Source: an archaeon GW2011_AR18
Lineage (GTDB): Archaea; Nanobdellota; Nanobdellia; SCGC-AAA011-G17; GW2011-AR18
Assembly: GCA_000806155.1 (NCBI GenBank)
Contig: JWKX01000001.1
Coordinates: forward strand, 739 to 64,738
Length of the DNA stretch: 64,000 nucleotides
Direction: 5' to 3'
In this document: positions 1 to 64,000 of the stretch, piece after piece
Position numbering within the stretch: the first letter of the stretch is position 1
How the letters are laid out: every line of letters begins with the position of its first letter
Translations under genes and position numbers: made by a program
The notes under the pieces: model-generated
Seen by the model: only the letters and a program-made list of their open reading frames with translations
What the model was told of the DNA's origin: nothing
The model's database searches: none

Positions 1-440
1 TCGAACTGTCTATAACCAAAATATGGTAATCTTTCTTTTTTAGAGTCTATTACAGTTCCATCTCCAATATTATGAGCAATTATCATATCAAATACAGGAG
101 TAATTTTGATAGGGAGTATAGGATTAGAAATATAATTTACTCCATTACTTATTTTATAGGAAGTAATATTTTCCTGTAAAATGTAAATACTTATCTCAAG
201 AAGATTGCACAAAGATATCCAAATTCTTAAAGGCACAAAGAAATTTTTATTACAATAATTCTCTTTAAGTATATTTTTAAAAGTATTAAAGGATATGTTA
301 ATTTTATTTTTCAATATGGTATAAGCATTTCTTTTGGTTTTATATTTTAAAAATAACTTATTTTTAATAAGAAGAAAAAGTTCAAGTTTTATTTTTACAC
401 TTACTATATCATCAAGTTCCCAAATATTTATTTCTTCCAT
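1..440 (-). CDS. hypothetical protein, 5' end of gene present, partial (runs off window start)
   Basis: Open frame on the minus strand from ATG at 440 to the window edge. Contains IIAHNIGDGTV, weakly reminiscent of a LAGLIDADG motif. AT-rich, Lys/Asn/Ile-rich. Confidence 0.3.
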   Translation of the reverse strand, partial: MEEINIWELDDIVSVKIKLELFLLIKNKLFLKYKTKRNAYTILKNKINISFNTFKNILKENYCNKNFFVPLRIWISLCNLLEISIYILQENITSYKISNGVNYISNPILPIKITPVFDMIIAHNIGDGTVIDSKKERLPYFGYRQF

Positions 441-568
441 TTAATAATATTAGAAATTTTCTTTATAAACCTGGCGCGCAAGTTTGTCGTGTCCAGTGGC
501 CAAATGCTATTTTATTGCATTATTAACAATGTATAACTAAATTTTCAAAAAAATATATTTAAAGAACT

Positions 569-988
569 CTACAAGTTTTTCAATCTATTTTCTATTGCAT
601 CTATCTCTCTTCTTAGTTTTGAGACATCATCATTAGCCTCTATTCTCATCTTTGGTTTTTCTTGTTTCTCAACTTTTACCTCTTGAACTTGTTGTACTTG
701 TTTTGGTTTATGTTCTATTGGTATTTTTGGCAGTTCTCTCTCTTCTAGTCTTCTCATTCTTTTTTCTATATCTTCATATAATCTGTGCAGCATTCCTAAC
801 ACTCTTGTTTTTTCCTCTCTTATTAGTTTCAGTTCAGAATGATCTTTTAGTGCTTTTGTTGCATCTATTGCTGCTCTTAATACCTGTTTTCTTAAGTATA
901 TTGGTCTATCTAATCTTGTATGTACTACTTGTTGTTTTTTTCCAGAAGTATTTGCTTCCTTTTTCTTATGAGAATGTTTAGTAGGCAT
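569..988 (-). CDS. hypothetical coiled-coil protein with basic N-terminus
   Basis: 139 aa ORF with lysine-rich N-terminus and long heptad-like charged segments. No recognisable catalytic motif. Confidence 0.4.
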   Translation of the reverse strand: MPTKHSHKKKEANTSGKKQQVVHTRLDRPIYLRKQVLRAAIDATKALKDHSELKLIREEKTRVLGMLHRLYEDIEKRMRRLEERELPKIPIEHKPKQVQQVQEVKVEKQEKPKMRIEANDDVSKLRREIDAIENRLKNL

Positions 989-1450
989 TTATACCTCAAA
1001 TAATTCTTGGTCTATTGATAATAATCTCTCTTTCATGTTCTGGACATCCTGTTTCCACTCTTCGATTTTTTGTTCTTCTTTTGTTTTCAGTTCATCCAGT
1101 CCTTTCAATAGATCTTCTGCATTTGCTAATTTTGCCTTTAATACTTCTATACTTCTTAATACATCTTTATACTTGTCAATTTGTACAAATAACGGTTTTT
1201 CATCATCCATATTCTTTTGCATTGATGGACGTGTATTTTGTTGGACTGGTCTCTCTCTTTGTGGCACTTCAAAATCATCCTCTTTATCTACCTCATTTTT
1301 GATATCACTTATTGTCGGCTCGTAACTTGGAAATTCTAGAACATCTTCATGCATTGATTGATCATGCATATCTGGAAAATCTGGTAATTCAGGTAAGTCC
1401 CCCCCGTTTGATTGTGATTGATCTTGCTTCTTCTTAGTGAATAATCCCAT
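989..1450 (-). CDS. hypothetical coiled-coil protein (acidic N-terminus, C-terminal coiled coil)
   Basis: 153 aa ORF directly upstream of and co-oriented with 569-988. Begins MGLFTKKK. No enzyme motifs. Confidence 0.4.
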   Translation of the reverse strand: MGLFTKKKQDQSQSNGGDLPELPDFPDMHDQSMHEDVLEFPSYEPTISDIKNEVDKEDDFEVPQRERPVQQNTRPSMQKNMDDEKPLFVQIDKYKDVLRSIEVLKAKLANAEDLLKGLDELKTKEEQKIEEWKQDVQNMKERLLSIDQELFEV

Positions 1451-1672
1451 TGTTATTCCCCCTTTTTTAATAAGTCTTTAATCGCCTCTATTAGATAAAA
1501 ACTTTTCTTATTATTTATATGTAGTAAATATAATATAATATATGTAACCTCATATAAGTAGTTACAATTAGAAAGATTTATATAGCTGGGAATTAAAATG
1601 ATACTATATAGTCAGCTTTAAAAGGAACATTTATAAAGCTATTTGCCCGAATTAACCAGTAAAACACCAAAA

Positions 1673-2185
1673 ATGAAAATACCTGTAAAAAACATTGAAG
1701 AAACTTTCGAGGAAATCGCCGGTCCTGAAGGTGTACAAGTGTACAGGCTTTTAAAGAATAAGGAAGACGTCAATGAATTCAATATAGCTGAAAAATTAAA
1801 GATAACTATTAATCAGTTAAGGAATATAATCTACAAGTTCGAGAAGTACAACCTTTTGACCTCAATAAGGAAGAAAGACAGGAAAAAAGGATGGTATATC
1901 TATTTCTTCACATTAAACCCTAAACAGATTGATGATACAGTAGTTCAGCTAGTAAGAGATAAGATGAGCATTATAGAGAAGCAGTTAGACAGGGAAAAAG
2001 CTCATCAGTTCTATTTATGCCCTAATAGGTGTGTAAGGCAGACTATTGAGAATGCTATGGAAAATCAGTTCATGTGCCATGAATGCGGCTCTTTATTAGA
2101 TGCAGAGAATAATGATAAGACAATAAATAAGATGCAAAAGAGGATTGAAGAATTAAATATTAAATTAAAGGAATTATCCAAATAA
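1673..2185 (+). CDS. tfe: transcription factor E (TFIIE alpha homolog)
   Basis: N-terminal winged-helix region plus C-terminal zinc ribbon (CPNRC ... CHEC). Size and layout are typical of archaeal TFE. The ORF track begins at 1643 with a TTG. ATG at 1673 is preferred because a TATA-like box sits at about 1631-1640. Confidence 0.75.
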   Translation: MKIPVKNIEETFEEIAGPEGVQVYRLLKNKEDVNEFNIAEKLKITINQLRNIIYKFEKYNLLTSIRKKDRKKGWYIYFFTLNPKQIDDTVVQLVRDKMSIIEKQLDREKAHQFYLCPNRCVRQTIENAMENQFMCHECGSLLDAENNDKTINKMQKRIEELNIKLKELSK

Positions 2186-2752
2186 ACTTCCAAATAATGG
2201 ATATAATACCTTGCTTCCATCTAATGGTGGTATTGGTATCATATTAAATAAGAACATCCATTTATTTATCTCTTTTGTCATTAATAATATCATCATTGTC
2301 TTCTCACTGTATTTTTTCTTAGAATAATCTAATATTAGCATTGGTATTATCCAGAATAATAAATTAATAAATGGTCCTGCAAATGCTGTTAATGAAAATA
2401 GATATGGATTGCTTGTTCCTGAAATACTTACATATCCTGGTGCTATAAGCATTAATGGTGCATTTAATACTTTCATTGCTATCCCTATTATCATTCCTGT
2501 AGGCCATATCTCAAATACTGCTTTAAATCCAAATGCTAATGCTACAAACTTATGTCCTAGTTCATGGAATATCACTCCTGGTGCTGCTGCTAATACTGCT
2601 ATCTTGAATTCTTCCCAGTTGAATCTTTTTAATGAAGTTAAAACATCTTTATTTGGTATCTTTATTACACCACTAAATATATATCCTACTACTAAAGTAG
2701 TTATTACTAAGTATATGATTTCTAGTGGTGTTATTATCACTTTACTCTTCAA
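2174..2752 (-). CDS. site-2 protease family zinc metalloprotease (peptidase M50)
   Basis: HELGH zinc-binding motif inside a TM helix and a downstream PLDGS (LDG) motif, in a multi-TM protein. The start codon is TTG at 2752. Confidence 0.7.
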   Translation of the reverse strand: MKSKVIITPLEIIYLVITTLVVGYIFSGVIKIPNKDVLTSLKRFNWEEFKIAVLAAAPGVIFHELGHKFVALAFGFKAVFEIWPTGMIIGIAMKVLNAPLMLIAPGYVSISGTSNPYLFSLTAFAGPFINLLFWIIPMLILDYSKKKYSEKTMMILLMTKEINKWMFLFNMIPIPPLDGSKVLYPLFGSLFG

Positions 2753-2921
2753 AGCTTAATAACAAGAATACTAATCCTACTACAAATACTACTACTGGTA
2801 TTCCTGCTTTTAGCATCACTAAAAAGTCTGTCCAAAACTTTGGCCATACAAATAATGCATACAATGATGCAACTATTAATAATAAGCCTACAATCATTTT
2901 TACTAATCCGCTTGCTTTCAT
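2742..2921 (-). CDS. small two-TM membrane protein (59 aa), overlaps start of S2P gene
   Basis: Manually translated: MKASGLVKMIVGLLLIVASLYALFVWPKFWTDFLVMLKAGIPVVVFVVGLVFLLLSFEE. Its stop overlaps the TTG start of the downstream gene by 8 nt, an operon-style overlap. Confidence 0.3.
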   Translation of the reverse strand: MKASGLVKMIVGLLLIVASLYALFVWPKFWTDFLVMLKAGIPVVVFVVGLVFLLLSFEE

Positions 2922-2990
2922 GTGTTTTTACTCTTAAGTTCTTATTTATAAGCTTTTTTACAGTAGAAAAGAGGTATCAAAAAGTCAGCC

Positions 2991-3359
2991 TTACATAGAA
3001 ATCATATCGAGATAAAGTCTATCACGTCTACTTGAATAATCTCTTTGACGAGGCATTTTTGGAATTTGCCAATCTCTATTCTTAATTTCTGTAACTACAT
3101 CAACATATGTATGATAAGATAAATCACCCACAATATTGTCACTAGTATTTAATATGTTGATAGAATACATTAAATCTTTAATTACAGGATCTCTAGTTCC
3201 ATATTCTTTCCACATCTCTCTTTGTTCTTTACTAACATCTTCTACATCACGTTTTAGATGAAGTTTTAATGTTCTAAATTTATCAGATAAAGACATCCTT
3301 CTTATTGTAGAAGGTTGTTCAGATTCCATTTCTTGTAGTCTCTGTTGTAAAGCATCCAT
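2991..3359 (-). CDS. hypothetical protein
   Basis: 122 aa ORF with no recognisable motif. Confidence 0.35.
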   Translation of the reverse strand: MDALQQRLQEMESEQPSTIRRMSLSDKFRTLKLHLKRDVEDVSKEQREMWKEYGTRDPVIKDLMYSINILNTSDNIVGDLSYHTYVDVVTEIKNRDWQIPKMPRQRDYSSRRDRLYLDMISM

Positions 3360-3498
3360 GATATTTTATAGTAAAACTAATATATAAAGTTTACGACTAA
3401 TTAACCACTGTATAAAGACAACATTCCATTCATATTTTCTTAATAGTTGTATAACCTCGTAGAAACCTTTAAAAAGCACAGGTTTTTGCTCTTATTTT

Positions 3499-4077
3499 AT
3501 GGGATTATATAAATACTTATCAAAAGCTATCAGAAGCCATTCAACTGAAATGATACAAATTCAGAGAGAGAGAATGATTGAATGGAGAAGAGAGAATAAT
3601 GTTAAGAAAATCGAGTATCCTACTAATTTAGTTTCAGCTAGAAGACTTGGTTACAAAGCTAAGACTGGTTTTATTTTAATAAGAGTTAGAGTTCCTAGAG
3701 GTGGTAAAGCACGTCCTAGTATCAGACATGGTAGAAGATCTGCTCATTCAGGTCAAAGATTAGTTTTCGCTAAAGGTTATCAGAGAGTAGCTGAAGAGAG
3801 AGCTAACAAACAATATCCTAATCTTGAAGTTTTAAATTCTTACAAAGCAGGTATGGATGGTGTTCATTATTGGTTTGAGGTTATAATGTTAGATCCTTAT
3901 AATCCTAATGTTGCTAATTCACCTACTGTTGGATGGATTTCAAATGGTAAGCATAATGGTAGAGTTTATCGTGGATTAACTTCTGCAGGAAAACGCAATA
4001 GAGGATTAGGAAATAAAGGACAAGGTGCTGAAAAACTAAGACATAGTTTAAGAGCTCATGATAAGACTGGTAAGTAA
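3499..4077 (+). CDS. rpl15e: 50S ribosomal protein L15e
   Basis: MGLYKYLSKAIR ... GYKAKTGFILIRVRVPRGG ... YWFEVIMLDP matches the L15e family along its full length. Confidence 0.9.
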   Translation: MGLYKYLSKAIRSHSTEMIQIQRERMIEWRRENNVKKIEYPTNLVSARRLGYKAKTGFILIRVRVPRGGKARPSIRHGRRSAHSGQRLVFAKGYQRVAEERANKQYPNLEVLNSYKAGMDGVHYWFEVIMLDPYNPNVANSPTVGWISNGKHNGRVYRGLTSAGKRNRGLGNKGQGAEKLRHSLRAHDKTGK

Positions 4078-4108
4078 GTTCTTATATTACCTTTAATTAT
4101 TCTTTTTT

Positions 4109-5038
4109 ATGATTAAAACTTTAGTTACTAGCTATAATAATCCAGATCTTGATGGTTCTGCTTGTTCTTTTGCTTATGCTGAATTCCTGAATAAGACTAA
4201 CACAGAGATTATAGCAGCAGTATTTGGCAAGATTCATCGTGAGGCAGAGTTTGTTTTTAATAAGTTTAATATTACTCAAATGCAAGACGCTGATGATTTA
4301 AGAAATTTAGAAAATTATAATTTTATTCTTGTTGATTCTTCTGATCTTAAGGGTATTTCAAGAAAGATTATTCCAAATAAGGTTATTGAAGTAATTGATC
4401 ATAGAAAAATTAATGATTCTTATATGTTCCAGAATGCTAAAGTTCAGATTGAATTAGTTGGTTCCTGTGGTACTTTGATTGCTGAAAAATTTTATAATAA
4501 TAAAGTTGATATCTCTAAAGAATCTGCTATTTTATTATATTCTGCTATTATTTCTAATACTATTAATTTTAAGGCTAATGTTACAACTGATCGTGATCGC
4601 AATATGGCTTCTTTTTTAAAGTCTAAATTAGATCTTCCTGATGATTATGCTCATGAGATGTTTTATTTTAAATCTAGATTTAATACTTCTTTGAAAGAGA
4701 CTATTATTCATGATTTTGCTTATTTTAATTTCTCTGATAAGAATATTGGTATTGCTCAGTTAGAGATTGTTGATGTTGATAATTTTATTAAAAATAATTT
4801 AGGAGAATTGAATACTATTCTTAATAATCTAAAAAATGATAGAAAATTTGATTTTATTTTTTTAAGTTGTATTGATATTGAAGCAGGTTTTAACACTTTT
4901 TTAGTTATAGATGATAGTTCTAAAAGTTTAGTTGAGAATTCTTTAAATATTAAATTTAATAATAACATTTGTAAAATATCAGGCATAATAATGAGGAAAG
5001 AGATAACTCCTAAGTTGAAAGAATTTTTAGAAAGATAA
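4109..5038 (+). CDS. DHH/DHHA2 family protein resembling family II (Mn-dependent) inorganic pyrophosphatase, with active-site substitutions
   Basis: Collinear with PpaC (309 aa): NPDLDGS, VIEVIDHR, VGSCGTLIAEKF, AIISNTINFKANVTTDRD and a C-terminal DHHA2-like region. The positions of His9, His98 and Asp149 appear as Y/S, R and N. Confidence 0.65.
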   Translation: MIKTLVTSYNNPDLDGSACSFAYAEFLNKTNTEIIAAVFGKIHREAEFVFNKFNITQMQDADDLRNLENYNFILVDSSDLKGISRKIIPNKVIEVIDHRKINDSYMFQNAKVQIELVGSCGTLIAEKFYNNKVDISKESAILLYSAIISNTINFKANVTTDRDRNMASFLKSKLDLPDDYAHEMFYFKSRFNTSLKETIIHDFAYFNFSDKNIGIAQLEIVDVDNFIKNNLGELNTILNNLKNDRKFDFIFLSCIDIEAGFNTFLVIDDSSKSLVENSLNIKFNNNICKISGIIMRKEITPKLKEFLER

Positions 5039-5040
5039 TA

Positions 5041-6417
5041 CTAATAACAAACATATGTTTCTTCTTCTGGTAATGGTTTATACTTTAGTTTAGGACCATT
5101 TTTAGAAATTTCTTTTAATGCTTCAACTAATATATCAATATCTTTTTCTGTATTGTGTATTCCTATGCTTGCTCTTACTATCCCATAAGAAGCTAACCTA
5201 TTGCCTTTTTTTATTTGCTCTTCTATTTTATTCTGTTCTTTATCATTAATATTAAACCATCTTCTTACTAATCTATGATTACATATTGTTCCAGCTCTTG
5301 TCTCTATCCCATATTCATTTTCCAATATAGAAGATAATAATGCATGATGACAATCTTTAAGATTGAAAGTAAATGTTCCTATTCTATCTTCTTCTAGATA
5401 TGTTTCTGGTTTAACATACAAAGTTATTCCTGGAACTGTTCTTAACTTCTCTACTGCATAATCTATTAATTTTCTTTCATGATTAATAATATTATTCCAT
5501 CCTGTATTCATTATTGTTTTACAACTTGCTGATGTTGCTATTATTCCTGTAACATTCCAAGTTCCAGTCTGATGTCTTAGTTCCGAAGGTGACCAGATTA
5601 CACCTGTTTCATTTATCATGTCTATTGAACCTCCGCCAGGATCTACAGGTGAAGTTTCTAAAATTTTCTTGGGTAAAGCTAAAACGCCTAATCCAAATGG
5701 GGCATATAATTTATGTGAAGAGAAAGCTAATGTGTCTATATTATCATTTTTCATATCAATTTTCCTATGTGGTGCTAATTGTGCTGCATCTACAAATAAT
5801 AGTGCATTATGTTTATGTGCTATTTTTGAAATCTTTTTTATATTGGGGATATATCCTGTTAAGTTTGAAGCTCCAGTTATTGTTATTAATTTTAAGTTCT
5901 TGGAATATTTTTTTGCTTTATTTTCTAGATCTTTATAGTCTATTGAACCATCATCAAAAGAGTTTATATAAATAGTTTTACAACTGCCAAATTTCCATGG
6001 TAAGTTGTTTGATGTATGTTCAATGAATGAAGTTAGTACTACATCATTTTTACTGAATTTTAATAATCTTGATAATAGGTTTATTGCATTGCTTGTATTT
6101 GATGTGAAGATTAATTCTTGATCTTCTCTTAGATTTAGGAATGTTTTTATTGTTTTTATTGCTTCAGTTGCTTTTTTATATGTTATATTAGCATGAGGTC
6201 CAGCTCCCCTATGTAATGCCCCATAAGTTTGTAAAAATTCATTAACTTCTTTTAAAGTTTCTTTAAATGGTGGTGTTGTGGCTGCATTATTCAGCATTAT
6301 TATTTTTTTAACACTTCCATTCTTTAATTTTATAGAGTTATTTGTTCCAATGACTTCTGGAAGTATATTTTTCATATAATTCAACAATAAACAAGATTTA
6401 TATCCCTTATTATCCAA
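5041..6417 (-). CDS. aminotransferase class V fold PLP-dependent enzyme (cysteine desulfurase-like)
   Basis: SSHKLYAPFGLGVL PLP-lysine motif and a class V fold N-terminal region, with a roughly 60 aa C-terminal extension. Confidence 0.75.
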   Translation of the reverse strand: MDNKGYKSCLLLNYMKNILPEVIGTNNSIKLKNGSVKKIIMLNNAATTPPFKETLKEVNEFLQTYGALHRGAGPHANITYKKATEAIKTIKTFLNLREDQELIFTSNTSNAINLLSRLLKFSKNDVVLTSFIEHTSNNLPWKFGSCKTIYINSFDDGSIDYKDLENKAKKYSKNLKLITITGASNLTGYIPNIKKISKIAHKHNALLFVDAAQLAPHRKIDMKNDNIDTLAFSSHKLYAPFGLGVLALPKKILETSPVDPGGGSIDMINETGVIWSPSELRHQTGTWNVTGIIATSASCKTIMNTGWNNIINHERKLIDYAVEKLRTVPGITLYVKPETYLEEDRIGTFTFNLKDCHHALLSSILENEYGIETRAGTICNHRLVRRWFNINDKEQNKIEEQIKKGNRLASYGIVRASIGIHNTEKDIDILVEALKEISKNGPKLKYKPLPEEETYVCY

Positions 6418-6426
6418 CTAGTAGGT

Positions 6427-7353
6427 TCATTTCTTATGTTTTAACTCTTCTAAATACTCATCTGCTTCCATTGCTGCCATGCATCCTGCTCCTGCTGCTG
6501 TTACTGCTTGCATATATCTATGGTCACTTATATCTCCTGCTGCGAATACTCCTTCTACTGATGTTTTTACATTATGTTTCACTACTATATATCCATTGTC
6601 TAGTTCTATTTGCCCTTTTAAGAAATCTGTGTTTGGTTTGTGTCCTATTGCTACAAATGCTCCATCAATTTTTAGTTCTTCTATTTTTCCTGTTTTTACA
6701 TTTTTTAATTTTAAACTCTCTAATTTATTTTTACCAATGAATTCTTCTATTGTTGTGTTCCATATGAATTTCATGTTTTTAGTATTTAGTGCTCTTTCCT
6801 GTAATACTTTTTGTCCTCTCATCTCATCTCTTCTATGTATTAAAGTAACAGTCTTGCACATCTTAACTAAATGTAATGCCTCTCTTAGTGCTGTATCTCC
6901 TGCTCCTATTACACAAACATCTTTATTCTTAAAGAACATTGCGTCACATGTTGCACAAGCTGAAACTCCTTTTCCTATTAGTTTTTTCTCACTCTCTATA
7001 CCTAGCCATTTAGCTGATGCTCCAGTTGCTATTATCACTGATTTTGCATCATATGTTTTTTCATCTGTATTCAATTTGAATGGTTTTTTCTTGAAATCTA
7101 CACTAATTACATCTTCTGTTATGAATTCTACTCCAAATGATTTTGTATGGTCTATCATTTTCTCCATTAATTCTGGTCCTTGTATATTTTTATAACTTGG
7201 AAAATCCTCTACATCTGTTGTTATCATTAACTGTCCTCCAGGTTTGCTTCCGGCTAATACACATACTGATAGATTTGCTCTTGCTGCATATATTGCTGCT
7301 GTCAATCCTGCAGGTCCTGATCCTATTATTACTACATCATAAGAATTTTTCAT
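6427..7353 (-). CDS. trxB: thioredoxin-disulfide reductase
   Basis: N-terminal FAD motif VVIIGSGPAGLTAAIYAAR, redox-active CATCD and a second NAD(P) Rossmann motif CVIGAGDTALREA. Length 308 aa. Confidence 0.9.
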   Translation of the reverse strand: MKNSYDVVIIGSGPAGLTAAIYAARANLSVCVLAGSKPGGQLMITTDVEDFPSYKNIQGPELMEKMIDHTKSFGVEFITEDVISVDFKKKPFKLNTDEKTYDAKSVIIATGASAKWLGIESEKKLIGKGVSACATCDAMFFKNKDVCVIGAGDTALREALHLVKMCKTVTLIHRRDEMRGQKVLQERALNTKNMKFIWNTTIEEFIGKNKLESLKLKNVKTGKIEELKIDGAFVAIGHKPNTDFLKGQIELDNGYIVVKHNVKTSVEGVFAAGDISDHRYMQAVTAAGAGCMAAMEADEYLEELKHKK

Positions 7354-7388
7354 AAGAATTATAATTTATAGTACCTATTTAAATTTTT

Positions 7389-8255
7389 TTATGCGAAATT
7401 TTCTCTTATTGGCATGTTTCTTTTATGTTCTCTTATTAAGAATGGTTCTAGTTTTTTTCTTCCTATAGCTAAAAAATCTTTAGGGTTTAGTATATCATTA
7501 GGGACATCATCATCTGTTGGATATAAGACTCCAGCCCCATTATAAACAACAAATGGTAGATCATCTCTTAATAAATAAGCTACCCACATTGTGTATGTTC
7601 TTCCACTACATGTAGCTATTGCATATTCTTTTAATGGTGGATATTGTTCTTTTACTCTTCTCTCTGCATCTGTATTTTTTCTCATTCTTAACGGTGCACC
7701 GCTAATCTCTGCTAATAATTCAGTTCTTCTCTTATTTTTGTCTATTAAACTTTTTAATCTTGCACCTGTCTCTTCTAGTTTAATATTATAAATTTGAAAT
7801 CCTTCTTGATCTTCATAAACTATTGATCTGGTTTCAGCTTCTAGTTTTTGATAAGCATTCATTTTTTCTTCTAATATTTTGCTTAATTCATTTGCTGGAA
7901 CATAATCTTTTGGTGCCATTGAAGTAATTTTTATTCTATCAATTTCTCTTTCTAATTCACTAATTCTTGTTGTATGTCTCTCATTGAATATTACTTCATA
8001 ATCTCTTAATGCTCTTACATATAGCATTCTATCAATTGTTGTTCCTATCACCACTAATCTTGTATCAATACCAATATTATCTTCTGAATCTACTACTACA
8101 TATTCTATATCTTCTAATTTAAAATCTCCTTTTAATCTCTGTCTCCCTCTCTGTTGTGTTGTTGATAGCTTTTCATCTGTTATTTGGGCTAATACTGCCT
8201 GTTCAAGTGTTGGTAATAGTTGAAATGCTTGATAGTTTTCCATTTTTAGAAACAA
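7389..8255 (-). CDS. hypothetical protein
   Basis: 288 aa ORF with no recognisable motif. Convergent with trxB. Confidence 0.4.
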   Translation of the reverse strand: MFLKMENYQAFQLLPTLEQAVLAQITDEKLSTTQQRGRQRLKGDFKLEDIEYVVVDSEDNIGIDTRLVVIGTTIDRMLYVRALRDYEVIFNERHTTRISELEREIDRIKITSMAPKDYVPANELSKILEEKMNAYQKLEAETRSIVYEDQEGFQIYNIKLEETGARLKSLIDKNKRRTELLAEISGAPLRMRKNTDAERRVKEQYPPLKEYAIATCSGRTYTMWVAYLLRDDLPFVVYNGAGVLYPTDDDVPNDILNPKDFLAIGRKKLEPFLIREHKRNMPIRENFA

Positions 8256-8345
8256 TTTTAGTAATGATTTTTCTTATTTAAACAGATACTATATAGTCTA
8301 TATAAAAAAGGAAATAGTTATTAATATTAAAAAGGTGATTATCCT

Positions 8346-8753
8346 ATGCTATCTAAAGTTAATGTTTATTGTGATGGTGCTTCTAGAGGAAATCCAGGAA
8401 GATCTTCTATTGGCGTTGTTATTTATGATTCCGATATGAATATTATTGAAAGATATAAAGAATTTATTGGTAAGAATACTAATAATTTTGCTGAATATAG
8501 TTCTCTGATTAAAGCTTTAAAATTAGCTTCTAAATTTACTGATAATGAGGTTAATGTTTTTATGGATTCTGAATTAGTTGTTAAACAGTTATTAGGTAAA
8601 TATAAAGTTAAACAAGTTCATCTTAAGATTTTATTTGATAAAGTTAAAATTAATGAAAAATTGTTCTCTAAAGTTAATTATAAGAATGTTCCTAGAGAAA
8701 ATATTTATCAACAAGAAGCAGATAAGTTAGCTAATGAGGCTTTAGATTCTTAA
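8346..8753 (+). CDS. rnhA: ribonuclease HI (type 1 RNase H)
   Basis: DGASRGNPG ... AEY ... MDSELVVKQL pattern of the RNase H1 fold. Length 135 aa. Confidence 0.8.
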   Translation: MLSKVNVYCDGASRGNPGRSSIGVVIYDSDMNIIERYKEFIGKNTNNFAEYSSLIKALKLASKFTDNEVNVFMDSELVVKQLLGKYKVKQVHLKILFDKVKINEKLFSKVNYKNVPRENIYQQEADKLANEALDS

Positions 8754-9307
8754 TAATGCTTTTTTGTATCTTCTGCATGTGAAAAGAATGAAACATTGCA
8801 GTTTATCATTTTTTCATAGAATTCTAGTTCATGTCTTTTCTTTTTTGATTCAAATAATATCATTCCTAATCCTTCCCAGAATAAGAACCATCCTCCCGGC
8901 TCTAATAATATTATCAAGAAATTCAACAATAGGCTATGCTCTTCATAATAAAAGAGTATGAATGTTGCTATAATCATTAGCATAATGCCTGTTATTGTAA
9001 AAGCTGCTCCTTTTTGCATTAATTTAATTTTTTCATCATGCAATAGTTTGTAATGTTTATGAAAATGAACTAACAGCCTTTGTTTGATAATATTCTCATA
9101 ATTTTTATCTCTCCCTTTTAATGGGAGGCAGAATTTTATATTTTTTAATTCTCCTTTCTTTTTTTCTATACTTGCTTTTCTTGTTTCTAGTAAAAAATCA
9201 TCTGATAAAGTTCTTACAGAATAGTTTCTATGATCAAAGTCTGAGAATAGATCATTATATCCATTAAGCCATAGATTTATTTCTGCTGCATTATCTTCCT
9301 CTTTCAT
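8750..9307 (-). CDS. hypothetical membrane protein
   Basis: 185 aa ORF with two or three hydrophobic helices in its C-terminal half. Confidence 0.4.
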   Translation of the reverse strand: MKEEDNAAEINLWLNGYNDLFSDFDHRNYSVRTLSDDFLLETRKASIEKKKGELKNIKFCLPLKGRDKNYENIIKQRLLVHFHKHYKLLHDEKIKLMQKGAAFTITGIMLMIIATFILFYYEEHSLLLNFLIILLEPGGWFLFWEGLGMILFESKKKRHELEFYEKMINCNVSFFSHAEDTKKHY

Positions 9308-9343
9308 AAGAAATTATTTGTTAAAATGAATTTATAAATATTG

Positions 9344-9351
9344 CTTATTTT
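9344..9351 (+). repeat. target site duplication (left copy) CTTATTTT
   Basis: Identical 8-mer immediately outside both inverted repeats. Confidence 0.7.
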
Positions 9352-9373
9352 GGTTCTGTAACTTAAAAGGTTG
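9352..9373 (+). repeat. left terminal inverted repeat of IS6-like element
   Basis: GGTTCTGTAACTTAAAAGGTTG. It begins with GGTTCTG, as in IS26/IS257-type IRs. Confidence 0.8.
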
Positions 9374-9646
9374 ATGAATTATTGGATAGATAGTTTTTTA
9401 AGCATAAAATTATTGATTAGTTTTATGAATAGAAACCAATGGTTAGTACTAAGCATAGGATTATTTTTAGCTGGTTCAATTTTAGTGAATTTTTCAATGT
9501 TTTGTGGTGGGTTTACTGATGAATTATTAACATCTTGTATGATACAAAGGTACGCTTTTGGCATCCCATCTATAATCATGGGTATATTAGGAGTCTTGTT
9601 TTTTATTATAGCATTGTTAGAACCTAAAAAGAAGAACTTAGATTAA
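9374..9646 (+). CDS. small hydrophobic ORF inside IS element (possibly spurious)
   Basis: 91 aa with two hydrophobic segments. It overlaps the 3' end of the transposase gene. Confidence 0.2.
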   Translation: MNYWIDSFLSIKLLISFMNRNQWLVLSIGLFLAGSILVNFSMFCGGFTDELLTSCMIQRYAFGIPSIIMGILGVLFFIIALLEPKKKNLD

Positions 9647-10478
9647 TCAAACTTAACCATTTATTCTGTCCTAGTTTTAATTCTATTAAGCTTTTCTGTG
9701 CTGGTGTTGTATTTATTCCTTGATGTATTCTTATGTAATTATACCACACTATTAGTAAATCTAGTATTGCTATTGCTGAATACTCTCTTTTTAGTCCACG
9801 CATTACTTTTACTCTTTCTCTTATTGTTCCTTGAACTCTCTCAATAATATTGTTTCTTTTATCCTTATCAGCTTTTAGTCTAGTATAACATTCTCTGTCT
9901 TGACTTTTCTTTTTCTTTCCCCATGTTTTACGATATGCTTTCATGTATGCTGGAAGTTTATCAGTAAATAATTTTATTGGTGGTTGTTTTACTTTCATGA
10001 AGAACTTTCTAGCTTCTTTACTGCTTCTCTTAGTTGAATAATGAGTAGCTACCAAAAACCTTGTTCTTGCATCTACAATATCCCAATAATAGTTCTGTTC
10101 ACCTTTACATTTTATGAATATCTCATCAGCATGATATACTCTGCTTAATTGAGGTTCTAAATTGTCTGTAAAAGATTTTATTAGTTTACTATACTTTATT
10201 AGCCATCTCCATACACTCATATGGCTCACTCCTTGAGGAGTAAACTGTCTAACATGACTTCTTATCTTTCTAAGGCTCATTCCATTAAAATACAAATCCA
10301 AACAAGATGTAATAAGTTCTTTTGATTTTCTCATATGATAAAAACCATCATTCAAAGTAAAGAACCTTTTACATTCTTTGCACTTATAACGTTGCTTAAT
10401 TCCGTTAAGTGTTTGCCTTTTAGACCATTTAACAATACTCTTAGAACCACAAAACCTACATTGTATATTCTCTTCCAT
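9624..10478 (-). CDS. IS6 family DDE transposase with N-terminal zinc finger
   Basis: YHADEIFIKCKGEQNYYWDIVDARTRFLV matches the IS6 DE...K..G...Y.W.A.D signature. N-terminal CxxC...CxxC as in archaeal IS6 transposases. C-terminal NNIIERVQGTIRER ... IRIHQG. Confidence 0.8.
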   Translation of the reverse strand: MEENIQCRFCGSKSIVKWSKRQTLNGIKQRYKCKECKRFFTLNDGFYHMRKSKELITSCLDLYFNGMSLRKIRSHVRQFTPQGVSHMSVWRWLIKYSKLIKSFTDNLEPQLSRVYHADEIFIKCKGEQNYYWDIVDARTRFLVATHYSTKRSSKEARKFFMKVKQPPIKLFTDKLPAYMKAYRKTWGKKKKSQDRECYTRLKADKDKRNNIIERVQGTIRERVKVMRGLKREYSAIAILDLLIVWYNYIRIHQGINTTPAQKSLIELKLGQNKWLSLINLSSSF

Positions 10479-10627
10479 AGAATATTATGGTACCGCCAGT
10501 TTATATATCTTACGGTACCATAATTATGGCGCAAAATACAACTTTATCTTTTATATAACTTATTTATCGTCTATTAACATTTTGCGCAAAACAAAGATTT
10601 AAATAGAAGAAAGGCTCTATTTTTAGC

Positions 10628-11695
10628 ATGACATGGGTAAAGCCAAAGGGACATTCTAAATCAAGAATCAATTGGGCAGGAGATGTTTTAATTAATACTG
10701 AATCCACTGAAGAAGAAAAAATACTTGCAATAGAAATATTAGACAATTGGAGAGCAATACACAGTTATCCAATGCACATTTTTAAGAAAAGATTAAAAGA
10801 AAAATCTCGACTTTTAGATAAGAACCTATTAACTGTTCAAAGACTTAAACGTGTTACTGCTATTCTAAATAAACTAAAAAGAACGCAAACAAGTACTATG
10901 AATCTTTCACAGATGCAAGATATTGGCGGTTGTAGAGCCGTCTTGTCTAACGTTGCCCTAGTGAGGGATTTACACGAGAAGTATTACTTAAAGGAAAATT
11001 TTAAGCATAAAAAAATGAAAACACAGGACTATATCTCTAATCCAAAAAATGATGGTTATAGAAGTCTTCATTTAATTTATAAGTATAATACTGATAGAAA
11101 AGGAAAAAAATACTATAATGGATTACTTATAGAAATTCAGATAAGGTCAAGGTTACAACACCTTTGGGCAACAGCAGTTGAAACAGTTGGCTTCTTTACA
11201 AGACAGGCAATTAAATCTAATGAAGGACATCCAGATTGGGCAGAATTTTTTAAATTGATTAGTTCAGCATTTGCTAAAATGGAGAATTGCCCATATGTTC
11301 CAGATACTCCACAAGATGAAAAAGAATTATATACTAAAATAAAAGAAAAAGAAAAAGCATTGAAAATTATAGATAAATTAAAAGCATGGACAAATACAAT
11401 GAGACTTTTAGATGAAAAGATTAAAGCTAAAGATAAACATAAGGTAGAGTTTTTCTTACTAGAATTAGATATTGTTGGTAGAAAATTAGGAATTTTAACC
11501 TATACAAAGGAACAAGAACAAAAAGCTATAGATGATTACTCTGCACTCGAAAAAAGACATAGTGGTGCGAAAGACTATGATGTAGTACTTGTCGGGGCAG
11601 ATACAAGTAAGGATTTGAAAAAAGCTTACCCTAATTATTTTTTAGATACTGGAGACTTCTTAATTTATCTCCAAAAAATTATTAACAAATATTAA
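10628..11695 (+). CDS. RelA/SpoT-homolog synthetase-domain protein (small alarmone synthetase / toxSAS-like), cargo of IS element
   Basis: RLKRVTAILNKLKR, DIGGCRAVL, DYISNPKNDGYRSLHLIY and IEIQIRSRLQHLWA match the nucleotidyltransferase motifs of the (p)ppGpp synthetase domain. There is a roughly 150 aa coiled-coil-rich C-terminal extension and no HD hydrolase domain. Confidence 0.75.
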   Translation: MTWVKPKGHSKSRINWAGDVLINTESTEEEKILAIEILDNWRAIHSYPMHIFKKRLKEKSRLLDKNLLTVQRLKRVTAILNKLKRTQTSTMNLSQMQDIGGCRAVLSNVALVRDLHEKYYLKENFKHKKMKTQDYISNPKNDGYRSLHLIYKYNTDRKGKKYYNGLLIEIQIRSRLQHLWATAVETVGFFTRQAIKSNEGHPDWAEFFKLISSAFAKMENCPYVPDTPQDEKELYTKIKEKEKALKIIDKLKAWTNTMRLLDEKIKAKDKHKVEFFLLELDIVGRKLGILTYTKEQEQKAIDDYSALEKRHSGAKDYDVVLVGADTSKDLKKAYPNYFLDTGDFLIYLQKIINKY

Positions 11696-11697
11696 TA

Positions 11698-11862
11698 CTA
11701 TTCTTTATCAATAATTATTCTGTGATTTTCAATCCTTGCTTTAAGTTCTTTTCCAAAAAAGTTGGACTGTTCTACAATATCTTTAGGTAAATTCAGAATA
11801 TACTTTGAATATTCTTTATTGTCTACCTTCTTTGATAGTACCTTTATTATTTTCATAATCAT
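11698..11862 (-). CDS. small AbrB/SpoVT-like ORF (54 aa), candidate antitoxin
   Basis: Manually translated: MIMKIIKVLSKKVDNKEYSKYILNLPKDIVEQSNFFGKELKARIENHRIIIDKE. Resembles swapped-hairpin antitoxins (VapB/MazE-like). Convergent with the RSH gene and inside the IS. Confidence 0.35.
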   Translation of the reverse strand: MIMKIIKVLSKKVDNKEYSKYILNLPKDIVEQSNFFGKELKARIENHRIIIDKE

Positions 11863-11925
11863 TTAATGTACAACCAGTATTTATATTTTTCTGTACCATA
11901 AAAAATTTTTAAGTTTTTCATCTAT

Positions 11926-11947
11926 CAACCTTTTAAGTTACAGAACC
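11926..11947 (-). repeat. right terminal inverted repeat of IS6-like element
   Basis: CAACCTTTTAAGTTACAGAACC, the exact reverse complement of the left IR. Confidence 0.8.
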
Positions 11948-11955
11948 CTTATTTT
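11948..11955 (+). repeat. target site duplication (right copy) CTTATTTT
   Basis: Identical 8-mer immediately outside both inverted repeats. Confidence 0.7.
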
Positions 11956-11960
11956 AAAGT

Positions 11961-12383
11961 TTATTCTGCTATTAAGTTTCCGTATCCCATTCCCATTGAG
12001 CATGAGAATTTGTATGTTCCTGGTTTTTTTATTGTTAGTTCCAATGTATCTGTGCTTGATATTAAATACTCCGATATTCCTAAACTTCTTATTGTGAATG
12101 CTCTATAGCATCCTGTTACACTGTCATCTAATGTTATGCTTATTTTCTGTCCTGCTTTTACTCTTATCTGATTTGGATAATAATTATAGTTCTTGAAACC
12201 TATTACAATATTTTGCACATCAGCTGTTTCTTCATTTATATTATTTTCATTGACAGGAATTTCTTTTTCAGTATTAGTGAATATAAAATATCCTCCTATT
12301 ATTATGATTATTATTATGCCTAATATTACTGTTGTATTCTTCATTGGAATATTCCACCTCTTGGGCCGTAGATTATTATCCAT
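11961..12383 (-). CDS. cupredoxin-like domain protein with N-terminal signal anchor
   Basis: YYPNQIRVKAGQKISITL ... GTYKFSCSMGMG resembles the small-blue-copper / EfeO-like cupredoxin fold. Adjacent to the copper ATPase cluster. Confidence 0.45.
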   Translation of the reverse strand: MDNNLRPKRWNIPMKNTTVILGIIIIIIIGGYFIFTNTEKEIPVNENNINEETADVQNIVIGFKNYNYYPNQIRVKAGQKISITLDDSVTGCYRAFTIRSLGISEYLISSTDTLELTIKKPGTYKFSCSMGMGYGNLIAE

Positions 12384-13024
12384 GTTGTTATTGAGATTAA
12401 TACTATTGTAAATATTATTGTAAATAGGTGATCATCTTTTTTCTCTCTCTCAGTTTCTTTTGTCTCATTATATACCATGTAATTTAGTTTTATCATTATT
12501 ATTGAACTTATTATAAATATTAGTATTCCAGCAGTTTTTAGATGGTCATTTAATAGCATGACTGATGTCATTGCTCCCATCAATCCTCCCATGAATCCTG
12601 CCATTATTCCTTCCATTGATCCCATTATCCCGCAGGATTTTCCTGTCCATACCCCTATTATTATTCCTATTATTACACCTAAGAATCCTCCGTAGAACAT
12701 TCCATTTGTTGAAGCAACATAAAATCCTATTAAAAATGATGATAACATGCCTAATGTCATTCCTATCATCATCCCGCTCATGCATGGGAATTCTTTGTAT
12801 GCTCTTACCTGTCTTATTGCAGGTGTTATTATTGCATAGCTTAAAGCACTAAAAAATAAATAAAATCCATATTTTGGTATTATGCTCTCTATTGTTTTTA
12901 ATTTCAGATAATATGCTATAAATAAGAAGATGAATGATGTTAATAAAGAATAGAACATTGTTATTAGTAATTCTCCCTCTACTCTATTGCCGTTTAATTC
13001 TTTTACAAAATTTTTGAATGCCAT
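12341..13024 (-). CDS. Met-rich polytopic membrane protein (putative copper-handling)
   Basis: Multiple GM/MxxM repeats (GMMIGMTLGM, MGSMEGIMAGFMGGLMGAM) within TM helices. Located between copA and the cupredoxin gene. Confidence 0.5.
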   Translation of the reverse strand: MAFKNFVKELNGNRVEGELLITMFYSLLTSFIFLFIAYYLKLKTIESIIPKYGFYLFFSALSYAIITPAIRQVRAYKEFPCMSGMMIGMTLGMLSSFLIGFYVASTNGMFYGGFLGVIIGIIIGVWTGKSCGIMGSMEGIMAGFMGGLMGAMTSVMLLNDHLKTAGILIFIISSIIMIKLNYMVYNETKETEREKKDDHLFTIIFTIVLISITTWIIIYGPRGGIFQ

Positions 13025-13025
13025 T

Positions 13026-14970
<1,945 letters not shown>

Positions 14971-14978
<8 letters not shown>

Positions 14979-15189
14979 ACTCCAGTTTTGTTGCTGTATA
15001 TCCCGCTTTTTTTACTGCATTTTTTATATCTTCTTCTTTGACATTGTCTTCAATTTCAGCATATCCTTTTTTCATTATCACATTTACTCTTATATTTTTT
15101 ATTCCGTTTATTTTAGATAGGCTTTTCTCTATATTTGAAGCACATGATGCACAATGCATTCCTTGTATGTAGATTACTATTTTTTTCAT
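14971..15189 (-). CDS. copZ: heavy-metal-associated (HMA) domain copper chaperone
   Basis: GMHCASCASNIEKSL = GMxCxxC metal-binding motif. 72 aa, overlapping the copA start. Confidence 0.85.
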
Positions 15190-15419
15190 TTTTTTCCACC
15201 CAATTGTTTAATTAACCAAATTATAAACAATATTAGAGCTGCTGCAAAAAGAGTCATTAATAACCATCCAAATAATGGCATATATCCAAATCCTGAATAA
15301 AATCCTCCCATCATCCCATAGTTTCTAAAACCCATCATTCCATAACCTCCAAATAATGGTATTATAAATATTAAGATTATTGTTAAAATAATTATTATTG
15401 TCACGTTTTCATTTTTCAT
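15186..15419 (-). CDS. small Gly/Met-rich membrane protein
   Basis: 77 aa. GGYGMMGFRNYGMMGGFYSGFGYM between two hydrophobic helices. Co-oriented in the cop cluster. Confidence 0.4.
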   Translation of the reverse strand: MKNENVTIIIILTIILIFIIPLFGGYGMMGFRNYGMMGGFYSGFGYMPLFGWLLMTLFAAALILFIIWLIKQLGGKK

Positions 15420-15421
15420 TT

Positions 15422-15619
15422 TTATTCCTTATTTTTTATATTAAATGCTGTATGTATCCAGCACCATCCTATGAAACTCTCTATTAATGCTATTATTCCA
15501 ATAATTGTAATTATCCAGTTTATCCATATTGTATTAAATTCTGGTCTGAATGGTCCTAATAGCCAGAATGCTAAAGCAAATCTTAATACCCTGTCAGTTT
15601 TTCCTAAGTTTTTTTTCAT
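15422..15619 (-). CDS. DUF2892 family (YgaP-like) membrane protein
   Basis: MKKNLGKTDRVLRFALAFWLLGPF ... IGWCWIHTAFN matches the DUF2892 pattern. 65 aa. Confidence 0.6.
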   Translation of the reverse strand: MKKNLGKTDRVLRFALAFWLLGPFRPEFNTIWINWIITIIGIIALIESFIGWCWIHTAFNIKNKE

Positions 15620-15993
15620 TTTTTTACCTCTTTGTTTTTTGTTTTACCATGCAGTATATGCACGCAATATTGTGACATGTGTTCATCTATTAGCTCCATC
15701 AATGGGTTTATTGTCTTTTTGTTTAGTTTATAATATCTGTATTTTCCTTCTATCTCTGATTTTACAAAACCACATTTTTTTAATCTTGCTAGATCATGTG
15801 ATACTGCTGTCTGATTCATTCCTAATTCTTTGATTATCTGTGTAACATTCTTTTTTTCTTTTCTCAGCATATTTATTATTCTTAGTCTTGGTTCTGACAC
15901 TAATGTTCCAAAGAATATTTTATAGCTTCCGTAGATATCTTTCTCACTAAGACAATGTTCATGTGATTTTCCCAGCATATTTTTAGTTATCAT
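15616..15993 (-). CDS. ArsR/SmtB family metalloregulator
   Basis: wHTH region LSEPRLRIINMLRKEKKNVTQIIKELGMNQTAVSHDLARLKKCGFV. First gene of the minus-strand cop cluster. Confidence 0.8.
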   Translation of the reverse strand: MITKNMLGKSHEHCLSEKDIYGSYKIFFGTLVSEPRLRIINMLRKEKKNVTQIIKELGMNQTAVSHDLARLKKCGFVKSEIEGKYRYYKLNKKTINPLMELIDEHMSQYCVHILHGKTKNKEVKK

Positions 15994-16276
15994 ATGAGAA
16001 AGCGATACATATAAGTATTTAAAGTTTATTATAAAAAATAGTATTATTTAATTACATTATTTTATGATAATTGTGCAAAAACAACTCTCTGAAAATGTTT
16101 TGTAATCTCAGTGCTTTTTTGAGTGTGTTTTTTCTCCTGACATCCAGATATTTTTGATTATATGGCTCGTTTTCCATGTTTTTTACTCCTTCTTTGGTTT
16201 TCCGAAGATATAAGCTCTGTAGTCATGTTGTTGCCAAAACCCAAAATTTATAAATAAATCACAATATCGAGGTTAT

Positions 16277-16506
16277 AGACGCCAAGGTTTTGTTGCCTTT
16301 GCTTTTTTCTGTTTGTTTAGTTCTTTTGAACCTTATTGGATTGTTTTATTTCATCTGAGCATTTTGTTTGTGCCAGATATTTTTGTGCTACCATGTTTAC
16401 TTTTGTCAACAAGCTATAATGCTTGTAAAATGTTTTATAAGACTATAATGGATATAAAGTATTTAAGCTCTTCCAAGTTTTTTGTAACCTTGGTGCCATT
16501 GTATAT
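16277..16506 (+). ncRNA. candidate structured ncRNA A (unknown family)
   Basis: TATA-like box at about 16254-16261, then AGGTTATAGACGCCAAGGTT at the predicted start. A 12-nt terminal helix GACGCCAAGGUU/AACCUUGGUGCC (one mismatch) closes a roughly 230-nt region. No convincing ORF inside. Confidence 0.3.
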
Positions 16507-16579
16507 AAAATAACAGATGCTATTGAGAAGTGGTTTTTTGTATAGCAACATTTAAATAATGTTCAAACTCTATTTTTAT

Positions 16580-16834
16580 ATGGCTAAAAAAGTAAAAGTA
16601 AGTGAAGATGAAATGTATGCAACAATCATGGCTAAGATTGGTGAATTAAAAAAATCTGTTGAAAAATTTGAAGAAAATTTTAGAAAATATGGTAGATCAA
16701 TGTTAGGTCCCGCTGCATCTGGGCAATCAGCTGAAATAGTTAAAGGTCAAGCAAGTAGCATAGCAGTTCAAGCCGCAGAATTTAGTGATTACGTGCAAGA
16801 GGTTAAAGTTATAAATCCCCATTTGGATAATTAG
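16580..16834 (+). CDS. small hypothetical protein
   Basis: ORF beginning MAKKVKVSEDEMY with a TATA-like box about 60 nt upstream. Confidence 0.35.
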   Translation: MAKKVKVSEDEMYATIMAKIGELKKSVEKFEENFRKYGRSMLGPAASGQSAEIVKGQASSIAVQAAEFSDYVQEVKVINPHLDN

Positions 16835-17053
16835 TTCTATATTTTTATGTTTTCATGTTTGTGGTCTTGTTTGTTCTACAAAGTTTATATAGTAAATTTC
16901 CCAATAATCTAATAAGTTAAAAAAATGAAAGGTGAAACAAAGAAAACAAAAATTTAGAAAAAAATAGAAGAGAATGTTCCTTACAAGACATTTAATACTT
17001 GTAGAACAAAAGACCTCACATAGCGTTAATTTTATAAATAAAACCAAATCCGT

Positions 17054-17231
17054 AGGTTACAGACGCCAAGGTCGCCTAACCTGGTATGGCACAGGATTGC
17101 TATAATAGTTTTGCAATCATCCTGCGTCCGCAAGGACTTGGGGGTTCAAAAATCATTTAAAGCACTATCAAGAATTAAGCTGTAAATGTTTGATAGTCCC
17201 CCTCTTGGCGTTTTTCTTTTTATATAACGCC
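17054..17231 (+). ncRNA. candidate structured ncRNA B (paralog of A by 5' motif; unknown family)
   Basis: TATA-like box 17032-17045, then AGGTTACAGACGCCAAGGTC. The 5' ACGCCAAG pairs perfectly with CTTGGCGT at 17215-17222, followed by a T-run. Internal hairpins include CAGGATTGC...GCAATCATCCTG and GTCC-GCAA-GGAC (GNRA loop). Confidence 0.35.
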
Positions 17232-17265
17232 TGTTTTGGTAGAACGTTTACTTTTTAAGTAACGC
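17211..17265 (+). repeat. 55-bp exact direct repeat copy 1 (promoter/operator module)
   Basis: CCCTCTTGGCGTTTTTCTTTTTATATAACGCCTGTTTTGGTAGAACGTTTACTTT is identical to 19949-20003. It contains the palindrome GGCGTT/AACGCC around a TTTATATA box. Confidence 0.85.
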
Positions 17266-17427
17266 CCAAGGGAGAACGTTGGTATGATGTTTTTGTTCTT
17301 AATTTGTGTGCACGTTGTACGTGCAGACATTATATATTGTTAAAACAGAGTTTTTCATAGGAGAAAAAATGCTTGAGAAAAACTGTTTATATATTCATAA
17401 AAAGTAATAAATATGGGTATTCTTATA

Positions 17428-19163
17428 TTATTCTTATGAAGTATTATTTATTGTTAGTTTTTATAGTTGTTTTTCTAGTTTCTTGTAGCAATAATAATTT
17501 AAAAAATTTTAGTTATTGTCAGGGAGATAATGATACTAATGAATATATTGAGTTTTCTTGTCAGAAGGTTGTTAATAATTCCTGTATTGTTTCATTAAGT
17601 GATTATAAGCCTTGTAATCTTACTGATTTAACTTTTGTTGTTGTTGGTTATAGTTCCTTGAATCCTTCTCAGGGTAATTTTATTAATATTAGTGCTTTTG
17701 TTGTAAGTAGAGGTCCTTCTTTTAATGATAATTTTGGTATTTCATTTTATGTTAATATTTCTTATCCTGATGGATCTGTTGTTAATGAATTAATTTCTAG
17801 ACAAGAACATAGTATAGTAAAAGTTTCTAATGAATCATTATGGGGTAGTAATACAGTTTGGAAAGATTATGAAGGATATCATTATGGTGAGAATGGTTTT
17901 GTAATGATAAATGCTTCATATAAAATAAAAGGTTATGGTTTTCATCAGTTTTATGAAGTGTTAGATGAAGATAATAAGATAATTGAAGCTAATGAAAATA
18001 ATAATTTTTATTCTAGAAAAATGTTCGTTAATCCAGTAAGTGCTTTTATTAATATTACAGGTGTTTTTAATGATTATAATAAAACTGGTAGTATTGATAA
18101 GAATGTTTTTGATTATTTAAAAAAGGTAGTTTATTGTAATAGTATTATTGATTGTGATATTAACACTTTTTTTATTACTAAAAAAGAGATTAAAAAAATT
18201 AAGGATTATTTAATTATAGATATTAATTTTACAAAGCCTTCTAATGAAGAATTTTCTGTTATGATAGATAATTTTTTTAATAATACTTATTGTTTTAATA
18301 AAGCCGATAATAAGTTATGGTATGATGAATATTATAAGATAGATAATCCATATAGGTATGAAGAAGTTGATATTGGAAGGATTTATGATAATAATTGTAA
18401 TGATTTTAATATTTCATATAAAGATACAATTTGGCGTTATAAGAGACTTTCTCCAAATCCAGGCTTAACTCTTATGAAGATAGAAAGTAATATTACACAA
18501 TCAATATTGATTAATGCTATAAATTATTATAATAAGAATACAATATATAATATGGTCTTGAATTATTCAATATTTAAAGTTAATGATAATTATATAATAC
18601 ACACTATAGAGACAGATGCTATTACTATTAAGGATAAAAGATTGTGTTATGATAGTCCATTATTTTATGAAGTATATAAAGTTAATAAGGAAGATAAAAT
18701 ATTAACAAGGATTAATACAGTATATACAAATGAAACAATTAATAATTGTGATAAAAAAGATATCACTCCAACGCTTAATAATATAAAGTTTTCTTATAAT
18801 CTAAGTATAATAAAATGTCCAGAGTTCACAGATGTAAAAAAGATTAATTTAATTGGAGATGAGTATATAGAACTATTAGAACAACAAGGGGATAACCTAT
18901 TTGATAATATGCTTGATTACACAATTAATGGTAACAATGTAGAATTATGGACTGCTGCTGGGAAAGGAACACCATGTAATAATGTTAAATACTATATATC
19001 AAAAGAAAAAAATGACATTCACATAAATAGAGAAGATTTAGGATATGAAGGTGCATGTGTTCAAGTAGTTAGCAGTGATTGTTTGGATATTAAAATGACA
19101 TTACCTATAGGAAAATATAATATTTATATGATAAGTATGAATAAATCAATAGAAATAAAATGA
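17428..19163 (+). CDS. secreted Asn/Tyr-rich protein with lipobox-like signal peptide
   Basis: MKYYLLLVFIVVFLVSCSNN is a signal peptide with LVSC. 578 aa, low complexity, no catalytic motifs. The ORF track extends to 17373 with a TTG. Confidence 0.55.
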
Positions 19164-19370
19164 AGAATTCTCTAAAGACTTTCTCTGAAACTGCAGAGAC
19201 TATTGAAGAAGTTAAGGTTATATATGAAAAAATAGAAAAAGAAAAAATATTATGGAAACAAGCGAAACTATAATTTAGTCATGGTTCTAATAAAGTTCAT
19301 TTGAGTTTTTAGAAAATTATTCAATATTTTTACAGTTAAGTATTTAAACTCTTATACCTATTATATCTTT

Positions 19371-19592
19371 ATGAAAACTAAGAGAACTTTTAATGTTGTT
19401 ATAGAGCAAGGAGAAGATGGTTATCTCATTTCTAGTGTAGTTGAACTTCCTGGTTGTCATACTCAAGCTAAAACATTAGATCAGTTGATGGAAAGAACAA
19501 AAGAGGTTATATCATTATACCTAAAATGCAAAGATCCTGTAGATACAGAAGTTAAGTTCATAGGTTTACAGAAAGTAGAAGTCGAGGCTTAG
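19371..19592 (+). CDS. hicB: HicB family antitoxin (UPF0150)
   Basis: FNVVIEQGEDGYLISSVVELPGCHTQAKTLDQLMERTKEVISLYL matches HicB/UPF0150. Confidence 0.8.
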   Translation: MKTKRTFNVVIEQGEDGYLISSVVELPGCHTQAKTLDQLMERTKEVISLYLKCKDPVDTEVKFIGLQKVEVEA

Positions 19593-19595
19593 ATA

Positions 19596-19823
19596 ATGAA
19601 TAAAGTTCCACTCTTGACAGCAAGAGAAGTGATTAAAATTCTTAAGAAAATGGGTTTTGAATTAAAAAGACAGGAAGGAAGTCATATGTTTTTTGAACAT
19701 CATGATGGAAGGACAACAACAATACCAAACCATCCTGGAGAAGAATTAGATCGTGGATTATTAAACAAAATAATCAAGCATGACCTACAAGTAACAAGAG
19801 AAGAATTTATGGGATATGTATAA
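19596..19823 (+). CDS. hicA: HicA family mRNA interferase toxin
   Basis: GFELKRQEGSHMFFEHHDGRTTTIPNHPGEELDRGLLNKIIK matches HicA (YcfA-like). 4 nt after hicB. Confidence 0.8.
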   Translation: MNKVPLLTAREVIKILKKMGFELKRQEGSHMFFEHHDGRTTTIPNHPGEELDRGLLNKIIKHDLQVTREEFMGYV

Positions 19824-19948
19824 TTTTAGTTCTTGCTACTTTTTGGCAGCATCGTTATTTTTATATATTACTTAAACTATATTTGTTATTATGAAAAGTC
19901 TCTGTATTAATCATATGTTTTAAGAACCGATGCATTATACCTGGCTTT

Positions 19949-20003
19949 CCCTCTTGGCGTTTTTCTTTTTATATAACGCCTGTTTTGGTAGAACGTTTAC
20001 TTT
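19949..20003 (+). repeat. 55-bp exact direct repeat copy 2 (promoter/operator module)
   Basis: Identical to 17211-17265. Lies about 85 nt upstream of the AbrB-family antitoxin gene. Confidence 0.85.
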
Positions 20004-20088
20004 GACATTCTAAACCAATAAATACAAAAGTTTTATATAGTTAGTAAGATATATCTTACTTGTGGAAGCTGAGATTGATATAACAACA

Positions 20089-20334
20089 ATGAGTTCTAAG
20101 GGACAGATAGTTATACCTAGTAGTATGCGTAAAGATTTTGAAGAGGGAGAAAAGTTTATTATAATAAAGAAAGATAAGAAGTTTATTCTTAAAGAACTTA
20201 AATCGTTAAGCAAGACTTTAGAGGAAGACTTAATTTTTGCTAAAAGAACTGAAGAAGCTTTAGAAAGACATTCTAAGGGACAGTTTAAATCAAGCACTAA
20301 AGAAGATTTTTTGAAAGAACTTGACAAATGGTAG
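20089..20334 (+). CDS. SpoVT/AbrB-family antitoxin
   Basis: MSSKGQIVIPSSMRKDFEEGEKFII is a swapped-hairpin DNA-binding domain. Overlaps the downstream RelE-like gene by 7 nt. Confidence 0.7.
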   Translation: MSSKGQIVIPSSMRKDFEEGEKFIIIKKDKKFILKELKSLSKTLEEDLIFAKRTEEALERHSKGQFKSSTKEDFLKELDKW

Positions 20335-20579
20335 TTGAACATATAGATAGAGATATTCATTTCGAGAAATTATTCCAAAAATTAGATGGTTCAATTAAAG
20401 ATAAAGTGAAGAAGCAGATAATAAAGATTATTGAAAATCCAGAAATTGGAAAACCAATGAGGTATACAAGAAAAGGAACTAGAGAGGTGTATGTTAAACC
20501 TTATAGATTATCATATCTTTATTTAGAAGAGGAAAATAAGATAATATTCCTAGATTTATACCATAAGGATGAACAATAG
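20328..20579 (+). CDS. RelE/ParE family toxin
   Basis: 83 aa. GKPMRYTRKGTREVYVKPYRLSYLYLEEENKIIFLDLYHKDEQ is typical of the RelE/YoeB fold C-terminus. Confidence 0.75.
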   Translation: MVVEHIDRDIHFEKLFQKLDGSIKDKVKKQIIKIIENPEIGKPMRYTRKGTREVYVKPYRLSYLYLEEENKIIFLDLYHKDEQ

Positions 20580-20591
20580 GTTTTTGTTTTT

Positions 20592-21794
20592 TTAGAAATT
20601 CTTTAATATCTTTTTAACTTCTTCTACAAATGTTTGTGCTTCCTCTTCTGTATTATACAGGTATAGTGATGCTCTTACGCTTCCATCTATTTTTCTTGAA
20701 TTATACCAGCTGTGCACACAATGTCTTCCGCTTCTTGTTAATATGTTCTTTGAACTATCTAATATGTTTGCTATATCATGATTATTCATTCCTTTTATAT
20801 TGAATGAGTATATTGAACTTCTTTTCTCAGCTTCTTTTGGTCCTATCAGTTCTATTTTATCACTATCTAATCCTTCTGTTATTATCTTATTTAATTTTAT
20901 CTCATGTTTTTCTATTTTTTCTAATCCTATTTTTTTCAAGTATATTATTGCCTCTCCTAATCCTATTATTCCTGCATAATCCTGCAATCCTGCTTCATAT
21001 TTCATTGGTAATTCTTCTATTGTATATGAATCATATGTTGAATCAGTAACTGTGCTTCCACCTACATTATATTGTTCATTTTCTTCTAATAATTCTTTTT
21101 TTCCGTATAATATTCCTGTTCCTGTTGGTCCTAGCATTTTATGTCCTGAAAATAATAAATAATCTATATCTAAGTCTTTTACATCTATCTCTTTTGATGG
21201 AGCTAGTTGTGCTGCATCTGCTATTATTTTTATATTTTTTTTATGCAGTATTTTTGTTATCTCTTTTATTGGGTTTGTAACTCCATCTATGTTTGATCTA
21301 TACACTATTGATGCTATTTTTGTTTTTTCTGTTATTGAATCTTCTAAATTCTCTATATTGAATGTATTATCAGGATTTGTTTTTATTATCTTTAATTTTA
21401 TTCCTTGTTTTCTTAATTTTAGCCATGGTATCAGGTTTGAATTATGTTCTTTGTCTGTTATTAATACCTCATCCTCTTTTTTTAGCCCTATTGTATCTGC
21501 TAAGAGATTTATTCCCTCTGTTGTATTTCTTGTGAATATTATCTCTTCCTGTTTTTTTGCATTTATGAATTTTTTAACTTCCTCTCTTGTCTTATTTACT
21601 TCAGTTATGACTCTTTCTGCTAGTTGATGTGAACTTCTTCCAGAACATGCTGTATACTCTTTATAATACTCATTTATTTTTTCTATTACCTGCACTGGCT
21701 TTAATGACATGCATGCACTGTCTAGATATATTATTTTATTATTTAATATTGGAAAATCTTTTCTTATCTTGTTTACATCATATCCTAGTATCAT
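20592..21794 (-). CDS. sufS: cysteine desulfurase (SufS/CsdA-like, class V aminotransferase)
   Basis: FSGHKMLGPTGTGILYG PLP lysine motif, RSGRHC near the C-terminus. 400 aa. Confidence 0.85.
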   Translation of the reverse strand: MILGYDVNKIRKDFPILNNKIIYLDSACMSLKPVQVIEKINEYYKEYTACSGRSSHQLAERVITEVNKTREEVKKFINAKKQEEIIFTRNTTEGINLLADTIGLKKEDEVLITDKEHNSNLIPWLKLRKQGIKLKIIKTNPDNTFNIENLEDSITEKTKIASIVYRSNIDGVTNPIKEITKILHKKNIKIIADAAQLAPSKEIDVKDLDIDYLLFSGHKMLGPTGTGILYGKKELLEENEQYNVGGSTVTDSTYDSYTIEELPMKYEAGLQDYAGIIGLGEAIIYLKKIGLEKIEKHEIKLNKIITEGLDSDKIELIGPKEAEKRSSIYSFNIKGMNNHDIANILDSSKNILTRSGRHCVHSWYNSRKIDGSVRASLYLYNTEEEAQTFVEEVKKILKNF

Positions 21795-22705
21795 TTAAGT
21801 TCCTCATCTATTATATTCTTGAATGTCCTATATGGTTTTGGTCCCACTATTACTTTGTCATTTATGAAGAATGTCGGTGTCCCTCTTACTCCTGCTTTTA
21901 ATCCTATCTCATTATCTTTATCTGTCTCATTTTTATATTTCTTTGTTTCTAGGCATGTATTATATTGTTCAGTATCTATTCCTAATAATAATGGTATTTC
22001 ATCAAAGAATTTTTCAGTCTGGTTTTCTTGTTGTTCAAATACTAGTTCATGATATTTTTCATATGCATTTTGTTCTAGTACGCAGTTTGACGCTAATGCT
22101 CCTATTATACTATAATTATGATGTGGTATATAGAATGTCTTGAACTGTAAGTTTACTCTTCCTTTATAATTTTCTAATACTTGTTTTACTGTCTCTTCTG
22201 CTTTTTTTGTATATGGGCATGAATAACATCCGAATTCTATTATTGTTAATTCAGCATTTTTATCTCCAATTATTGGATCATCTTCCTCTATTGTTGGTAA
22301 TATAATATCTTTCTGTGTCTTAGTATCTATCTCTGATGTCTTGCTGTTTGCTCCTGTTGGGTCTAGCATGCAGAATCCTGTGTTTTCTGGCCCGTTGCAG
22401 TTTCCATATTCTATATAATTATATATTCCTATTCCTGTATAATATAGACTTGCTAAAAATAATAATAGTATTATGAATGAGAATATTTTATAATTATTAT
22501 AGAAAAATGAAGCTGTTCTTGGTGATTTCTTCATCACTTTTCCTGTTATTGTAGATTTTATTCTCTCATCCAATCCTGATTGACATTTTCTTAATGTTGC
22601 TGTCTTGAATAAGCATTCTAATGAATCTTTTGTTAATTTTCTGTACTTGACACTGAATATGCTTAATATTGCGAATATTGGTAAAGCTAGTATACATAAT
22701 ACCAT
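21791..22705 (-). CDS. membrane-anchored thioredoxin-fold thiol-disulfide oxidoreductase (DsbA-like)
   Basis: Two N-terminal TM helices, then a DsbA-like domain with CYSC (CxxC) and cis-Pro GVRGTPTFFIN. Confidence 0.6.
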   Translation of the reverse strand: MVLCILALPIFAILSIFSVKYRKLTKDSLECLFKTATLRKCQSGLDERIKSTITGKVMKKSPRTASFFYNNYKIFSFIILLLFLASLYYTGIGIYNYIEYGNCNGPENTGFCMLDPTGANSKTSEIDTKTQKDIILPTIEEDDPIIGDKNAELTIIEFGCYSCPYTKKAEETVKQVLENYKGRVNLQFKTFYIPHHNYSIIGALASNCVLEQNAYEKYHELVFEQQENQTEKFFDEIPLLLGIDTEQYNTCLETKKYKNETDKDNEIGLKAGVRGTPTFFINDKVIVGPKPYRTFKNIIDEELK

Positions 22706-22788
22706 GATTTCGCAGTGTATAACACATTAATAACTATTCCTAATCTGTTTTTAATAAAGTTTATATTGTAATAATAAATTAAAATAAT

Positions 22789-23676
22789 ATGGGTTTATTG
22801 GATTTTATTAGGTCTGATGAGGTTTTGGCTGAGAATGTTCAGTTAGATGATAAAAAAATAGTTTCTATTTGGAATAATTATCTTAGGACTTTTGAAGAGA
22901 AAGGAAAAGTAATTTTTGCTATAAGAGAAGATAACATGTCTCAGTCTATTATAAAATTAAGAGTATTGTTAGATACAGAATTGATTGATATTTCACAATC
23001 AGGAGATTTAGAAGAAGATATTATTGAAGATTTAAAAAATTTAGAACATTCTGAAAATATTAAAAGAATTCATAAATTACAACGTTGTCTTGGTTATGCT
23101 GAAACAACTTATGAATATGTTCATGCTTTAATGAAAAAATTGTATTCTATTATTATTCTTGAAGTAAGATGTGCTAATAAAGAAAATTTTAATATTAGTG
23201 ATGTAGATGAATTGAAAAATCTTTATGATCTTGAATTGGAAGTTGTTAATAAGACAGAAAATTTAGACCAGACAAAGAATAGAGAATCTTTTCAGGAAGT
23301 ATTCATATCTTTAGTCATTGGTGAAAGAATTATTAAGAGAATGAATAAGACTGAAAAAAGACTGATGAGAAGTATGAAAAGAGTTATGGATAAAGTTTTC
23401 TCAACAGATGAAGATGAACAAATTAGTGAAGGTTTAATTCATGATTGGGTTGCTGATGTAGTTAATGCAATAGATGATAAAATAGGTGAGGGGATAGCTG
23501 ATCTTTTATTTAGTGGTGATAATGAAGATATTAATCTTGAATTTGTGAATAAGCCTCAGTTTGTTGATTTAGTAAGAGAAAAAAGAAGAGCTTTGACTCA
23601 AGATAGAATTTCTGAAGAGAGTATTAATGTTTTTGTTCATCTTTTTAGGGAATGGTATAATCATAATGACAAATAG
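22789..23676 (+). CDS. hypothetical protein
   Basis: 295 aa, acidic, with no recognisable motif. Confidence 0.4.
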   Translation: MGLLDFIRSDEVLAENVQLDDKKIVSIWNNYLRTFEEKGKVIFAIREDNMSQSIIKLRVLLDTELIDISQSGDLEEDIIEDLKNLEHSENIKRIHKLQRCLGYAETTYEYVHALMKKLYSIIILEVRCANKENFNISDVDELKNLYDLELEVVNKTENLDQTKNRESFQEVFISLVIGERIIKRMNKTEKRLMRSMKRVMDKVFSTDEDEQISEGLIHDWVADVVNAIDDKIGEGIADLLFSGDNEDINLEFVNKPQFVDLVREKRRALTQDRISEESINVFVHLFREWYNHNDK

Positions 23677-23706
23677 TTTTATATAATAGTTTTCAAGGAT
23701 TAGTTT

Positions 23707-24246
23707 ATGCCTTACGGTTTTACTCACATGGTTTTTTCTTGGCTTCTTGCTAAGCTTTTCTCTTATTTTAAAAAGATTAAGTTCTCTTCTTGGCAGTGGT
23801 TTGCTCTTATTTTTGGTTCTATTTTTCCTGATATTGATTTTGTTGTCCAATGGACTTTTCATTTGAGAATTCATAAGGTTTTTACTCATAGTCTTGTAAT
23901 GATTGTTTCTGGTTTTATTCTAGCCTGTATTGGGTTATTTATTATAAAAAAGATCTTCAATCAGAAATTCAGGATTTATCATGTTGCCTTGTTCTTCTCT
24001 CTTGGTATTATAAGTCATATTTTCCTTGACATGGCTTCTGGTTGGCCTGGTGTTGGTTTATTATGGCCTTACAAGACTGTATGGGTTTATTTTTTCGGTA
24101 TTGTTCATGGATATAATCCTTATTTATTAAGTGAAAAAACTATTGAAGATGTTATCAGGACTCTTAAATGGGCTATTTTTGATATTGGTCTTGGTGCTTT
24201 ATGGATCTTCTATCTTATGTATTCTAAGAAACTTAAAGAACTTTAA
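23707..24246 (+). CDS. membrane-bound metal-dependent hydrolase (YdjM/DUF457 family)
   Basis: HMVFSW ... GSIFPDIDF ... HRIHKVFTHSL ... ISHIFLD pattern of the YdjM family. Four TM helices. Confidence 0.55.
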   Translation: MPYGFTHMVFSWLLAKLFSYFKKIKFSSWQWFALIFGSIFPDIDFVVQWTFHLRIHKVFTHSLVMIVSGFILACIGLFIIKKIFNQKFRIYHVALFFSLGIISHIFLDMASGWPGVGLLWPYKTVWVYFFGIVHGYNPYLLSEKTIEDVIRTLKWAIFDIGLGALWIFYLMYSKKLKEL

Positions 24247-25131
24247 TTTTATTTTAGTTATAAGACTCATTTTTTTATTTAGTATTATTCCTCTGCAGCT
24301 TTTTGAACATGTACCTTCCCAAGTATTATCACATTCATTACAGCATATGAATAGTTTATCGCATTTCATATTTGCACAATTGATATATCTTCCGCATGGT
24401 ATATGACAAAATTCACATAATGCTATATCTTCTGTTTTATCCCCGCTAGGAACTGATAACCTATTATCGAATACAAAGCATCTTCCCTCAAAATATGTAT
24501 CTGGATATTGTTCTATATAATTTAATATTCCGTCTTTTAGATGATAGACTTTTTTATATCCTTGTTCTTTCATGTATGCTGAAGCCTTTTCACACCTTAT
24601 CCCTCCTGTGCAGTACATCACTATTTTTTTATCTTTATGTTTTGATAATTTTTTTGCTACTTTTCTAAAGTCTCTGAATACCTCTAGTTTTGGTGTTATT
24701 GCATTATGGAATTTTCCTATCTTGCTCTCATAATCATTTCTCGCATCTAATATTATGAAATCCTCTTTTTTGTCATATAATTCTTTTAATTCTTTTGGGG
24801 TGATTCTCTCTCCTACATTTTTCATATCTACATTCAGTCCTGATGTTACTATCTCTTTTCTTATTCTAACTATTGTTTTCTTGAATGGATGTTCATCTGT
24901 TATTGTTCTTTTATATGTCATTCCAGAAAATAGTTTATTATTTAATAGGTGTTTCTCATATTTGTCTATATGCTCTTTTGTTCCTGATACTGTCCCGTTT
25001 ATTCCCTCTCTAGCCACTAATACTTTCCCTTTTATTCCTAATTCATTGCAATAGTTCTGATGTTCTCTCTGAAAAGCTTCTGGATTTTCTATTTCTGTAT
25101 ATTTATAGAATGATGATACCACTATTTTCAT
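24199..25131 (-). CDS. rhodanese-domain protein of UPF0176/TrhO (YceA) family with C-terminal Cys-rich tail
   Basis: MKIVVSSFYKY ... LVAREGINGTVSG N-terminus and rhodanese CTGGIRCEKA active-site loop. The C-terminus has multiple CxxC pairs. Confidence 0.75.
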   Translation of the reverse strand: MKIVVSSFYKYTEIENPEAFQREHQNYCNELGIKGKVLVAREGINGTVSGTKEHIDKYEKHLLNNKLFSGMTYKRTITDEHPFKKTIVRIRKEIVTSGLNVDMKNVGERITPKELKELYDKKEDFIILDARNDYESKIGKFHNAITPKLEVFRDFRKVAKKLSKHKDKKIVMYCTGGIRCEKASAYMKEQGYKKVYHLKDGILNYIEQYPDTYFEGRCFVFDNRLSVPSGDKTEDIALCEFCHIPCGRYINCANMKCDKLFICCNECDNTWEGTCSKSCRGIILNKKMSLITKIKLKFFKFLRIHKIEDP

Positions 25132-25209
25132 ATCTATGTTGTAATGATAATTTTTATAAAGATTTTCATTAATTAGAATTTAAACAAAAAAGTATTTAAA
25201 CCACTATAA

Positions 25210-28095
25210 GTGATATCATTGAAAATGAAAAAGGGTTTGATATTATTAGTTTTAATTTCTTTACTAGTTATGTCTATTGTTGAAGCAAAAAACAGCGCAA
25301 AGATTAATTATATATCACCTTCTGAGATTTACGAAGGAACTTCTCAGAATATAATAACTAATGTAGAAAATAAAAAGGGTGGTGTTTGTGATTCAAATTC
25401 TTCTATTAATTATATGAAATTTACACTTAAAGATTTATTAATTTCTGGTTATGTGAATAATTTCAATTCATGGGAGTATTTCATATCTGATGACAAGAAA
25501 AATATTGAATATTCTACTATATCTAGTGGCATTTCATGCGGTATTGATACTAATGAAGAGGTAAATTTTAGTGTTACAGCTCCTCTTGTTTCTTCAGATG
25601 AAAATTATGATATTGAACTTTTAGCTAAAGATTTAGTTGGTGATTCTAAGGATTCTCAGATAAAATTCAAGGTTCTTAACGATGATTTAGTTCCTAGATT
25701 ATTATCTGTCTCTCCTGTTAATTTTAGTATTGCTCCTAATAAGCTTATTAATTTAAATCTCCAGTTCCAAGAAGATGAATCCGGTTTTGTTAAATCAAGC
25801 CCTTTTATTGAATATAAAGATAGTGATAAAGTTACTTATTCTGGTGATACATCTAGATTAGTAGACTTAGAATGTAATGATTCTTTATCATGTTCTGGCT
25901 TATTAGACCTTAGTAATACTCTATTATCTAGTTTCATTGATTATAGATTGAAGAATGCTAGCGATGTTGCAGGTAATGTTCTTGATGATGGTACTAATTT
26001 CCCTTATCACATTTTTATTGATAATAGTAATCCCTCACTAAGTTTATCTTCTCCTGTTGATGATTTCAAGACTAATAAGAATATTTTATCTATTGATTTT
26101 ATTGCTTCTGATGATTCTTTTGCTGCACCTTCAGATTTCAGTCCTTCTTTAAGTTGTGATACTTATCTTGATTCCGATATATATTCAACAGATTCAAATG
26201 TTCTTAATAATTCAGATAATCCTTCAAATATTGATTTATCTAGTATTGTTGATGGTGTTCATTCATGGAATGTAATTTGTAGTGATAAAGCTGGTTATTC
26301 AACATCTTCTGAATCTAGATCATTCTCTGTTGATAGACAAGGACCTGGTATAACATTCCTTCTTGAGGATAATATGACTCTTTCAAATAATACTTTTGTT
26401 CCTTTCATTGTCACTGACTCTCTTAATGATGTAAGCCATGTCTGGTATTCTTACAATTCATCTAGCGGAGATTTTGATCTAGAACAATTATTTGGAATTT
26501 ATTTGATTCCTACAAACCTTAGTGATGGTTCATATTTGTTAAAGGCATATGCTAATGACTCTTTTAATAACATAAATTCATCTAGCATAAATATTATTAT
26601 AGATACAATCTCTCCAGTTATTGATTCTTTGACAGCTAATGGTTCTGTATCTAATAGTTCTGTATTATTGTCTTATGCTGCTTCTGATAATCATGCAAGT
26701 TCATTAGGTTGTGATTTCCGTATTGATAATGAGTTTGTTGATTCTAGTATTATAGATTCAGGTTCATCTAAGGATATTAGAAAGACATTGAGTGATGGTT
26801 TACATTCTTATAATGTTAAATGTCTGGATGAAGTAGGTAATATTATAGTTTCTGATACAAATTATATTAATGTTGATGATACTATGCCTGTTATTAATCT
26901 TTTATCACCTCTTGATTATTCAATAACAAACTCAAGTGATTATAATATTATATTCTCAGCATCTGATGCTTATGATATTAAATACTGTAAACTATATGTT
27001 GATGGTTTATCTGTAATGGAAAATTCTACTATAACAACTGGTAATACGACTTTCTCTAGAAATTGGAATGAAGGAAATTCATCTTGGAGTATAGGATGTG
27101 TTGATAATAATTATAATTCAGCAGTATCAGAAAGCAGGATTTTAACTGTTGATACATTACCTCCTGTAATATCTTTATTATCTCCTGATGTTGTTGAATT
27201 CCAGAAAGATAATATCTCAATAAGTTTTTCAGCTAGTGATATTAATAAAGAATCTCAGTTATATGAATTATTTGATAGTAATGATGAGTTTATTGCATTC
27301 TCTATAGTTGATGGAAATGCTTTATATGATAAGATGGTTCTTCCTAGGGGTAATTATGTATTGCATATGACATCTTTGGATAGGGCTGGTAATTCTGTAG
27401 AAGTTTTCAAGAACATGTCTGTAGTTGATAATACTATACCTCAGATATTGTCTTTCTCCCCATCTAAAGGATTTAAGTTTGGTTCTGGCACTCAGAATGT
27501 TGATATTAAAGTAAATACAGATGAAGAATCTTACTGCAGATTAAGTCAGTCATCTCTTGTATGGAATGATATGTCTGAAATGTCTAACTCAACACCTTTC
27601 AACCATTCATTTTCTTTAAGTGTATCTTCAGATTCTTCATATAATAGGTTGATATTATGTCAGGATCTTTACGGACATTTGGATTTTGATGAATCCCTTA
27701 ACCTGAGTTTCAGTGTTGATGCTGTTGCTCCAGGATCTCCAGGTGAAAGTACTGGTCGTGGTGGTACTAGGAGACAGGAAATTAATAATACTATAGTTGT
27801 ACAGCAGCAAACTCCTGTTAATACAAATGTTATTAGAAATATAGAACCAGTTACTGAAAAGCCAAGTGTTGTTGAAGAGTCTCAGAATCCATCATCTAGT
27901 GTTAGTGTTGAATCAGAGCCAGTTAATAATAAGCTTTCAGGCATTACTGGAACAGTTATTAAGGCTCTTGCTAATAAAAGAGCTGTTTATATTCCAGTAT
28001 TTTTAGGTGCTTTAGGTATATTATCTTATAGCGGTTTCCTTGGTGTCAGGCATTATTTGAGGATTAGGAAATTTAATAAAATGTTCAAGCTTTGA
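25210..28095 (+). CDS. large cell-surface protein with repeated Ig-like beta-sandwich modules and C-terminal TM anchor
   Basis: Signal peptide MISLKMKKGLILLVLISLLVMSIVEA, repetitive Ser/Asn/Asp-rich modules, then a Thr/Pro/Ser/Val linker and the C-terminal hydrophobic anchor AVYIPVFLGALGILSYSGFLGV. Confidence 0.6.
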   Translation: MISLKMKKGLILLVLISLLVMSIVEAKNSAKINYISPSEIYEGTSQNIITNVENKKGGVCDSNSSINYMKFTLKDLLISGYVNNFNSWEYFISDDKKNIEYSTISSGISCGIDTNEEVNFSVTAPLVSSDENYDIELLAKDLVGDSKDSQIKFKVLNDDLVPRLLSVSPVNFSIAPNKLINLNLQFQEDESGFVKSSPFIEYKDSDKVTYSGDTSRLVDLECNDSLSCSGLLDLSNTLLSSFIDYRLKNASDVAGNVLDDGTNFPYHIFIDNSNPSLSLSSPVDDFKTNKNILSIDFIASDDSFAAPSDFSPSLSCDTYLDSDIYSTDSNVLNNSDNPSNIDLSSIVDGVHSWNVICSDKAGYSTSSESRSFSVDRQGPGITFLLEDNMTLSNNTFVPFIVTDSLNDVSHVWYSYNSSSGDFDLEQLFGIYLIPTNLSDGSYLLKAYANDSFNNINSSSINIIIDTISPVIDSLTANGSVSNSSVLLSYAASDNHASSLGCDFRIDNEFVDSSIIDSGSSKDIRKTLSDGLHSYNVKCLDEVGNIIVSDTNYINVDDTMPVINLLSPLDYSITNSSDYNIIFSASDAYDIKYCKLYVDGLSVMENSTITTGNTTFSRNWNEGNSSWSIGCVDNNYNSAVSESRILTVDTLPPVISLLSPDVVEFQKDNISISFSASDINKESQLYELFDSNDEFIAFSIVDGNALYDKMVLPRGNYVLHMTSLDRAGNSVEVFKNMSVVDNTIPQILSFSPSKGFKFGSGTQNVDIKVNTDEESYCRLSQSSLVWNDMSEMSNSTPFNHSFSLSVSSDSSYNRLILCQDLYGHLDFDESLNLSFSVDAVAPGSPGESTGRGGTRRQEINNTIVVQQQTPVNTNVIRNIEPVTEKPSVVEESQNPSSSVSVESEPVNNKLSGITGTVIKALANKRAVYIPVFLGALGILSYSGFLGVRHYLRIRKFNKMFKL

Positions 28096-28101
28096 TTTTT
28101 T

Positions 28102-28629
28102 ATGGACAATAGGTTTAAGGTAATTAATGAATTAGAGAATGATAGGCAGGAACGTAATATCTCTCGTGATTCTATTGAGTTCATTTCTTTATTATGCAGG
28201 TCTATTAAACATTCTAATACCCTTGAGATTGGCACTTTTAATGGTTATTCTGCTTTATGGTTCTCTCTTTATTCTAAGAAAGTTGTTACTATCGAAGTTC
28301 ATTCTGTTTACGCAAACATGGCTAAGGAAAATTTTTGTAAGTCTGGTGCTGAGAATATTGAACTTATTCATGGCAATGCTATTGATGTATTGAAAGATCT
28401 TAAAGAGAAGTTCGATATTATCTTTATTGATGCTAAGAAATCAGAATACAAGGAATACTTAGAATTATCTCTTAACCTTTTATCTGATGATGGGATTATA
28501 TTTGTTGATAATACAATTTCTCATAAAGAGAGCATGTTAGATTTTTTTGAATATATTGAAAGAAGTAGTTTGTATCATCAGGAATTAGGTATTGGTAAGG
28601 GTTTGATGATTATTTCTAAGCTTCACTGA
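28102..28629 (+). CDS. class I SAM-dependent O-methyltransferase (family 3, caffeoyl-CoA OMT-like)
   Basis: LEIGTFNGYSALWF, GAENIELIHGNAIDVL, FDIIFIDAKKSEYKEY pattern of PF01596. Confidence 0.75.
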   Translation: MDNRFKVINELENDRQERNISRDSIEFISLLCRSIKHSNTLEIGTFNGYSALWFSLYSKKVVTIEVHSVYANMAKENFCKSGAENIELIHGNAIDVLKDLKEKFDIIFIDAKKSEYKEYLELSLNLLSDDGIIFVDNTISHKESMLDFFEYIERSSLYHQELGIGKGLMIISKLH

Positions 28630-29286
28630 TTATCTTGAATTTTTTATTCCTATTTTTTTACAATATTGATTTATTTTGCATTTAGTGCATAATGGAGAAT
28701 TTGATAAGCATATATTCTGTCCATATTTTACTAGTAAATCATTATATTCATACCAATATTTTTTGTCTAATTTTTTCATTAAAGTATCCATTGTCTCATC
28801 TGGTGTTTTTGTCTTTACTATTCCTAGTCTATTAGAGATTATGTGAACATGGCTGTCTGTGGGTATATAATCTCTTGATTTATATCCATAAACCATTGTT
28901 ATTGCCGCTGTTTTCTTTCCTACTCCTTTTAATTTTAATAATTCTTCAAAATTATTTGGCACTTTTCCATTATATTTATTGATTATATCTTCACATATGC
29001 TTATCAGATTTTTTGCTTTTATTCTATAGAATGCTACCGGATAGATTATTTTCTCTATTTCTTCTATTTCTAATTTTAATAATTTCTCTGCATTATCAGC
29101 TCTCTCAAATAATCTTTTAGCAGCTAATCCTGTTACTTGATCTCTTGTCCTTAGACTTAATACACATGATATTAATACTTTAAATGGATTATCTGTTATG
29201 TTTCCTATCTCTGTTACTATCGGATTTTCCCATTTTTTGCACTCTTCATTTAATATTTGCATTATATTATCTATGTTTTTTATCAT
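28630..29286 (-). CDS. nth: endonuclease III (HhH-GPD base-excision glycosylase with 4Fe-4S cluster)
   Basis: HhH-GPD region LKLKGVGKKTAAI and C-terminal CLSNSPLCTKCKINQYC (C-x6-C-x2-C-x5-C). Confidence 0.85.
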   Translation of the reverse strand: MIKNIDNIMQILNEECKKWENPIVTEIGNITDNPFKVLISCVLSLRTRDQVTGLAAKRLFERADNAEKLLKLEIEEIEKIIYPVAFYRIKAKNLISICEDIINKYNGKVPNNFEELLKLKGVGKKTAAITMVYGYKSRDYIPTDSHVHIISNRLGIVKTKTPDETMDTLMKKLDKKYWYEYNDLLVKYGQNICLSNSPLCTKCKINQYCKKIGIKNSR

Positions 29287-29386
29287 AAAATCTGTAAATT
29301 AACGTATGTTAATAAAAGTTCATGTTTTGATAACCTTTTTATATAAGCTTATCTATATATATAATGCTAAAAGTGATATTTAAACA

Positions 29387-29713
29387 ATGATGCCTAAACT
29401 TAATCCTAAACAACTAGAACAAGCTATGAAAAAACTAGGTGTTAAACAGGAACATATTGATGCTTATGAAGTGATAATTAAAACTAAGGAAAAAAACCTT
29501 ATTATTAGAAATCCTGAAGTTGTTAAAGTGAATATGATGGGTCAGGAAAATTTTCAGATCTCTGGTGATATTGAGGAAGAATCTAATATTACTGAAGATG
29601 ATGTTAATACAGTTGCTGAGCAGGCTAACGTCTCAAAAGATGTTGCTCGTAAAGCTTTAGAAGATAATGATGGTGATTTAGCTAAGACTATTTTAGATCT
29701 TAGTGAAAAATGA
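29387..29713 (+). CDS. nac: nascent polypeptide-associated complex protein (archaeal NAC alpha)
   Basis: MMPKLNPKQLEQAMKKLGV N-terminus, NAC domain and C-terminal UBA-like VSKDVARKALEDNDGDLAKTILDL. Confidence 0.85.
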   Translation: MMPKLNPKQLEQAMKKLGVKQEHIDAYEVIIKTKEKNLIIRNPEVVKVNMMGQENFQISGDIEEESNITEDDVNTVAEQANVSKDVARKALEDNDGDLAKTILDLSEK

Positions 29714-29773
29714 ATGGAGTAATGGGATTAATGCAAAAAATATCTGAATGTAATCTTTCTATAGTCAAAGGAG

Positions 29774-30235
29774 ATGGTTGATATGATGGAAGAAGAGATC
29801 GTAAGTCCAGAAGAGGAATTGAAGAGAGCAGATCATCTGATCTATGTCTCATTGAAGTATACTAGGACTTGCGATATCATGAAGAATGCTATGAAGAGAT
29901 TGATCAATGCTTTTGAAATGTCTATGTATGCTTATCTTGAAGATTTAAGGAAAGAGAAGAAAATAAAAGAAGTTCCTGGGACTATTAAGGAAAGAGCTAT
30001 TCTTGTTAAGAAATTAGTTGGCAATCCTGTTAACAAATATATGGCTCTTTATAATCTATTGAAGAAGATTGATAAGGCTGAATATTCTGCTAAGGAAGAG
30101 TTCAGGAAAAATGTTACATTGACAACTAAGAATACTCCTACACCTATTGAAGTTAAGGTTGTTAATCTCTATCAGTATTTAGAAATTACTAAAGAATTTG
30201 TTTCTTTTATGAGAGCTAAGAGTTTTAAGAGATGA
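29774..30235 (+). CDS. hypothetical protein
   Basis: 153 aa, Lys/Glu-rich. Confidence 0.4.
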   Translation: MVDMMEEEIVSPEEELKRADHLIYVSLKYTRTCDIMKNAMKRLINAFEMSMYAYLEDLRKEKKIKEVPGTIKERAILVKKLVGNPVNKYMALYNLLKKIDKAEYSAKEEFRKNVTLTTKNTPTPIEVKVVNLYQYLEITKEFVSFMRAKSFKR

Positions 30236-30239
30236 TTAT

Positions 30240-31169
30240 TTATAATGCAAAATGTTGAATTTTTCTTCTAAGTTCTTTAACATCTAATCCAAGAGCTTTA
30301 GCAGCAGTTTCTATATTTTCATGTGCTGCTAATACTAATTGTAAAAAAAGTTTTTGTTGTTCTTGCCCATCTCTATCTTCTGAAGGTATTCTTCCAACCA
30401 TTTTTCTTATCATAAATTTAAAGTCTGCAAAAGTTAGTATGTCTGAAGAACCTTCATGTGTTACTATTGCTGTCTCTACTGCATTTTGTAGTTCAATGAC
30501 ATTTCCTGGCCAGTCATATTGTTTTAATAATTTAAGTGCTTTATCATCTACTTTAAAATATCCATGTTCTTTCGAGTTCACACAAGCTAGTTTAACAGTT
30601 GTATCAAATTCATCTCCTCTATTTCTTAAGGCTGGAATTCCTATTTCTACATAACCTAATCTTGCACGTAAGTCATCTCTGATATTGCATCTCGCTAAAT
30701 TTGTATTTGATCCTGTAACTAATCTTGAAGTTAATGAATATTGTATTGGCTCTCCTTCTAAACGAAATTTTTCATTTCTTAATGATTCTTCTATATATAT
30801 TTGAGAACGTGAATCCATTCCATCAATATTATCTAGAAATAATGTTCCATTTCTTGATTTAAATAAGGGGCTCATACCCTCTTTTGTACTAGTTGTACTA
30901 TATCTTGAACCAGATAATTTATTGTATAAATCTGTATCTTGAGAGTTTTGGTATGTAAAATTTCCACGTAATCTGCCAAGTTCATGAATTGCCTTTGCAG
31001 TTTCCTCTTTTTCTGTTCCTAATTCTCCAAAGATATGAACTGTAAGATCATTTATTGCAGCAGGAATTATTTTCTCCCAAATTTTACCCATAGATCCTGC
31101 TAAAGGTATACCATAGAGAGCTTTATCATGTAACTCTAATTCATATGGATGAAAACTTGCTTTTACCAT
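30240..31169 (-). CDS. NtrC-family (sigma-54 activator-like) AAA+ domain protein with C-terminal Fis-type HTH, degenerate ATPase motifs
   Basis: GELGTEKE in place of Walker A GESGTGKE. GTLFLDNI, the RLVTGSNTNLARCNIRDDLRARLGYVEIGIPALRNRGDEF arginine-finger region and YDWPGNVIELQNAVE are present. The GAFTGA loop is absent. C-terminal HTH is AAKALGLDVKELRRKI. Confidence 0.7.
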   Translation of the reverse strand: MVKASFHPYELELHDKALYGIPLAGSMGKIWEKIIPAAINDLTVHIFGELGTEKEETAKAIHELGRLRGNFTYQNSQDTDLYNKLSGSRYSTTSTKEGMSPLFKSRNGTLFLDNIDGMDSRSQIYIEESLRNEKFRLEGEPIQYSLTSRLVTGSNTNLARCNIRDDLRARLGYVEIGIPALRNRGDEFDTTVKLACVNSKEHGYFKVDDKALKLLKQYDWPGNVIELQNAVETAIVTHEGSSDILTFADFKFMIRKMVGRIPSEDRDGQEQQKLFLQLVLAAHENIETAAKALGLDVKELRRKIQHFAL

Positions 31170-31228
31170 ATTATATTATAAGGTTTGAAGTTTATAAAAC
31201 TTATGGTTTGTTACTACTTATAAGTGTA

Positions 31229-31564
31229 TTATAGCATATGCATTTCTTCCTGCATTTTTTTAATTCTTCTTTTTAAATATTCTCTCTCATTGGGCTTGTG
31301 CCTTAACATCATATAGACTTCTGATTTTATGTCTATTCCATAATAAAAATATAAAAATCTTGCAACAGCATCATAATAAGGGAAAAATTCTTGGAATCCC
31401 CTAATTTTATTAGATTCTATTTGAGAAATTTTTGCATCTTCATAAAGTGCCTCTCTCACATATTTTTTTAGAGCAACTTTTTCTATTAAAGTTAATTCTA
31501 GATCTAAATTCTCTTTTATATCACTTAAAGTTCTAATAAAAGTTAATTGTTCTAAAGAATCCAT
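31229..31564 (-). CDS. hypothetical protein
   Basis: 111 aa ORF. Confidence 0.35.
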   Translation of the reverse strand: MDSLEQLTFIRTLSDIKENLDLELTLIEKVALKKYVREALYEDAKISQIESNKIRGFQEFFPYYDAVARFLYFYYGIDIKSEVYMMLRHKPNEREYLKRRIKKMQEEMHML

Positions 31565-31583
31565 AATAATAAGAAATAAAGGT

Positions 31584-32012
31584 TTATCTTCTTCCCTTCT
31601 CTATCTTTCCGCTTAATAATGCATCTAGGCTCTGGTCATTTACTTTGATTACCTGCCATCTTACACATGGGATATCTCCTTTTGCTCTTCCCATTTTCCC
31701 GCCTATGCATTCTATGATTACTTCATCGTGTTCGTTTATGAATCTTTGAGCATTATCTCCAGGTATGAATGCAGTTATTTGTTTTCCGTTTTTTAATAAT
31801 TGTACTACTGCACATTTTCTCATAGCTGAGTTTGGCTGTTTTGCCTCTATCTGTCTCTTTTCTATAACTATTCCTTTTGCCTGATGTGCTCCTCTTAATG
31901 GGTCTGCTTTTGCTTTTAGGTTTAATGCTCTCTTTACAAACCATTTATTATGCCATCTAGCGCTCTTTCTGGTCTCTTTAAGCTTTTTTCCTGCATTTAA
32001 TCCATTTCCCAT
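31584..32012 (-). CDS. rps12: 30S ribosomal protein S12 (uS12)
   Basis: [29 protein letters not shown] ... [23 protein letters not shown] full-length match. Confidence 0.9.
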
Positions 32013-32065
32013 TAATCTTATGGATAAACTATCCTTTTATAAATATTTCCTTATTACTTTGATTT

Positions 32066-32611
32066 ATGGGAAATGTTAAAGTCAATTATGTTGATCAGGA
32101 TAGTATTCCTAAAGATATTAGGGAAGTTTTAGACAATGTAATAGCTTCTGAAGTTCTTAAAAGGGTCCATTTTAGAGCATCTCCACATAAGAAGCCTGAT
32201 TTTGAGATTGAAGCTGAAGATGTTTGGAGAAGTGTTAGAGATTCTAAATTAAAAGACCGTTGGCTTACTGATATTATTGCTTCTAATGGCATACCATATT
32301 CTTTTGACAGGCTTGCAAGTGATAGAACTGATTCTTATGTCGTATATTCAAGAACGAATAGAAGCATAGCTGTTAGTATTGATGAAAATCCTGTAGTCCA
32401 AGTTTATGATTCTCTTAATCTAGAAGGCATTTCAACAGAGATAGGATTTTATGTTCCAATAAATAATCAGAGCAGAGTTTTATGTAATAATCAAAGAACA
32501 GTTTTACTTTTAGAGATGAAAGTTAATCCCTCAAGAATTTATGAAATTGATTGTTCTGTTTTAGATTCTGACAGAAATTTTGACAGGTTGTTTTTATTAC
32601 ACGGTTCATAA
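32066..32611 (+). CDS. hypothetical protein
   Basis: 181 aa ORF on the opposite strand inside the rpo-S12 region. Confidence 0.4.
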   Translation: MGNVKVNYVDQDSIPKDIREVLDNVIASEVLKRVHFRASPHKKPDFEIEAEDVWRSVRDSKLKDRWLTDIIASNGIPYSFDRLASDRTDSYVVYSRTNRSIAVSIDENPVVQVYDSLNLEGISTEIGFYVPINNQSRVLCNNQRTVLLLEMKVNPSRIYEIDCSVLDSDRNFDRLFLLHGS

Positions 32612-32625
32612 TAGTTTCAAGAATT

Positions 32626-32784
32626 CTATTGAACGGTTATTTCCATATGTAACTCTACAGCTTCTTTAAGATTTTTTATTGATTCTTCTACAGTATATCC
32701 CTGACTTACAACATCCAATTCGGGACATAATGCTACATATTGTTTTTCTCCTTTCTTTATTACTGCTGTTAGTTTCATATCCAT
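32626..32784 (-). CDS. small HicB-like (UPF0150) protein, solitary
   Basis: Manually translated: MDMKLTAVIKKGEKQYVALCPELDVVSQGYTVEESIKNLKEAVELHMEITVQ. AAATATATAAAC TATA-like box about 25 nt upstream on the minus strand. Confidence 0.4.
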   Translation of the reverse strand: MDMKLTAVIKKGEKQYVALCPELDVVSQGYTVEESIKNLKEAVELHMEITVQ

Positions 32785-32899
32785 AGTATCGCCTCGAAAG
32801 TTTATATATTTATCCCATTTAAAATTAATATAATTTACCTGGAATTTTCAGAAAAGTTTTCAGTTAAACTGTAAATTTTACAGGCTTCTCATGTTTTAT

Positions 32900-33292
32900 T
32901 TAAATTTTTAATTCTAATTGTTCAATTCCCATATCTAATCTATAAGGAATAAAAATTCCAAAAACCTGCACATTTGCAAAGATATAATTTTGGTTTGTAC
33001 TAAATATTAGATTATCTAAAGAAAAATGTGTTGCCTTTAGTGAGATACATGTTACTTCTGCATTAGATAAAACTTGATCTAAAAGTTCTTGATAAACTAT
33101 TGGTTGTGGATTATGTTGTCCTTCTCTATCTACTGCTGTCAATACATTATTTGATAAAGAAATTACTCTTGGTTCTAATAATGGCCTTAAAAATTTGGGT
33201 AAGATAAAATCTCCGTAATACTCATAATTTTCACCGTTAAATTCGGCTGTATAGAAAAGTTCATTTTCTAATCTAACTAATTGTGGTTCCAT
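32900..33292 (-). CDS. hypothetical protein
   Basis: 130 aa ORF between nusA and S12. Confidence 0.4.
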   Translation of the reverse strand: MEPQLVRLENELFYTAEFNGENYEYYGDFILPKFLRPLLEPRVISLSNNVLTAVDREGQHNPQPIVYQELLDQVLSNAEVTCISLKATHFSLDNLIFSTNQNYIFANVQVFGIFIPYRLDMGIEQLELKI

Positions 33293-33327
33293 AAATTTTA
33301 ATATAATAGAAATTATTATAAGTTTAT

Positions 33328-33732
33328 CTAAACAATCTTTACTTCCATCTTGAAATATTTCTTTACCAGATCATTTATTTTCTTTAGATTCTCTCTCCCT
33401 CTTCCAAATGCTCTCCCTTTCATTACTGGATCATTTATTACTATTATTACATTATTATTATCTATTTTTATCTCATCTGCCCTGTTTGGATATATTAAGT
33501 TCCTTACAAATTTAAGTACATCATCTGAATATCCTATTATCTCTATCTGTTTTTTTAATAATTTCTCTAATCTGAATATGTTAGAATTTTCTTTTCCTAA
33601 TGCCTGTTTTATATTTCCTTCCTCTACTAAAAAGATTAATTTTCTCTCTTCTGTTATGCAGTCTTTTACTCTTGCTCCTGTAAGATTTTCAAACAGATTG
33701 ATATTGTTTATAGAATCCAGTGTTAATTTCAT
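33328..33732 (-). CDS. nusA: archaeal NusA-like transcription termination factor (two KH domains)
   Basis: Size (134 aa), position downstream of rpoA''/L30e and KH-like segments. Confidence 0.8.
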   Translation of the reverse strand: MKLTLDSINNINLFENLTGARVKDCITEERKLIFLVEEGNIKQALGKENSNIFRLEKLLKKQIEIIGYSDDVLKFVRNLIYPNRADEIKIDNNNVIIVINDPVMKGRAFGRGRENLKKINDLVKKYFKMEVKIV

Positions 33733-33734
33733 TT

Positions 33735-33983
33735 TTACTCAAAACTTACTGCACTTATAGGATACCATCTCTTGCATAATACCCCGACTTCTTTGTTGTT
33801 TTCTTTTAATTCTTCTGATTCTATATTATGTGTTTTTGCAAGGCTTAGTATCTTTCCTTTCTGAGGGCAATTAGAACTCACATATACTTTTATAGCCTTA
33901 TGTTTTAATATTGCTTTTATTACTTCATCTGTTCCCACTAATGGTTTTTTCTTTTTGAGATCATCTTTTATTGTTGTCATCAT
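33735..33983 (-). CDS. rpl30e: 50S ribosomal protein L30e
   Basis: 82 aa. KAIKVYVSSNCPQKGKILSLAKTHNIESEEL matches L30e, in the conserved position after rpoA''. Confidence 0.85.
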   Translation of the reverse strand: MMTTIKDDLKKKKPLVGTDEVIKAILKHKAIKVYVSSNCPQKGKILSLAKTHNIESEELKENNKEVGVLCKRWYPISAVSFE

Positions 33984-35116
33984 TCATCTTTCTCCATATC
34001 AGCAGTTTTTGCTATTAATCCTGGTAATCCTGTTCCTAATGGTACTGGCTGATTTAATATTACATTCTCTACTACACTGTTTAGATCATCTCTCTCACCT
34101 ATTAGGCTTGCGTTTATCAGATGTTTTATTGGAGTCTCGAATGTTGCTCTTGCTATTACGCTCTCTTTCTCTCCTGTTATTCCTGTTCTTGTTATTCCCT
34201 TGATATTTCCTGTCATTGTCATTACATCTACTAATAGCATGATATGTCTTACATCTATGCTTATACCCTGGTCTTTCAGTACTTTTGTTGCCTCTCTTAT
34301 TATTGCCTCTCTTGCTCCCTCTATTCCAAATATCTTAGAGACTTCAAATATATCATTTGTCATTATTGTCTCTTTTTCTACTTCCTCTAGTTCTAATGCC
34401 TGTTCTAGGTTTGATCCTGCACATAATATTGTATATCCATTTTCATCTTTTACTGGTAATACATGTGTTACCCCCTCTAATCCTCTTACATGTATCTGTT
34501 TTGCTTTCTCTTTTAATTTATAAATCTCTGATAATAGTAAATCTTTCTCTTTTGGTTTTATTATAATACTTTCATCTCCGCCTTTTACCTCTAAGCTTTT
34601 CATCTCTGTTACTATTTTATCAAATACTGCTTTTGGTTTTATGTCTAATTCTCTTAATTTTTTCTTGTCTAATACTATCTCTATGTTTGCTTTTGCTACA
34701 TTGATTGTGATCTCCTGTGCTACATCCCCTAATTTTGTCTCTTTGATCTTCATTGCAATCTCTCTTACCATATCTGTTGTCTTTGAATATTTTGCTTTTA
34801 ATTTTAGTTCCATTCTTGGTGTGCTTGGTCTTTTTCTTGCATCAAAAATCTCGATCAGTCTAGGTAATCCTACTGTGACCTGCATCTCAGAGACTCCTGC
34901 AAAGTGGAATACATCTAGTGTTAATTGTGTGCTTGGCTCTCCAAAGCTTTCTGCTGTGATTATTCCTATTGCCTCTCCAGGGCTTATTTTTGCTTTCTCA
35001 TATTTTTCTTCCACTCTTCTTGCTGTTTCAGCTTTTTCTTTATCTGTTATCTTGTATTTTTTTGAGTATTTCTCTACTTTATCATGTAAATGTTTTGGTA
35101 ATGTCATTTTATTCAC
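33980..35116 (-). CDS. rpoA2: DNA-directed RNA polymerase subunit A'' (Rpo1C)
   Basis: 378 aa, collinear with the C-terminal third of the largest RNAP subunit. Overlaps the rpoA' stop. Confidence 0.9.
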   Translation of the reverse strand: MNKMTLPKHLHDKVEKYSKKYKITDKEKAETARRVEEKYEKAKISPGEAIGIITAESFGEPSTQLTLDVFHFAGVSEMQVTVGLPRLIEIFDARKRPSTPRMELKLKAKYSKTTDMVREIAMKIKETKLGDVAQEITINVAKANIEIVLDKKKLRELDIKPKAVFDKIVTEMKSLEVKGGDESIIIKPKEKDLLLSEIYKLKEKAKQIHVRGLEGVTHVLPVKDENGYTILCAGSNLEQALELEEVEKETIMTNDIFEVSKIFGIEGAREAIIREATKVLKDQGISIDVRHIMLLVDVMTMTGNIKGITRTGITGEKESVIARATFETPIKHLINASLIGERDDLNSVVENVILNQPVPLGTGLPGLIAKTADMEKDE

Positions 35117-37685
35117 CCACTACTTCCCTCATTGTCTTTACAACTTTGATCTTTCCTGCATCTGTCTTTGAAACATCTAATCCATCATCTCCGTACTTGA
35201 ATTGTACTATGTTATGGTTTGCATCTCTTACTGTATTATCATATTCTACTTTGATATCCTGTAATGCACTTTCCAGTCTTCTGTATAAATATCCTGATCT
35301 AGGTGTTCTTAGAGCTAAGTCCATGAAGCTGTCTCTTCCTGTCATTGAGTGCATGAAGAATTCTTCAGGTGTCAGTCCGTCTTTGTATCCTCTTCTTACA
35401 AATCCTCTTGCTTTTGGTGATAAGTCTCCTCTGTTGAACATGCTTAATGTCCTGTTCCTGTATCCTAAGTCTATTCTCTTTCCTGATAATGACTGCTGTC
35501 CTACACATGCTGCGATCATTGCTAAGTTTAGTAAGTTTCCTTTTGCTCCGGCTAGTGCCATTGTGATTGTTGAGTTGTTTGCATCAGATATCTCTCCTAC
35601 TACCTCTCCTATTCTCTGTCTTGCTTTGTTCAATACCTCTAATATTTTCACTTCTAATGTTGCTTCCAGTGTCTGTCCTGGCAATGGTTCTAATTCTTTT
35701 GATTCATATTGTCCTATCAACTGTGCTACTCTTTTTTCTGCATTATATATTGCCTCTCTGCATTTTTCTTGTACATCTTTAGGTAAGTCAGTATCTGATA
35801 TTGCTGTTGTGAATCCGTAGATTCCTAATGATGCAATTCCTAATCTGAATATTTTTCCTAATATCTGTAATGTTCTTGTATGCCCGTAATTATTTACTAA
35901 TGCTCTTATTAATTCTCCTTTTTCCTGTCCTATTGTTGCCTGGTCTATTACTCCCTCTATTAGCATTCCCTCTTTGATTACTACTGGCTGTTTTGATTTT
36001 GATTTTCCTATGAAGTCCAAGTCTTCAGGTAATAATGCACTGAATATATCTTTTCCATCTACTGTTTTCTTGAATGTTAAGAATCTCTCTGTATCATAAA
36101 ATCCTATGCTATGCAATAATTGTACTGCATCTTCTTTGCTTAATTTCATGAATTTAGTTAATACATAATTTCCTGTTATTGCATCTTCTGAGCATCCTAT
36201 TACATTTGTTCCGTTCTTAGGAGTAATAATCTGTGTCTGTACTTCCATTAATGTTTCTGCTTCTGCTTTTGCCTCTTCTGTCTGGGGAATATGTAAGTTC
36301 ATCTCATCTCCGTCGAAGTCTGCATTATATGGGAAGCATACTGCTGGATTTAATCTAAAGCTTTTTCCTGGCAATACTTTTACTCTGTGAGCCATTATGC
36401 TCATCCTATGTAGGCTTGGTTGTCTGTTGAATATGCTTATATCTCCATCCATCAAATGCCTCTCTACTAAGTATCCTGGTTGTAATTCTTCTAATAATTG
36501 TTCCTGTGTCTCATCTGTGATCTTTTTCTTTCTTCCGTCAGGTCTTACTACATAATTGCTCCCTGGATATTTTTTTGGTCCTGCTTCCACGAACTTCTTT
36601 AATCTTTTCATGTTCCATTCTGTTACTCTCTCTGGTGTTGTAAGTTCCATTGCTACTTCCATTGGCACTCCAACTTCATTGAGTTCTATTTTGGAATCTG
36701 GTGTAATTACTGTTCTTGCTGCATAGTTTACTCTTTTTCCAGCTAGATTATGTCTGAATCTTCCTTCCTTGCTTTTTATTCTCTCACTTAGTGTTCTTAA
36801 TGCCTGTCCTGATCTATGTCTTGCTGGAGGTACCTGGCTTATCTCATTATCAAAATATGTTGTCACATGATATTGTAATAGATCCCATAGATCCTCTACA
36901 ATTATTTCCGGTGCTCCTGCATTTATGTTCTCGAATAATCTCTGGTTAATCCTTACTATATCACCTAATTTATGTGTTAGATCATCCTCTGATCTCTCTC
37001 CTGTCTCTAATGTTATGCTTGGTCTGATTGTTACTGGAGGAACTGGTAATACATTCAGTATCATCCATTCTGGTCTTGCGAATTTTGGATCTAATCCTAA
37101 GAATGCTACATCTGAATCAGAGACTTTTTCCATTCTTGTCCTTATATCTATTGGATTTATTCTCTTGTCATCTTCTAGATATGTTGTTGGTTTTTCAACT
37201 TTTATTGTGTGTTGTTTTGCCTGGCAGTGCGGACACTTTTTCACATTTCTTAATGTTGTAGAAATTCCCTTTACCTGTTTTTTTGTGCTTACATCAGCAT
37301 CATCTTCTGTTACTTCCTGCTCTTCATCATCCTCTATCTGTATTCTCATTTTCTTGTCTGTTAATAATTTTCCGCACTCTCTGCATGTGCATCTTAAGAA
37401 ATTTAATATTACATCTGCATATTTTACATGTATTATTGGTCTTGCTAATTCTAGGAATCCGAAATGTCCCATGCAGTCTCTTAAGTTTCCTCCGCATGTC
37501 TTGCACCTCAATCCTGGATCTATTACTCCTAATCTTACATCCATTAATCCACCATCTACTGGGTATCCTTCCTTATCGAATAATTCTGGTGTTACTATTT
37601 TCGCACAAGCCATCTTTCTTACTATATCTGGGCTTAACATTCCGAAGATCATTGAATTTATTTTTTTGTATACGTAACTTTCCAT
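35109..37685 (-). CDS. rpoA1: DNA-directed RNA polymerase subunit A' (Rpo1N)
   Basis: Zinc motifs CKTCGG and CPHC, catalytic NADFDGDEMNLH. 858 aa. Confidence 0.95.
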   Translation of the reverse strand: MESYVYKKINSMIFGMLSPDIVRKMACAKIVTPELFDKEGYPVDGGLMDVRLGVIDPGLRCKTCGGNLRDCMGHFGFLELARPIIHVKYADVILNFLRCTCRECGKLLTDKKMRIQIEDDEEQEVTEDDADVSTKKQVKGISTTLRNVKKCPHCQAKQHTIKVEKPTTYLEDDKRINPIDIRTRMEKVSDSDVAFLGLDPKFARPEWMILNVLPVPPVTIRPSITLETGERSEDDLTHKLGDIVRINQRLFENINAGAPEIIVEDLWDLLQYHVTTYFDNEISQVPPARHRSGQALRTLSERIKSKEGRFRHNLAGKRVNYAARTVITPDSKIELNEVGVPMEVAMELTTPERVTEWNMKRLKKFVEAGPKKYPGSNYVVRPDGRKKKITDETQEQLLEELQPGYLVERHLMDGDISIFNRQPSLHRMSIMAHRVKVLPGKSFRLNPAVCFPYNADFDGDEMNLHIPQTEEAKAEAETLMEVQTQIITPKNGTNVIGCSEDAITGNYVLTKFMKLSKEDAVQLLHSIGFYDTERFLTFKKTVDGKDIFSALLPEDLDFIGKSKSKQPVVIKEGMLIEGVIDQATIGQEKGELIRALVNNYGHTRTLQILGKIFRLGIASLGIYGFTTAISDTDLPKDVQEKCREAIYNAEKRVAQLIGQYESKELEPLPGQTLEATLEVKILEVLNKARQRIGEVVGEISDANNSTITMALAGAKGNLLNLAMIAACVGQQSLSGKRIDLGYRNRTLSMFNRGDLSPKARGFVRRGYKDGLTPEEFFMHSMTGRDSFMDLALRTPRSGYLYRRLESALQDIKVEYDNTVRDANHNIVQFKYGDDGLDVSKTDAGKIKVVKTMREVVGE

Positions 37686-37686
37686 T

Positions 37687-39489
37687 TTAGTACTTCCTTC
37701 CCAATAATAGTTTTGGATATATGCATAATGATTTTAGTTCATCAATTAATAGCTTGAATGCATAAGCTACCTCTATTAATGATACTTTTACATTGCTTCC
37801 GCATTTTGTACAATACTCTTTATGTTTGTAGCTGTCATATACTGCTATCATTCCACACTCTTCACATACGTATAATAATGTCTTGTCTGAATCAAATCTC
37901 TCTTTCAATAGCATTGATGCTCCATGTGCTACGAAACAATCTTTCTCCATCTCTCCCAATCTTAGTCCTCCTCCTTGTGAACGACCTTCGATTGGCTGTC
38001 TTGTCAATAATTGTATTTTTCCTGTTGCTCTTGCATGTAATTTATTAGCAACCATGTGTTTTAATTTTAAGTAGTACATATTTCCTACATAGATTTTTGC
38101 ATGATATTGTTTTCCTGTTATTCCTGAATAGAATGTCTCAGTTCCGTTATCTCTGAATCCTTCCTCTTTCAACATTTTTCTTATCTCTTTTTCTGAAACT
38201 GAATCAAATGTTGTTCCATCGATATATTCACCTTTTAATGCTCCTGTTTTTCCTGCTACTATTTCTATTAAGTGTGAGATTGTCATTCTTGATGGTATAC
38301 TGTGTGGACTGAATATTAGATCTGGTACTATTCCTGATGCTGAGAATGGCATATCCTGTGGTGGTACTAATAAACTTACTACTCCCTTCTGTCCGTGACG
38401 AGATGCGAATTTATCTCCTACCTCTAATATTCTCGGCTGTCTTAATCTTAATTGTACTAATCTGTTTCCTTCCTCGTTCTCTGTCAATAATGTCATATCA
38501 ACGATTCCATATTCTCCTCTTGTCAGTGATATTGATGATTCTCTTTTTACATTTGTTGCAATATTGAATTCTTCAAATTCTCCTAAGAATCTTGGAGGAC
38601 TTACTTTTCCTATTATTACATCCTCATCTTTTACCTTTGCTCCTGTATAGACAATTCCATCCTCTTCTAATAACCTGTAATCTTTTTCTGTCCTGAATCC
38701 TTTTACCTCTTTGTCAGGTATGCATACCTCATCTACTAATCCACCCTGATATCTTAGTTCTTCTGCATTGAATGGTTTGAAGAATGATGATCTTGCGAAT
38801 CCTCTCTCAACACTTCCTTTGTTTATTACAATAGCATCCTCCATGTTATATCCTTCATAACTCATTAATGCTATTACAATATTCTGTCCTGCCGGATGTT
38901 TGTCTGATTCAAATATCTCATCCATGAATGTTTTTGTTAATGGTTTCTGTGGATAATGCAATACATTTACATCTGTGTCCATCCTTAATAAGAAATTCGC
39001 TGCATAGATTCCTATTGACTGTTTAAGCATCTTGGATCCTCTGATTAATTTTGAGCTTGCGCAGAAATTTGAGAATGGTACTAGTGAACTGCATAATCCT
39101 AACATTGCTAGTGGTGATATCTCTAAGTGTGTATGTTCTTTTGTTAACTCCTCTTCTGATAATGATGTATAGCAGTTCTCTTCCTCAGCTGCATCTATAT
39201 ATTCTATTACTCCGTCTTTTACTAACTTTTCCCATTTTATTGTCCCGTTTTTTAATTCCTGTATATGCTGTTCTGTTAGTTTTGATTTTCCATTCTCTAC
39301 AACTATCAATGGTCTTCTTGCTCTTCCTCTTGTTGTATCAAAGAACATCTCATCATATTCTTGATCATGATGGAAATTTAATTCTGCTGGTAATACACCT
39401 TTTCTTCTCTCTGCTCTTACCTGTTTTATTAAATCTTTAGCACTTTCTGTTGTTCCTATGTATCTTTCATTTAAGAATATGTCTGTCAT
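37687..39489 (-). CDS. rpoB1: DNA-directed RNA polymerase subunit B' (Rpo2C, C-terminal half of split B)
   Basis: GEMEKDCFVAHGAS ... CEECGMIAV ... C-terminal zinc ribbon. 600 aa. Confidence 0.95.
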   Translation of the reverse strand: MTDIFLNERYIGTTESAKDLIKQVRAERRKGVLPAELNFHHDQEYDEMFFDTTRGRARRPLIVVENGKSKLTEQHIQELKNGTIKWEKLVKDGVIEYIDAAEEENCYTSLSEEELTKEHTHLEISPLAMLGLCSSLVPFSNFCASSKLIRGSKMLKQSIGIYAANFLLRMDTDVNVLHYPQKPLTKTFMDEIFESDKHPAGQNIVIALMSYEGYNMEDAIVINKGSVERGFARSSFFKPFNAEELRYQGGLVDEVCIPDKEVKGFRTEKDYRLLEEDGIVYTGAKVKDEDVIIGKVSPPRFLGEFEEFNIATNVKRESSISLTRGEYGIVDMTLLTENEEGNRLVQLRLRQPRILEVGDKFASRHGQKGVVSLLVPPQDMPFSASGIVPDLIFSPHSIPSRMTISHLIEIVAGKTGALKGEYIDGTTFDSVSEKEIRKMLKEEGFRDNGTETFYSGITGKQYHAKIYVGNMYYLKLKHMVANKLHARATGKIQLLTRQPIEGRSQGGGLRLGEMEKDCFVAHGASMLLKERFDSDKTLLYVCEECGMIAVYDSYKHKEYCTKCGSNVKVSLIEVAYAFKLLIDELKSLCIYPKLLLGRKY

Positions 39490-39491
39490 TT

Positions 39492-40982
39492 TTATAGCGC
39501 TAGCTTCACCCCGCAGTTCTCTAAAGCTTTTCTTATCTTATCCTCAGCAGCATCACCTTTTGTAACACCGCATGTTATTGCCATATTTTTTCTTAATCCA
39601 ATTGATGTTCCCTCAGGTGTTTCAATAGGACATAGTCTTCCGTAATGTGTTGGATGTAATGCTCTTGCCTCAAAATTTTCCTGTGTGCTTGTTAGTAATG
39701 AATTTACTCTCTGTAAGTGTGAATAAGCTGCTAAATAGTTTGTCCTGTCCATGTTCTGGCTTATTCCCTTTCTTCCCCCAGTCCATGATCCTGTTGCTAA
39801 TGCACTTTTTATATTTGAACTTAATAATTCATCTCTTATTATTATTTTTATTGACTGGAATTTTCCTCTCTTTACTAGTCTCTGGAAATTATACATTATA
39901 TCCTGTACTAGACTTCTTAGATTTGCTCTCATTAAATCCTCTAATAAATCTCCTGCCAGTTTCAATCTCTTGTTCATGTAATGGTCTTTGTCTGGTAATG
40001 GTAATTCATCCTCGCTTGCTTTCAGGAATTTTCTTACCATTTTACATAAGTTATATGCTTTTACCATTCTGTCTTTTGGTAATGTTCCTAGATGTGGTAA
40101 TAAATATTTATCAAGTTGTTCTCTTGTCTTCTCGAACTTTACCTCTTTTAGTTGTGTTATTCCTATTTTTTTTGCTAGATGTTCTAATGCCTCATCCTCT
40201 GTTTTTAATTCAGCTGAGTCGTATATGTTTATCATTACTGAATCATATTCTGAATCTCCTGATATCATCTTTACTATATCTGAATCTTTTACTAATCCCA
40301 ATGATTTTATTACTGGTATTACTGGAACTCTTCTGAATCTTGTGAATGTTAGATAGAATAATCCGTCTTTCATCTGTTCTATTGTATGAGGTATTCTGTA
40401 ACTTCCCATTTCTGAGAATACTTTACATACATAAGCACTTGGTCCTACTTCTTTCTTCTCTATGAATATTCTGTTTGATGCTAGATCCTCTACTGTTATT
40501 AATACTCTCTCATTTCCGTTTATTATAAAATATCCTCCAGCTTCATTCGGATCTTCACCTTTCTGTATTAATTCCTCTCTCTTTAATCCGTATAGATGGC
40601 AGTATTTTGATCTTATCATTATTGGCAGCTTTCCTATCATTGCTGTGAAATTTTCTCTCTGTATATCATCTACATATGCACTTACTTCTAGATATATTGG
40701 TGCTGAATATGTTAAGCTTCTTAATCTTGCTTCACAAGGATAGATATCTCTCTTGCTTCCATCTGCCTCTATTATAGACGGTTTTTCTATCCATATCTTT
40801 TTTAATTTTATTACAAAACTCTCCACCTCTTGCGGTATTATTGTCGGAACTACATCACCTAATTCATCTACTAATTTTTGTAATTGTTTTTCTATGAAAT
40901 CATTGAAGCTTCTTATATTTGATTCTACAAAAGGATTCTCTCTGAAAAATGCTTGTAATATCTCCCTGTACTCCTTAACCAT
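39492..40982 (-). CDS. rpoB2: DNA-directed RNA polymerase subunit B'' (Rpo2N, N-terminal half of split B)
   Basis: 496 aa, N-terminal rpoB homology. Split rpoB arrangement. Confidence 0.95.
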
Positions 40983-41217
40983 TTACTACCACCCTATAAT
41001 ATTCACTCTCTCCGATTGTCGGACTCTTTCTTTTTATCATTATCACATCACCAATTTTTACTTCTATCATTTTTAATGCTGGATCATCATTTTTTATTCT
41101 TGGTAATTGTTTAGAAGAAATATTATATTTTTTTAGTACTTCCTGTTTTTGCTCTTCGCTTAATTTTACATGCTGAGGAACCAAGACATGTTTTATTATT
41201 GTTTGTTTCTCTTCCAT
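40975..41217 (-). CDS. rpoH: DNA-directed RNA polymerase subunit H (Rpo5)
   Basis: [24 protein letters not shown] ... [18 protein letters not shown] matches RpoH. First gene of the operon. Confidence 0.85.
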
Positions 41218-41231
41218 TTTTTGTGATTATG

Positions 41232-41379
41232 CGGGCCGGATGGGACTTTCAATCTTTCTTATCTTTTTGAACCCACGACCACTTGCTTTCATTCCGCTTG
41301 TTAAAAGGAACACCATCGACGAAATGATTTTTTCACATCGAGACGATTCAAGTGCTCTACCAAGCTGAGCTACCGGCCC
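41232..41379 (-). tRNA. tRNA with two inserts (anticodon-arm region and T-loop); isotype unresolved
   Basis: Acceptor GGGCCGG/CCGGCCC plus discriminator G. D-arm TAGCTCAGCTTGGTAGAGC. T-stem GTGGG/CCCAT, with a 20-nt insert in the T-loop TTCAAA[...]T. About 55 nt is inserted between CTTGA and GCAAG. The anticodon could not be assigned unambiguously (CGT, i.e. Thr, is one reading). Confidence 0.55.
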
Positions 41380-41595
41380 TTTGGTCATAGATCTATCTAA
41401 TGACATAGTTCAATCTATTGGAACATTATTGATGCTAGTGTCTTAGAAAGATTCATAAGTTCGAATGAAACGCGAGTAGTATATAAAGCTTTTGCTAGGC
41501 TGTTATATTTAAACATTACTGTAATTTATAGTTATGATTATTTTATAAAACTTGCTCTATATAATATATGTTGGATATTTTTATAAGAAAATTAA

Positions 41596-41705
41596 CGCCC
41601 TGGCCGAGATTTGAACTCGAGTTATGACCTTTCGTTGACAAAACATTATATAAAATAAAGCTTCATCTCGACAGGGTCAGGTGCTGACCGCTACACTACC
41701 AAGGC
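41596..41705 (-). tRNA. tRNA-Asp (GTC) with canonical-position intron (~38 nt)
   Basis: GCCTTGG-TA-GTGT-AGCGGTCA-GCAC-C-TGACC-CTGTCG[intron]A-GGTCA-TAAC-TCGAG-TTCAAAT-CTCGG-CCAGGGC-G. Confidence 0.75.
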
Positions 41706-41763
41706 CTAATTTGAAGTCTATTCAAGTAATTTATAAATTTTTCTCATTTTAAAAAGAATAGAG

Positions 41764-41925
41764 TCCCCTAGGAGGGATTCGAACCCCCAGCCTGTCGGGA
41801 TCAGCTGTTTGTTTTTCATTTCTTAGCATTATGCTTTTGATCAAACAATGATTTTCATCTACAGCCGACTGCTCCACCGCTACTCCCCTTATACTAAATG
41901 TATATAGAGCTTGAGCTACCAGGGG
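41764..41925 (-). tRNA. tRNA-Tyr (GTA) with two introns (D-loop ~30 nt and anticodon loop ~60 nt)
   Basis: Acceptor CCCCTGG/CTAGGGG with a C1-G72 pair. D-stem GCTC ... GAGC, with an insert inside the D-loop. Anticodon stem GTCGG/CCGAC, loop CTGTAG[intron]C. T-arm GGGGG-TTCGAAT-CCCTC. Confidence 0.65.
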
Positions 41926-41949
41926 GAACTCTAATAAAAATGAAAGGTG

Positions 41950-42747
41950 TTAGGTATTTAAAATTTGCTCCCAATTGTGTTTTTTTCTTGGGTAATAAAA
42001 ATTAGTGTTGTTATACAATATTTCATAAAGTTTAGAACAATATTCCTTAGGAATGTATAACTCAAAACACGTGCTTCCAAATTTAGGATTTTTAACGTTA
42101 ATTTCTAAAAATGAAAATTTATCTTTTAACTGATATAAAAATTTCTCAGAACCTGATGATATCTTTAAATTTCCATGTCTTGAGTGAGGAACATGTCCAT
42201 CACCATCTATGATACCTCTAATTAGGTTTGATAAAAATAATTTAGAAGAGGGCATATTAGGCATTTCAATTATTAAAGATTTATCACCAATAGGAACATT
42301 AAATGTATTATGAAAAAAATCAACCAAAGGTTTAGAACTAATAGTAATCTCATTATTGATTAATTTATTAAAACCGTATCTTCTAGGCCTAACAGACACT
42401 TTATAATTAAAAAGATTATAAGCAAGTTTGGAAATAAGTGCTAATTCAGCCATATAACTTGTATAAAGACACACTTTATTAGAATCATACTCTTGAGTTA
42501 AATGCCCATCAGTAATTAACAATCCTAAAAAATAATATAAATCTGGATTTTCTAGCGAAGGAATTTGTGCTGTTTGGAATCTCTTAACTTTATAACCACT
42601 AGCTTCCATTAGATTATTCCAACTTCCAAAATACTTCTTAGAATAATAATTTAAAGCATTAGAATCATATTTTGTGGGTCTTCTTCCTAGTTGATTATGA
42701 TATATCTTTATTTCAGAAATTAGATCATTTTTAGAGGAAATAATCAT
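41950..42747 (-). CDS. LAGLIDADG family homing endonuclease (double-motif, free-standing)
   Basis: Two dodecapeptide motifs, YYFLGLLITDGHL and IRGIIDGDGHV, about 100 aa apart. 265 aa. Not embedded in an obvious host ORF. Confidence 0.8.
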   Translation of the reverse strand: MIISSKNDLISEIKIYHNQLGRRPTKYDSNALNYYSKKYFGSWNNLMEASGYKVKRFQTAQIPSLENPDLYYFLGLLITDGHLTQEYDSNKVCLYTSYMAELALISKLAYNLFNYKVSVRPRRYGFNKLINNEITISSKPLVDFFHNTFNVPIGDKSLIIEMPNMPSSKLFLSNLIRGIIDGDGHVPHSRHGNLKISSGSEKFLYQLKDKFSFLEINVKNPKFGSTCFELYIPKEYCSKLYEILYNNTNFYYPRKKHNWEQILNT

Positions 42748-42819
42748 CTATAAATAAAGATTTTAAAGTTTAAAAAGTATTCTCTTAATTATTCGAAAAT
42801 TTTACAAAAAAATAAGAAT

Positions 42820-43614
42820 TTAATCCTTGAATCCTAAGTATTTCATTACAAAGTTTACAAATCCATCATTAGTTTCTACACTCTCATGATAACTCATACC
42901 TAGCATATCTGCTGCTAAGTGTTTGTATTGTACTGCTGCTGCACTTTTTGGATGACTATGAACTACTGTTTCTTTGTTTGCTTGGCTGAATTTTATTGCT
43001 CTGTCTTCTGGTATTACTCCAATGATATTTGTCTCTAATAAATTTTCAATATCTTTTAATGACATATCTGCATTTTTACTATTTGTTTTTGTTACTACAA
43101 CTCCTAATACTTGTTTTCCCATTTCTTTGCATAACTTTATTGTTTTTAATGCATCTGTTACTGCCGGCATTTCTGGATTTGTTACTATTATTACTTCTTC
43201 TACTGCTTTGATTGCTGATTGTGGCTCTTTTCCTAATCCTGCTGCTCCATCTACTAATACTATATCTGCTGTTCCCTCTAATCCGTATATTGCTTTCGCT
43301 AGTTTTGTTGTGTCTACTTTTTTTGCATCTTTTAATGATATACTTGCTAGTACAGCTTTCAGTCCTGATTTATGTGAGAATACAGCTTCTTTGATATCAT
43401 GTTTTCCTCTTAATACATCATGTAATGTTATTGGTGCTATTGGATTTCCTAAATATATTCCTACATTTGGTGTTGTTAGATTTGCATCTAGTATTGTTAC
43501 ATTTTTTCCAAAATATGTTAATGCAGCTGCTAAGTTTATTGTTGTTGTTGTTTTTCCAACTCCACCTTTTGCTGATATGCACCCTATGTATCTTGTTGTC
43601 ATGTTCATGTTCAC
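42820..43614 (-). CDS. minD: MinD/ParA family P-loop ATPase
   Basis: Deviant Walker A SAKGGVGKTTTTINLA. 264 aa. Confidence 0.85.
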   Translation of the reverse strand: MNMNMTTRYIGCISAKGGVGKTTTTINLAAALTYFGKNVTILDANLTTPNVGIYLGNPIAPITLHDVLRGKHDIKEAVFSHKSGLKAVLASISLKDAKKVDTTKLAKAIYGLEGTADIVLVDGAAGLGKEPQSAIKAVEEVIIVTNPEMPAVTDALKTIKLCKEMGKQVLGVVVTKTNSKNADMSLKDIENLLETNIIGVIPEDRAIKFSQANKETVVHSHPKSAAAVQYKHLAADMLGMSYHESVETNDGFVNFVMKYLGFKD

Positions 43615-43674
43615 TATAGTAATTTAATAAACCTTTCTACGCACTATATTATCTCAATTAATATCATAAGGTGA

Positions 43675-43962
43675 TTAGTTATTTATTTCTAAGAATTGTC
43701 TTATCTCGCTTACTTTTCTAGGATTTAACGATATATGTTCATCATATCCTTTTCCTGTTCTTTTTGATGTTATTATTATCCATTCTTTGTTTGTTAGTTC
43801 TTTTATTGTTTTTGCTATTATCTTTATTCCTTTGTGTGTATTTCTATAATGTTCTGGAATTCCTTTTGTTATGTAATCTAATAGTATATGTTTTCCTCCC
43901 CAGGTATTTGTTCTTATTAGTTTTTGTATAATTAATTTTTGAAGTATGATATTATCATTCAT
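43675..43962 (-). CDS. hypothetical small protein downstream of minD-like gene
   Basis: 95 aa, basic. Confidence 0.35.
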   Translation of the reverse strand: MNDNIILQKLIIQKLIRTNTWGGKHILLDYITKGIPEHYRNTHKGIKIIAKTIKELTNKEWIIITSKRTGKGYDEHISLNPRKVSEIRQFLEINN

Positions 43963-44131
43963 TAAGATAAAAAGTATTTATTGTTAATAAGTATTATCAG
44001 CAAATTTCTGAAGATCTTTCATTAATTTTAGAAGAAAAGCATAAATTTCAAGAAGATTTTACTAATTGACATTTGTATACATTGATGTATAATAACAAAA
44101 GGTTTAAATATTTATTAATCTATGATATTAT

Positions 44132-44464
44132 ATGAAAGCTGAATCTATTTTCCTGAAATATATTGGTGATAATCCAAGGATGAGAGTATTGCAATACTTG
44201 ATAGAAGGTAGGAACTTTGATTATACTATTACAGATTTGCTTAATGCTAATGTAAGTTGGGGTACATTGAATAAATTACTCCCAGAGTTTTTTAAATTAA
44301 GTATGGTGATAAAAACTAGAAAAATAGGCAGAGCAACATTATACAGGATAAATCAGGACAATAATATGATTAAACAATTAATGAAATTATATGATGATTT
44401 AATACTTCAAAGATTAGAAAAAATAGATTCTAAAGAAAATAAGAAGTTAGAAATTGCAAATTAG
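44132..44464 (+). CDS. winged-helix transcriptional regulator
   Basis: MRVLQYLIEGRNFDYTITDLLNANVSWGTLNKLL is HTH-like. 110 aa. Confidence 0.5.
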   Translation: MKAESIFLKYIGDNPRMRVLQYLIEGRNFDYTITDLLNANVSWGTLNKLLPEFFKLSMVIKTRKIGRATLYRINQDNNMIKQLMKLYDDLILQRLEKIDSKENKKLEIAN

Positions 44465-44552
44465 AGTTCACTTATAGATTTAAGAGAAATATATTTTCTA
44501 CACACAACTAGTTAATTTTATAAATAAAACACCATCTCAAATTATTAAAGAT

Positions 44553-44697
44553 GGGCCTGTAGCTTAGCTTGGTTGAGCATCGAGTAAATTAAATTTTACG
44601 TGCAAGTCTTATATGACCACTTTAGCTTCATAGAAGTTTTATAGCTAAAGAGTGCTAAGTTAGCCGAAGGTCATGGGTTCAAATCCCGTCAGGCCCA
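44553..44697 (+). tRNA. tRNA with large insert (~80 nt) in the anticodon-arm region; isotype unresolved
   Basis: Acceptor GGGCCTG/CAGGCCC plus A. D-arm TAGCTTAGCTTGGTTGAGC. T-arm ATGGG-TTCAAAT-CCCGT. A TATA-like box lies about 25-35 nt upstream. The anticodon stem-loop cannot be assembled without splicing. Confidence 0.55.
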
Positions 44698-44715
44698 TTC
44701 TTTTATTTTTAAAAA

Positions 44716-45147
44716 TTATTCTAGAACTGTCATTCCCATTACACTCATTAATAATATTGGTAAAGATGAATGATATATTCCTAAACTTGCTACTCCCAGT
44801 ATGTATGAATCATGTCCGAATATTATTAGTCCTAATCCTCCTAGTAAGAATATTAATATTCCAAATGCTAATCCTAATGATAATATTCCTGCAAATAATA
44901 AGTTTTGATCATGTTTTTTTCTTATTGTCACGAAATAATATGTTGAGCTTACTAGTAAAATTATTACAGAGATTATTACTAATAATAATGCACTTATTTC
45001 TATATTTGGTGTTAAATGTGAATATGCTTTTATCCCATTATCGCTTATTATTAATATATTTATATCAGCTAGCCATAATGATAATACAAATAAGAATCCT
45101 ATTGCTAATGCTGTTGGATTTATGCTTAATCTCAGCTCTTTTTTCAT
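44716..45147 (-). CDS. hypothetical polytopic membrane protein
   Basis: 143 aa with four hydrophobic helices. Confidence 0.4.
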   Translation of the reverse strand: MKKELRLSINPTALAIGFLFVLSLWLADINILIISDNGIKAYSHLTPNIEISALLLVIISVIILLVSSTYYFVTIRKKHDQNLLFAGILSLGLAFGILIFLLGGLGLIIFGHDSYILGVASLGIYHSSLPILLMSVMGMTVLE

Positions 45148-45229
45148 ATAATTTTTATTGTTTTATAGGATAATAAAGTCTTTTGTTTTCAGTTAACTTT
45201 AAAAATGAATTCTTTATTCAATTTATTAA

Positions 45230-45407
45230 GCCCCGATCGTCTAGTCCGGTCAAGGATAGGGCCCTTTCGATGCCTTTTCTTAATTAAAGGTTGAAGATAG
45301 GCTCTGACACGAGTTCGAAACAATAGATGATCTAAAACAAGGATGGTTTTATCCGGCGATCCAACTATCCTTCCATATTATCTATTGAGAAATTCTCGTT
45401 CGGGGCG
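45230..45407 (+). tRNA. tRNA-Glu (TTC) with two introns (anticodon loop ~29 nt and T-loop ~70 nt)
   Basis: GCCCCGA-TC-GTCT-AGTCCGGTCAA-GGAT-A-GGGCC-CTTTCG[intron]A-GGCTC-TGACA-CGAG-TTCGAA[intron]T-CTCGT-TCGGGGC-G. The acceptor 3' strand is found 70 nt downstream of the T-loop 5' half. Confidence 0.65.
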
Positions 45408-45464
45408 TTTATAATTTTTTTAGTATATAGTAAGTTTTAATATTACATTAATTTAAATAATTAG

Positions 45465-46442
45465 ATGAAATTCATTTTTATCATAATATTTTTAGTATTA
45501 TTCTCTAGTTTAATATCAGCTCATAGTACAATTATTTTTCATAATACTCTTGATATTAATGATGATTCTGTATTGTTCTCCAATGATGGTTCCCTTACTG
45601 AGGTAGGAGATGATTATCAGGCTTATATTATTAAGAATATTATTATTAAGAATGATGATGTTCCTTGTTCTTTTGGTGATTTTAATTATGATATTGATCC
45701 TATTGATGGCTTTAATGTTTTAGTATCTTGTAACTCTAAAATAAATAATCTAAGTATTAATGATTCAACTCTTTCAGGTACTTTTAACGTCAATAAGGTC
45801 TATGAAGTTAATGTTGGTAACTCTAAAAAAAGATTTGTTGGTGAAGATATTTTATATTTTGAAGTTCATCAAGAACAACCTAGTAATGCTAATATTTTCT
45901 TTAATTATTTAAAGTTAGGTTTTGATCATATTCTTTTTGGTTTTGATCATATCTTCTTCATTATTGGTTTTATATTGATTTCAACAAGTTTCTTTTCTTT
46001 AGTTAAGAATATTAGTGGTTTTACTGTCTCTCATAGTATTACTCTATCTTTAGCAGCTTCTGGTCTTGTTTTTATATCTCCAAAGACTGTTGAGCCTATT
46101 ATTGCCTTAAGTATTATTGTTGTTGGTTTGATGTCTTTAGTTAATCTCTGGGAAAATAAATTGAATAAGTTCTGGTTGATTTTTGGTTTCGGTATTTTTC
46201 ACGGTCTTGGTTTTGCTGGTGCTATTGCTGAAGTTGGCTTTCCTAAGATTGGTTTTTTTACTGCTCTTCTAGGTTTTAATCTTGGAGTAGAAGCAGGACA
46301 ATTATTAGTTGTTTTAATTGTTTATCCTTTAATTTATTTTATTTCTAAATCTAAGCAATATGGTATTTACATTAAGAAATTTATTTCTTTAATTATTGTT
46401 TCTGGTGGTGTTATTTGGTTAATTTCTAGATTATTTTTTTAA
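45465..46442 (+). CDS. HupE/UreJ-like (Ni/Co transporter family) membrane protein with N-terminal extracytoplasmic domain
   Basis: Signal peptide, then GFDHILFGFDHIFFIIGF followed by six TM helices. This resembles the HupE/UreJ H-x-x-x-G-x-DH motif. Confidence 0.45.
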   Translation: MKFIFIIIFLVLFSSLISAHSTIIFHNTLDINDDSVLFSNDGSLTEVGDDYQAYIIKNIIIKNDDVPCSFGDFNYDIDPIDGFNVLVSCNSKINNLSINDSTLSGTFNVNKVYEVNVGNSKKRFVGEDILYFEVHQEQPSNANIFFNYLKLGFDHILFGFDHIFFIIGFILISTSFFSLVKNISGFTVSHSITLSLAASGLVFISPKTVEPIIALSIIVVGLMSLVNLWENKLNKFWLIFGFGIFHGLGFAGAIAEVGFPKIGFFTALLGFNLGVEAGQLLVVLIVYPLIYFISKSKQYGIYIKKFISLIIVSGGVIWLISRLFF

Positions 46443-46864
46443 TCATTTGTATCTTCTATTTCTTCATCTAGTAGACTTACTGGTTTTCTTCCCTCAAATC
46501 CTGTTTCTGGTTCATGCCAGTAATTTATTGTATTTTCACCTGCTCTCCAGCATAATAATATATCTTTTCCCTCATATTTTGAATAGAAGTCTATTAATCC
46601 ACTCTCTATATCTTTTATTACTACACCTTTTTTTGTTATCTCGAATAATTCTTTGAATAATAGATAAGCAATTCTGTGCTGTTTCATTGAATGTTCTAAT
46701 AATGCTAGATTTCCAATGTTAGTATCATCATCTTGTGCTATCCTTATTGATTGTAATAGTTTTAATGATTTATTTAATCTTATGGCTCTCTCTAGTTTTT
46801 TATTTATTTCTGGTAATAATTCCCTTGCCTCATCTAATGTAAAGTATTTAGGATATTCTTCCAT
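46439..46864 (-). CDS. hypothetical conserved protein
   Basis: 141 aa, begins MEEYPKYFTLDEARELLPEI. Confidence 0.4.
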   Translation of the reverse strand: MEEYPKYFTLDEARELLPEINKKLERAIRLNKSLKLLQSIRIAQDDDTNIGNLALLEHSMKQHRIAYLLFKELFEITKKGVVIKDIESGLIDFYSKYEGKDILLCWRAGENTINYWHEPETGFEGRKPVSLLDEEIEDTND

Positions 46865-46918
46865 TATCTTATTATAGAAAATTTGATTTAAATACTTTGT
46901 CTAATAAAGTATATATCT

Positions 46919-47569
46919 TTAGTTTAGATATCCCAGTTTTCTTGCATCTATTTCTAAAGTAGCTCTATAATCTTTTACTGGAAATTTCTGTTTTCTGTAT
47001 GTTAATTCTTTTGCAGATATTCCCTCTTTTGATAATATTAATACTTCAGGATGATGTCTTACAAATTCTCTCATGTTTTCAGTTAATGCATTTTTATATT
47101 CTTGAGTATCTTCTCTGAAAGCTTGTCCATAATTGAAATGTTTTATTAATAATAATTCCATTTTTTCTCTTTTTATTCCTGGTGTTGTTCCCATCAATAA
47201 CCATTGTATTGTCTGTATATCTAATTCATCTAATAATAATTCTACATTTCCCTCTATTGTAGTAGGTGTTATACCTAAAAGTTCTGGATATGTGATTAAT
47301 CCATTATATATTGCTGTTCCTCCTATTTTTCTATAACGATCATTTAAGTAGTCTATATGATGCCTATAATTATCTCTTATTTTTTGTGGATCTCTTATTA
47401 ACAATCTTGCATCAATTCTATGATGTTGTACTTTTATTACATCTTTTAGGAAATGGTTATTAGCAATGAAATCACTTGTAGTATGTAATGTTCTTTCTAC
47501 AGCTGTTTTTTCTCCTTTTTTTAGTTCTCTTCCTAATAATTCATATAAAGTTTTGATTTTATTTTCCAT
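46919..47569 (-). CDS. hypothetical protein
   Basis: 216 aa, His/Arg-rich. ThyX was considered and rejected. Confidence 0.4.
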   Translation of the reverse strand: MENKIKTLYELLGRELKKGEKTAVERTLHTTSDFIANNHFLKDVIKVQHHRIDARLLIRDPQKIRDNYRHHIDYLNDRYRKIGGTAIYNGLITYPELLGITPTTIEGNVELLLDELDIQTIQWLLMGTTPGIKREKMELLLIKHFNYGQAFREDTQEYKNALTENMREFVRHHPEVLILSKEGISAKELTYRKQKFPVKDYRATLEIDARKLGYLN

Positions 47570-47665
47570 TTTAGGGATTTTAAGAAATTATATTAGTATT
47601 ATAAAGACTTCTATTTATTATAATAGCTGTTTAGTTATATAAAATATTATAAACCTTTCAAAAAT

Positions 47666-48016
47666 TTGTATATTATGTTAAGTAAAACATTTTCTGATAG
47701 ACAAGCAATGTGTGTGGCCATAAGATCTATAGATTATATTGGTACAGATAATAATGGACTGATTTATATTCCTAAAAGGCTTATTGTATCAACAGATAGG
47801 ACAATAGAACCTTATATTTTTTATAAAGAAGAAGTTATTGAAGTTCCTGTAATAACAAAGTTGTATATACATCAATTTAGTGAAAGATTATCAAAAGATT
47901 TTAAGCTTAGGCTTGACAATCAAACGGGTTGGGGTCAAAGTTTTAGAATTGATGATGATGAAGCACAAAAGATGTTGGAAGTACTAGCAAGTGATCCATT
48001 AAGATATTTTGAATAA
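47666..48016 (+). CDS. hypothetical protein
   Basis: 116 aa ORF. Confidence 0.3.
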   Translation: MYIMLSKTFSDRQAMCVAIRSIDYIGTDNNGLIYIPKRLIVSTDRTIEPYIFYKEEVIEVPVITKLYIHQFSERLSKDFKLRLDNQTGWGQSFRIDDDEAQKMLEVLASDPLRYFE

Positions 48017-48028
48017 ATCTAAAGCTTT

Positions 48029-48292
48029 CTAGTCACATATTTTATAGTATTTTATATAAAAATTAAGTGCTTTCATGGTTAGACTATTTCCTTCTATAAA
48101 TCCTATATATTCCATCCTTTCTATTGCTGCTTTATATGTTCCTGAATATGGTATTGTAAAATGTCTAATACGAGAACCTATGATTTCAGGTATTAAAAAA
48201 TCAGTATCATTTTCAAGATCTGGTTCATCCATTCTATTAAGTAATGTTTTTACTCTTTCACATAACAAAGCTGATGTCCCTCTTTTTTCCAT
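48029..48292 (-). CDS. hypothetical protein
   Basis: 87 aa ORF downstream of the aIF2 gamma gene. Confidence 0.3.
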   Translation of the reverse strand: MEKRGTSALLCERVKTLLNRMDEPDLENDTDFLIPEIIGSRIRHFTIPYSGTYKAAIERMEYIGFIEGNSLTMKALNFYIKYYKICD

Positions 48293-48299
48293 ATGAGAA

Positions 48300-49531
48300 T
48301 TATTTCTTGATAAAAGCCCAGCCTACTAGTCTCCATCTTGTTCCTATTCTTCTTGATATTGCTATCTTGCTTCCCTCTTCAGCACATACTGGTCTTTTTA
48401 GTTTTACAAATATTTTATTCTTCTCTAATGTTGTTACTATTCCTGCTGTTGTTGCAGAATTTACATTTAGCATTAATGGCTCTCCCTTCTTTATTGGTTC
48501 TACTTTTAATTCATCTTTGCTTCCTATTACATTTTCTAATAATTTTGGTTCTAGTTTTAGTTCATTCCATAACTGAGGCATTTTTCCTTCAATTCCTACT
48601 ATTGTCCCGCTTAACTGGTCTCCTTTTACTATTGATGGGTCTAATTTAGTCAATATTGCTATTGATCCTCCTGGTCCTACAAGATCTACACTCTTTCCTC
48701 CAGTTTTTAAACTCTCAACTACTGTATTTATTGGTATATATTTTTCTACCCCTTTGTCTGATATTAATCTTCCAGGGCTTATTTCTATTCTATCTCCTAC
48801 TTTTATTATTCCCTGTTTTAAGCTTCCGCCTAATATTCCACCTACTATTTTTTTAATATCACTCCCTGGTTTGTTTACATCAAAGCTTCTTGCTACAAAC
48901 ATTATTGGATTTTTTGTATTATCTCTATTTGGAGTTTTCATTACATCTTCTATTGCCTCTATTATATAATTGATATTTACATTATATTTTGCTGATACTG
49001 GTATTATTGGTGCATTTTCTGCTATGCTTCCTTTTACAAATTCTCTTATCTTCTCACTGTTTTTTATCGCATCCTCTTTTGTTACTAGGTCTATTTTATT
49101 CTGTATTATTACTACATTTTTTATATCTTCTATCTGTAATGCCATTAAATGTTCTTTTGTTTGTGGTTGTGGACATTCTTCATTTGCAGCTACTAATAAT
49201 AAAGCTCCATCCATTATTGCTGCTCCTGATAACATTGTTGCCATTAATGTTTCATGTCCTGGTGCATCTACAAAACTTACTATTCTCTGTTCTTCACATT
49301 TTTCACACTGTTTTTTTGTTGAATATGTATGTTGATCACATTTGTATATAGGTGCATCTGCATATCCTAATTTTATTGTGATTCCTCTCTTTATCTCTTC
49401 AGAATGTGTGTCTGTCCATTTTCCTGATAGAGCCTGTAACAAACTAGTCTTTCCATGGTCAACATCTTTGGTTTATAAGCAGAAGCTTAGTAATGTCCAA
49501 TTAGACCGATGTTAATGCTAGGTTGTTGCAT
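48300..49531 (-). CDS. eif2g: translation initiation factor 2 gamma subunit (aIF2 gamma), interrupted by a 29-nt intron-like insert
   Basis: Exon 1 (49531-49493) encodes MQQPSINIGLIGH. After a 29-nt insert with an in-frame TAA, the frame resumes as VDHGKTSLLQALSGKWTDTHSEEIKRGITIKLGYA ... CEKCEE ... The joined product has the canonical QPxVNIGxVGHVDHGKT N-terminus. The ORF track shows only 48300-49442. Confidence 0.85.
49464..49494 (-). other. 29-nt bulge-helix-bulge-like intron inside aIF2 gamma coding sequence
   Basis: Three equivalent 29-nt boundaries lie within 49464-49494. Removing any restores frame and motif. Proposed fold: GGUC-UAA-UUGG-AC|A-UUAC-[UAAGC-UUCU-GCUUA]-UAAA-CCAA-AG|A-UGUU-GACC. 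The central 4-bp helix UUGG/CCAA is flanked by two 3-nt bulges. Confidence 0.6.
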
Positions 49532-49632
49532 GAGTTCTTGTTGTGTAACTTTTTCTTTCTTCAAATTTTTACTCCTTATGGTAATTTGTTGAATTCAGCT
49601 TAATTTATAAATTTAACCTTGCCATAGAGTAT

Positions 49633-49953
49633 ATGCTTGTTAAAATTAATAAGGATGTTTTTGATGTTTCTGTTGCTGATAGTCTGTTTTCTCGTCTTAT
49701 GGGATTGATGTTTTCATTTCCTAAAAATGATGGTTTATTATTTAAGTTTGATAAAGAAATTTATGTTTCATTGCATATGTTTTTTGTTTTCTTTCCTATT
49801 GATATCATTTACATTAATGAAAAGTTTAAAGTTATTAAGATTAAGAAAAGAGTTTTTCCTTTTGTTCCTTTTATTTCTCCTGTTAAATGCAAATATATTT
49901 TAGAATTGAAAGATTGTAGGAATGTTAAAGTTGGTGATAAAATAATTTTCTGA
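49633..49953 (+). CDS. DUF192 family protein
   Basis: GLMFSFPKNDGLLFKF ... FFPIDIIYINEKFKVIKI ... YILELKDC matches the DUF192/COG1430 pattern. Confidence 0.55.
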   Translation: MLVKINKDVFDVSVADSLFSRLMGLMFSFPKNDGLLFKFDKEIYVSLHMFFVFFPIDIIYINEKFKVIKIKKRVFPFVPFISPVKCKYILELKDCRNVKVGDKIIF

Positions 49954-49998
49954 TTAGTTTTTAATAAGTTTTATAAAGAGATTTATTAGAACTAATTT

Positions 49999-50469
49999 AT
50001 GGAGTTTAATATAGGTACAATATTATTTGGAATATTCTATTCAGTATTTATAATTTCATTTTTTACAATTTTTCCTGTTGCTTTAGGAGCATTATATTTG
50101 TGGTTTATATTAAAAATGTTTCACCGTAAAAATCTTGGTTTTTGGAGATTAATAGGAACTTCACTTTTTAGCTATTTTAGTATAATAATGTCAGCAATTA
50201 TTTTGTCATTCATAAGTTCATTAATTATAATTAGTGGCAATATAAATAAAATTGATAATAATATATTTGGATTATCAATATGGATATCACTTTCTTTTAG
50301 TATTATAATAGGCATAATTTCAGGAACATTATGTATTAGGAAATTGATTAAAGAATCTTGGGGTTATTCTCTTCTTATTTCATTTTTAGTAATTGCTCTT
50401 ACGATAGCAACATTTTATTTAATTATGTGGTCTCCAATTGGAAGTTTTATAATTCCACCAGAACAATAA
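49999..50469 (+). CDS. hypothetical membrane protein
   Basis: 156 aa with four TM helices. Confidence 0.4.
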   Translation: MEFNIGTILFGIFYSVFIISFFTIFPVALGALYLWFILKMFHRKNLGFWRLIGTSLFSYFSIIMSAIILSFISSLIIISGNINKIDNNIFGLSIWISLSFSIIIGIISGTLCIRKLIKESWGYSLLISFLVIALTIATFYLIMWSPIGSFIIPPEQ

Positions 50470-52122
50470 TCATAATCTAAACAACTCAGTTAAATTTATC
50501 TCTAATCCTGTACAAGGCATTTCTATTCCAAAGTTTTCTAATACTTTTGGATTTATCTCCCCGAAGTTTCCTATGTATTCATTATTATGTTTTATTTTTG
50601 CATTTCTTCCTTTGATAAAACTTTCATGTTCTACTTCAGTTAATTCATATTGTATTCCTAATGTATTAAATAAATAATCTAGTACCTGTTTCATTTCTGT
50701 GAAGTTTACATTTGAATGACAATTAACTATTGATAATTTTAATACATCTCTGCATCCAACATCTTTCGTATTATCTATAACAGTAGTATGGCTTATCTCA
50801 AAGATTTTCTGTGGATATTCTGCACTTCTATTATTTTCTAATACTCTAATTAATTCTGGTAATAACCACTGCCTTATCATGTTTATTCCTTGTTCTACTG
50901 TTGTTCCTAATTTTACATATCCTGGCTCTTTTATATTCATTTTCTCAAACTGTGTCTCTTTATTTGTTAGCATTAATGTAAAACATTCCTGATATCCTAA
51001 TCCTATTAATAATTTGCTTATTTCCTCTTTTACTTTTACACTTCTTGTTGTCTCTCCTGTTGATTCTACATTTTTCATTCTTAGTTCTAGATTATTGAAT
51101 CCGTATGCTCTTGCTATATCATCAACAATATCTATATCATGCCATATGTCTGTTCTCAGTGGATCTGTTATTATTGTTAATGAATTAGGATTACTGCTTA
51201 CAACTTTATGGTTCATTTTTTCTAATAATTTTTTTACCTCATTTGTTTTTAGTTCTGTTCCTATTATTTTATTTACATATTCTGTTTTTATTGTTCTTTT
51301 TTCTCCTTTGAATTCTGGTGTTGTTATTTTCTTGTTTCCATAATTGACTTCTACTGAATAGATTTTTCCTCCTATTCCTACTAATGCGCTTATCATAACA
51401 TTTAATGCCATATCTATTGTCTTTAATTCTCTTCCAGATACTTCTACAAATACTTCTGTTGTTTTTTCATCAACTCTTCCCAGTTCATGTGAATTTATTA
51501 TTGGTGGCATTGATAATATTTTATTTTTAGAATCTGTGAATATTGGATATTTTTCCCATTTTTCTAATAAGTGTTTATATTTCATTCCTGTTGCATGTTT
51601 CTCTAATATCTCTTTTCCATTTATTTCTTTTTGATACTCTAATGGTCTGAATTTTATTTTTTCTGGTTTCTCTGCTGTGAATGTTATTGGAAATTTTATT
51701 TTTTCTAATGGATATACTCCTATTGCTCCTTTTTTTCTGTTTCTTAAGAATGTTCCACCTATCTTTTCTTGTACTCTTATTATCTCTCTTATTTTTTCAT
51801 CATCTAATTTTAATCCTTTGACTACTGCAGCTGCCGTATTCATCCACTCTTTTGCTGGTTGTTTTACATTTACTTTATAATTTGATTTATTTATTTTTAT
51901 TTCATCATTTTTATTTCCTAAATATGCTCTTAATGCTCTTCCCAATCCATAAGTAGATAGTAAGTCTGGTCTCTCTGTTGTGATATCTATTCTTAATTTA
52001 TCTCCTTCTGCACTTTCTAGTTCATATCCTAGACTGAATAATATTTCTTCTAATTCTTTTATCTCTAGTTTTCTTCCTATTATTTTATTCAGTTGTTTAT
52101 GTTCTGTTTCTAAGATTACCAT
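50470..52122 (-). CDS. pheT: phenylalanine--tRNA ligase beta subunit (archaeal type)
   Basis: 550 aa with B3/4 and B5-like regions. Overlaps the pheS stop. Confidence 0.9.
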   Translation of the reverse strand: MVILETEHKQLNKIIGRKLEIKELEEILFSLGYELESAEGDKLRIDITTERPDLLSTYGLGRALRAYLGNKNDEIKINKSNYKVNVKQPAKEWMNTAAAVVKGLKLDDEKIREIIRVQEKIGGTFLRNRKKGAIGVYPLEKIKFPITFTAEKPEKIKFRPLEYQKEINGKEILEKHATGMKYKHLLEKWEKYPIFTDSKNKILSMPPIINSHELGRVDEKTTEVFVEVSGRELKTIDMALNVMISALVGIGGKIYSVEVNYGNKKITTPEFKGEKRTIKTEYVNKIIGTELKTNEVKKLLEKMNHKVVSSNPNSLTIITDPLRTDIWHDIDIVDDIARAYGFNNLELRMKNVESTGETTRSVKVKEEISKLLIGLGYQECFTLMLTNKETQFEKMNIKEPGYVKLGTTVEQGINMIRQWLLPELIRVLENNRSAEYPQKIFEISHTTVIDNTKDVGCRDVLKLSIVNCHSNVNFTEMKQVLDYLFNTLGIQYELTEVEHESFIKGRNAKIKHNNEYIGNFGEINPKVLENFGIEMPCTGLEINLTELFRL

Positions 52123-53648
52123 TTTTTTGTTACCTTATGTTCTCTTAACCATCTTAGATCTGATGTTGCTCCTAGCATGTTTCTTACATCTTTTTGTTCA
52201 TGTATCATCATTGCTAGTCTCTCTAATCCTAATCCCCATGCTATTACTGGAACTTTTATTCCATATGGTTCTAATGCTTCTGGTCTGAATATTCCTGAAT
52301 TTATTAGTTCTATCCATTTTCCTAATTGTTCATTATATCCATATGCTTCCATCGAGCTTTCCGTATATGGGTTATATGTTGGTTTGAATTTTATTTTATT
52401 TATCCCCATCTTGTTATAGAATTCTTTTACATATCCCATTAGATCTCTTAATGTTAATCCTTCATCCATTATGAATCCCTCTACTTGGTGGAATTCTGGT
52501 AAGTGAGTTGCATCTATTGCTTCATTTCTAAATATTCTTCCTATGTAGAAATATTTTGCTGGTGGTTTTATATTTCTTTCTCCGAAATATCTGAAGGTAG
52601 TAGCTGTTGTGTGTGTTCTTAATAATAATTGTTTTGCTACATTTTCATCAAATTTATATCCGTACCCTTTTGATCCTGATTTTCCTCCGTTCTCATGTAC
52701 TTCTGCTACTTTTTTTACTAATTCTTTTATTGGTAATTTACCTTCTTTATTTAAGTAGAATGTGTCTTGCACCTCTCTTGCTGGATGGTCTTGTGGTATC
52801 CACATTGAGTCCATGCACCAGAATGCTGTCTCTACTAATGGTCCTTCCATTTCTTTGAATCCCATATCTAAGAATATTGTTCTTATATAGTCTATTGTTT
52901 CCTGTAATGGATGTCCTCTTCCCCCTATTAATTTTGGAACTTGACTTTTTACATCATAGCTTCTGAATTCTTTATCTTTCCACTCTTTATTCTTTAATAT
53001 TTCAGGCGTTAGATTCTCTATTAAGTTTACATCTAATTTTTCTTTTACTATCTCTTTTCCTAATTTTGTTAATGTTATTTTTCTCTCTTTGTTCTCATCT
53101 GTTCTAGTTATGTTTCTTTTCCTTAATTCTTCTATTATTTTTTTATCTTTATCACTGAATATTTCTGTTTTTGCTCCATCTTTTAATTTCTCTAATAATT
53201 GTTCTTCATCAGATTTTTTTTCTAATACAGAAATTCCTTGATTGGTTATTTTGAATTTTGCCTCTTTTTCTTTTATGGTTTCTATGTAATTATTTCTTCT
53301 TAGCAATCCTATGCATGCATTTACCTCTTCATTGCTTAGTTCTGCTTTTTGTTTTATCTCTTCTAAGTTTAGTATTGTATTTTTTATTGTTCTTAAAAAT
53401 CTTTTTTCTGGTAGTCCTTTTTCTAAATATTTTCTTCCATGATCTGTTAATTTTGCTGTTTGTGTTATTGTTAATTCATTTATTACTAAGCCTTTTGCTT
53501 CTAGCCATTGTGCTGCTCTTGTTATCTCTACTTCTTCTAATTTAGAGTTTTTCACTATTTCTGACTGTATATTATTGAATTTTAATAATGGTAATAATTT
53601 TCTCTCTAATGGATGTAACTGGTTCACTATCTTTTTGACTTCTGTCAT
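52116..53648 (-). CDS. pheS: phenylalanine--tRNA ligase alpha subunit (archaeal/eukaryotic type)
   Basis: Class II motifs FRNEAIDATHLPEFHQVEG and GLGLERLAMM. 510 aa. Confidence 0.9.
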   Translation of the reverse strand: MTEVKKIVNQLHPLERKLLPLLKFNNIQSEIVKNSKLEEVEITRAAQWLEAKGLVINELTITQTAKLTDHGRKYLEKGLPEKRFLRTIKNTILNLEEIKQKAELSNEEVNACIGLLRRNNYIETIKEKEAKFKITNQGISVLEKKSDEEQLLEKLKDGAKTEIFSDKDKKIIEELRKRNITRTDENKERKITLTKLGKEIVKEKLDVNLIENLTPEILKNKEWKDKEFRSYDVKSQVPKLIGGRGHPLQETIDYIRTIFLDMGFKEMEGPLVETAFWCMDSMWIPQDHPAREVQDTFYLNKEGKLPIKELVKKVAEVHENGGKSGSKGYGYKFDENVAKQLLLRTHTTATTFRYFGERNIKPPAKYFYIGRIFRNEAIDATHLPEFHQVEGFIMDEGLTLRDLMGYVKEFYNKMGINKIKFKPTYNPYTESSMEAYGYNEQLGKWIELINSGIFRPEALEPYGIKVPVIAWGLGLERLAMMIHEQKDVRNMLGATSDLRWLREHKVTKKW

Positions 53649-53697
53649 TAAGTATTATAATTAATATTTGGTTTATATAATTATCTTTTAGAATTTT

Positions 53698-54015
53698 TCA
53701 GGCTGCATTATCATCTTTATATCTGGCGAATATTAAACTGAACTCATCAGCTGTGTCTTCATCTATTTCAGTATAACCATTTTTTTCTAAAAGTTTCTGG
53801 TATAATCTATTATGTGCATTTACATGTACAGGAACATTGCTTCTGTCTATGACTAAGCCTGAATCAACTCCGTCTCTATATAGTCTGACATTTTTAGCAG
53901 CATGATTTATATTATCACATCCCATTACTGCATCTATCCTAGAATTATTTACTACTTCAACTAAAGTTAGTTTACCTTCTTTATCATATACTAAGAATAA
54001 TTTTATTGTTTCCAT
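53698..54015 (-). CDS. hypothetical protein
   Basis: 105 aa ORF. Confidence 0.35.
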   Translation of the reverse strand: METIKLFLVYDKEGKLTLVEVVNNSRIDAVMGCDNINHAAKNVRLYRDGVDSGLVIDRSNVPVHVNAHNRLYQKLLEKNGYTEIDEDTADEFSLIFARYKDDNAA

Positions 54016-54809
54016 ACTTGTTCAAACATCTCTTTCAATGCACCTGCGAAGAATGGTGTTGATACCCATATTCCGACATCTGTTGTATTATCCTGTACTT
54101 TGTCGTGATTTACCATAAACACCAGTTCTTTATCATCTACTACAACAAACCTTGCATTTAAATTTATATCTTTTACTTCTGCATACTCTTTTAGCTCTTC
54201 TGCTGCCTCTTTTGCTTTTTCTGTCTTTAGTGGTGCAGCTATTCTTACTTTTACTTTGTTGTTCTTTATTTTCTTGAATGTTGTTTTTAAATATTCTGCT
54301 TTTCTTACTATGCCATCAGCAGTAGTCACTATTAGTACCTCTTTCTCTGCATTGTTTATTAAATTATTTATATGGTCATAGACATTTTCTCTCCCTTTGA
54401 AGCTTCCAGCGATTGTGCTTGGATCTACATTGTCTATTCCGTGTTTGAATAATAAGCTTAATTCCTTGAATACATCTGTTGTCTGTACGTTTTCTAGCAT
54501 CTGTATCTGTTCTTCTGCTCTGTCCTGGAATCCTTTCTTTACTCTCTTTAATATTTCTGTTGGCTGTACTGCTAGGTATTTTATTGGTCTTCCTAGTTTC
54601 ATGATTATGAATCCTTTCTTTTCTAAGCTTTCTAGGACATCGTATGCTCTTGATCTAGGTACATTGCTTAAGTCACTTAATTCTCCTGCTGTTGCTGCTC
54701 CTTTTCCTAATAGTGATACCCAGATTTTTACTTCATATATGTTTAAGTTGAATGTACTTCTCAATTTCTTCAATAGTTCTTCTTTTACAATCATTTTACA
54801 ACTATACAA
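54003..54809 (-). CDS. TrmB family transcriptional regulator
   Basis: N-terminal wHTH LLGKGAATAGELSDLSNVPRSRAYDVLESLEKKGFI plus a C-terminal effector-like domain. 268 aa. Confidence 0.75.
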   Translation of the reverse strand: MYSCKMIVKEELLKKLRSTFNLNIYEVKIWVSLLGKGAATAGELSDLSNVPRSRAYDVLESLEKKGFIIMKLGRPIKYLAVQPTEILKRVKKGFQDRAEEQIQMLENVQTTDVFKELSLLFKHGIDNVDPSTIAGSFKGRENVYDHINNLINNAEKEVLIVTTADGIVRKAEYLKTTFKKIKNNKVKVRIAAPLKTEKAKEAAEELKEYAEVKDINLNARFVVVDDKELVFMVNHDKVQDNTTDVGIWVSTPFFAGALKEMFEQVWKQ

Positions 54810-54950
54810 TAATAACAGTAAAGGTTTATAAAGCTTTTCATTATAGTTACTATATAGTAGTTATAGATTAAGAATAAGTCTAAAATGTAATATCAAGAAA
54901 AAACAGATAGTCAGGCAAATATTTATATAATATTTAAGTTTTATAATATC

Positions 54951-55493
54951 ATGTCTAAGAAGAAGGTGAATAATCTATTTAAGTATAGTGTCTATTTAGT
55001 GATATTATTAGTTATAATTGGTCTTGCTTATTCTGTCTATGTTTTTAAGAAGAGTAGTTCTGGTGAGAATTCAGAATCTTTTATTGTCTGTAAGGATGAG
55101 AATAATTGTATTATTGCGTTGCATATTCATTCTGAAGTTAGTATAGATGTCTGTAGTAAACAATTAGATCTTCCCTTAGAAGCTGGCAACAAGAGAGGGA
55201 CTCATACTCATAAAGAAAGAAACATTCTCCATTTTGAGGAAAAATTAGCTTACAATAATAAGACTCAAAAAATTATTGACACTGAACCTTTGAAGCTTAA
55301 GAATTTCTTTAATCATGAATCTGTCAATATGGGGTTCAGTAATACTTGTATTAATGATAAATGCAATAATGATTTATGTGATAATACTCCATCTCGTGTT
55401 AGGATGTTTGTTAATGATATTGAGAATTTCCAGTTCCATGATTATGTATGGAATGATGGTGATAAGATAAAAATAACTTTTGGAGGTGAATAA
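54951..55493 (+). CDS. secreted/anchored Cys-containing hypothetical protein
   Basis: N-terminal signal anchor YSVYLVILLVIIGLAYSVYVF and multiple Cys. Confidence 0.4.
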   Translation: MSKKKVNNLFKYSVYLVILLVIIGLAYSVYVFKKSSSGENSESFIVCKDENNCIIALHIHSEVSIDVCSKQLDLPLEAGNKRGTHTHKERNILHFEEKLAYNNKTQKIIDTEPLKLKNFFNHESVNMGFSNTCINDKCNNDLCDNTPSRVRMFVNDIENFQFHDYVWNDGDKIKITFGGE

Positions 55494-55494
55494 G

Positions 55495-55629
55495 ATGAAT
55501 AATGATTGTTTTGTTTGCAAGAAGACTTTAGTTAAGATTATTAGTTTTGAATCTAAGAAGTTCTGTTCTGATAAATGTAAGAAGAAATTTAATGATTGTA
55601 AGAAGAAAAAAGTTTGTGAGTTTTGCTAG
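55495..55629 (+). CDS. 44-aa Cys-rich zinc-ribbon-like mini-protein
   Basis: Manually translated: MNNDCFVCKKTLVKIISFESKKFCSDKCKKKFNDCKKKKVCEFC. Immediately precedes the ccdA-like gene. Confidence 0.3.
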   Translation: MNNDCFVCKKTLVKIISFESKKFCSDKCKKKFNDCKKKKVCEFC

Positions 55630-56316
55630 ATGAGTGATATTAATTTGCCAATAATTATAGGTGCCTCTTTGATAGATGGTATTAACCCTTGTGCTTTCGG
55701 TGTCTTGATATTCTTATTAGCTTATTTAGCTAAGACCACTAAGAAGAAATCTAAGATGTTAGTTAATGGTTTCGTCTATATTTTTGCTGTCTTCCTTACT
55801 TACTTGTTTGCAGGTTTGTTATTATTGCCTATTATCCAGAGTTTGGGGAGTTTCTCTGTTTATTCTTATGTTGTTCTAGCTGTTATAGTGGTCATTGCAG
55901 GTTTATTAGAGATTAAAGACTATTTTTGGTACGGTAAAGGGTTTTCATTATCTATTTTCCCTTCTGAAGCTGAGAGGATCAAGAAATATGTTAGCAGTGT
56001 TTCAGGTAATCCACTGACTGCTTTTGCTCTTGGTGTTTTTGTTGCTTTGGTTGAACTTCCTTGTACTGGTGCTGTTTATTTGGCAGTCTTAGCATTGATG
56101 TCTTTTACTGGTATTACAGTTTCTAATATTTTATTCTTAGTGATATATAATGTGATATTTGTTATTCCTTTGGTTGTAATTCTTTTGTTGGTTTATAGGC
56201 AATCTTCTACTGTTAAGTTTGAGAGATGGAGACAGAAACATAAAGCTTTGATGCGTCTAGCTACAGGTTTAGTATTATTAGCTCTTGGTTTATGGATGAT
56301 ATTTACTATACTATGA
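55630..56316 (+). CDS. ccdA: cytochrome c biogenesis protein CcdA / DsbD-like thiol-disulfide transporter
   Basis: GINPCAFGVL in TM1 and LPCTGAVYLAVL in TM4. Six TM helices. Confidence 0.75.
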   Translation: MSDINLPIIIGASLIDGINPCAFGVLIFLLAYLAKTTKKKSKMLVNGFVYIFAVFLTYLFAGLLLLPIIQSLGSFSVYSYVVLAVIVVIAGLLEIKDYFWYGKGFSLSIFPSEAERIKKYVSSVSGNPLTAFALGVFVALVELPCTGAVYLAVLALMSFTGITVSNILFLVIYNVIFVIPLVVILLLVYRQSSTVKFERWRQKHKALMRLATGLVLLALGLWMIFTIL

Positions 56317-56355
56317 TTCCAAAGCCTTTATATAAAATTAAATTTTAATTAGTTT

Positions 56356-57165
56356 ATGAAACATAATATTAAAGTAACAATTATTCTTTTATTATTATTT
56401 ATCTGTTCTCATCTTATCGGTTTATATGTTATTAATCATTACTTGCCTTCAACTGCTGATTTGCCTTTGAATATAGAAAAGCCGCAATTTGCTGAAGAGA
56501 CTTCTTATCTCCCGATTTTTCTCACTATTATTATTGCTACTGCTCTGGCTTTATTATTGATAAGGTTTAAAGCTCTTAAGATTTGGAAGTTCTGGTTTTT
56601 ACTATCTGTTTTCATGACTCTGACTATTGCTTTCAATGCTTTCATTCCTGAAGCTTTCGCTATAACTTTAGCTATTATCTTTGCTTTATGGAAAATTTTC
56701 AAGCCTAATGTTTATGTCCATAATTTTACTGAATTATTTATCTATGGTGGTCTGGCTGCTATTTTTGTTCCTGTTTTGAATATTTTTTCAGCTGTTGTTT
56801 TATTAATATTGATATCAGTTTATGATTTCATTGCTGTATGGCATACTAAGCATATGGTCTCTATGGCTAAGTTCCAGTCTTCAACTAATGTTTTCGCCGG
56901 ATTGTTAGTTCCTTATTCTGATAATAAGATAATAAATAAATACAAGAAAGCTCCTGAGAATTCTAAAGTATCTAAAGTTAGAGTTTCAGAAGCTATGCTT
57001 GGTGGTGGGGATATTGGTTTTCCTTTATTATTCTCTGGTGTTATATTAAAAACTTTAGGATTAAATCAGGCTTTGATAGTATCTTTATGTTCTGCTCTTG
57101 CTTTATTGTTTTTATTCATTATTGCTGAGAAGAAGAAGTTCTATCCTGCTATGCCTTTCAATTAA
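56356..57165 (+). CDS. presenilin/signal-peptide-peptidase family intramembrane aspartyl protease (A22-like)
   Basis: YD motif (LILISVYDFIAVW), GxGD motif (LGGGDIGFPLL) and a C-terminal PAL-like FYPAMPF. Polytopic. Confidence 0.6.
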   Translation: MKHNIKVTIILLLLFICSHLIGLYVINHYLPSTADLPLNIEKPQFAEETSYLPIFLTIIIATALALLLIRFKALKIWKFWFLLSVFMTLTIAFNAFIPEAFAITLAIIFALWKIFKPNVYVHNFTELFIYGGLAAIFVPVLNIFSAVVLLILISVYDFIAVWHTKHMVSMAKFQSSTNVFAGLLVPYSDNKIINKYKKAPENSKVSKVRVSEAMLGGGDIGFPLLFSGVILKTLGLNQALIVSLCSALALLFLFIIAEKKKFYPAMPFN

Positions 57166-57175
57166 CAAAAAGAAG

Positions 57176-57628
57176 GTGTCTGTATTAATTTTCTTAGTTA
57201 TTCTTTTAACTGTGATTATTGTTATTAATACTCCTAGTAATTGCAAGAGTGATTATTATTGTTTTAATGATCATGTTCTTGACTGTTCTAAAGCTAAGGT
57301 TATTACAGAAAAGGATGATAATACTTATTATTATGAAGTCCTCTCTAAGAAAGATGATAATTGCATTATTAAAGTTCAGTTGAATAAATTGTCTAATTCT
57401 CAGTCTAATGATCTGAAGAAAGCTCTTGAAGGTAAGAATATGTTATGTTCAATTCCTAGTTCTACTCTTGAAGTCAAGGATATTAAATCTATAACTAATC
57501 TTAATGATTATTGTTCAGGACAGTTGAAGGAAGCAGTTCTTGAAGTTACTATACAGAAACTTTATGATGTTGTTGTAGAAAATATAGGACCTATTGCTGC
57601 TGAATTAAGGAATAGCACAAGGATTTAG
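57176..57628 (+). CDS. small secreted/anchored Cys-containing protein
   Basis: Signal anchor VSVLIFLVILLTVIIVI, then a Cys-containing domain. Probable GTG start. Confidence 0.35.
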   Translation: MSVLIFLVILLTVIIVINTPSNCKSDYYCFNDHVLDCSKAKVITEKDDNTYYYEVLSKKDDNCIIKVQLNKLSNSQSNDLKKALEGKNMLCSIPSSTLEVKDIKSITNLNDYCSGQLKEAVLEVTIQKLYDVVVENIGPIAAELRNSTRI

Positions 57629-57694
57629 TTAAAAGTTTTAATTGTTTTAATAAATAATAGGTTTTATATTGTACTTCTTTTAAAGATATAAAAA

Positions 57695-58060
57695 ATGGAA
57701 GTCTTAAAAGGCAATTTTAATGAAGGTAATGAAAAACATAGAGGATGGATTATTGGGCATTTTATAGATGAAAAATCTCCTTTTCACAGTAAAGATTTTG
57801 AAATCAAATGGGGAAGGTATAAAAAAGGTGATTCAAAAATTAGTATTGGAAAAAATTTAAAATCAGAAACTCTGACAATAATGATCCATGGTAGATTAAA
57901 GATAATTTTCCCTGAATATAAAAAAACCTTCATTTTAGATAAGGAAGGTGATTACCTATTTTTCCCTAAAAATATTAGCCATTCATGGGTTGCTGAGGAG
58001 GATTGTATGATTATAGGAATAAGATGGCCTTCTATACCTAATGATCAGAAGATTGTCTAG
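57695..58060 (+). CDS. cupin domain protein
   Basis: 121 aa with two-motif cupin beta-barrel signatures (GWIIGHF ... GDYLFFPKNISHSW). Confidence 0.55.
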   Translation: MEVLKGNFNEGNEKHRGWIIGHFIDEKSPFHSKDFEIKWGRYKKGDSKISIGKNLKSETLTIMIHGRLKIIFPEYKKTFILDKEGDYLFFPKNISHSWVAEEDCMIIGIRWPSIPNDQKIV

Positions 58061-58823
58061 TTTTATCAACAACGTAAAATGTCTCTTCAGTGTATTCTAT
58101 TTTTGTATATTTATAATCTAATCTCTCAAGTAACCTCTCTATCCATCCTCTTTGCGGATGATTCATCTCTCTTGCACCTCTTATGCTTAAATTTGAGAAT
58201 GATATAACTAGATATCTGGCTTTTATTTTTTTTATCAGTTCCTCGCTTGTTTTATGATCTTTTACATCTATGCTATCTAATAATTTAAACAAGAAACATA
58301 CATCAGTTTCTGGTAATTTTATATCTTTAGTTACATCCCCTTTTATTATCTCAAACTTATATTTATTATTTTTTAGATATTCAGAGATTATCTCACAATC
58401 TTTCTCTGTTAGTTCATTTACATAATAATATACATTCTTCCCAATAAGATCATAACTTAATACATTTAATCCTGCTCCTAGGTCTAATATTTTTTTAGGT
58501 TTTCCTGTTATCTCAAATATTTTTTCATAAACATCCTGATATATTCTCTCTCTTTCTCTTGTTGAACTATGTAATTCTAAATTTAATTCATTTTTATTAT
58601 CAACTGTTTTTTCCCAGAATTGTCCATATCTTTTATTTAATTCATTCCTTACTGATTTTACTATCTGTTCTCTATCTCTCTCTTTAAGTAAGTTTTTCTT
58701 ATATTTAGCCTCTAATTTAGAATTCTGTTTCAGTATTAATAATATAAATTTCTCAACAAAACTATCATCTATATTACTTAATGTTTTTTTATCTTTGATT
58801 TTTTTAATTAACTGAATATCCAT
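58038..58823 (-). CDS. class I SAM-dependent methyltransferase (possibly rRNA/tRNA methyltransferase)
   Basis: Motif I ILDLGAGLNVLSY after a helical N-terminal domain. 261 aa. Confidence 0.6.
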   Translation of the reverse strand: MDIQLIKKIKDKKTLSNIDDSFVEKFILLILKQNSKLEAKYKKNLLKERDREQIVKSVRNELNKRYGQFWEKTVDNKNELNLELHSSTRERERIYQDVYEKIFEITGKPKKILDLGAGLNVLSYDLIGKNVYYYVNELTEKDCEIISEYLKNNKYKFEIIKGDVTKDIKLPETDVCFLFKLLDSIDVKDHKTSEELIKKIKARYLVISFSNLSIRGAREMNHPQRGWIERLLERLDYKYTKIEYTEETFYVVDKTRQSSDH

Positions 58824-58868
58824 GATTAAAGAAGTTAACTTTATATTTAAAAACTATTTGATAATTCT

Positions 58869-59285
58869 ATGGAATTAGAGAATCCTGGATTAGATGATAT
58901 AGGTGAAATGGAAAAAGCCATTGATATAATATCTTATGAATTTAATATATGTAAAAGCGTTGCTCCAAGTCCTGGGATGTTTTATATAAAAACAGATTTT
59001 GGTAGGATGTATATTGGCATGGTTATAACAAATAAACTGATTATACATGATTGCAGAGTTAATACTTCAATGATAAGATCTCTTGATAATGTTTTCTCTG
59101 AATTAAGAACTAAAGAATTAGAAAAAGCAACATTTGGAGAGATTATAATAATTGATGAACTTCCTGCTTTTATTCGTGATAAGGATCATGACAGGAGAGA
59201 GGTGCATATAAACTCCTTAAATAGGTGTTATAATCTCGAAGATGTTTACAATAAAATAATGCAGGATTATTTTGAGAATAAATAG
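58869..59285 (+). CDS. hypothetical protein
   Basis: 138 aa ORF. Confidence 0.35.
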   Translation: MELENPGLDDIGEMEKAIDIISYEFNICKSVAPSPGMFYIKTDFGRMYIGMVITNKLIIHDCRVNTSMIRSLDNVFSELRTKELEKATFGEIIIIDELPAFIRDKDHDRREVHINSLNRCYNLEDVYNKIMQDYFENK

Positions 59286-59294
59286 TTTAGATGA

Positions 59295-59738
59295 TCAGAT
59301 TTTTAATGGTGTGCAGATTAATTCCCCTTTTTCTATATCAAAATAGATATTTAATGCAAAACGTCCATCATTAAATTCTATATCTATATTTTTTTCATTA
59401 AAATGTTTTTTTATATACTCAACAAGTAATATTCTCTCAGGAAAATGAATTTTTTCAGCTTCAGATTTATTTTTATAGTCTTGATAATAAATTTTTCCCC
59501 CTCTTAGATATACTTTTACTTCATTTATATTTTTTTTATAAGACTTGATTATTTTATCTATTGAATATTTAATAAAAAAATCATCATGAGAATGTGACAT
59601 ATAAGCAGTTTTAGATTTAGGATCATATACCACTAAACAATAGCATGGCCCAGGTGAACAAGATAAAACATTTGGCGATGAAGCTTTTTTATATTCATCA
59701 GTTTCAACAAGTATCTCTTTTTTCTCTCTTTTATTCAT
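59295..59738 (-). CDS. hypothetical protein
   Basis: The ORF track extends to 59810, but that overlaps the candidate SRP RNA. Met at 59738 (MNKREKKEIL) is preferred. Confidence 0.35.
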   Translation of the reverse strand: MNKREKKEILVETDEYKKASSPNVLSCSPGPCYCLVVYDPKSKTAYMSHSHDDFFIKYSIDKIIKSYKKNINEVKVYLRGGKIYYQDYKNKSEAEKIHFPERILLVEYIKKHFNEKNIDIEFNDGRFALNIYFDIEKGELICTPLKI

Positions 59739-59782
59739 AAAATAATAATAAGATGCAAATTTATATAATTTTGCTAAAAATT

Positions 59783-60048
59783 TAGTAGGCACGCCCAAGA
59801 GTGGATACACTAATCTTCACAGGTTGAGTCCTAATCTTTCCTCTACCCCGCTACCCTGTAAGCGTTATCTTGAATGCTTATTGTTGCTTTGTTCCCAATC
59901 TCACAAGTTTCACAATCAAAACAACCAGACAGGACAGGATATCACTGTAGTTATTAGGGCCTGCAAAAATTAATGCATCGCCTCTTGGACTTCGACTCCA
60001 TCTAAGACCGTTTATGGTTACAGGTGCGGCCTAAACACCCAGCCTAGC
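59783..60048 (-). ncRNA. ffs: candidate signal recognition particle RNA (7S RNA)
   Basis: Minus-strand reading contains the Alu-domain-like GGGUGUUUAGGCCGCACCUGUAACC (UGUAAC motif). A helix-8-like GUUGUUUUG ... CAAAGCAAC contains AGCA. Termini pair (UAGGC/GCCUA). No ORF is coherent across the region, and there are T-runs at both ends. Confidence 0.45.
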
Positions 60049-60211
60049 TTTTTTTAGTCCGAATGAGAATGGATATTTGTCTTCTGTTCCTTCCTCGCTT
60101 AATATCATTGTCTTATGTCCTTTAAATTCTCCTGTTTTTGCTGTCATTTTATTTTTCTCCTTATGATTTTATTTAAGTTTTAAATTTAGTAGATTATTAT
60201 ATACTTTATGA

Positions 60212-61351
60212 TTATTTTTCATAGCTTACTTGATATATTTTTCCTGCATTGTCATCTGATATTAATAATCCTTCTTTGTAATTGATTATATCTACTGGTC
60301 TTCCTTTTACAACTAATGAACTTATCCATCCTGTTGCAAAGTCTTTTACTTCATTAGTTTCTAAATCTGCTGTTACAACTTTGTATCCTGTTGGTTTTTC
60401 ACTGTTCCAGCTTCCGTGATATGCTATGAATATTTTTCCTTTATATTCTTCTGGGAATTTATTTCCATTATAGACTGCTAATCCTAATGGTGCTGAGTGT
60501 GATTGTAGATCTATGAATGATGATTCTGTATCTAAGCATGGATTTCTTACATATGTTTTTTTATCATATTCTGTATCATGTATCTGTTTTCCATAGCAGT
60601 TTGGCCATCCATAATTTTTATTTTCTTCTATTATGTTTATCTCTTCTGGCGGATAATCATCTCCTAATCCATCTCTCCCGTTATCTACACCTATTATTTT
60701 TCCTTTATTTTCTACAAATCCCACTGTGTTTCTTAATCCTGATGAATATGTTTTACAATTGCTTCCGTCTAATTCGCATTGTTCTATTGTTGATCTTCTT
60801 TTATCTGTTTCCTCGCAGACATTGCAGTCTGATCCTATTGAAACATATAATTTTTTATTTATTATTTTTAAAGTTCTTGTCCAATGTCCTCCTTTTGGTA
60901 GATCTAGTAGTTTTTGTAATGTTTCTGTATCAGCTATATTGTCATTATTATCATCTTTTACTCTTACTACTTTATCCTCTTCTGCTATGTAATAATATCC
61001 TTCGTAAAAATCTATTCCATGTGGATTATTCAAATTTTCTATAAATACTTTTTTTGTCTCAGCTTTTCCATCATTATTATTATCTTCTAATGCTACTACT
61101 TTTCCCTGACTTGGTATTGTCACGAATACTGCATTTCTTTTGCTTAGCATAAGTCTCGGTCCTGGATTTGGTCCTGGTCTTGAGATTGTTGTTCCTCCTA
61201 ACTCATCTGCAAATGTTGTTATTTTGAATCCTTCTGGTAAATCTATAAATTTTAATTCTTCTGAATGGTATGAGGGTTTTACAGAAAAATAGTTTGCCGC
61301 ATAATATACAACCCCTATTATTAATATTAAGAATAATATTTTCTTTATCAT
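60212..61351 (-). CDS. PQQ-dependent soluble sugar (glucose/sorbosone) dehydrogenase family beta-propeller
   Basis: PHGIDF, SIGSDCNVCEE, YGWPNCYG, HSAPLGLAVY and DDNAGKIYQV match the GSDH family. N-terminal signal anchor. Confidence 0.75.
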   Translation of the reverse strand: MIKKILFLILIIGVVYYAANYFSVKPSYHSEELKFIDLPEGFKITTFADELGGTTISRPGPNPGPRLMLSKRNAVFVTIPSQGKVVALEDNNNDGKAETKKVFIENLNNPHGIDFYEGYYYIAEEDKVVRVKDDNNDNIADTETLQKLLDLPKGGHWTRTLKIINKKLYVSIGSDCNVCEETDKRRSTIEQCELDGSNCKTYSSGLRNTVGFVENKGKIIGVDNGRDGLGDDYPPEEINIIEENKNYGWPNCYGKQIHDTEYDKKTYVRNPCLDTESSFIDLQSHSAPLGLAVYNGNKFPEEYKGKIFIAYHGSWNSEKPTGYKVVTADLETNEVKDFATGWISSLVVKGRPVDIINYKEGLLISDDNAGKIYQVSYEK

Positions 61352-61413
61352 TATAATATTTAGGAATCTGGCTTTATTTAAATTTATTTATTAATAATAA
61401 AAAGTGTAAATAG

Positions 61414-62301
61414 TTAAACCTCTATCCTTAACCCTTTTTGTTCCTGTTCTAATAATACACTTCCTATCCCTCTTCCCATATTATAGCTTACTCCTGAGAA
61501 TAAATCAAATATGCTTGTCTGGTGTTCTCTTGTTATTACTTTTATCTCTGTATTATTTAGTTCTTTTTTCATTAGTTCTATAGCTGTCTCTCTATTGCCG
61601 AATTCATCTATTAACCCTAGTTCTTTTGCTTCACTTCCTAGATAGAACTCTCCTGTTGCTATTTTTCTCACATCATCTATTTCCATATGCCTGTTGATAG
61701 CTACTTGTTTTATGAAATATTCATGTACTATTTTTAATTTATTTTCCATTAATGTTTTTTCTTCTGGAGTTAAGTCTCTGTATGGTGTCCCTATATCTTT
61801 TTTCTCTCCTGATACTATTCTCTCATATCCTATTCCATATTTTTCAAATAATCCGCTGAACTCTAGATAACTTCCTATTACTCCTATACTCCCTGTTATG
61901 CTCATTGGTGATGCTATTATCTTGTCTGTTGAACTTGCCACCCAATACCCACCTGATGCTCCTACTTCTCTTATTACTGCATATTTTGTTTTATTTATTG
62001 ATTTTACTGCATCTGCTATCTCCTGGCTTGCTACTACTGCCCCTCCAGGACTGTTTATCTCTAAGATTATTCCTTTTACTGTTTTATCTTTTCCTGCAGT
62101 TTTTATATCTTCTAATACAGTTTCAGTTGATTGCCCGCCTAATCCATATATTCCACTGCTTTTTTCTAATGTTATTACTCCATTTATTGGTATCACTAAT
62201 ATTTTATCCTCATAATCCTGTACATTGAATAATTTTGAGCCTAGCCCTGCTACGATATATAAGATTATTATTACTACTGCGAATATTCCCCATTTATTCA
62301 T
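61414..62301 (-). CDS. sppA: signal peptide peptidase SppA (S49 family, 36K type)
   Basis: N-terminal TM anchor, then GIILEINSPGGAVVASQEI and ASGGYWVAS ... GSIGV motifs. Confidence 0.85.
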   Translation of the reverse strand: MNKWGIFAVVIIILYIVAGLGSKLFNVQDYEDKILVIPINGVITLEKSSGIYGLGGQSTETVLEDIKTAGKDKTVKGIILEINSPGGAVVASQEIADAVKSINKTKYAVIREVGASGGYWVASSTDKIIASPMSITGSIGVIGSYLEFSGLFEKYGIGYERIVSGEKKDIGTPYRDLTPEEKTLMENKLKIVHEYFIKQVAINRHMEIDDVRKIATGEFYLGSEAKELGLIDEFGNRETAIELMKKELNNTEIKVITREHQTSIFDLFSGVSYNMGRGIGSVLLEQEQKGLRIEV

Positions 62302-62747
62302 TTTATTACCACTCCTTTCTCAACTACTTGTGTGTTGCTTAATACCTCGAATAATCTCTGGTTTCCTTTCTTATATATCATATAGATTACATCTATCAAT
62401 AAGATTATTCCAAATGGTTTTGTTATATTTCTTAACAATACTTGTATAAAAGTTAACTCATTATTTATCGTGCTTTTCACATATAGGTTCAGTAGTGTTT
62501 TCCCTATTGTCTGTTGTAATTTATATTCCAGTATTGTGAAATAAAACAATTGTAATACTATTATTATAAGACTTGCCATTATTATTCCTGTATTTATTTG
62601 AGGACTTAATAATTTTATATCACTGAATGAATTATTGAATTGCAGCACAACTACAAAGTTTAATATTATTGAATCTATCAGATAAGCAACCATTCTTTTC
62701 CATAATGATGCACTATACTCTCTGTTTAGTATTCTTGCTGTCTTCAT
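62298..62747 (-). CDS. RDD family membrane protein
   Basis: LWKRMVAYLIDSIIL N-terminal RDD-domain pattern. Two or three TM helices. Confidence 0.6.
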   Translation of the reverse strand: MKTARILNREYSASLWKRMVAYLIDSIILNFVVVLQFNNSFSDIKLLSPQINTGIIMASLIIIVLQLFYFTILEYKLQQTIGKTLLNLYVKSTINNELTFIQVLLRNITKPFGIILLIDVIYMIYKKGNQRLFEVLSNTQVVEKGVVIK

Positions 62748-62855
62748 AGCAATTTTTTTTGGTTCTCTTCTTTAAGAAGATTATGGTAATGACATATGTA
62801 ATATAATATAGATGAATGCGAAAATGTTATAAAGAAGTTTTTTCCTTAAATAAAT

Positions 62856-64000
62856 ATGGTAAAAAGAAGTGTTATAGTATTTTTAGTATTATTTAGTGTT
62901 GTTTTTTCTTTTAATGTCTTAGCAGGTTCTGAAGCTCAGGAAGGTTGGTCTTGTGATTACTCTTCAGGTAAGGACGCCGCATGTGATCCATCACGTAACA
63001 TGTATTGTATTAATAATGTCTGTACTACTTACACTGGAGATTTAGAAAAGTGTTCTGGTCCTTCTTCAGCTGATCTTTCTGCAAAAGGTAAAGTTGATCT
63101 TGTTTTAAGAAATGCTCAAACTGGAGCTATTATTCAAGAGTCTCATTCTGATATTTGTTACCCTGAAGGTTCTGGCGGTTTTGCTGAATCATGTTCTGGA
63201 GAAAACTGTAAAGTCCAGGAATATTATTGTTCAGGAAATGAAGCTAAAGTTTTAATATCTAGTTGCTCCTCATGCAGTGACGGTAAATGCCTTTCTTCTG
63301 TTCCTTCTAATTGTAATGATGATGATAATGATGGTTTCTTTGATCGTGATAACTGTGGTACAACTAGAGACTGTGATGATTCAGATTCTTACACAAGACC
63401 TGATAATTTGACTAATGTTATTGGCGGTTGCGGTGCTGGTAACTGTGATGATGTTCATATTAAAGAGATTTGTAATGATAACAAGGATAATGATTGTGAC
63501 GGTAATAGGGATATGCTTGATTCAGAATGTACTGGAAGAGGTCACTGTTCTAATCTTGTAAGAGATGTAGACGAATCTAATGTAGACTGTGGTGGAGCTT
63601 ATTGTTCTGCCTGTCCTACTGTTCCTGTAAATAATCCAGTAATTGATATACAAAGACCTGATAATGAAATTAATGTTACAGAAGAAAACTCTTGTCCAGC
63701 ATTGACTCCTGAAAGTTCATGTAATGATGGTGAATACAAATGTAATACTATATCTCAGGAATTGTCTGTATGTGAGTCTAATACCTGGACTCTTAATAAT
63801 ATCAGGTATTCAGAATTATGTTCAAGTTCTAGGGAATGTATTCCTAATGAATTAGTATGTGATACTGAGAATGGTATTTATAGGACATGTACTCCTTATG
63901 GTTATCTTTCTGAGGGTGTTAGAGAAAACATAGAACAGGTATGCAATAGTATGGCTTGTGATGAGAGTATAGCACAATTCCAATGTAATAATAGGGCTGA
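62856..64000 (+). CDS. secreted Cys-rich protein with DxDxDG metal-binding-like repeats, 5' end of gene present, partial (runs off window end)
   Basis: Manually translated from ATG 62856: MVKRSVIVFLVLFSVVFSFNVLAGSEAQEGWSCDY ... Contains CNDDDNDGFFDRDNCG and CNDNKDNDCDGNRDMLDSEC. Not in the ORF track because there is no stop before the window end. Confidence 0.5.
   Translation, partial: MVKRSVIVFLVLFSVVFSFNVLAGSEAQEGWSCDYSSGKDAACDPSRNMYCINNVCTTYTGDLEKCSGPSSADLSAKGKVDLVLRNAQTGAIIQESHSDICYPEGSGGFAESCSGENCKVQEYYCSGNEAKVLISSCSSCSDGKCLSSVPSNCNDDDNDGFFDRDNCGTTRDCDDSDSYTRPDNLTNVIGGCGAGNCDDVHIKEICNDNKDNDCDGNRDMLDSECTGRGHCSNLVRDVDESNVDCGGAYCSACPTVPVNNPVIDIQRPDNEINVTEENSCPALTPESSCNDGEYKCNTISQELSVCESNTWTLNNIRYSELCSSSRECIPNELVCDTENGIYRTCTPYGYLSEGVRENIEQVCNSMACDESIAQFQCNNRA

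Follow-up and report, generated by a model that had tools for sequence, protein, structure and literature searches.

A 55-bp direct repeat in archaeon GW2011_AR18 is probably the scar of a small, decayed element integrated at the 3' end of a tRNA-Ser(GCU) gene

An exact 55-bp direct repeat in archaeon GW2011_AR18 encloses a lipoprotein gene and a hicBA toxin-antitoxin (TA) pair, and it raises the question of whether the repeated DNA is a regulatory sequence or the border of an insertion. An earlier note on this locus had proposed both, namely a shared promoter/operator and a cassette boundary arising from recombination. We found that the repeat pair borders an insertion at a tRNA end, in line with the second proposal. 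The two copies are probably attL and attR of a small, now decayed element that integrated at the 3' end of tRNA-Ser(GCU), and a scar of integration at a tRNA end is a well-known kind of event. In the window, meaning the whole 64,000-nt (64-kb) stretch of DNA that was analyzed, the 55-mer CCCTCTTGGCGTTTTTCTTTTTATATAACGCCTGTTTTGGTAGAACGTTTACTTT occurs exactly twice, both times on the + strand (17200-17254 and 19949-20003). The identity is exactly 55 nt long and the flanks diverge at once on either side. The exact duplication described in the earlier note was therefore confirmed, with the correction that copy 1 starts at 17200, 11 nt before the reported 17211. The gene order described there was likewise found, with the lipoprotein gene and hicB-hicA between the copies and the AbrB/RelE pair after copy 2. 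The main features are as follows.

17200-17254, + strand: repeat copy 1, attL-like, beginning within the tRNA-Ser(GCU) gene and comprising the last 11 nt of the tRNA (17200-17210), an oligo-T terminator (17211-17221), a putative recombinase core and the first arm motif
17436-19163, + strand: cargo lipoprotein gene (575 aa, signal peptide, LVSC lipobox, Asn-rich)
19160-19273, + strand: 37-aa ORF after the lipoprotein gene
19371-19592, + strand: cargo HicB-like gene (HicB_lk_antitox, 25.8 bits, cut-off 27; N-terminal domain only)
19596-19823, + strand: cargo HicA gene (HicA_toxin, E = 8e-23, 80.7 bits, cut-off 27)
19949-20003, + strand: repeat copy 2, attR-like, a tRNA 3'-end fragment without a tRNA body upstream
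20004-20591, + strand: AbrB-ParE region, outside the repeat pair
20089-20334, + strand: AbrB/MazE-like gene (MazE_antitoxin, 23.0 bits, slightly below the cut-off of 24.7)
20328-20579, + strand: ParE/RelE gene (ParE_toxin, 32.5 bits, cut-off 23)

A search of the window for more copies, which the earlier note had suggested, returned none beyond these two even at three or fewer mismatches, and exact scans of viral and metagenome collections with a 33-mer and a 34-mer of the repeat gave 0 matches. These results speak against a generic, scattered repeat family; the population itself is evidently absent from those collections, so the empty scans are uninformative on excised forms. With respect to the genes, hicB and hicA are separated by 3 nt and have the organization of a type II HicAB system, while the AbrB/MazE-like and ParE genes overlap by 7 nt, with the antitoxin upstream of the toxin. 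Two TA modules (HicAB and AbrB-ParE) were thus verified, rather than the three or more that had been suggested. The lipoprotein matched no Pfam family at threshold; it found only its own cluster among 5.8 billion proteins and eight representatives at E<1e-10 among 1.84 billion, and by these comparisons it is effectively an ORFan.

The left end of copy 1 falls within a tRNA gene, and a further duplication lies on the 5' side of that gene.

17065-17210, + strand: tRNA-Ser(GCU) gene, unannotated (exons 17065-17102, 17119-17150 and 17197-17210)
17103-17118, + strand: tRNA-Ser intron 1, 16 nt, at the canonical position 37/38
17151-17196, + strand: tRNA-Ser intron 2, 46 nt, in the T-loop at 59/60
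16244-17072, + strand: second duplication, on the 5' side and separate from the 55-mer

ARAGORN called no tRNA on the raw sequence, and Rfam over 15900-20200 gave nothing relevant at the gathering threshold or at E≤10, because the gene is interrupted at 37/38 and at T-loop position 59/60. When the T-loop insert was removed, ARAGORN called tRNA-Ser(gct) and found the anticodon-loop intron unaided. On predicted splicing, 17 orthologues yield the same 84-nt class II tRNA, and the orthologue in L047 is an intronless version of it. Among ten distinct orthologous sequences, cloverleaf pairing held in 240/240 cells, with compensatory changes at three covarying pairs (4-80, 5-79 and 61-75). The pre-tRNA fold has an energy of -46.8 kcal/mol (z = -3.8), and from its sequence the 37/38 intron would form a TTGC/GCAA helix with 3-nt bulges TAT and TCA. 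An intron at 59/60 is known from the pre-tRNA-Cys of ARMAN-2 (PMC5829648). The segment 17065-17210 thus has the features of a class II archaeal intron-containing tRNA-Ser whose splicing is predicted, and its introns are old and conserved across the lineage.

Recognition of this gene changes how the repeat is read. Copy 1 covers the tRNA end and its oligo-T, and copy 2 carries the same fragment without the tRNA body; the sequence to the left of copy 2 (…CCTGGCTTT) bears no relation to the T-arm of the tRNA. The 11 nt that follow the tRNA end within the repeat, TTTTTCTTTTT, are the oligo-T terminator of tRNA-Ser. The TTTATATA box (17220-17227) embraced by the palindrome GGCGTT/AACGCC (17207-17212 and 17226-17231), to which the earlier note had drawn attention, is indeed present. 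Beyond the tRNA we recognized the following features.

17207-17231, + strand: putative recombinase core site, GGCGTTTTT-CTTTTTA-TATAACGCC, with a second occurrence at 19956-19980 in copy 2
17224-17303, + strand: element arm 'a', with four AACG motifs (17226, 17243, 17261 and 17275)
17305-17407, + strand: integrase 5' relic, from a MAFFT alignment with the intact integrase leaders of L058, L064 and L060
17309-17325, + strand: relic hairpin TGCACG-TTGTA-CGTGCA
About 17329-17337, + strand: relic TATA box, followed by TTAAAACAGAGTTTT (17340-17354) and GGAG
17369-17407, + strand: relic integrase start, with an ATG at 17369, a 12-codon stub (MLEKNCLYIHKK) and a stop codon

The palindrome lies within a 25-nt site, GGCGTTTTTCTTTTTATATAACGCC, that has a 9+7+9 geometry, with inverted 9-nt arms matching at 7/9 positions around a 7-nt spacer. 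The same geometry occurs in L058 (7/9), in L015 (6/9) and, by direct reading, in L082 (7/9), where the right arm is identical to that of the window. Of the tRNA-Ser loci that have no integrase next to them, most match at 1-4/9 positions, L046 being an exception; the geometry tracks the presence of the integrase family. The sequence suggests that the 25-nt site functions as a recombinase site, and the AACG motifs of the arm are candidate arm-type integrase binding sites. Arm 'a' is the only place across the 64-kb window with at least four AACG on a single strand within 93 nt, and its (T)AACGCC(C) motifs are collinear with those of L058, L064 and L082. From the arm to the end of the stub, 17255-17407 can be aligned with intact integrase genes of L058, L064 and L060.

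Intact members of the integrase family occupy the corresponding position elsewhere. A PF00589 integrase gene directly follows tRNA-Ser in L058 and other intron-bearing tRNA genes in L064 and L082; these genes are unsplit and lie on the same strand as the tRNA. The position of these homologues is one of the reasons for reading the repeats as attL and attR. A threshold of E<1e-20 gave 2,142 homologues of the family, which is common in Woesearchaeota and Nanoarchaeota. Its members begin with MLEK(E/Q)DIH…, possess invariant catalytic R/K/HxxR/H/Y residues and end in a zinc ribbon. The nearest characterized relatives are archaeal provirus and plasmid integrases (30-35% identical across 76-97% of the length). 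In IMG/VR, the family member P0122 had no match when scanned as a single sequence, and a profile scan found only relatives of 23-37% identity. A search for attR within 10 kb of intact family members (L060, L064, L082 and L084) yielded none. In the window, tblastn revealed no other integrase remnants, and an intact integrase is lacking both in the element and in the 64-kb window. Since the integrase stops after 12 codons and none occurs elsewhere in the window, the 2,749-bp segment is a non-autonomous relic and not a functional element. Two other candidates for the integrase were rejected. A weak tblastn match within the lipoprotein ORF (18738-18908, E = 0.02) was judged compositional, and the upstream recombinase 'int15' is Xer-sized (about 280 aa), has a conserved place beside ORF142 and tRNA-Ser across five lineages and shows no relationship to L060's second integrase. 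Target-site duplication by a casposon-type element or a transposon was also dismissed, because a 55-bp repeat exceeds the length of such duplications and terminal inverted repeats are absent.

If the copies are attL and attR, a tyrosine integrase of the Woesearchaeota/Nanoarchaeota family would have bound a core site with the terminal GGCG of the tRNA and the T-rich terminator on one side and the element-encoded TATAACGCC arm on the other, and would have exchanged strands within the 7-nt spacer. The tRNA 3' end would have been rebuilt from element sequence, and a tRNA-end fragment would have been left at the far border. The inserted 2,749 bp would later have lost the integrase, keeping its leader and 12 codons, and would now hold the ORFan lipoprotein gene and hicBA.

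The sister genome L015/L049, whose SufS is 84% identical to that of the window, has the tRNA and a single copy of the 55-mer, without the lipoprotein gene, hicBA or copy 2. There, the sequence after AbrB-ParE is TGACTTT-ACCTCTTGGCGTTTTTATTTT, which lies 6 nt ahead of the SufS stop. This 20-nt sequence is an exact repeat of the sister genome's own tRNA end, 753 bp away, and the 20-nt repeat pair of L015 therefore brackets AbrB-ParE and terminates within the spacer. In L015 as in the window, C63/C64 of the tRNA marks the left edge of the repeat. The AbrB-ParE pair beyond copy 2 is most likely what is left of an older element at this site, which would make the locus a tandem array, and the stretch 20580-20591 (GTTTTTGTTTTT) may be a remnant of an older attR. 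Between the left flanks of copy 2 and of the distal copy in L015, similarity is limited to TGRCTTT and not significant, and beyond these 7 nt it is no better than in shuffles. About 100 nt of the insert are retained in L015/L049 as two short pieces ('a' and 'b') joined at microhomologies; L015 therefore does not represent a clean empty site; where it differs from the window, at GTTCT(T)AAT and TAAA, the changes are deletions and not site-specific events. Comparison of strains over 17.2-20.0 kb, as the earlier note had advised, thus showed L015/L049 to have these two pieces but not the lipoprotein gene, hicBA or copy 2. All of the at least 20 contigs of this population carry the insertion. Look-ups for an empty site among near-identical strains (exact proteins, ParE and HicA) returned identical contexts throughout. 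None of 46 contigs contained an excised circle or attP context, for which the diagnostic junctions are …GATAGTCC-55mer-GACATTCTAAACC (attB) and …CCTGGCTTT-55mer-TTAAGTAACGCCC (attP). Across 16 related loci, there is no synteny 3' of the tRNA, while the 5' side, with the Xer-like recombinase and ORF142, shows conservation, which is the pattern to be expected at an integration hot spot; in distant relatives, unrelated DNA follows the tRNA.

The 5' duplication has a different structure. The sequence at 16244-16288, which includes a TATA box, the leader and the first 8 nt of the tRNA, equals the native promoter of L015 at 45/45 positions. A diverged copy (36/45) at 17028-17072 is the one now joined to the tRNA, and the two bound a 784-bp block containing ORF84 (16580-16834). 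A single element carrying its own tRNA gene does not account for both the 5' and the 3' duplications, because the topology does not fit a single crossover.

Certain observations weigh against integration. The 55-nt identity extends 44 nt beyond the tRNA and is longer than the 20-nt repeat of L015, and no clean empty site was found among relatives and population contigs. Moreover, the two copies in the window are identical at 55/55 positions despite differences at 4/55 positions in the orthologous copy of L015, which requires either recent integration or gene conversion. Polymorphisms among strains cluster at positions 35-39 of one repeat copy or the other, and at position 17 both copies have C in the window and A in L015. 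It is conceivable, but unlikely, that the repeat arose without a site-specific recombinase, by homologous or illegitimate recombination, for example through a Campbell-type insertion of foreign DNA with a copy of the region downstream of tRNA-Ser, or through segmental rearrangement in an old island and subsequent gene conversion to identical copies. Such an origin would agree with the long identity past the tRNA, with the lack of an integrase in the window, with the microhomology-mediated differences from L015, with the promoter swap on the 5' side of the tRNA and with the polymorphisms at positions 17 and 35-39, a pattern typical of conversion between copies. It does not explain why an integrase leader and start codon lie exactly where intact homologues carry the gene, why the repeat pairs of the window and L015 share a left edge inside the tRNA 3' exon, or why further tRNA targets show this recombinase-type arrangement of inverted repeats, L082 having an identical arm on the element side.

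The promoter/operator proposed in the earlier note, by which one regulator (plausibly the AbrB-type antitoxin) would govern both lipoprotein-hicBA and AbrB-ParE, is much less probable still. Both copies contain TTTATATA and the 6-bp inverted repeat and stand upstream of + strand genes, and archaeal promoters use such TATA boxes. However, the palindrome's left half belongs to the tRNA, as its acceptor end and discriminator, the T-run is the tRNA terminator, and copy 1 is separated from the lipoprotein gene by the integrase relic. The start codon of the lipoprotein gene is 182 nt from its copy and that of AbrB 86 nt, and nearer TATA boxes precede the lipoprotein gene (17387-17394), hicB (about 19341-19348) and AbrB (20031-20039). 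A perfect 18-nt palindrome at 20043-20060 is a better operator candidate for AbrB, and in L015 this palindrome and the proximal promoter are retained by an AbrB-ParE pair that has no adjacent 55-mer. In addition, L058 and L064 lack the TATA string at the equivalent position, whereas L058 and L082 share the ACGCC arm. The palindrome also occurs in the same place beside tRNA-gene integrases of other archaea, and at the loci with gene calls (L064 and L082) no TA genes were called among the neighbors, which points to a recombinase site. Finally, a mis-join or a coincidental match in AT-rich DNA can practically be discounted, for although repeats are a general risk in metagenome assemblies and contig L009 ends 55 nt upstream of copy 2, the duplication arose by chance in 0 of 100 shuffles, and more than 10 assemblies of this groundwater population, made independently from different samples with different assemblers and including an NCBI MAG, contain both copies with identical flanks.

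Elements integrated at tRNA genes offer several comparisons for the attL/attR reading. SSV1-type (type I) elements integrate into tRNA-Arg, with a 44-bp att site inside the integrase gene, which is split by integration. The window resembles them in the use of a tRNA 3' part and in the size of the direct repeat, but SSV-type identity was rejected, since the att site is outside the integrase (its start lies about 115 nt past the repeat) and the intact tRNA-adjacent homologues are unsplit. A closer parallel is provided by pNOB8-type (type II) elements at tRNA genes (She et al. 2004), as far as they are summarized in PMC3293823. These share direct repeats of the tRNA end at the borders, a reconstituted tRNA and an unsplit, same-strand integrase adjoining the tRNA, which is intact in L058, L064 and L082 and a relic in the window. 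Border repeats and an integrase remnant beside the tRNA that does not overlap the repeat were both found here, a likeness of layout. Unlike pNOB8-type elements, the window has only a 12-codon integrase stub from a family with a C-terminal zinc ribbon, and only 11 nt of its repeat are tRNA, the remainder consisting of the terminator and the DNA beyond it. In Thermococcales, PYG1 of Pyrococcus yayanosii and comparable islands are bordered by 44-bp direct repeats, one of which is a partial tRNA gene/attR (PMC9897764). As in the window, with its 55-bp repeat, the island lies between a complete tRNA gene and a tRNA fragment. PYG1 is larger (about 21 kb) and more complete, whereas the 2.7-kb segment described here has no integrase and only the lipoprotein gene and a TA pair, and its 11-nt tRNA fragment is too short for an erroneous tRNA call. 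The closest characterized integrases, from Geoglobus acetivorans pleomorphic virus 1 (BK065156), ThalV2 and Caudoviricetes sp. vir524, come from archaeal pleomorphic or tailed proviruses and haloarchaeal plasmids; the relationship is distant, and the element in the window has no remaining viral or plasmid genes.

The introns of the target deserve separate comment. Disruption of tRNA genes by mobile elements has been described in Caldiarchaeum subterraneum (PMC3293823), and tRNA introns have been proposed by Randau and Söll to break up att sites, according to the accounts in PMC3293823 and PMC4090602. Caldiarchaeum subterraneum resembles the window in the tRNA-end fragments that flank an intron-bearing tRNA, among them an upstream 5' fragment, and in the heterogeneity between close relatives; in contrast to that case, the introns of the window are old and lineage-conserved. 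The att repeat lies wholly within the 14-nt 3' exon and beyond, and the intron thus did not prevent integration. A rather doubtful extension of our reading is that, in these Nanoarchaeota and Woesearchaeota, the zinc-ribbon integrase family adapted its att site to the short 3' exon plus terminator that remains where conserved T-loop introns interrupt tRNA genes, and that the integrase-less TA cassettes at tRNA-Ser(GCU) may still be exchanged or homogenized within the population through mobilization in trans. Hints of this are the exact identity of the repeats, the confinement of strain polymorphisms to them and the 5' promoter swap at the same tRNA. If true, this adaptation would be a counter-move to the proposed protection of tRNA genes by introns.

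An essential tRNA-Ser(GCU) is invisible here to standard tRNA finders on account of its T-loop intron, and its orthologues and other tRNAs of the lineage are affected in the same way. When the gene is overlooked, the repeat resembles regulatory DNA and the genome seems short of a tRNA; when it is recognized, the apparent regulatory novelty becomes an ordinary integration scar. The locus would thereby provide a small, well-delimited case of gain and subsequent erosion of mobile DNA at a tRNA hot spot in DPANN archaea, in which integrases are lost, TA pairs and a fast-evolving surface lipoprotein are kept, and elements probably build up in tandem. It also defines a 25-nt candidate core site for an abundant, uncharacterized family of archaeal integrases.

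The 55-mer occurs in exactly two copies on the + strand of the window (copy 1, 17200-17254; copy 2, 19949-20003). An earlier note had suggested a genome search for more copies; a search of the window returned none beyond these two even with up to 3 mismatches allowed. The repeat is exactly 55 nt long, its flanks diverging immediately at either side, and was found in 0 of 100 shuffles. The exact duplication described in that note is therefore real, with the correction that copy 1 had been placed at 17211, which is too high by 11 nt. Probably, the two copies are att sites, left as the scar of an integrase-mediated insertion at an intron-split tRNA-Ser gene, and the locus is now an integrase-less relic inside a probable tandem array. 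The source is an AT-rich archaeon, with an archaeal SRP RNA at 59783-60054.

No tRNA was found in the raw window by ARAGORN, and Rfam found only one, elsewhere. The latter (41596-41705, - strand; 44.3 bits), on which ARAGORN is silent, presumably contains an intron, since the match spans 110 nt. The GC-richer stretch 5' of copy 1 resembles a class II tRNA interrupted twice by inserts. With both removed, ARAGORN calls tRNA-Ser(GCU); with the T-loop insert alone removed, it locates the anticodon-loop intron itself.

The tRNA-Ser gene and its introns
17065-17210, + strand: tRNA-Ser(GCU) gene, called by ARAGORN after in-silico insert removal
17103-17118: intron 1, at the canonical position 37/38, with a TTGC/GCAA helix between the 3-nt bulges TAT and TCA
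17151-17196: intron 2, in the T-loop, at 59/60

Sixteen related loci were identified with the 5' exon as query. Every complete orthologue, spliced at the same two positions, gave an 84-nt tRNA; the gene in L053 is incomplete, the contig stopping inside it. One orthologue (L047) is intronless and encodes exactly the 84-nt spliced form, thereby providing an independent check of the splice sites. In the cloverleaf, 240/240 cells are paired, with compensatory changes at 4-80, 5-79 and 61-75, the acceptor and T-stem helices being partly paired by construction because the splicing script demanded their pairing. Introns at 59/60 and under-predicted, disrupted tRNA genes have already been documented in DPANN archaea (PMC5829648). 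ARAGORN also misses the tRNA-Ser gene of L052/L055, where a third insert of 30 nt lies in the 3' acceptor strand, a tRNA-Asp-like gene of locus L082 (~1250-1370; ~40-nt insert near positions 5-7) and a tRNA of locus L064 (~9690-9860; ~73-nt T-loop insert).

Anatomy of the repeat
55-mer positions 1-11: the last 11 nt of the tRNA, namely three Cs of the T-stem, TCTTGGC as 3' acceptor strand, and G as discriminator
55-mer positions 12-22: TTTTTCTTTTT, an oligo-T run
17207-17231: putative core site, GGCGTTTTT / CTTTTTA / TATAACGCC, with 9-nt inverted arms (7/9 matching) and a 7-nt spacer

Oligo-T runs of this type terminate archaeal transcription. The palindrome noticed earlier is present, but it is better read as 9+7+9 inverted arms around a spacer, starting at the tRNA's terminal GGCG; core sites of tyrosine recombinases have this geometry. 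A 9+7+9 layout likewise starts at the terminal GGCG in locus L058 (GGCGTATTC / ATTCTAC / TGATACGCC; 7/9), in the sister genome L015 (6/9) and, at a different tRNA, in L082 (GGCGCCATA / TTTTTAT / TATAACGCC), whose right arm is exactly that of the window. At tRNA-Ser loci without an adjacent integrase, matching is mostly 1-4/9, L046 being one exception. Four AACG motifs lie within 93 nt 3' of the tRNA, the sole such cluster in 64 kb; together with the core site, they would be candidate integrase binding sites.

In L058, a PF00589 tyrosine recombinase begins ~160 nt past the orthologous tRNA-Ser on the same strand; in L044, this place is taken by a more distant integrase. Window positions 17255-17407 can be aligned to the L058 region and to the leader sequences that precede full-length homologues in L064 and L060. 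The aligned sequences share the motif (T)AACGCC(C), TTTGTRT ahead of a hairpin of the form TGCA…TGCAG (window 17309-17325), a TATA box, TTAAAACAGAGTTTT (which L060 has in identical form), GGAG and ATG. Members of the family start with MLEK(E/Q)DIH…, and the window has a stub, MLEKNCLYIHKK followed by a stop (17369-17407), with no other integrase-like sequence elsewhere in its 64 kb. This large family comprises 2,142 proteins at E<1e-20, mostly of ~400 aa, from Woesearchaeota and Nanoarchaeota MAGs; their catalytic residues are invariant, and a zinc ribbon (CxxC…CxxC) lies at the C-terminus. Its nearest characterised relatives (30-35% identity) are integrases of archaeal pleomorphic/tailed proviruses and haloarchaeal plasmids, and further relatives are encoded on IMG/VR contigs, several of them at a contig's end. 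Intact members lie directly 3' of tRNA genes for Ser (L058), Asp-like (L082) and an intron-bearing tRNA (L064). [quoted passage not shown] The repeat size is also comparable, at 55 nt here and 44 bp around PYG1 and SSV1 (PMC9897764, PMC3293823), and the proposed insertion scar belongs to a well-known kind of event. In L060-L064, L082 and L084, the integrase forms a module with two or three small opposite-strand ORFs and a ~340-aa HTH_24/AsnC-type protein; near it, L060-L063 have a reverse-transcriptase gene as well as a second integrase, of 447 aa, transcribed divergently.

L015 (Nanoarchaeota MAG H52-bin077_1; SufS 84% identical to the window's) and L049, almost its twin, share this tRNA, both introns included, and have a single 55-mer that differs at 4 positions. 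It is followed by 49 nt matching window 17255-17303, 49 nt matching 19284-19330, and then the AbrB-ParE-SufS region; given this contiguous order, neither copy 2 nor the integrase stub, the lipoprotein or hicBA is present in L015. Short microhomologies are seen at both junctions (GTTCT(T)AAT at the first, TAAA or a T-run at the second), which look like deletions, and the arm-to-hairpin contiguity in L058, L064 and L082 also argues that L015 lost material. Directly after the ParE stop, 6 nt ahead of the SufS stop, L015 has TGACTTT/ACCTCTTGGCGTTTTTATTTT. This exactly repeats 20 nt from the tRNA end of the same genome, 753 bp away, and stops within the putative 7-nt spacer; there, AbrB-ParE itself stands between att-like repeats. 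At the spot of this distal repeat, the window retains only GTTTTTGTTTTT (20580-20591). We favor a history in which two related elements would have stood in tandem at tRNA-Ser, the older carrying AbrB-ParE and the tRNA-proximal one the integrase, now decayed, with the lipoprotein and hicBA; later deletions would have been separate in each lineage.

The window copies are 55/55 identical, yet the orthologous L015 copy differs at 4 positions, and at position 17 both window copies have C where L015 has A/A. Over 5 kb, every strain polymorphism falls at repeat positions 35-39, in either copy: among population variants (L002/L011, L007, L003/L012), copy 1 shows T35C or N, and copy 2 shows CA..T plus 1 nt; L015 has C at position 35. 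These differences could be inter-copy conversion or assembly noise at repeats. Copy identity, the position 17 pattern and polymorphism clustering suggest that the element integrated recently or that gene conversion has acted between the two copies. An origin without a recombinase, through homologous or illegitimate recombination combined with conversion, is unlikely, though it deserves some weight.

The earlier note had taken the 55-mer for a shared promoter/operator bracketing a toxin-antitoxin island. Despite its TATA string, this role is very improbable, since each gene has a nearer TATA box (17387-17394, ~19341-19348, 20031-20039), AbrB-ParE of L015 has no adjacent 55-mer, the TATA string is not kept at homologous sites in L058 or L064, and a better operator candidate exists at AbrB. 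The latter is a perfect 18-nt palindrome (AGTAAGATATATCTTACT, 20043-20060) between the AbrB TATA box and start codon (20089), kept in L015 with one central change and likely to be the autoregulatory operator of the AbrB-ParE pair. HicA and ParE are clear, and HicB-like and AbrB/MazE-like partners fall slightly below threshold (Pfam, for HicB-like), giving two modules rather than the three or more previously counted; the lipoprotein is effectively an ORFan. Finally, the repeat is almost certainly no assembly artefact, because both copies with the same flanks occur in >10 independent assemblies of one groundwater population, including NCBI MAG contig JAGVZP010000004.1.

Across the 16 related loci, the 3' side of tRNA-Ser is non-syntenic. 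Its conserved 5' neighbours are a Xer-sized recombinase and ORF142. In L056, the genes following tRNA-Ser are those found 7 kb further along in the window. This pattern fits an integration hot spot. The L056 genes (rhodanese/UPF0176, methyltransferase, HhH-GPD, NAC) directly follow tRNA-Ser there and start at 24199 in the window (compared region, 17211-24199); SufS, DsbA, ORF295 and YdjM (20592-24246) may also have been added in the window/L015 lineage. Upstream, ORF142 and the tyrosine recombinase are found in L015, L049, L056 and L058, and L044 keeps ORF142. The window retains only the first 39 codons of ORF142 (16061-16177, - strand), and in place of ORF142 and the recombinase has a metal-resistance cluster (9600-16000; ArsR, YgaP-like, HMA, P-type ATPase, cupredoxin) adjoining an IS240-family transposase. 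A 49-nt inverted repeat, 76% matching (9352-9400 / 11899-11947), encloses this transposase (9624-10478, - strand) and a RelA_SpoT-domain gene (10628-11695, + strand); the segment 9352-11947 may represent an insertion sequence that carries a passenger.

A second duplication marks the 5' end of the tRNA (16244-16288 and 17028-17072; exact shared core AGACGCCAAGGT), and the block between (16289-17027) holds ORF84 (16580-16834). The upstream copy, which spans a TATA box, the leader and 8 nt of the tRNA's start, is 45/45 identical to the working promoter of L015, whereas the tRNA-attached copy has diverged (36/45); a 784-bp insertion has thus displaced the tRNA's own promoter and brought a replacement with it. 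In L053 (C687J35174_10036243, oriented 5173-5228), a different organism from the same sample whose sequence upstream of the tRNA is 80% identical to L045/L050, a 56-nt tRNA-Ser promoter/leader 100% identical to the window's displaced copy (16233-16288) stands where L045 has another promoter. This suggests that lineages have exchanged the promoter segment, or else that the contig may be chimeric. Beyond the scar itself, the analysis yields the hidden tRNA and a candidate core site for an archaeal integrase family that is abundant but uncharacterised, together with evidence that the tRNA-Ser gene has a recombination point at either end.

Follow-up and report, generated by a model that had tools for sequence, protein, structure and literature searches.

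The 162 nt at 41925..41764 on the minus strand of the window, that is, of the whole 64,000-nt stretch of DNA analysed here, are very probably (about 0.9, judged from sequence comparison) a functional tRNA-Tyr(GUA) gene with two introns that would be spliced out. The host is a Woesearchaeota (DPANN) archaeon, and syntenic tRNA-Tyr orthologues, whose exons are common to all, occur in 30 related Woesearchaeota genomes. An earlier sequence-only reading had placed the gene at these exact coordinates, where C1 is window position 41925 and the discriminator A73 is 41764 on the minus strand. It had estimated the inserts at about 30 nt in the D-loop and about 60 nt at the canonical 37/38 site; they measure 31 and 59 nt, and in-silico splicing to a cloverleaf bore out its assignments of acceptor stem, GTA anticodon arm and T-arm as well as the C1-G72 pair. 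Table 1 lists the features of the locus.

Table 1. Features of the tRNA-Tyr(GUA) locus in window coordinates; RNA index 1 corresponds to 41925.
Feature	Coordinates	Strand	Details
Complete tRNA-Tyr(GUA) gene	41764..41925	minus	162 nt; exons of 15 + 21 + 36 nt, two introns; in-silico splicing and orthologues
Exon 1	41911..41925	minus	RNA 1-15: CCCCUGG (acceptor 5' strand), U8, A9, GCUC (D-stem 5' strand), A14, A15
Intron 1	41880..41910	minus	RNA 16-46; 31 nt; tRNA position 15/16, D-loop; relaxed bulge-helix-bulge
Exon 2	41859..41879	minus	RNA 47-67: CGGUG (D-loop remainder), GAGC (D-stem 3' strand), A26, GUCGG, loop CUGUAG
Anticodon GUA	41862..41860	minus	RNA 64-66, within exon 2
Intron 2	41800..41858	minus	RNA 68-126; 59 nt; position 37/38; homologous introns of 48-59 nt in all 30 orthologues
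K-turn-like (box C'/D'-like) core	41809..41848	minus	RNA 78-117; covariation and architecture in 28-29 of 30 sequences
Exon 3	41764..41799	minus	RNA 127-162: C38, CCGAC, AGGCU, GGGGG-UUCGAAU-CCCUC, CUAGGGG, A73
TATA-like box TTTAAATA	41955..41962	minus	-37..-30 from gene start; inside the last endonuclease ORF codons
T-rich tract ctctattcttttt	41751..41763	minus	directly 3' of the discriminator base; read from sequence
Free-standing LAGLIDADG homing-endonuclease gene	41950..42747	minus	265 aa; Pfam LAGLIDADG_3 and homing-endonuclease-associated repeat

An interrupted tRNA-Tyr gene hidden from standard scanners

When both introns are removed in silico, the remaining 72 nt are called by ARAGORN as tRNA-Tyr(GUA) with a perfect cloverleaf, and removal of the D-loop segment alone leads the same program to report tRNA-Tyr with a 59-nt intron. 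The spliced product has a 7-bp acceptor stem (CCCCUGG/CUAGGGG, with a single G-U), a 4-bp D-stem (GCUC at RNA 10-13 with GAGC at RNA 52-55) and 5-bp anticodon and T stems. The anticodon stem GUCGG/CCGAC closes a loop, CUGUAG followed by C, that is interrupted by intron 2; the variable loop is AGGCU and the T-arm GGGGG-UUCGAAU-CCCUC. U8, G18G19, U33, the T-loop UUCGAAU and G53-C61 are all present. Tyrosine identity in archaea and eukaryotes is set by C1-G72 and A73. These elements, together with GUA, are found in the window gene and in all 31 orthologues. CCA is not encoded in the 162-nt gene. Most of the 31 tRNA-Tyr genes share a TATA-like box at -30..-37, and the T-rich tract behind the window gene is, from its composition, a likely transcription terminator.

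The sequence-only reading had also anticipated that standard scanners would pass over the gene. ARAGORN makes no tRNA-Tyr call on the unspliced gene in either default or intron mode, and the Rfam tRNA model gives 17.8 bits, below its gathering score of 29. Another such gene, tRNA-Ile(UAU) with two introns, lies 2.6 kb away (44553..44697) and is likewise missed by both ARAGORN and the Rfam tRNA model at gathering score; it is therefore concluded that the organism routinely handles such genes. Its exon model puts the introns at 29/30 and 37/38 and gives two 4/4 central helices, and this UAU model was preferred to one with a CAU anticodon for this third tRNA gene, in which the bulge-helix-bulge (BHB) motifs were poor. 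The tRNA-Asp gene was missed by default ARAGORN and found by the ARAGORN intron mode and by Rfam; under the geometric rule, its intron has no strict BHB at 37/38. BHB-aware tools probably find such genes, since Kaneta et al. 2018 (PMC5829648) applied tRNAscan-SE 2.0 in archaeal mode and SPLITS to genomes of DPANN, and a 2026 preprint using tRNAscan-SE -A detected all amino acids but Trp and Val in all 208 complete Nanobdellota genomes.

Introns in the D-loop and the anticodon loop

Substrates of the splicing endonuclease EndA carry two 3-nt bulges on opposite strands with a 4-bp helix between them, and are cut after the second bulge nucleotide. Intron 1 displays two such opposite bulges, AAG on the 5' side and AGC on the 3' side, separated by a 4/4 central helix of GCUC (10-13) with GAGU (41-44); the inner helix consists of CUCU/AGGG plus UAUAC/GUAUA, and the outer helix is absent. 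The minimum free energy fold contains this arrangement. An intron at exactly 15/16 is carried by 17 independent genes (6 + 11 in two sets), the window gene included, with 3-nt bulges throughout and a central helix of 4/4 in 15 and 3/4 in 2. Introns at 43/44 and 53/54 also occur within the comparative set. Because the outer helix amounts to 0 bp in 17/17 of the 15/16-intron genes, the strict hBHBh' form is not reached, and the predicted motif is of the relaxed HBh' type. This variant is a recognised one and depends on an EndA of broad specificity (PMC3239211).

The length (17-37 nt) and sequence of the insert vary freely across the 17 genes, and the inner helices, 3-10 bp long, are mutually unrelated in sequence. 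The central helix covaries with the D-stem, as GCUC/GAGC, GCGC/GCGC, GUUC/GAAC and GCUU/GAGC, and splicing yields a D-arm of normal length in every case, mostly 15 nt and 16-17 nt in two. The spliced D-arm equals that of intron-less relatives such as L002 (GCTCAACGGTGGAGC), and an uninterrupted tRNA-Tyr D-loop occurs in both close and distant relatives of the window gene. A relaxed BHB scan was rejected as sole evidence: it returned 52 candidate site pairs in 162 nt and was thus unspecific, and reliance was therefore placed on the spliced product and the comparative data.

These observations bear on whether intron 1 leaves the RNA at all. It could be supposed that the D-loop insert is retained as an expanded hairpin in the mature tRNA and that the anticodon-loop intron alone is spliced, which would fit the lack of the outer helix of a canonical BHB. 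Nevertheless, two bulges exactly 4 bp apart and a 3' strand mimicking the D-stem, found in 17/17 genes, would have no role in a retained loop; the insert varies freely in length and sequence, whereas the spliced D-arm is always of normal length; and relatives work with an uninterrupted D-loop. From what is established about tRNA structure, the contact between G18G19 and the T-loop would break if a hairpin of about 31 nt were added at 15/16. Retention of the insert is accordingly held to be very improbable.

A homologous anticodon-loop intron of 48-59 nt is present in 31/31 tRNA-Tyr genes. With intron 2 set in the BHB register, the anticodon stem (5 bp) serves as outer helix, AGA and AUC form the bulges, the inner helix has 2 bp, and the central helix CUGU/GCUG reaches 3/4, with U33 opposite U. 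As U33 faces a pyrimidine in 29/30 sequences, the BHB of the canonical intron is imperfect. An alternative fold, in which nucleotides 27-35 pair with the 3' end of the intron, is about 11 kcal/mol more stable by nearest-neighbour energies (-49.4 vs -38.6), and 29-30 of 30 sequences retain the pairing of C29-G34 with the intron 3' end.

In a K-turn, a 3-nt bulge and tandem sheared G.A/A.G pairs separate a canonical stem from a non-canonical one. The core of intron 2 resembles this pattern, with the helix UUGUUU/AAACAA, GA, an apical hairpin, the 3-nt bulge AAU and GA. The bulge has 3 nt in 25 of 30 introns, the 3'-side GA dinucleotide is invariant, and covariation was observed in 5/5 helix pairs tested. 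From these features, the module in the canonical tRNA-Tyr intron of this clade may recruit L7Ae; if so, its role could be to remodel the more stable, splicing-incompetent fold or to support intron-dependent modification. Two guide RNA functions were considered and rejected. A box C/D guide has C (RUGAUGA) and D (CUGA) boxes at its ends, C'/D' boxes in its interior and target-complementary guides of about 12 nt. In intron 2 the internal GA/GA element alone is conserved; most sequences begin with AUAAAU, the terminal C box is not conserved, and the spacers are short (7-10 nt), mutually complementary and match no tRNA target. Rfam gave no match to a C/D family. An H/ACA-like guide for pseudouridine 35, considered on sequence only, was set aside as its geometry is unfit and no ACA box is conserved, positions y-8..y-6 being ACA in only 12/30 sequences.

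We infer that the locus is expressed and processed as follows. Transcription from its own TATA promoter would give a precursor of about 160-170 nt, in which the D-stem 5' strand GCUC would pair with GAGU, a copy of the D-stem 3' strand at the 3' end of intron 1. The two 3-nt bulges would hold the cleavage sites, with the intron hairpin closing the inner side and no outer helix. EndA would remove the 31-nt intron at 15/16 and the 59-nt intron at 37/38, and RNA ligase would join the exons at the predicted junctions GCUCAA|CGGUGG and CUGUAG|CCCGAC. After splicing, GCUC would re-pair with the true GAGC to form the D-arm GCUC-AACGGUG-GAGC, and the product would be aminoacylated with tyrosine. The relaxed motif of intron 1 would require an EndA of broad specificity. 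The EndA types able to cut relaxed motifs are (alpha-beta)2, epsilon2 and alpha4 with an L3 loop, and that of the host is presumably among them. Broad-specificity EndA variants and multi-intron tRNAs are documented in DPANN (PMC5829648; PMC3239211), and an L3-loop EndA has been reported for DPANN lineages (PMC5829648). A scan of 25 of the smaller ORFs in the window turned up no tRNA-intron endonuclease domain.

Selection on the exons further supports a functional gene. In many of 80 syntenic loci, tRNA-Tyr and then tRNA-Asp (often with tRNA-Lys) stand upstream of rpoH-rpoB''. The anticodon stem is paired in 100% of the cells of the comparison, with CG, GC, UA and AU at 27:43. Against the 98% relative L001, the exons are 97.2% identical, the two differences being a compensating pair (U5-A68 / C5-G68), and identity is 86% in intron 2, 77% in intron 1 and about 62% in the flanks, so that the introns diverge faster than the exons. 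Synteny and this comparison identify the gene as an orthologue whose exons are under purifying selection. The window contains no other tRNA-Tyr gene, a T-arm scan yielding three T-arms only. Nanobdellota genomes have a median of about 35 tRNA genes in total (2026 preprint), which makes redundancy of tRNA-Tyr unlikely. That the locus is instead a decayed (a case the sequence-only reading had also raised) or disrupted pseudogene or a chance resemblance, its inserts being junk that is never removed, is scarcely credible: the silence of standard scanners, two splice motifs departing from strict BHB and data covering a 64-kb part of the genome would agree with it, but the exons are far more constrained than introns and flanks, 17 divergent lineages maintain the same interruption and show covariation in the splice helices, the sequence-predicted promoter and terminator are in place, the window has no alternative tRNA-Tyr gene, and redundancy is unlikely.

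A homing endonuclease upstream of tRNA-Tyr

The endonuclease ORF ends at 41950, 24 nt ahead of the tRNA-Tyr start. Its product matches Pfam LAGLIDADG_3 (E = 3e-9) plus the homing-endonuclease-associated repeat, and has the two motifs of the two-motif fold, LLITDGHL and IIDGDGHV, each with its acidic residue intact and conserved in L053. Presence and absence, site specificity and a degenerate copy all mark the gene as a mobile element. It is present in only 3/31 syntenic genomes, truncated in L030, and absent with clean boundaries from the 98% relative, in which homology resumes 13 nt before the tRNA. Apart from the known copies in L030 and L053, no endonuclease remnants were detected upstream of tRNA-Tyr in endonuclease-less genomes at E <= 10. 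Relatives of the endonuclease (38-46% identity) are found 10-83 nt upstream of tRNA-Tyr, on the same strand, in 21/21 distinct resolvable loci. The upstream genes belong to at least six unrelated groups, and the downstream genes are all different.

The D-loop intron is present in 14/21 endonuclease-linked vs 3/28 unlinked tRNA-Tyr genes (one-sided Fisher p = 6e-5, in a test that takes no account of shared ancestry), and intron state follows the structure of the endonuclease tree. An absolute link, drawn from the first three cases, was abandoned when the metagenome set showed enrichment only. Among the linked genes, five distinct ones lack any non-canonical intron and two more have a 43/44 intron alone, so tRNA-Tyr can coexist with the endonuclease without having the D-loop intron. 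The intron is also retained without the endonuclease in three genes.

A tentative extension of the reading as a functional two-intron gene, with which it is compatible, is that the D-loop intron is patchy because it travels with the adjacent endonuclease, by collaborative homing or by co-conversion. In the former version, the enzyme would cleave tRNA-Tyr alleles that lack the intron, near the D-arm, and the intron would protect the allele that carries it, the 15/16 insertion splitting the predicted enzyme target in the D-arm; every carrier of the endonuclease would then be expected to have the intron. In the latter, homing of the endonuclease gene into the tRNA-Tyr 5' flank would take along the intron, which lies about 28 bp away from the boundary of the endonuclease. 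Intact acidic residues in both motifs, clean absence from a near relative, a truncated copy in L030, the constant position before tRNA-Tyr and the enrichment and tree structure of the intron are all consistent with such travel. There is a precedent in cyanophage F-CphI and the psbA intron (PMC6083498), and the mechanism of archaeal tRNA intron gain has been stated to be unknown (PMC4090602). However, linked genes without the D-loop intron and introns without the endonuclease fit less well, and the association could reflect old linkage between an element specific to the tRNA-Tyr flank and one ancestral intron-bearing allele. It is conceivable, though somewhat doubtful, that a free-standing LAGLIDADG family specialised on the tRNA-Tyr 5' flank in Woesearchaeota is what spreads the linked 5' part of the gene together with its intron; such introns may thus owe their spread to an endonuclease gene that occurs nowhere but ahead of tRNA-Tyr.

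Relation to known systems

For annotation, these results mean that neither ARAGORN nor the Rfam tRNA model at gathering score can be relied on to detect essential DPANN tRNA genes. As two such genes are hidden in 64 kb, apparent 'missing tRNAs' in such genomes are often disrupted genes. The 17 natural variants of one relaxed 15/16 motif, plus those at 43/44 and 53/54, define what a DPANN splicing endonuclease must accept. The comparative set also connects a non-canonical tRNA intron with a mobile homing endonuclease, and one mechanism thereby becomes directly testable.

Introns with non-canonical BHB, HBh' and hBH motifs and multi-intron tRNA genes were reportedly described by Marck and Grosjean in 2003, Sugahara in 2007 and 2008 and Fujishima in 2011. 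Multi-intron archaeal tRNA genes are known from Thermoproteales, Thaumarchaeota, Nanoarchaeota, ARMAN and other DPANN (PMC3239211; PMC5829648; PMC4090602). The sequence-only reading was broadly correct in seeing them as confined to few archaeal lineages; the host falls within one of these, DPANN, so the gene is expected there and not exceptional. Multi-intron DPANN tRNAs being already documented, tRNA-Tyr here adds another example. Like the known cases, it combines one canonical 37/38 intron with one non-canonical intron, has a relaxed BHB that lacks one flanking helix and whose two 3-nt bulges lie 4 bp from each other, and belongs to a lineage for which EndA of broad specificity has been reported (PMC3239211; PMC5829648; PMC4090602). 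It differs in position from the sites named in one review, which lists 3/4, 20/21, 22/23, 25/26, 29/30, 30/31, 45/46, 53/54, 56/57 and 59/60, a list ending in 'etc.' (PMC4090602), whereas the site here is 15/16, in 17 Woesearchaeota tRNA-Tyr genes. Unlike known multi-intron tRNA genes, the 15/16 intron is linked to a homing-endonuclease gene.

The structured module of intron 2 may be compared with sR50, a box C/D guide RNA inside an archaeal tRNA-Trp intron that guides Cm34 and Um39 (PMC7994747). Both are conserved K-turn-type GA/GA modules within a tRNA intron at the canonical position. In contrast to sR50, the tRNA-Tyr intron has one K-turn-like (C'/D'-like) element, mostly no terminal C box, spacers that pair with each other and no target complementarity; judged on these elements, the module is not a standard C/D guide.

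Two systems resemble the pairing of intron and endonuclease. LAGLIDADG homing endonucleases such as I-DmoI, I-PorI and their relatives are encoded inside archaeal rRNA introns. The F-CphI/psbA system (PMC6083498) likewise has a free-standing endonuclease gene beside a conserved gene whose intron encodes none. There, a self-splicing group I intron interrupts a phage protein gene and the enzyme is of the Endo VII type; here, an archaeal tRNA gene contains a BHB intron that would be spliced by proteins, the enzyme is a LAGLIDADG protein, and about a quarter of linked tRNA-Tyr genes are without any non-canonical intron. Group I introns are reported in Woesearchaeota rRNA genes (PMC6125680). The endonuclease upstream of tRNA-Tyr shares with I-DmoI and I-PorI the LAGLIDADG family, the archaeal host and an association with introns of stable-RNA genes; unlike theirs, its gene lies in the 5' flank, outside both intron and tRNA gene, next to 15/16 introns (17-37 nt) that are too short to encode a protein.

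The tRNA-Tyr gene and its neighbours

G+C makes up about 30% of the window, in which rpoB is split and an archaeal signal recognition particle RNA is present (59783..60054, minus strand; Rfam RF01857, 123.9 bits). RpoB'', encoded beside the tRNA locus, matches a protein of 'Candidatus Woesearchaeota archaeon' at 100% identity. The tRNA-Tyr(GUA) gene was found on the minus strand at exactly the coordinates proposed in the sequence-only reading (41764-41925). The two introns proposed there, of about 30 nt in the D-loop and 60 nt in the anticodon loop, were borne out as segments of 31 and 59 nt. Excision of both in silico leaves 72 nt, recognised by ARAGORN as a textbook tRNA-Tyr(GUA), and excision of intron 1 (the D-loop intron) alone gives a tRNA-Tyr with a 59-nt intron. 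The spliced product carries C1-G72 and A73, the archaeal/eukaryal tyrosine identity set. A TATA-like box, TTTAAATA, is located at -37..-30 and a T-tract 3' of the gene; most of the tRNA-Tyr genes compared have such a box 30-37 nt upstream.

The same reading expected standard scanners to miss the gene, which holds for ARAGORN (default and intron mode) and for Rfam at its gathering score. Over the whole window, ARAGORN reported zero tRNAs by default and only the neighbouring tRNA-Asp in intron mode, while the Rfam tRNA model matched the tRNA-Tyr partially (17.8 bits against a gathering score of 29).

Using RpoB'', 80 syntenic loci were fetched, and tRNA-Tyr(GUA) lies upstream of rpoH in about 30 of them, usually with tRNA-Asp and tRNA-Lys next. 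The two-intron gene is shared by the 98% relative (L001), where the exons differ at two positions that form both sides of pair 5:68 (U-A in the window, C-G in L001). Exon identity to L001 is 97.2%, against 86% for intron 2 (the anticodon-loop intron), 77% for intron 1 and about 62% for the flanks, the gradient predicted for a working gene with weakly constrained introns. This gradient and the compensating 5:68 pair argue strongly that the locus is not a decayed tRNA-Tyr copy.

Features of the tRNA-Tyr region (RNA 1 = 41925; RNA 162 = 41764)
Feature	Window position	RNA position	Strand	Remarks
tRNA-Tyr(GUA) gene	41925..41764	1-162	minus	
Acceptor stem CCCCUGG/CUAGGGG		1-7/155-161	minus	7 bp, one G-U
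D-stem 5' strand GCUC		10-13	minus	preceded by U8 A9
Intron 1 (15/16)	41910..41880	16-46	minus	31 nt
D-stem 3' strand GAGC		52-55	minus	38 nt beyond 5' strand
Anticodon stem GUCGG/CCGAC		57-61/128-132	minus	5' strand followed by CUGUAG
Intron 2 (37/38)	41858..41800	68-126	minus	59 nt
Predicted K-turn-like core of intron 2	41809..41848	78-117	minus	alignment A1
3' half: variable loop AGGCU, T-arm GGGGG-UUCGAAU-CCCUC, discriminator A162			minus	normal
Two-motif LAGLIDADG homing-endonuclease-like ORF	42747..41950		minus	ends 24 nt before tRNA-Tyr
tRNA-Asp(GUC)	41596..41705		minus	38-nt intron at 37/38
tRNA-Ile(UAU)	44553..44697		plus	
tRNA-Ile intron (29/30)	44583..44605		plus	23 nt; central helix GCAU/GUGC 4/4, inner helix 5 bp
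tRNA-Ile intron (37/38)	44614..44661		plus	48 nt; central helix CUUA/UAAG 4/4

In addition, a T-arm scan exposed a second undetected gene, tRNA-Ile(UAU), missed by ARAGORN and by Rfam at gathering score. Its in silico splicing yields a 74-nt cloverleaf, and L001 also keeps the gene. In the window, a TATA-like box (44518..44525) precedes it and a T-tract lies beyond its 3' end. A 166-aa ORF overlapping its 3' end (44673..45173) is probably spurious. Each of the three tRNA genes in this 3-kb stretch contains an intron, and two contain a second one. No strict bulge-helix-bulge (BHB) was found in the tRNA-Asp 37/38 intron by the geometric rule applied. As this gene also lacks a strict motif, relaxed splice motifs are apparently the norm for the organism, whose enzyme may accept more than the geometric rule allows. 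The tRNA-Asp intron has the 5' end AGAUGAA and the tRNA-Tyr intron starts AUGAAAA, with GAUGAA in both junctions. In relatives, the tRNA-Lys(UUU) genes adjoining tRNA-Asp appear heavily disrupted (L021, L022, L024, L040, L050, L052, L055, L057 and L069); in several, the 7-nt anticodon loop CUUUUAA is seemingly isolated between two inserts, with flanks GGUGAA... and ...CAAGC. L001 lacks about 900 nt of the window (43641..44543), including two small ORFs with no Pfam match (43675..43962 and 44132..44464), and has 434 extra nt (4784..5217 of L001) between tRNA-Tyr and tRNA-Asp.

The D-loop and anticodon-loop introns

Applied to intron 1, the cleavage rule derived from the canonical case places the cuts after RNA 15 (5') and RNA 46 (3'). 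Its central helix of 4 bp, GCUC(10-13)/GAGU(41-44), separates bulges AAG and AGC, the former (5') closed by an inner helix; no outer helix was found for this motif, which is already present in the unconstrained MFE fold. A relaxed BHB scan is unspecific by itself (52 site pairs in 162 nt), and the weight is therefore put on comparison. Sixteen further tRNA-Tyr genes, 5 from the synteny set and 11 from metagenome loci, carry an insert at exactly 15/16. All 17 have 3-nt bulges and no outer helix, with inner helices of 3-10 bp of unrelated sequence and intron lengths of 17-37 nt. Splicing restores a D-arm of normal form, 15 nt (GCUC-AAYGGUR-GAGC) in most and 16-17 nt in two, equal to that of insert-less relatives; for instance, GCTCAACGGTGGAGC of L002, a syntenic locus, is identical to the product predicted for the window. 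Among these genes the central helix tracks the D-stem (GCUC/GAGC, GCGC/GCGC, GUUC/GAAC, GCUU/GAGC), so that the intron 3' end carries a stand-in for the D-stem 3' strand. By its predicted pairing, the motif is a relaxed, HBh'-type BHB. Such motifs need a broad-specificity endonuclease (PMC3239211); no splicing endonuclease gene was found among 25 scanned ORFs of the 64-kb window.

Second tRNA-Tyr introns of relatives also occur at 43/44 (L017, L022, L051, L082, L089) and 53/54 (L002), and L086 and L092 have three introns each, including 53/54. The other non-canonical introns of relatives show a BHB-like motif, in which the 3' end of the intron imitates the stem strand that is displaced.

At 37/38, all 31 tRNA-Tyr genes, including that of the window, have a homologous intron of 48-59 nt. 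In the orthologue alignment the anticodon stem is paired in 100% of cells, with 27:43 as CG, GC, UA or AU. In the canonical register of intron 2 this stem forms the outer helix, both bulges are 3 nt and U33 stands opposite a pyrimidine in 29/30 sequences. C29-G34 can alternatively pair with the intron 3' end (YAGCYG), an option conserved in 29-30 of 30 sequences; in many genes this pairing reaches 27-28, as a 'decoy' 3' strand. In the window, ACAGCUGAU (RNA 118-126, 41800..41808) can pair with RNA 57-65 (41861..41869, minus strand), that is, the anticodon stem 5' strand plus C32-U35, and the predicted stability of this fold exceeds that of the splicing-competent BHB conformer by about 11 kcal/mol.

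Covariation was detected at 5/5 tested pairs of the 5-7 bp core helix of intron 2, with double-sided changes in up to 12 sequences; U-A of the window is replaced by C-G in L001. In 28-29 of 30 sequences the elements flanking this helix are two conserved GA dinucleotides, a 3-nt bulge, usually AAU, and an apical hairpin. Judged from the alignment, the core is clearly constrained and fits a K-turn-like (box C'/D'-like) geometry. A standard C/D guide was rejected for intron 2: a conserved C box is absent, the spacers are short and self-complementary, and Rfam gives no match. Among archaeal tRNA introns, the C/D guide of tRNA-Trp is the sole established case of a functional module (PMC7994747). 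A second tRNA-Tyr group (L085, L087, L090, L095, L098, L099, L100, L105) has anticodon-loop introns that are far longer (about 77-95 nt, and more in L087) and differ in internal structure; some apparently carry two AAUGAAA-type elements.

The upstream LAGLIDADG endonuclease

The tRNA-Tyr TATA box sits within the last codons of the endonuclease ORF, which is absent from L001. The window and L001 are about 90% identical across the upstream ParA gene and align again from 13 nt ahead of tRNA-Tyr; the intervening part is 880 nt in the window and an unrelated 347 nt in L001. Among the 80 synteny loci, homologues were found only in L053 (full length, 2929..3735) and L030 (truncated, 2666..3154), both immediately upstream of tRNA-Tyr. 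A metagenome scan queried with an alignment of the two full-length proteins recovered 24 further loci (L082-L105; L081, the window sequence itself, is not counted) with full or near-full-length relatives of 38-46% identity. In all 21 distinct loci with enough downstream sequence, including the window, L053 and L030, tRNA-Tyr(GUA) comes next on the same strand, 10-83 nt away. Upstream, the neighbouring genes belong to six or more unrelated groups; downstream, no two loci share a neighbour. The endonuclease family shows specificity for the tRNA-Tyr 5' flank. Its behaviour is that of a mobile element: close relatives differ in whether they have it, its distribution is patchy, and one copy is degenerate.

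The D-loop intron is present in 14/21 endonuclease-linked and 3/28 unlinked tRNA-Tyr genes (one-sided Fisher p = 6e-5, a value that ignores shared ancestry). Of the remaining linked genes, five have no non-canonical intron and two only a 43/44 intron; intron state is structured on the endonuclease tree. It is possible, if on balance unlikely, that the element promotes the spread of the intron-bearing allele. Spread could proceed by collaborative homing, as in cyanophage psbA (PMC6083498), or by co-conversion, a route suggested by the intron lying about 28 bp from the element boundary. The mechanism of archaeal tRNA intron transposition is stated to be unknown in the review literature (PMC4090602), and the literature searched yielded no description of a free-standing LAGLIDADG gene linked to a tRNA gene in archaea.

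Relation to documented disrupted tRNA genes

As many as three introns at non-canonical positions are well documented for archaeal tRNA genes, as are relaxed HBh'/hBH motifs and the endonuclease types that match them (PMC4090602; PMC3239211). Kaneta et al. (2018) extended disrupted tRNA genes to DPANN, including one Woesearchaeota genome, linked the L3-loop splicing endonuclease EndA to increased disruption and took incomplete tRNA sets as a sign of unidentified disrupted genes (PMC5829648). In a 2026 preprint using tRNAscan-SE -A, all amino acids but Trp and Val were detected in 208/208 complete Nanobdellota genomes. Since non-canonical multi-intron tRNAs are already documented, DPANN included, the two-intron tRNA-Tyr belongs to a known kind of gene. 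On the sequence evidence it is a genuine gene, ordinary for DPANN, and the linked homing endonuclease and the structured intron raise the interest of the locus.

Follow-up and report, generated by a model that had tools for sequence, protein, structure and literature searches.

Can a tRNA gene that carries a long insert in its T-loop still give rise to a normal tRNA, or does such an insert mark the remains of a broken gene? This question is raised by a locus in a 64-kb stretch of DNA from the archaeon GW2011_AR18 (referred to below as the window), where the 5′ half of a tRNA-Glu is read without difficulty as far as the T-loop and the 3′ strands of the T-stem and the acceptor stem follow only after a long interruption. 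A preliminary description of the sequence had interpreted this arrangement as a tRNA-Glu(UUC) gene with one intron in the anticodon loop and a second one in the T-loop. We find that the locus is very probably a working tRNA-Glu(UUC) gene, contained in a single locus, of a tiny groundwater archaeon of the DPANN group; its primary transcript would contain both introns. The relatives of the host are labelled Nanoarchaeota or Woesearchaeota.

Organization of the tRNA-Glu(UUC) locus

The gene runs from G1 to the discriminator base G73 (45230..45407, + strand), as delimited by ARAGORN on the spliced 75-mer and by the fold of the precursor. Exon 1 (45230..45269, +) contains nucleotides 1–37 and consists of the 5′ strand of the acceptor stem GCCCCGA (45230-45236), the D arm (45239-45257), the 5′ strand of the anticodon stem GGGCC (45259-45263) and the loop segment CTTTCG (45264-45269), which corresponds to C32 U33 U34 U35 C36 G37. 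It is followed by a 30-nt stretch (45270-45299, +) that includes one base of the mature tRNA, the A at nucleotide 38. [quoted passage not shown] Exon 2 (45299..45319, +; nucleotides 38–59) contains A38, the closing strand of the anticodon stem GGCTC (45300-45304), the variable region, the T-stem strand ACGAG (45309-45313) and TTCGAA (45314-45319), the latter being U54 to A59.

A further 75 nt (45320-45394, +) lie between TTCGAA and CTCGT. One of these bases is U60, and the T-loop insert, intron 2 (45320..45393, +), therefore measures 74 nt; the insert itself was described correctly before, but its length had been given as 70 nt. It is placed at 59/60 on the basis of a BHB scan, comparison with orthologues and its conservation. 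Exon 3 (45394..45407, +) consists of U60, the T-stem strand CTCGT (45395-45399), the acceptor strand TCGGGGC (45400-45406) and G73 (45407). All of these exon pieces, including the CTCGT-TCGGGGC-G segment after the T-loop insert, are read in the sequence where they had been reported.

When both introns are removed in silico, the 75-nt product is called by ARAGORN as tRNA-Glu(ttc) with a normal cloverleaf, which bears out the earlier reading of the locus as a doubly interrupted tRNA-Glu(UUC). The 7-bp acceptor stem, the D arm, a 5-bp anticodon stem whose 7-nt loop has U33 and the anticodon UUC, the 5-bp T-stem and, after splicing, a 7-nt T-loop with the sequence UUCGAAU, which conforms to UUCRANN, are all present. 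The GC content of the spliced 75-mer is 61.5%, compared with 29.7% for the window. The CCA end is not encoded, and G73 is followed by TTT. In the MFE fold of the 178-nt precursor all four tRNA stems are formed (z = -4.76 relative to shuffles) and the long T-loop insert folds into a hairpin.

The unspliced locus (45230-45407) receives no tRNA call from ARAGORN, either with default parameters or in intron mode at several settings, and Rfam finds nothing real here at the gathering threshold or at E<=10. The only call at the locus, a 'tRNA-Glu(ctc)' that ARAGORN produces at a lowered threshold, is spurious and consists of AT-rich sequence. Reading the locus as a split or permuted tRNA gene was also rejected: the three exons follow one another in order on the + strand, all inside a stretch of 178 nt. 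No second tRNA-Glu(UUC) was found within the 64-kb window, and the assembly of a related species contains one locus among the matches listed in our tRNA-Glu genome scan.

A possible archaeal TATA box, TTTAAAAA, is read directly at 45198..45205 (+), 25-32 nt 5′ of G1, and an oligo-T run is found just 3′ of the gene. Together, TTTAAAAA and the downstream oligo-T would fit an archaeal promoter and terminator, which in DNA of 30% GC amounts to weak evidence.

The anticodon-loop intron

Intron 1 can be folded into a BHB in which the anticodon stem provides the outer helix h. The central helix consists of C32-G, U33-A, U34-A and U35·G, every pair of which is legal, and the bulges are C36 G37/A and A U/A38. 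After one U·U mismatch, the inner hairpin h′ continues with 6 bp (GCCUUU/AAAGGU). The 3-nt 3′ bulge A-U-A38 is also seen in the MFE fold, the register of which at 37/38 is shifted by one relative to the strict BHB scaffold. On this modelled pairing, intron 1 is predicted to be a canonical 37/38 BHB intron with a slightly relaxed 5′ bulge. In the related species L059 it differs by one substitution, which lies in the hairpin loop. The sequence of the intron contains GCCUUUUC.

The T-loop intron and its junctions

For an intron of n bases inserted between exon nucleotides X and X+1, we took the 5′ bulge of a BHB to be formed by X-1, X and the first intron base, the central helix by X-5..X-2 paired with intron bases n-5..n-2, and the 3′ bulge by the last two intron bases and X+1. 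Every junction pair of the 178-nt precursor was scanned for this geometry, independently of the tRNA model. The pair 45319/45394 is the sole one with a central helix H>=3, an outer helix h>=5 and an inner helix h′>=6. Its scores are H 3/4, h 5 and h′ 11, and a candidate that is as good was obtained in 9 of 300 shuffles. This is also the pair that restores the 7-nt T-loop, with X = 59. A search for a BHB fold at the T-loop junctions had been proposed as a check on the intron, and a compatible fold is thus found there as the top candidate of the scan.

In this motif the T-stem, with its 5 bp, serves as the outer helix, and the 11 bp at the base of the intron hairpin serve as the inner helix. In the central helix U54 pairs with A45391, U55 with A45390 and C56 with G45389, with G57 facing A45388. 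The bulges are A58 A59/A45320 and A45392 U45393/U60. The 3′ bulge A U/U60 is a proper one of 3 nt, and the 5′ bulge effectively becomes G57 A58 A59 A opposite a single A. With three standard pairs and G57 against A45388, the site falls outside the strict hBHBh′ definition, in which a 4-bp helix lies between two 3-nt bulges; it does possess the flanking helices, the one proper bulge and the junctions restoring the mature tRNA that characterize a relaxed BHB, the form accepted by broad-specificity EndAs. We refer to it as relaxed because the central helix comprises only 3 bp and the G57·A mismatch. This mismatch is invariant in four distinct homologues, and an α4-type EndA of strict specificity might not accept a 3-bp central helix with G57·A at this position. 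The strict BHB scaffold has an energy of -54.3, against -63.2 for the unconstrained MFE fold, and is about 9 kcal/mol less stable; in the MFE fold the T-loop site appears as a 7x7 internal loop.

Intron 2 itself is a long irregular hairpin with an 11-bp basal helix (45321-45331 paired with 45377-45387), an inner helix of 10 bp and an apical AUC-CGGC-GAU hairpin. Its final six bases, AGAA-AU, supply the 3′ strand of the central BHB helix and two bulge bases.

Comparison with orthologues, which had also been suggested in the preliminary description, leads to the same junction. The intron-less genes L016 and L083, as well as L085, which has an anticodon-loop intron only, read ...CGAG TTCGAAT CTCG... 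across the T-arm, and this T-loop UUCGAAU is that of the spliced product. It is reproduced by the 59/60 junction only. Moreover, when the 20 nt at 29/30 and the 74 nt at 59/60 are removed from the orthologue L129, the result is 75/75 identical to spliced L085. Since the BHB scan, the loop of the intron-less orthologues and the identity of L129 and L085 agree, we place the T-loop junction at 59/60.

Conservation among relatives and a possible role of the T-loop intron

Six contigs with the same neighbouring gene, drawn from groundwater metagenomes and two NCBI MAGs, represent the same population as the window (99.8-100% identical, with 100% in the tRNA region) and, being almost identical, carry no comparative signal. 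L059 ('Nanoarchaeota archaeon H52-bin077_1') belongs to another species, and its flanking genes are 87-90% identical to those of the window. Its pre-tRNA is identical at 190/192 positions, the alignment ends at the gene borders, and the T-loop intron is identical at 74/74 positions. In L130 the flanking coding DNA has about 73.5% identity and the T-loop intron about 85%; in L129, where the intron is again about 85% identical, the tRNA gene is the only part that aligns. The gene and both inserts are kept in other species in which the flanking intergenic DNA is not alignable, and the homologous T-loop introns are 74-77 nt long. Two of six metagenome matches (L128 and L131) are GC-rich, unrelated false positives and were discarded.

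At T-stem position 49-65, the window and L126 have an A-U pair, L129 and L130 a G-C pair. Because this pair is exchanged on both strands, pairing of the T-stem is maintained across the insert. Two inner pairs of the intron are likewise changed on both sides in the four-sequence alignment. Aligned on the proposed structure, the four distinct T-arm-plus-intron sequences have 96.9% of their cells paired, a share that drops to 37-53% with slid partners. With four distinct sequences only, this covariation supports the model rather than proves it.

The closest relatives of the exons among the matches listed, L016 and L083 without introns and L085 with an anticodon-loop intron of 32 nt, are all labelled Woesearchaeota, and exon differences from the intron-less orthologues are mostly paired changes in the anticodon stem. 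In L129 (Ga0209541_10000038), the tRNA-Glu gene at ~1612-1782 combines a homologous 74-nt T-loop intron with another intron of 20 nt in the anticodon stem; this second intron is at 29/30 rather than 37/38, and L085, with the same spliced tRNA, has 37/38 only. The first intron is thus absent, at 37/38 or at 29/30 depending on the relative, and judging from L129 and L085 it seems to be subject to turnover without any change in the mature tRNA. Intron transposition was considered and rejected: no second copy of either intron is present in the window or in the ~120 loci compared.

The degree of conservation of the T-loop intron raises the possibility that it plays a separate role once spliced out, for instance as a small RNA, stable or circular, or as a hairpin to which a protein binds. 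We regard this as unlikely but deserving of some weight, because the intron is conserved beyond what a BHB requires. At 88% identity about nine changes would be expected over its length, whereas none is seen in L059 with its 87-90% identical flanks. The apical UUAUCCGGCGAU and the 20-mer at the 3′ end are invariant in L129 and L130. A length of 74-77 nt is also far beyond the needs of a BHB, the 59/60 intron of the tRNA-Lys in the same window being only 20 nt long. Set against this, Rfam finds no match in the intron at E<=10, manual inspection reveals no convincing C/D boxes or K-turn, and no second copy of the intron is found in the window or the compared loci. The genes L016, L083 and L085 have near-identical exons and do without the T-loop intron. 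The comparison furthermore involves four distinct sequences only, and slow evolution is to be expected of a stable hairpin anyway. That the intron would be an old, lineage-specific structured RNA under selection at the sequence level is correspondingly doubtful.

Specific candidates for such a role were examined individually. C/D box sRNAs, of which the euryarchaeal tRNA-Trp intron is an example, have the boxes RUGAUGA and CUGA, a terminal stem, C′/D′ boxes and guides of 10-12 nt. The T-loop intron offers only AGAUGA, close to its 5′ end, and UUGA, close to its 3′ end; both fall within the basal helix, in a register that provides no terminal stem. A C/D family is also absent from the intron in Rfam at E<=10. 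A reading as a K-turn has no Rfam support. Pairing of the intron apex (GAUCG...CCGG) with CCGGCGAUC came up as a BHB-like top match and was judged to be due to chance. In three species, 32, 89 and 101 out of 500 shuffles reach the energy of the duplex between the apex and the 5′ end, and complementarity of the intron to the 5′ end of the tRNA, a further point against a separate role, is no better than in shuffles.

Frequency of 59/60 inserts in tRNA-Glu(UUC)

Scanning species-representative genomes with a pattern for the 5′ half of tRNA-Glu gave at least 119 loci, mostly from DPANN archaea, 105 of which could be parsed. Among these matches listed, 46/105 parsed genes have no insert, 37/105 have an anticodon-loop insert only, 21/105 combine anticodon-loop and T-arm inserts and 1/105 has a T-arm insert only. 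The T-arm insert directly follows TTCRAA in 18/105 of the parsed genes among the matches listed, with lengths of 10-112 nt, and in all 18 of these listed genes 59/60 is the best BHB. The 3′ ends of the 18 inserts share a signature: a tetramer complementary to U54-R57, then two bulge nucleotides, then U60. The tetramer is UGAA or UGGA; L019, which has a G at position 57, shows CGGA instead. Most of the 18 matches listed are labelled Aenigmatarchaeota and some Micrarchaeota, with several having no phylum label. To call the position rare and non-canonical, as had been done, overstates the case: it is a listed intron position that is used in 18/105 genes among the matches listed and again in the tRNA-Lys of the window.

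In four Aenigmatarchaeota tRNA-Glu genes (L022, L023, L095 and L104) the T-arm insert lies away from 59/60. The best BHB of L023 is at 53/54, with a 4/4 central helix and an inner helix of 8 bp. Many of the 59/60 introns of L010, L044, L070, L072, L078, L090, L093 and L119, which are mostly from Aenigmatarchaeota, share a CC(C)UUUU/CCCUUUC-like motif within ~10 nt of their 5′ end; in the window, GCCUUUUC of the anticodon-loop intron is to be noted beside it. This motif may just be one strand of the inner hairpin.

Functional gene or disrupted gene

A very improbable alternative is that the locus is a pseudogene, disrupted by 74 nt of DNA inserted in the T-loop, with a working tRNA-Glu(UUC) located elsewhere. 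The failure of standard finders to call the locus and the mismatch in the central BHB helix would fit such a view, and the search for another tRNA-Glu(UUC) covered the 64-kb window and the matches listed in the genome scan. The exons, however, are 75/75 identical in L059, L126 and L127, of which L059 is a species with 87-90% identical flanks, and exon 1 is identical at 40/40 positions in the same three despite diverging flanks. The T-stem covaries across the insert, and the insert has been kept while the flanking coding DNA has fallen to ~73% identity or ceased to align. Joining the exons at these junctions gives precisely the mature sequence of the orthologues, and the same architecture is found in the tRNA-Glu genes of 18 other species among the matches listed. 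At 30% GC, GAA is the expected main Glu codon, and a tRNA-Glu(UUC) should therefore be needed.

That the insert is simply retained, giving a mature tRNA with an enlarged T-loop carrying a 74-nt hairpin, can practically be dismissed: the hairpin is autonomous and does not disturb the T-stem of the MFE fold, but an insertion at 59/60 would break the geometry of the T-loop, the conserved 7-nt form of which docks on the D-loop, orthologues with identical exons have the normal 7-nt loop, and the ends of the insert carry the BHB signature common to other 59/60 inserts.

For a functional gene with two introns, the expected course of events follows from archaeal tRNA biology. The locus would be transcribed, and EndA would cleave every 3-nt bulge after its second base, at 37/38 as well as at 59/60. 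The three exons would then be joined by an RtcB-type ligase, the type that joins tRNA exons in archaea, and CCA would be added after joining to give the 75-nt tRNA with the T-loop UUCGAAU.

Other tRNA genes and neighbours in the window

A 730-nt gap at 41218-41949 (-) holds three tRNA genes, for Asp, Lys and, probably, Tyr. The tRNA-Lys(UUU) gene (148 nt, 41232-41379, -) contains three inserts and is missed by both ARAGORN and Rfam. The insert at 30/31 has 40 nt (41309-41348, -) and forms a BHB with a 4/4 central helix, the one at 37/38 has 14 nt (about 41288-41301, -) and the one at 59/60 in the T-loop has 20 nt (41246-41265, -), again with a 4/4 central helix, and ends in TGAAAG/T. The spliced 74-mer is called as tRNA-Lys(ttt) by ARAGORN. 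The probable hidden tRNA-Tyr(GUA) gene (162 nt, 41764-41925, -) has a C1-G72 pair and inserts of 59 nt at 37/38 and ~33 nt in the D-loop. Spliced in one way, it yields 70 nt that are recognized by ARAGORN as tRNA-Tyr(gta), with an uncertain D-loop junction and a weak BHB; the region is 89% identical in L059. The tRNA-Asp(GUC) gene (41596-41705, -), with an anticodon-loop intron of ~40 nt, is the only tRNA of the window detected by Rfam (44.3 bits). Introns are thus present in 4/4 tRNA genes of the window, counting the probable tRNA-Tyr, and two of them (Glu and Lys) have a T-loop intron.

Directly upstream of the three-tRNA cluster lies a 265-aa open reading frame (ORF; 41950-42747, -) with HNH_repeat (homing-endonuclease-associated) and LAGLIDADG_3 domains. 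It is free-standing, outside the introns, and present in all contigs of the same population. RNA polymerase subunit B is split, a known arrangement in some archaea: Rpb2 domains 1-3 are in a 496-aa ORF (39492-40982, -), and L002 and L003 show that domains 4-7 are encoded separately, by an ORF of ~600 aa. An archaeal-type SRP RNA is found at 59783-60054 of the window.

A tblastn search of the 64-kb window with an approximate M. jannaschii query found no EndA gene, giving only one marginal match (E = 0.08) with no ORF on its strand. With an approximate query, two adjacent tblastn EndA matches (E = 7e-17 and 4e-5) are found in the Micrarchaeota MAG L057 at ~2041-2916 (-), a few kilobases from its tRNA-Glu, and these may represent the gene of a multi-unit splicing endonuclease.

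The value of the tRNA-Glu locus is mainly practical and concerns the annotation of tRNA genes that escape ARAGORN and Rfam. Hidden in the 64-kb window are at least one further tRNA, the three-intron tRNA-Lys, and probably a third, the tRNA-Tyr; multi-intron genes of this kind are a concrete explanation for some of the 'missing' DPANN tRNAs. Relatives with identical or near-identical mature tRNAs have no intron, an intron at 37/38, introns at 37/38 and 59/60, or introns at 29/30 and 59/60, a series that could serve to study gain and loss of tRNA introns and the action of a DPANN endonuclease on a 3-bp central helix. Existing understanding of the function of tRNA introns is unchanged by this locus.

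Comparison with known systems

Positions 53/54, 56/57 and 59/60 are listed as non-canonical intron positions in archaea (PMC4090602). In the DPANN archaeon ARMAN-2, the pre-tRNA-Cys has a 13-nt intron at 59/60 with a relaxed BHB that is cleaved in vitro by its own endonuclease (Fujishima et al., PMC3239211), and the tRNA-Pro has two T-loop introns (PMC3239211). Heavy disruption of tRNA genes is known from DPANN archaea including Woesearchaeota and Pacearchaeota (Kaneta et al., PMC5829648), and the incomplete tRNA sets predicted for DPANN archaea point to disrupted genes that went undetected (PMC5829648). With tRNAscan-SE, a full tRNA set is obtained for 96/208 complete genomes of the same phylum (bioRxiv 10.64898/2026.05.13.725050). 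Given the precedents in PMC4090602, PMC3239211 and PMC5829648, we consider the locus to be another case of a known type of 59/60 intron. The arrangement with two introns is unusual in general but already documented, and it is fairly common in the DPANN group. What is particular to the window locus is its long, conserved 74-nt intron, the central helix of 3 bp plus G·A, and relatives that vary in their introns.

The ARMAN-2 tRNA-Cys resembles the window gene in the 59/60 position in the T-loop, in belonging to the same superphylum and in having a relaxed BHB. It differs in that the window gene has Glu identity, an intron of 74 rather than 13 nt, a strong inner helix and an extra intron at 37/38. 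ARMAN-2 also has an ε2 EndA, whereas the host lineage here is Nanoarchaeota/Woesearchaeota-like; for Woesearchaeota and Pacearchaeota an α4-type EndA with an extra L3 loop has been reported (PMC5829648).

The tRNA-Glu genes of Aenigmatarchaeota and Micrarchaeota (L010, L019, L040, L044, L047, L054, L064, L070-72, L078 and others) share both the position and the 3′-end signature of the T-loop intron, and those with a 59/60 insert usually also have a 37/38 intron, as is the case here. Their 59/60 introns cannot be aligned with that of the window, and they mostly have a 4/4 central helix, compared with 3/4 in the window gene.

In the multi-intron tRNAs of Thermoproteales and other Crenarchaeota (Sugahara et al. 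2007, 2008; Fujishima et al. 2010; as summarized in PMC4090602), introns are likewise present or absent between relatives. According to the same summary, these organisms belong to another superphylum and have an (αβ)2 EndA, and in Thermoproteales intron sequences recur across tRNA genes through transposition, whereas the window intron has no second copy in the window or in the compared loci.

Finally, the split tRNA-Glu of Nanoarchaeum equitans (Randau et al. 2005, as cited in bioRxiv 10.64898/2026.05.13.725050) is also a disrupted tRNA-Glu from the same phylum-level group. As outlined there, its junction is BHB-like and relies on the same endonuclease and ligase machinery, features that the window gene would share. 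The two N. equitans halves are located at separate loci and trans-spliced, whereas the exons of the window gene lie colinearly within 178 nt.
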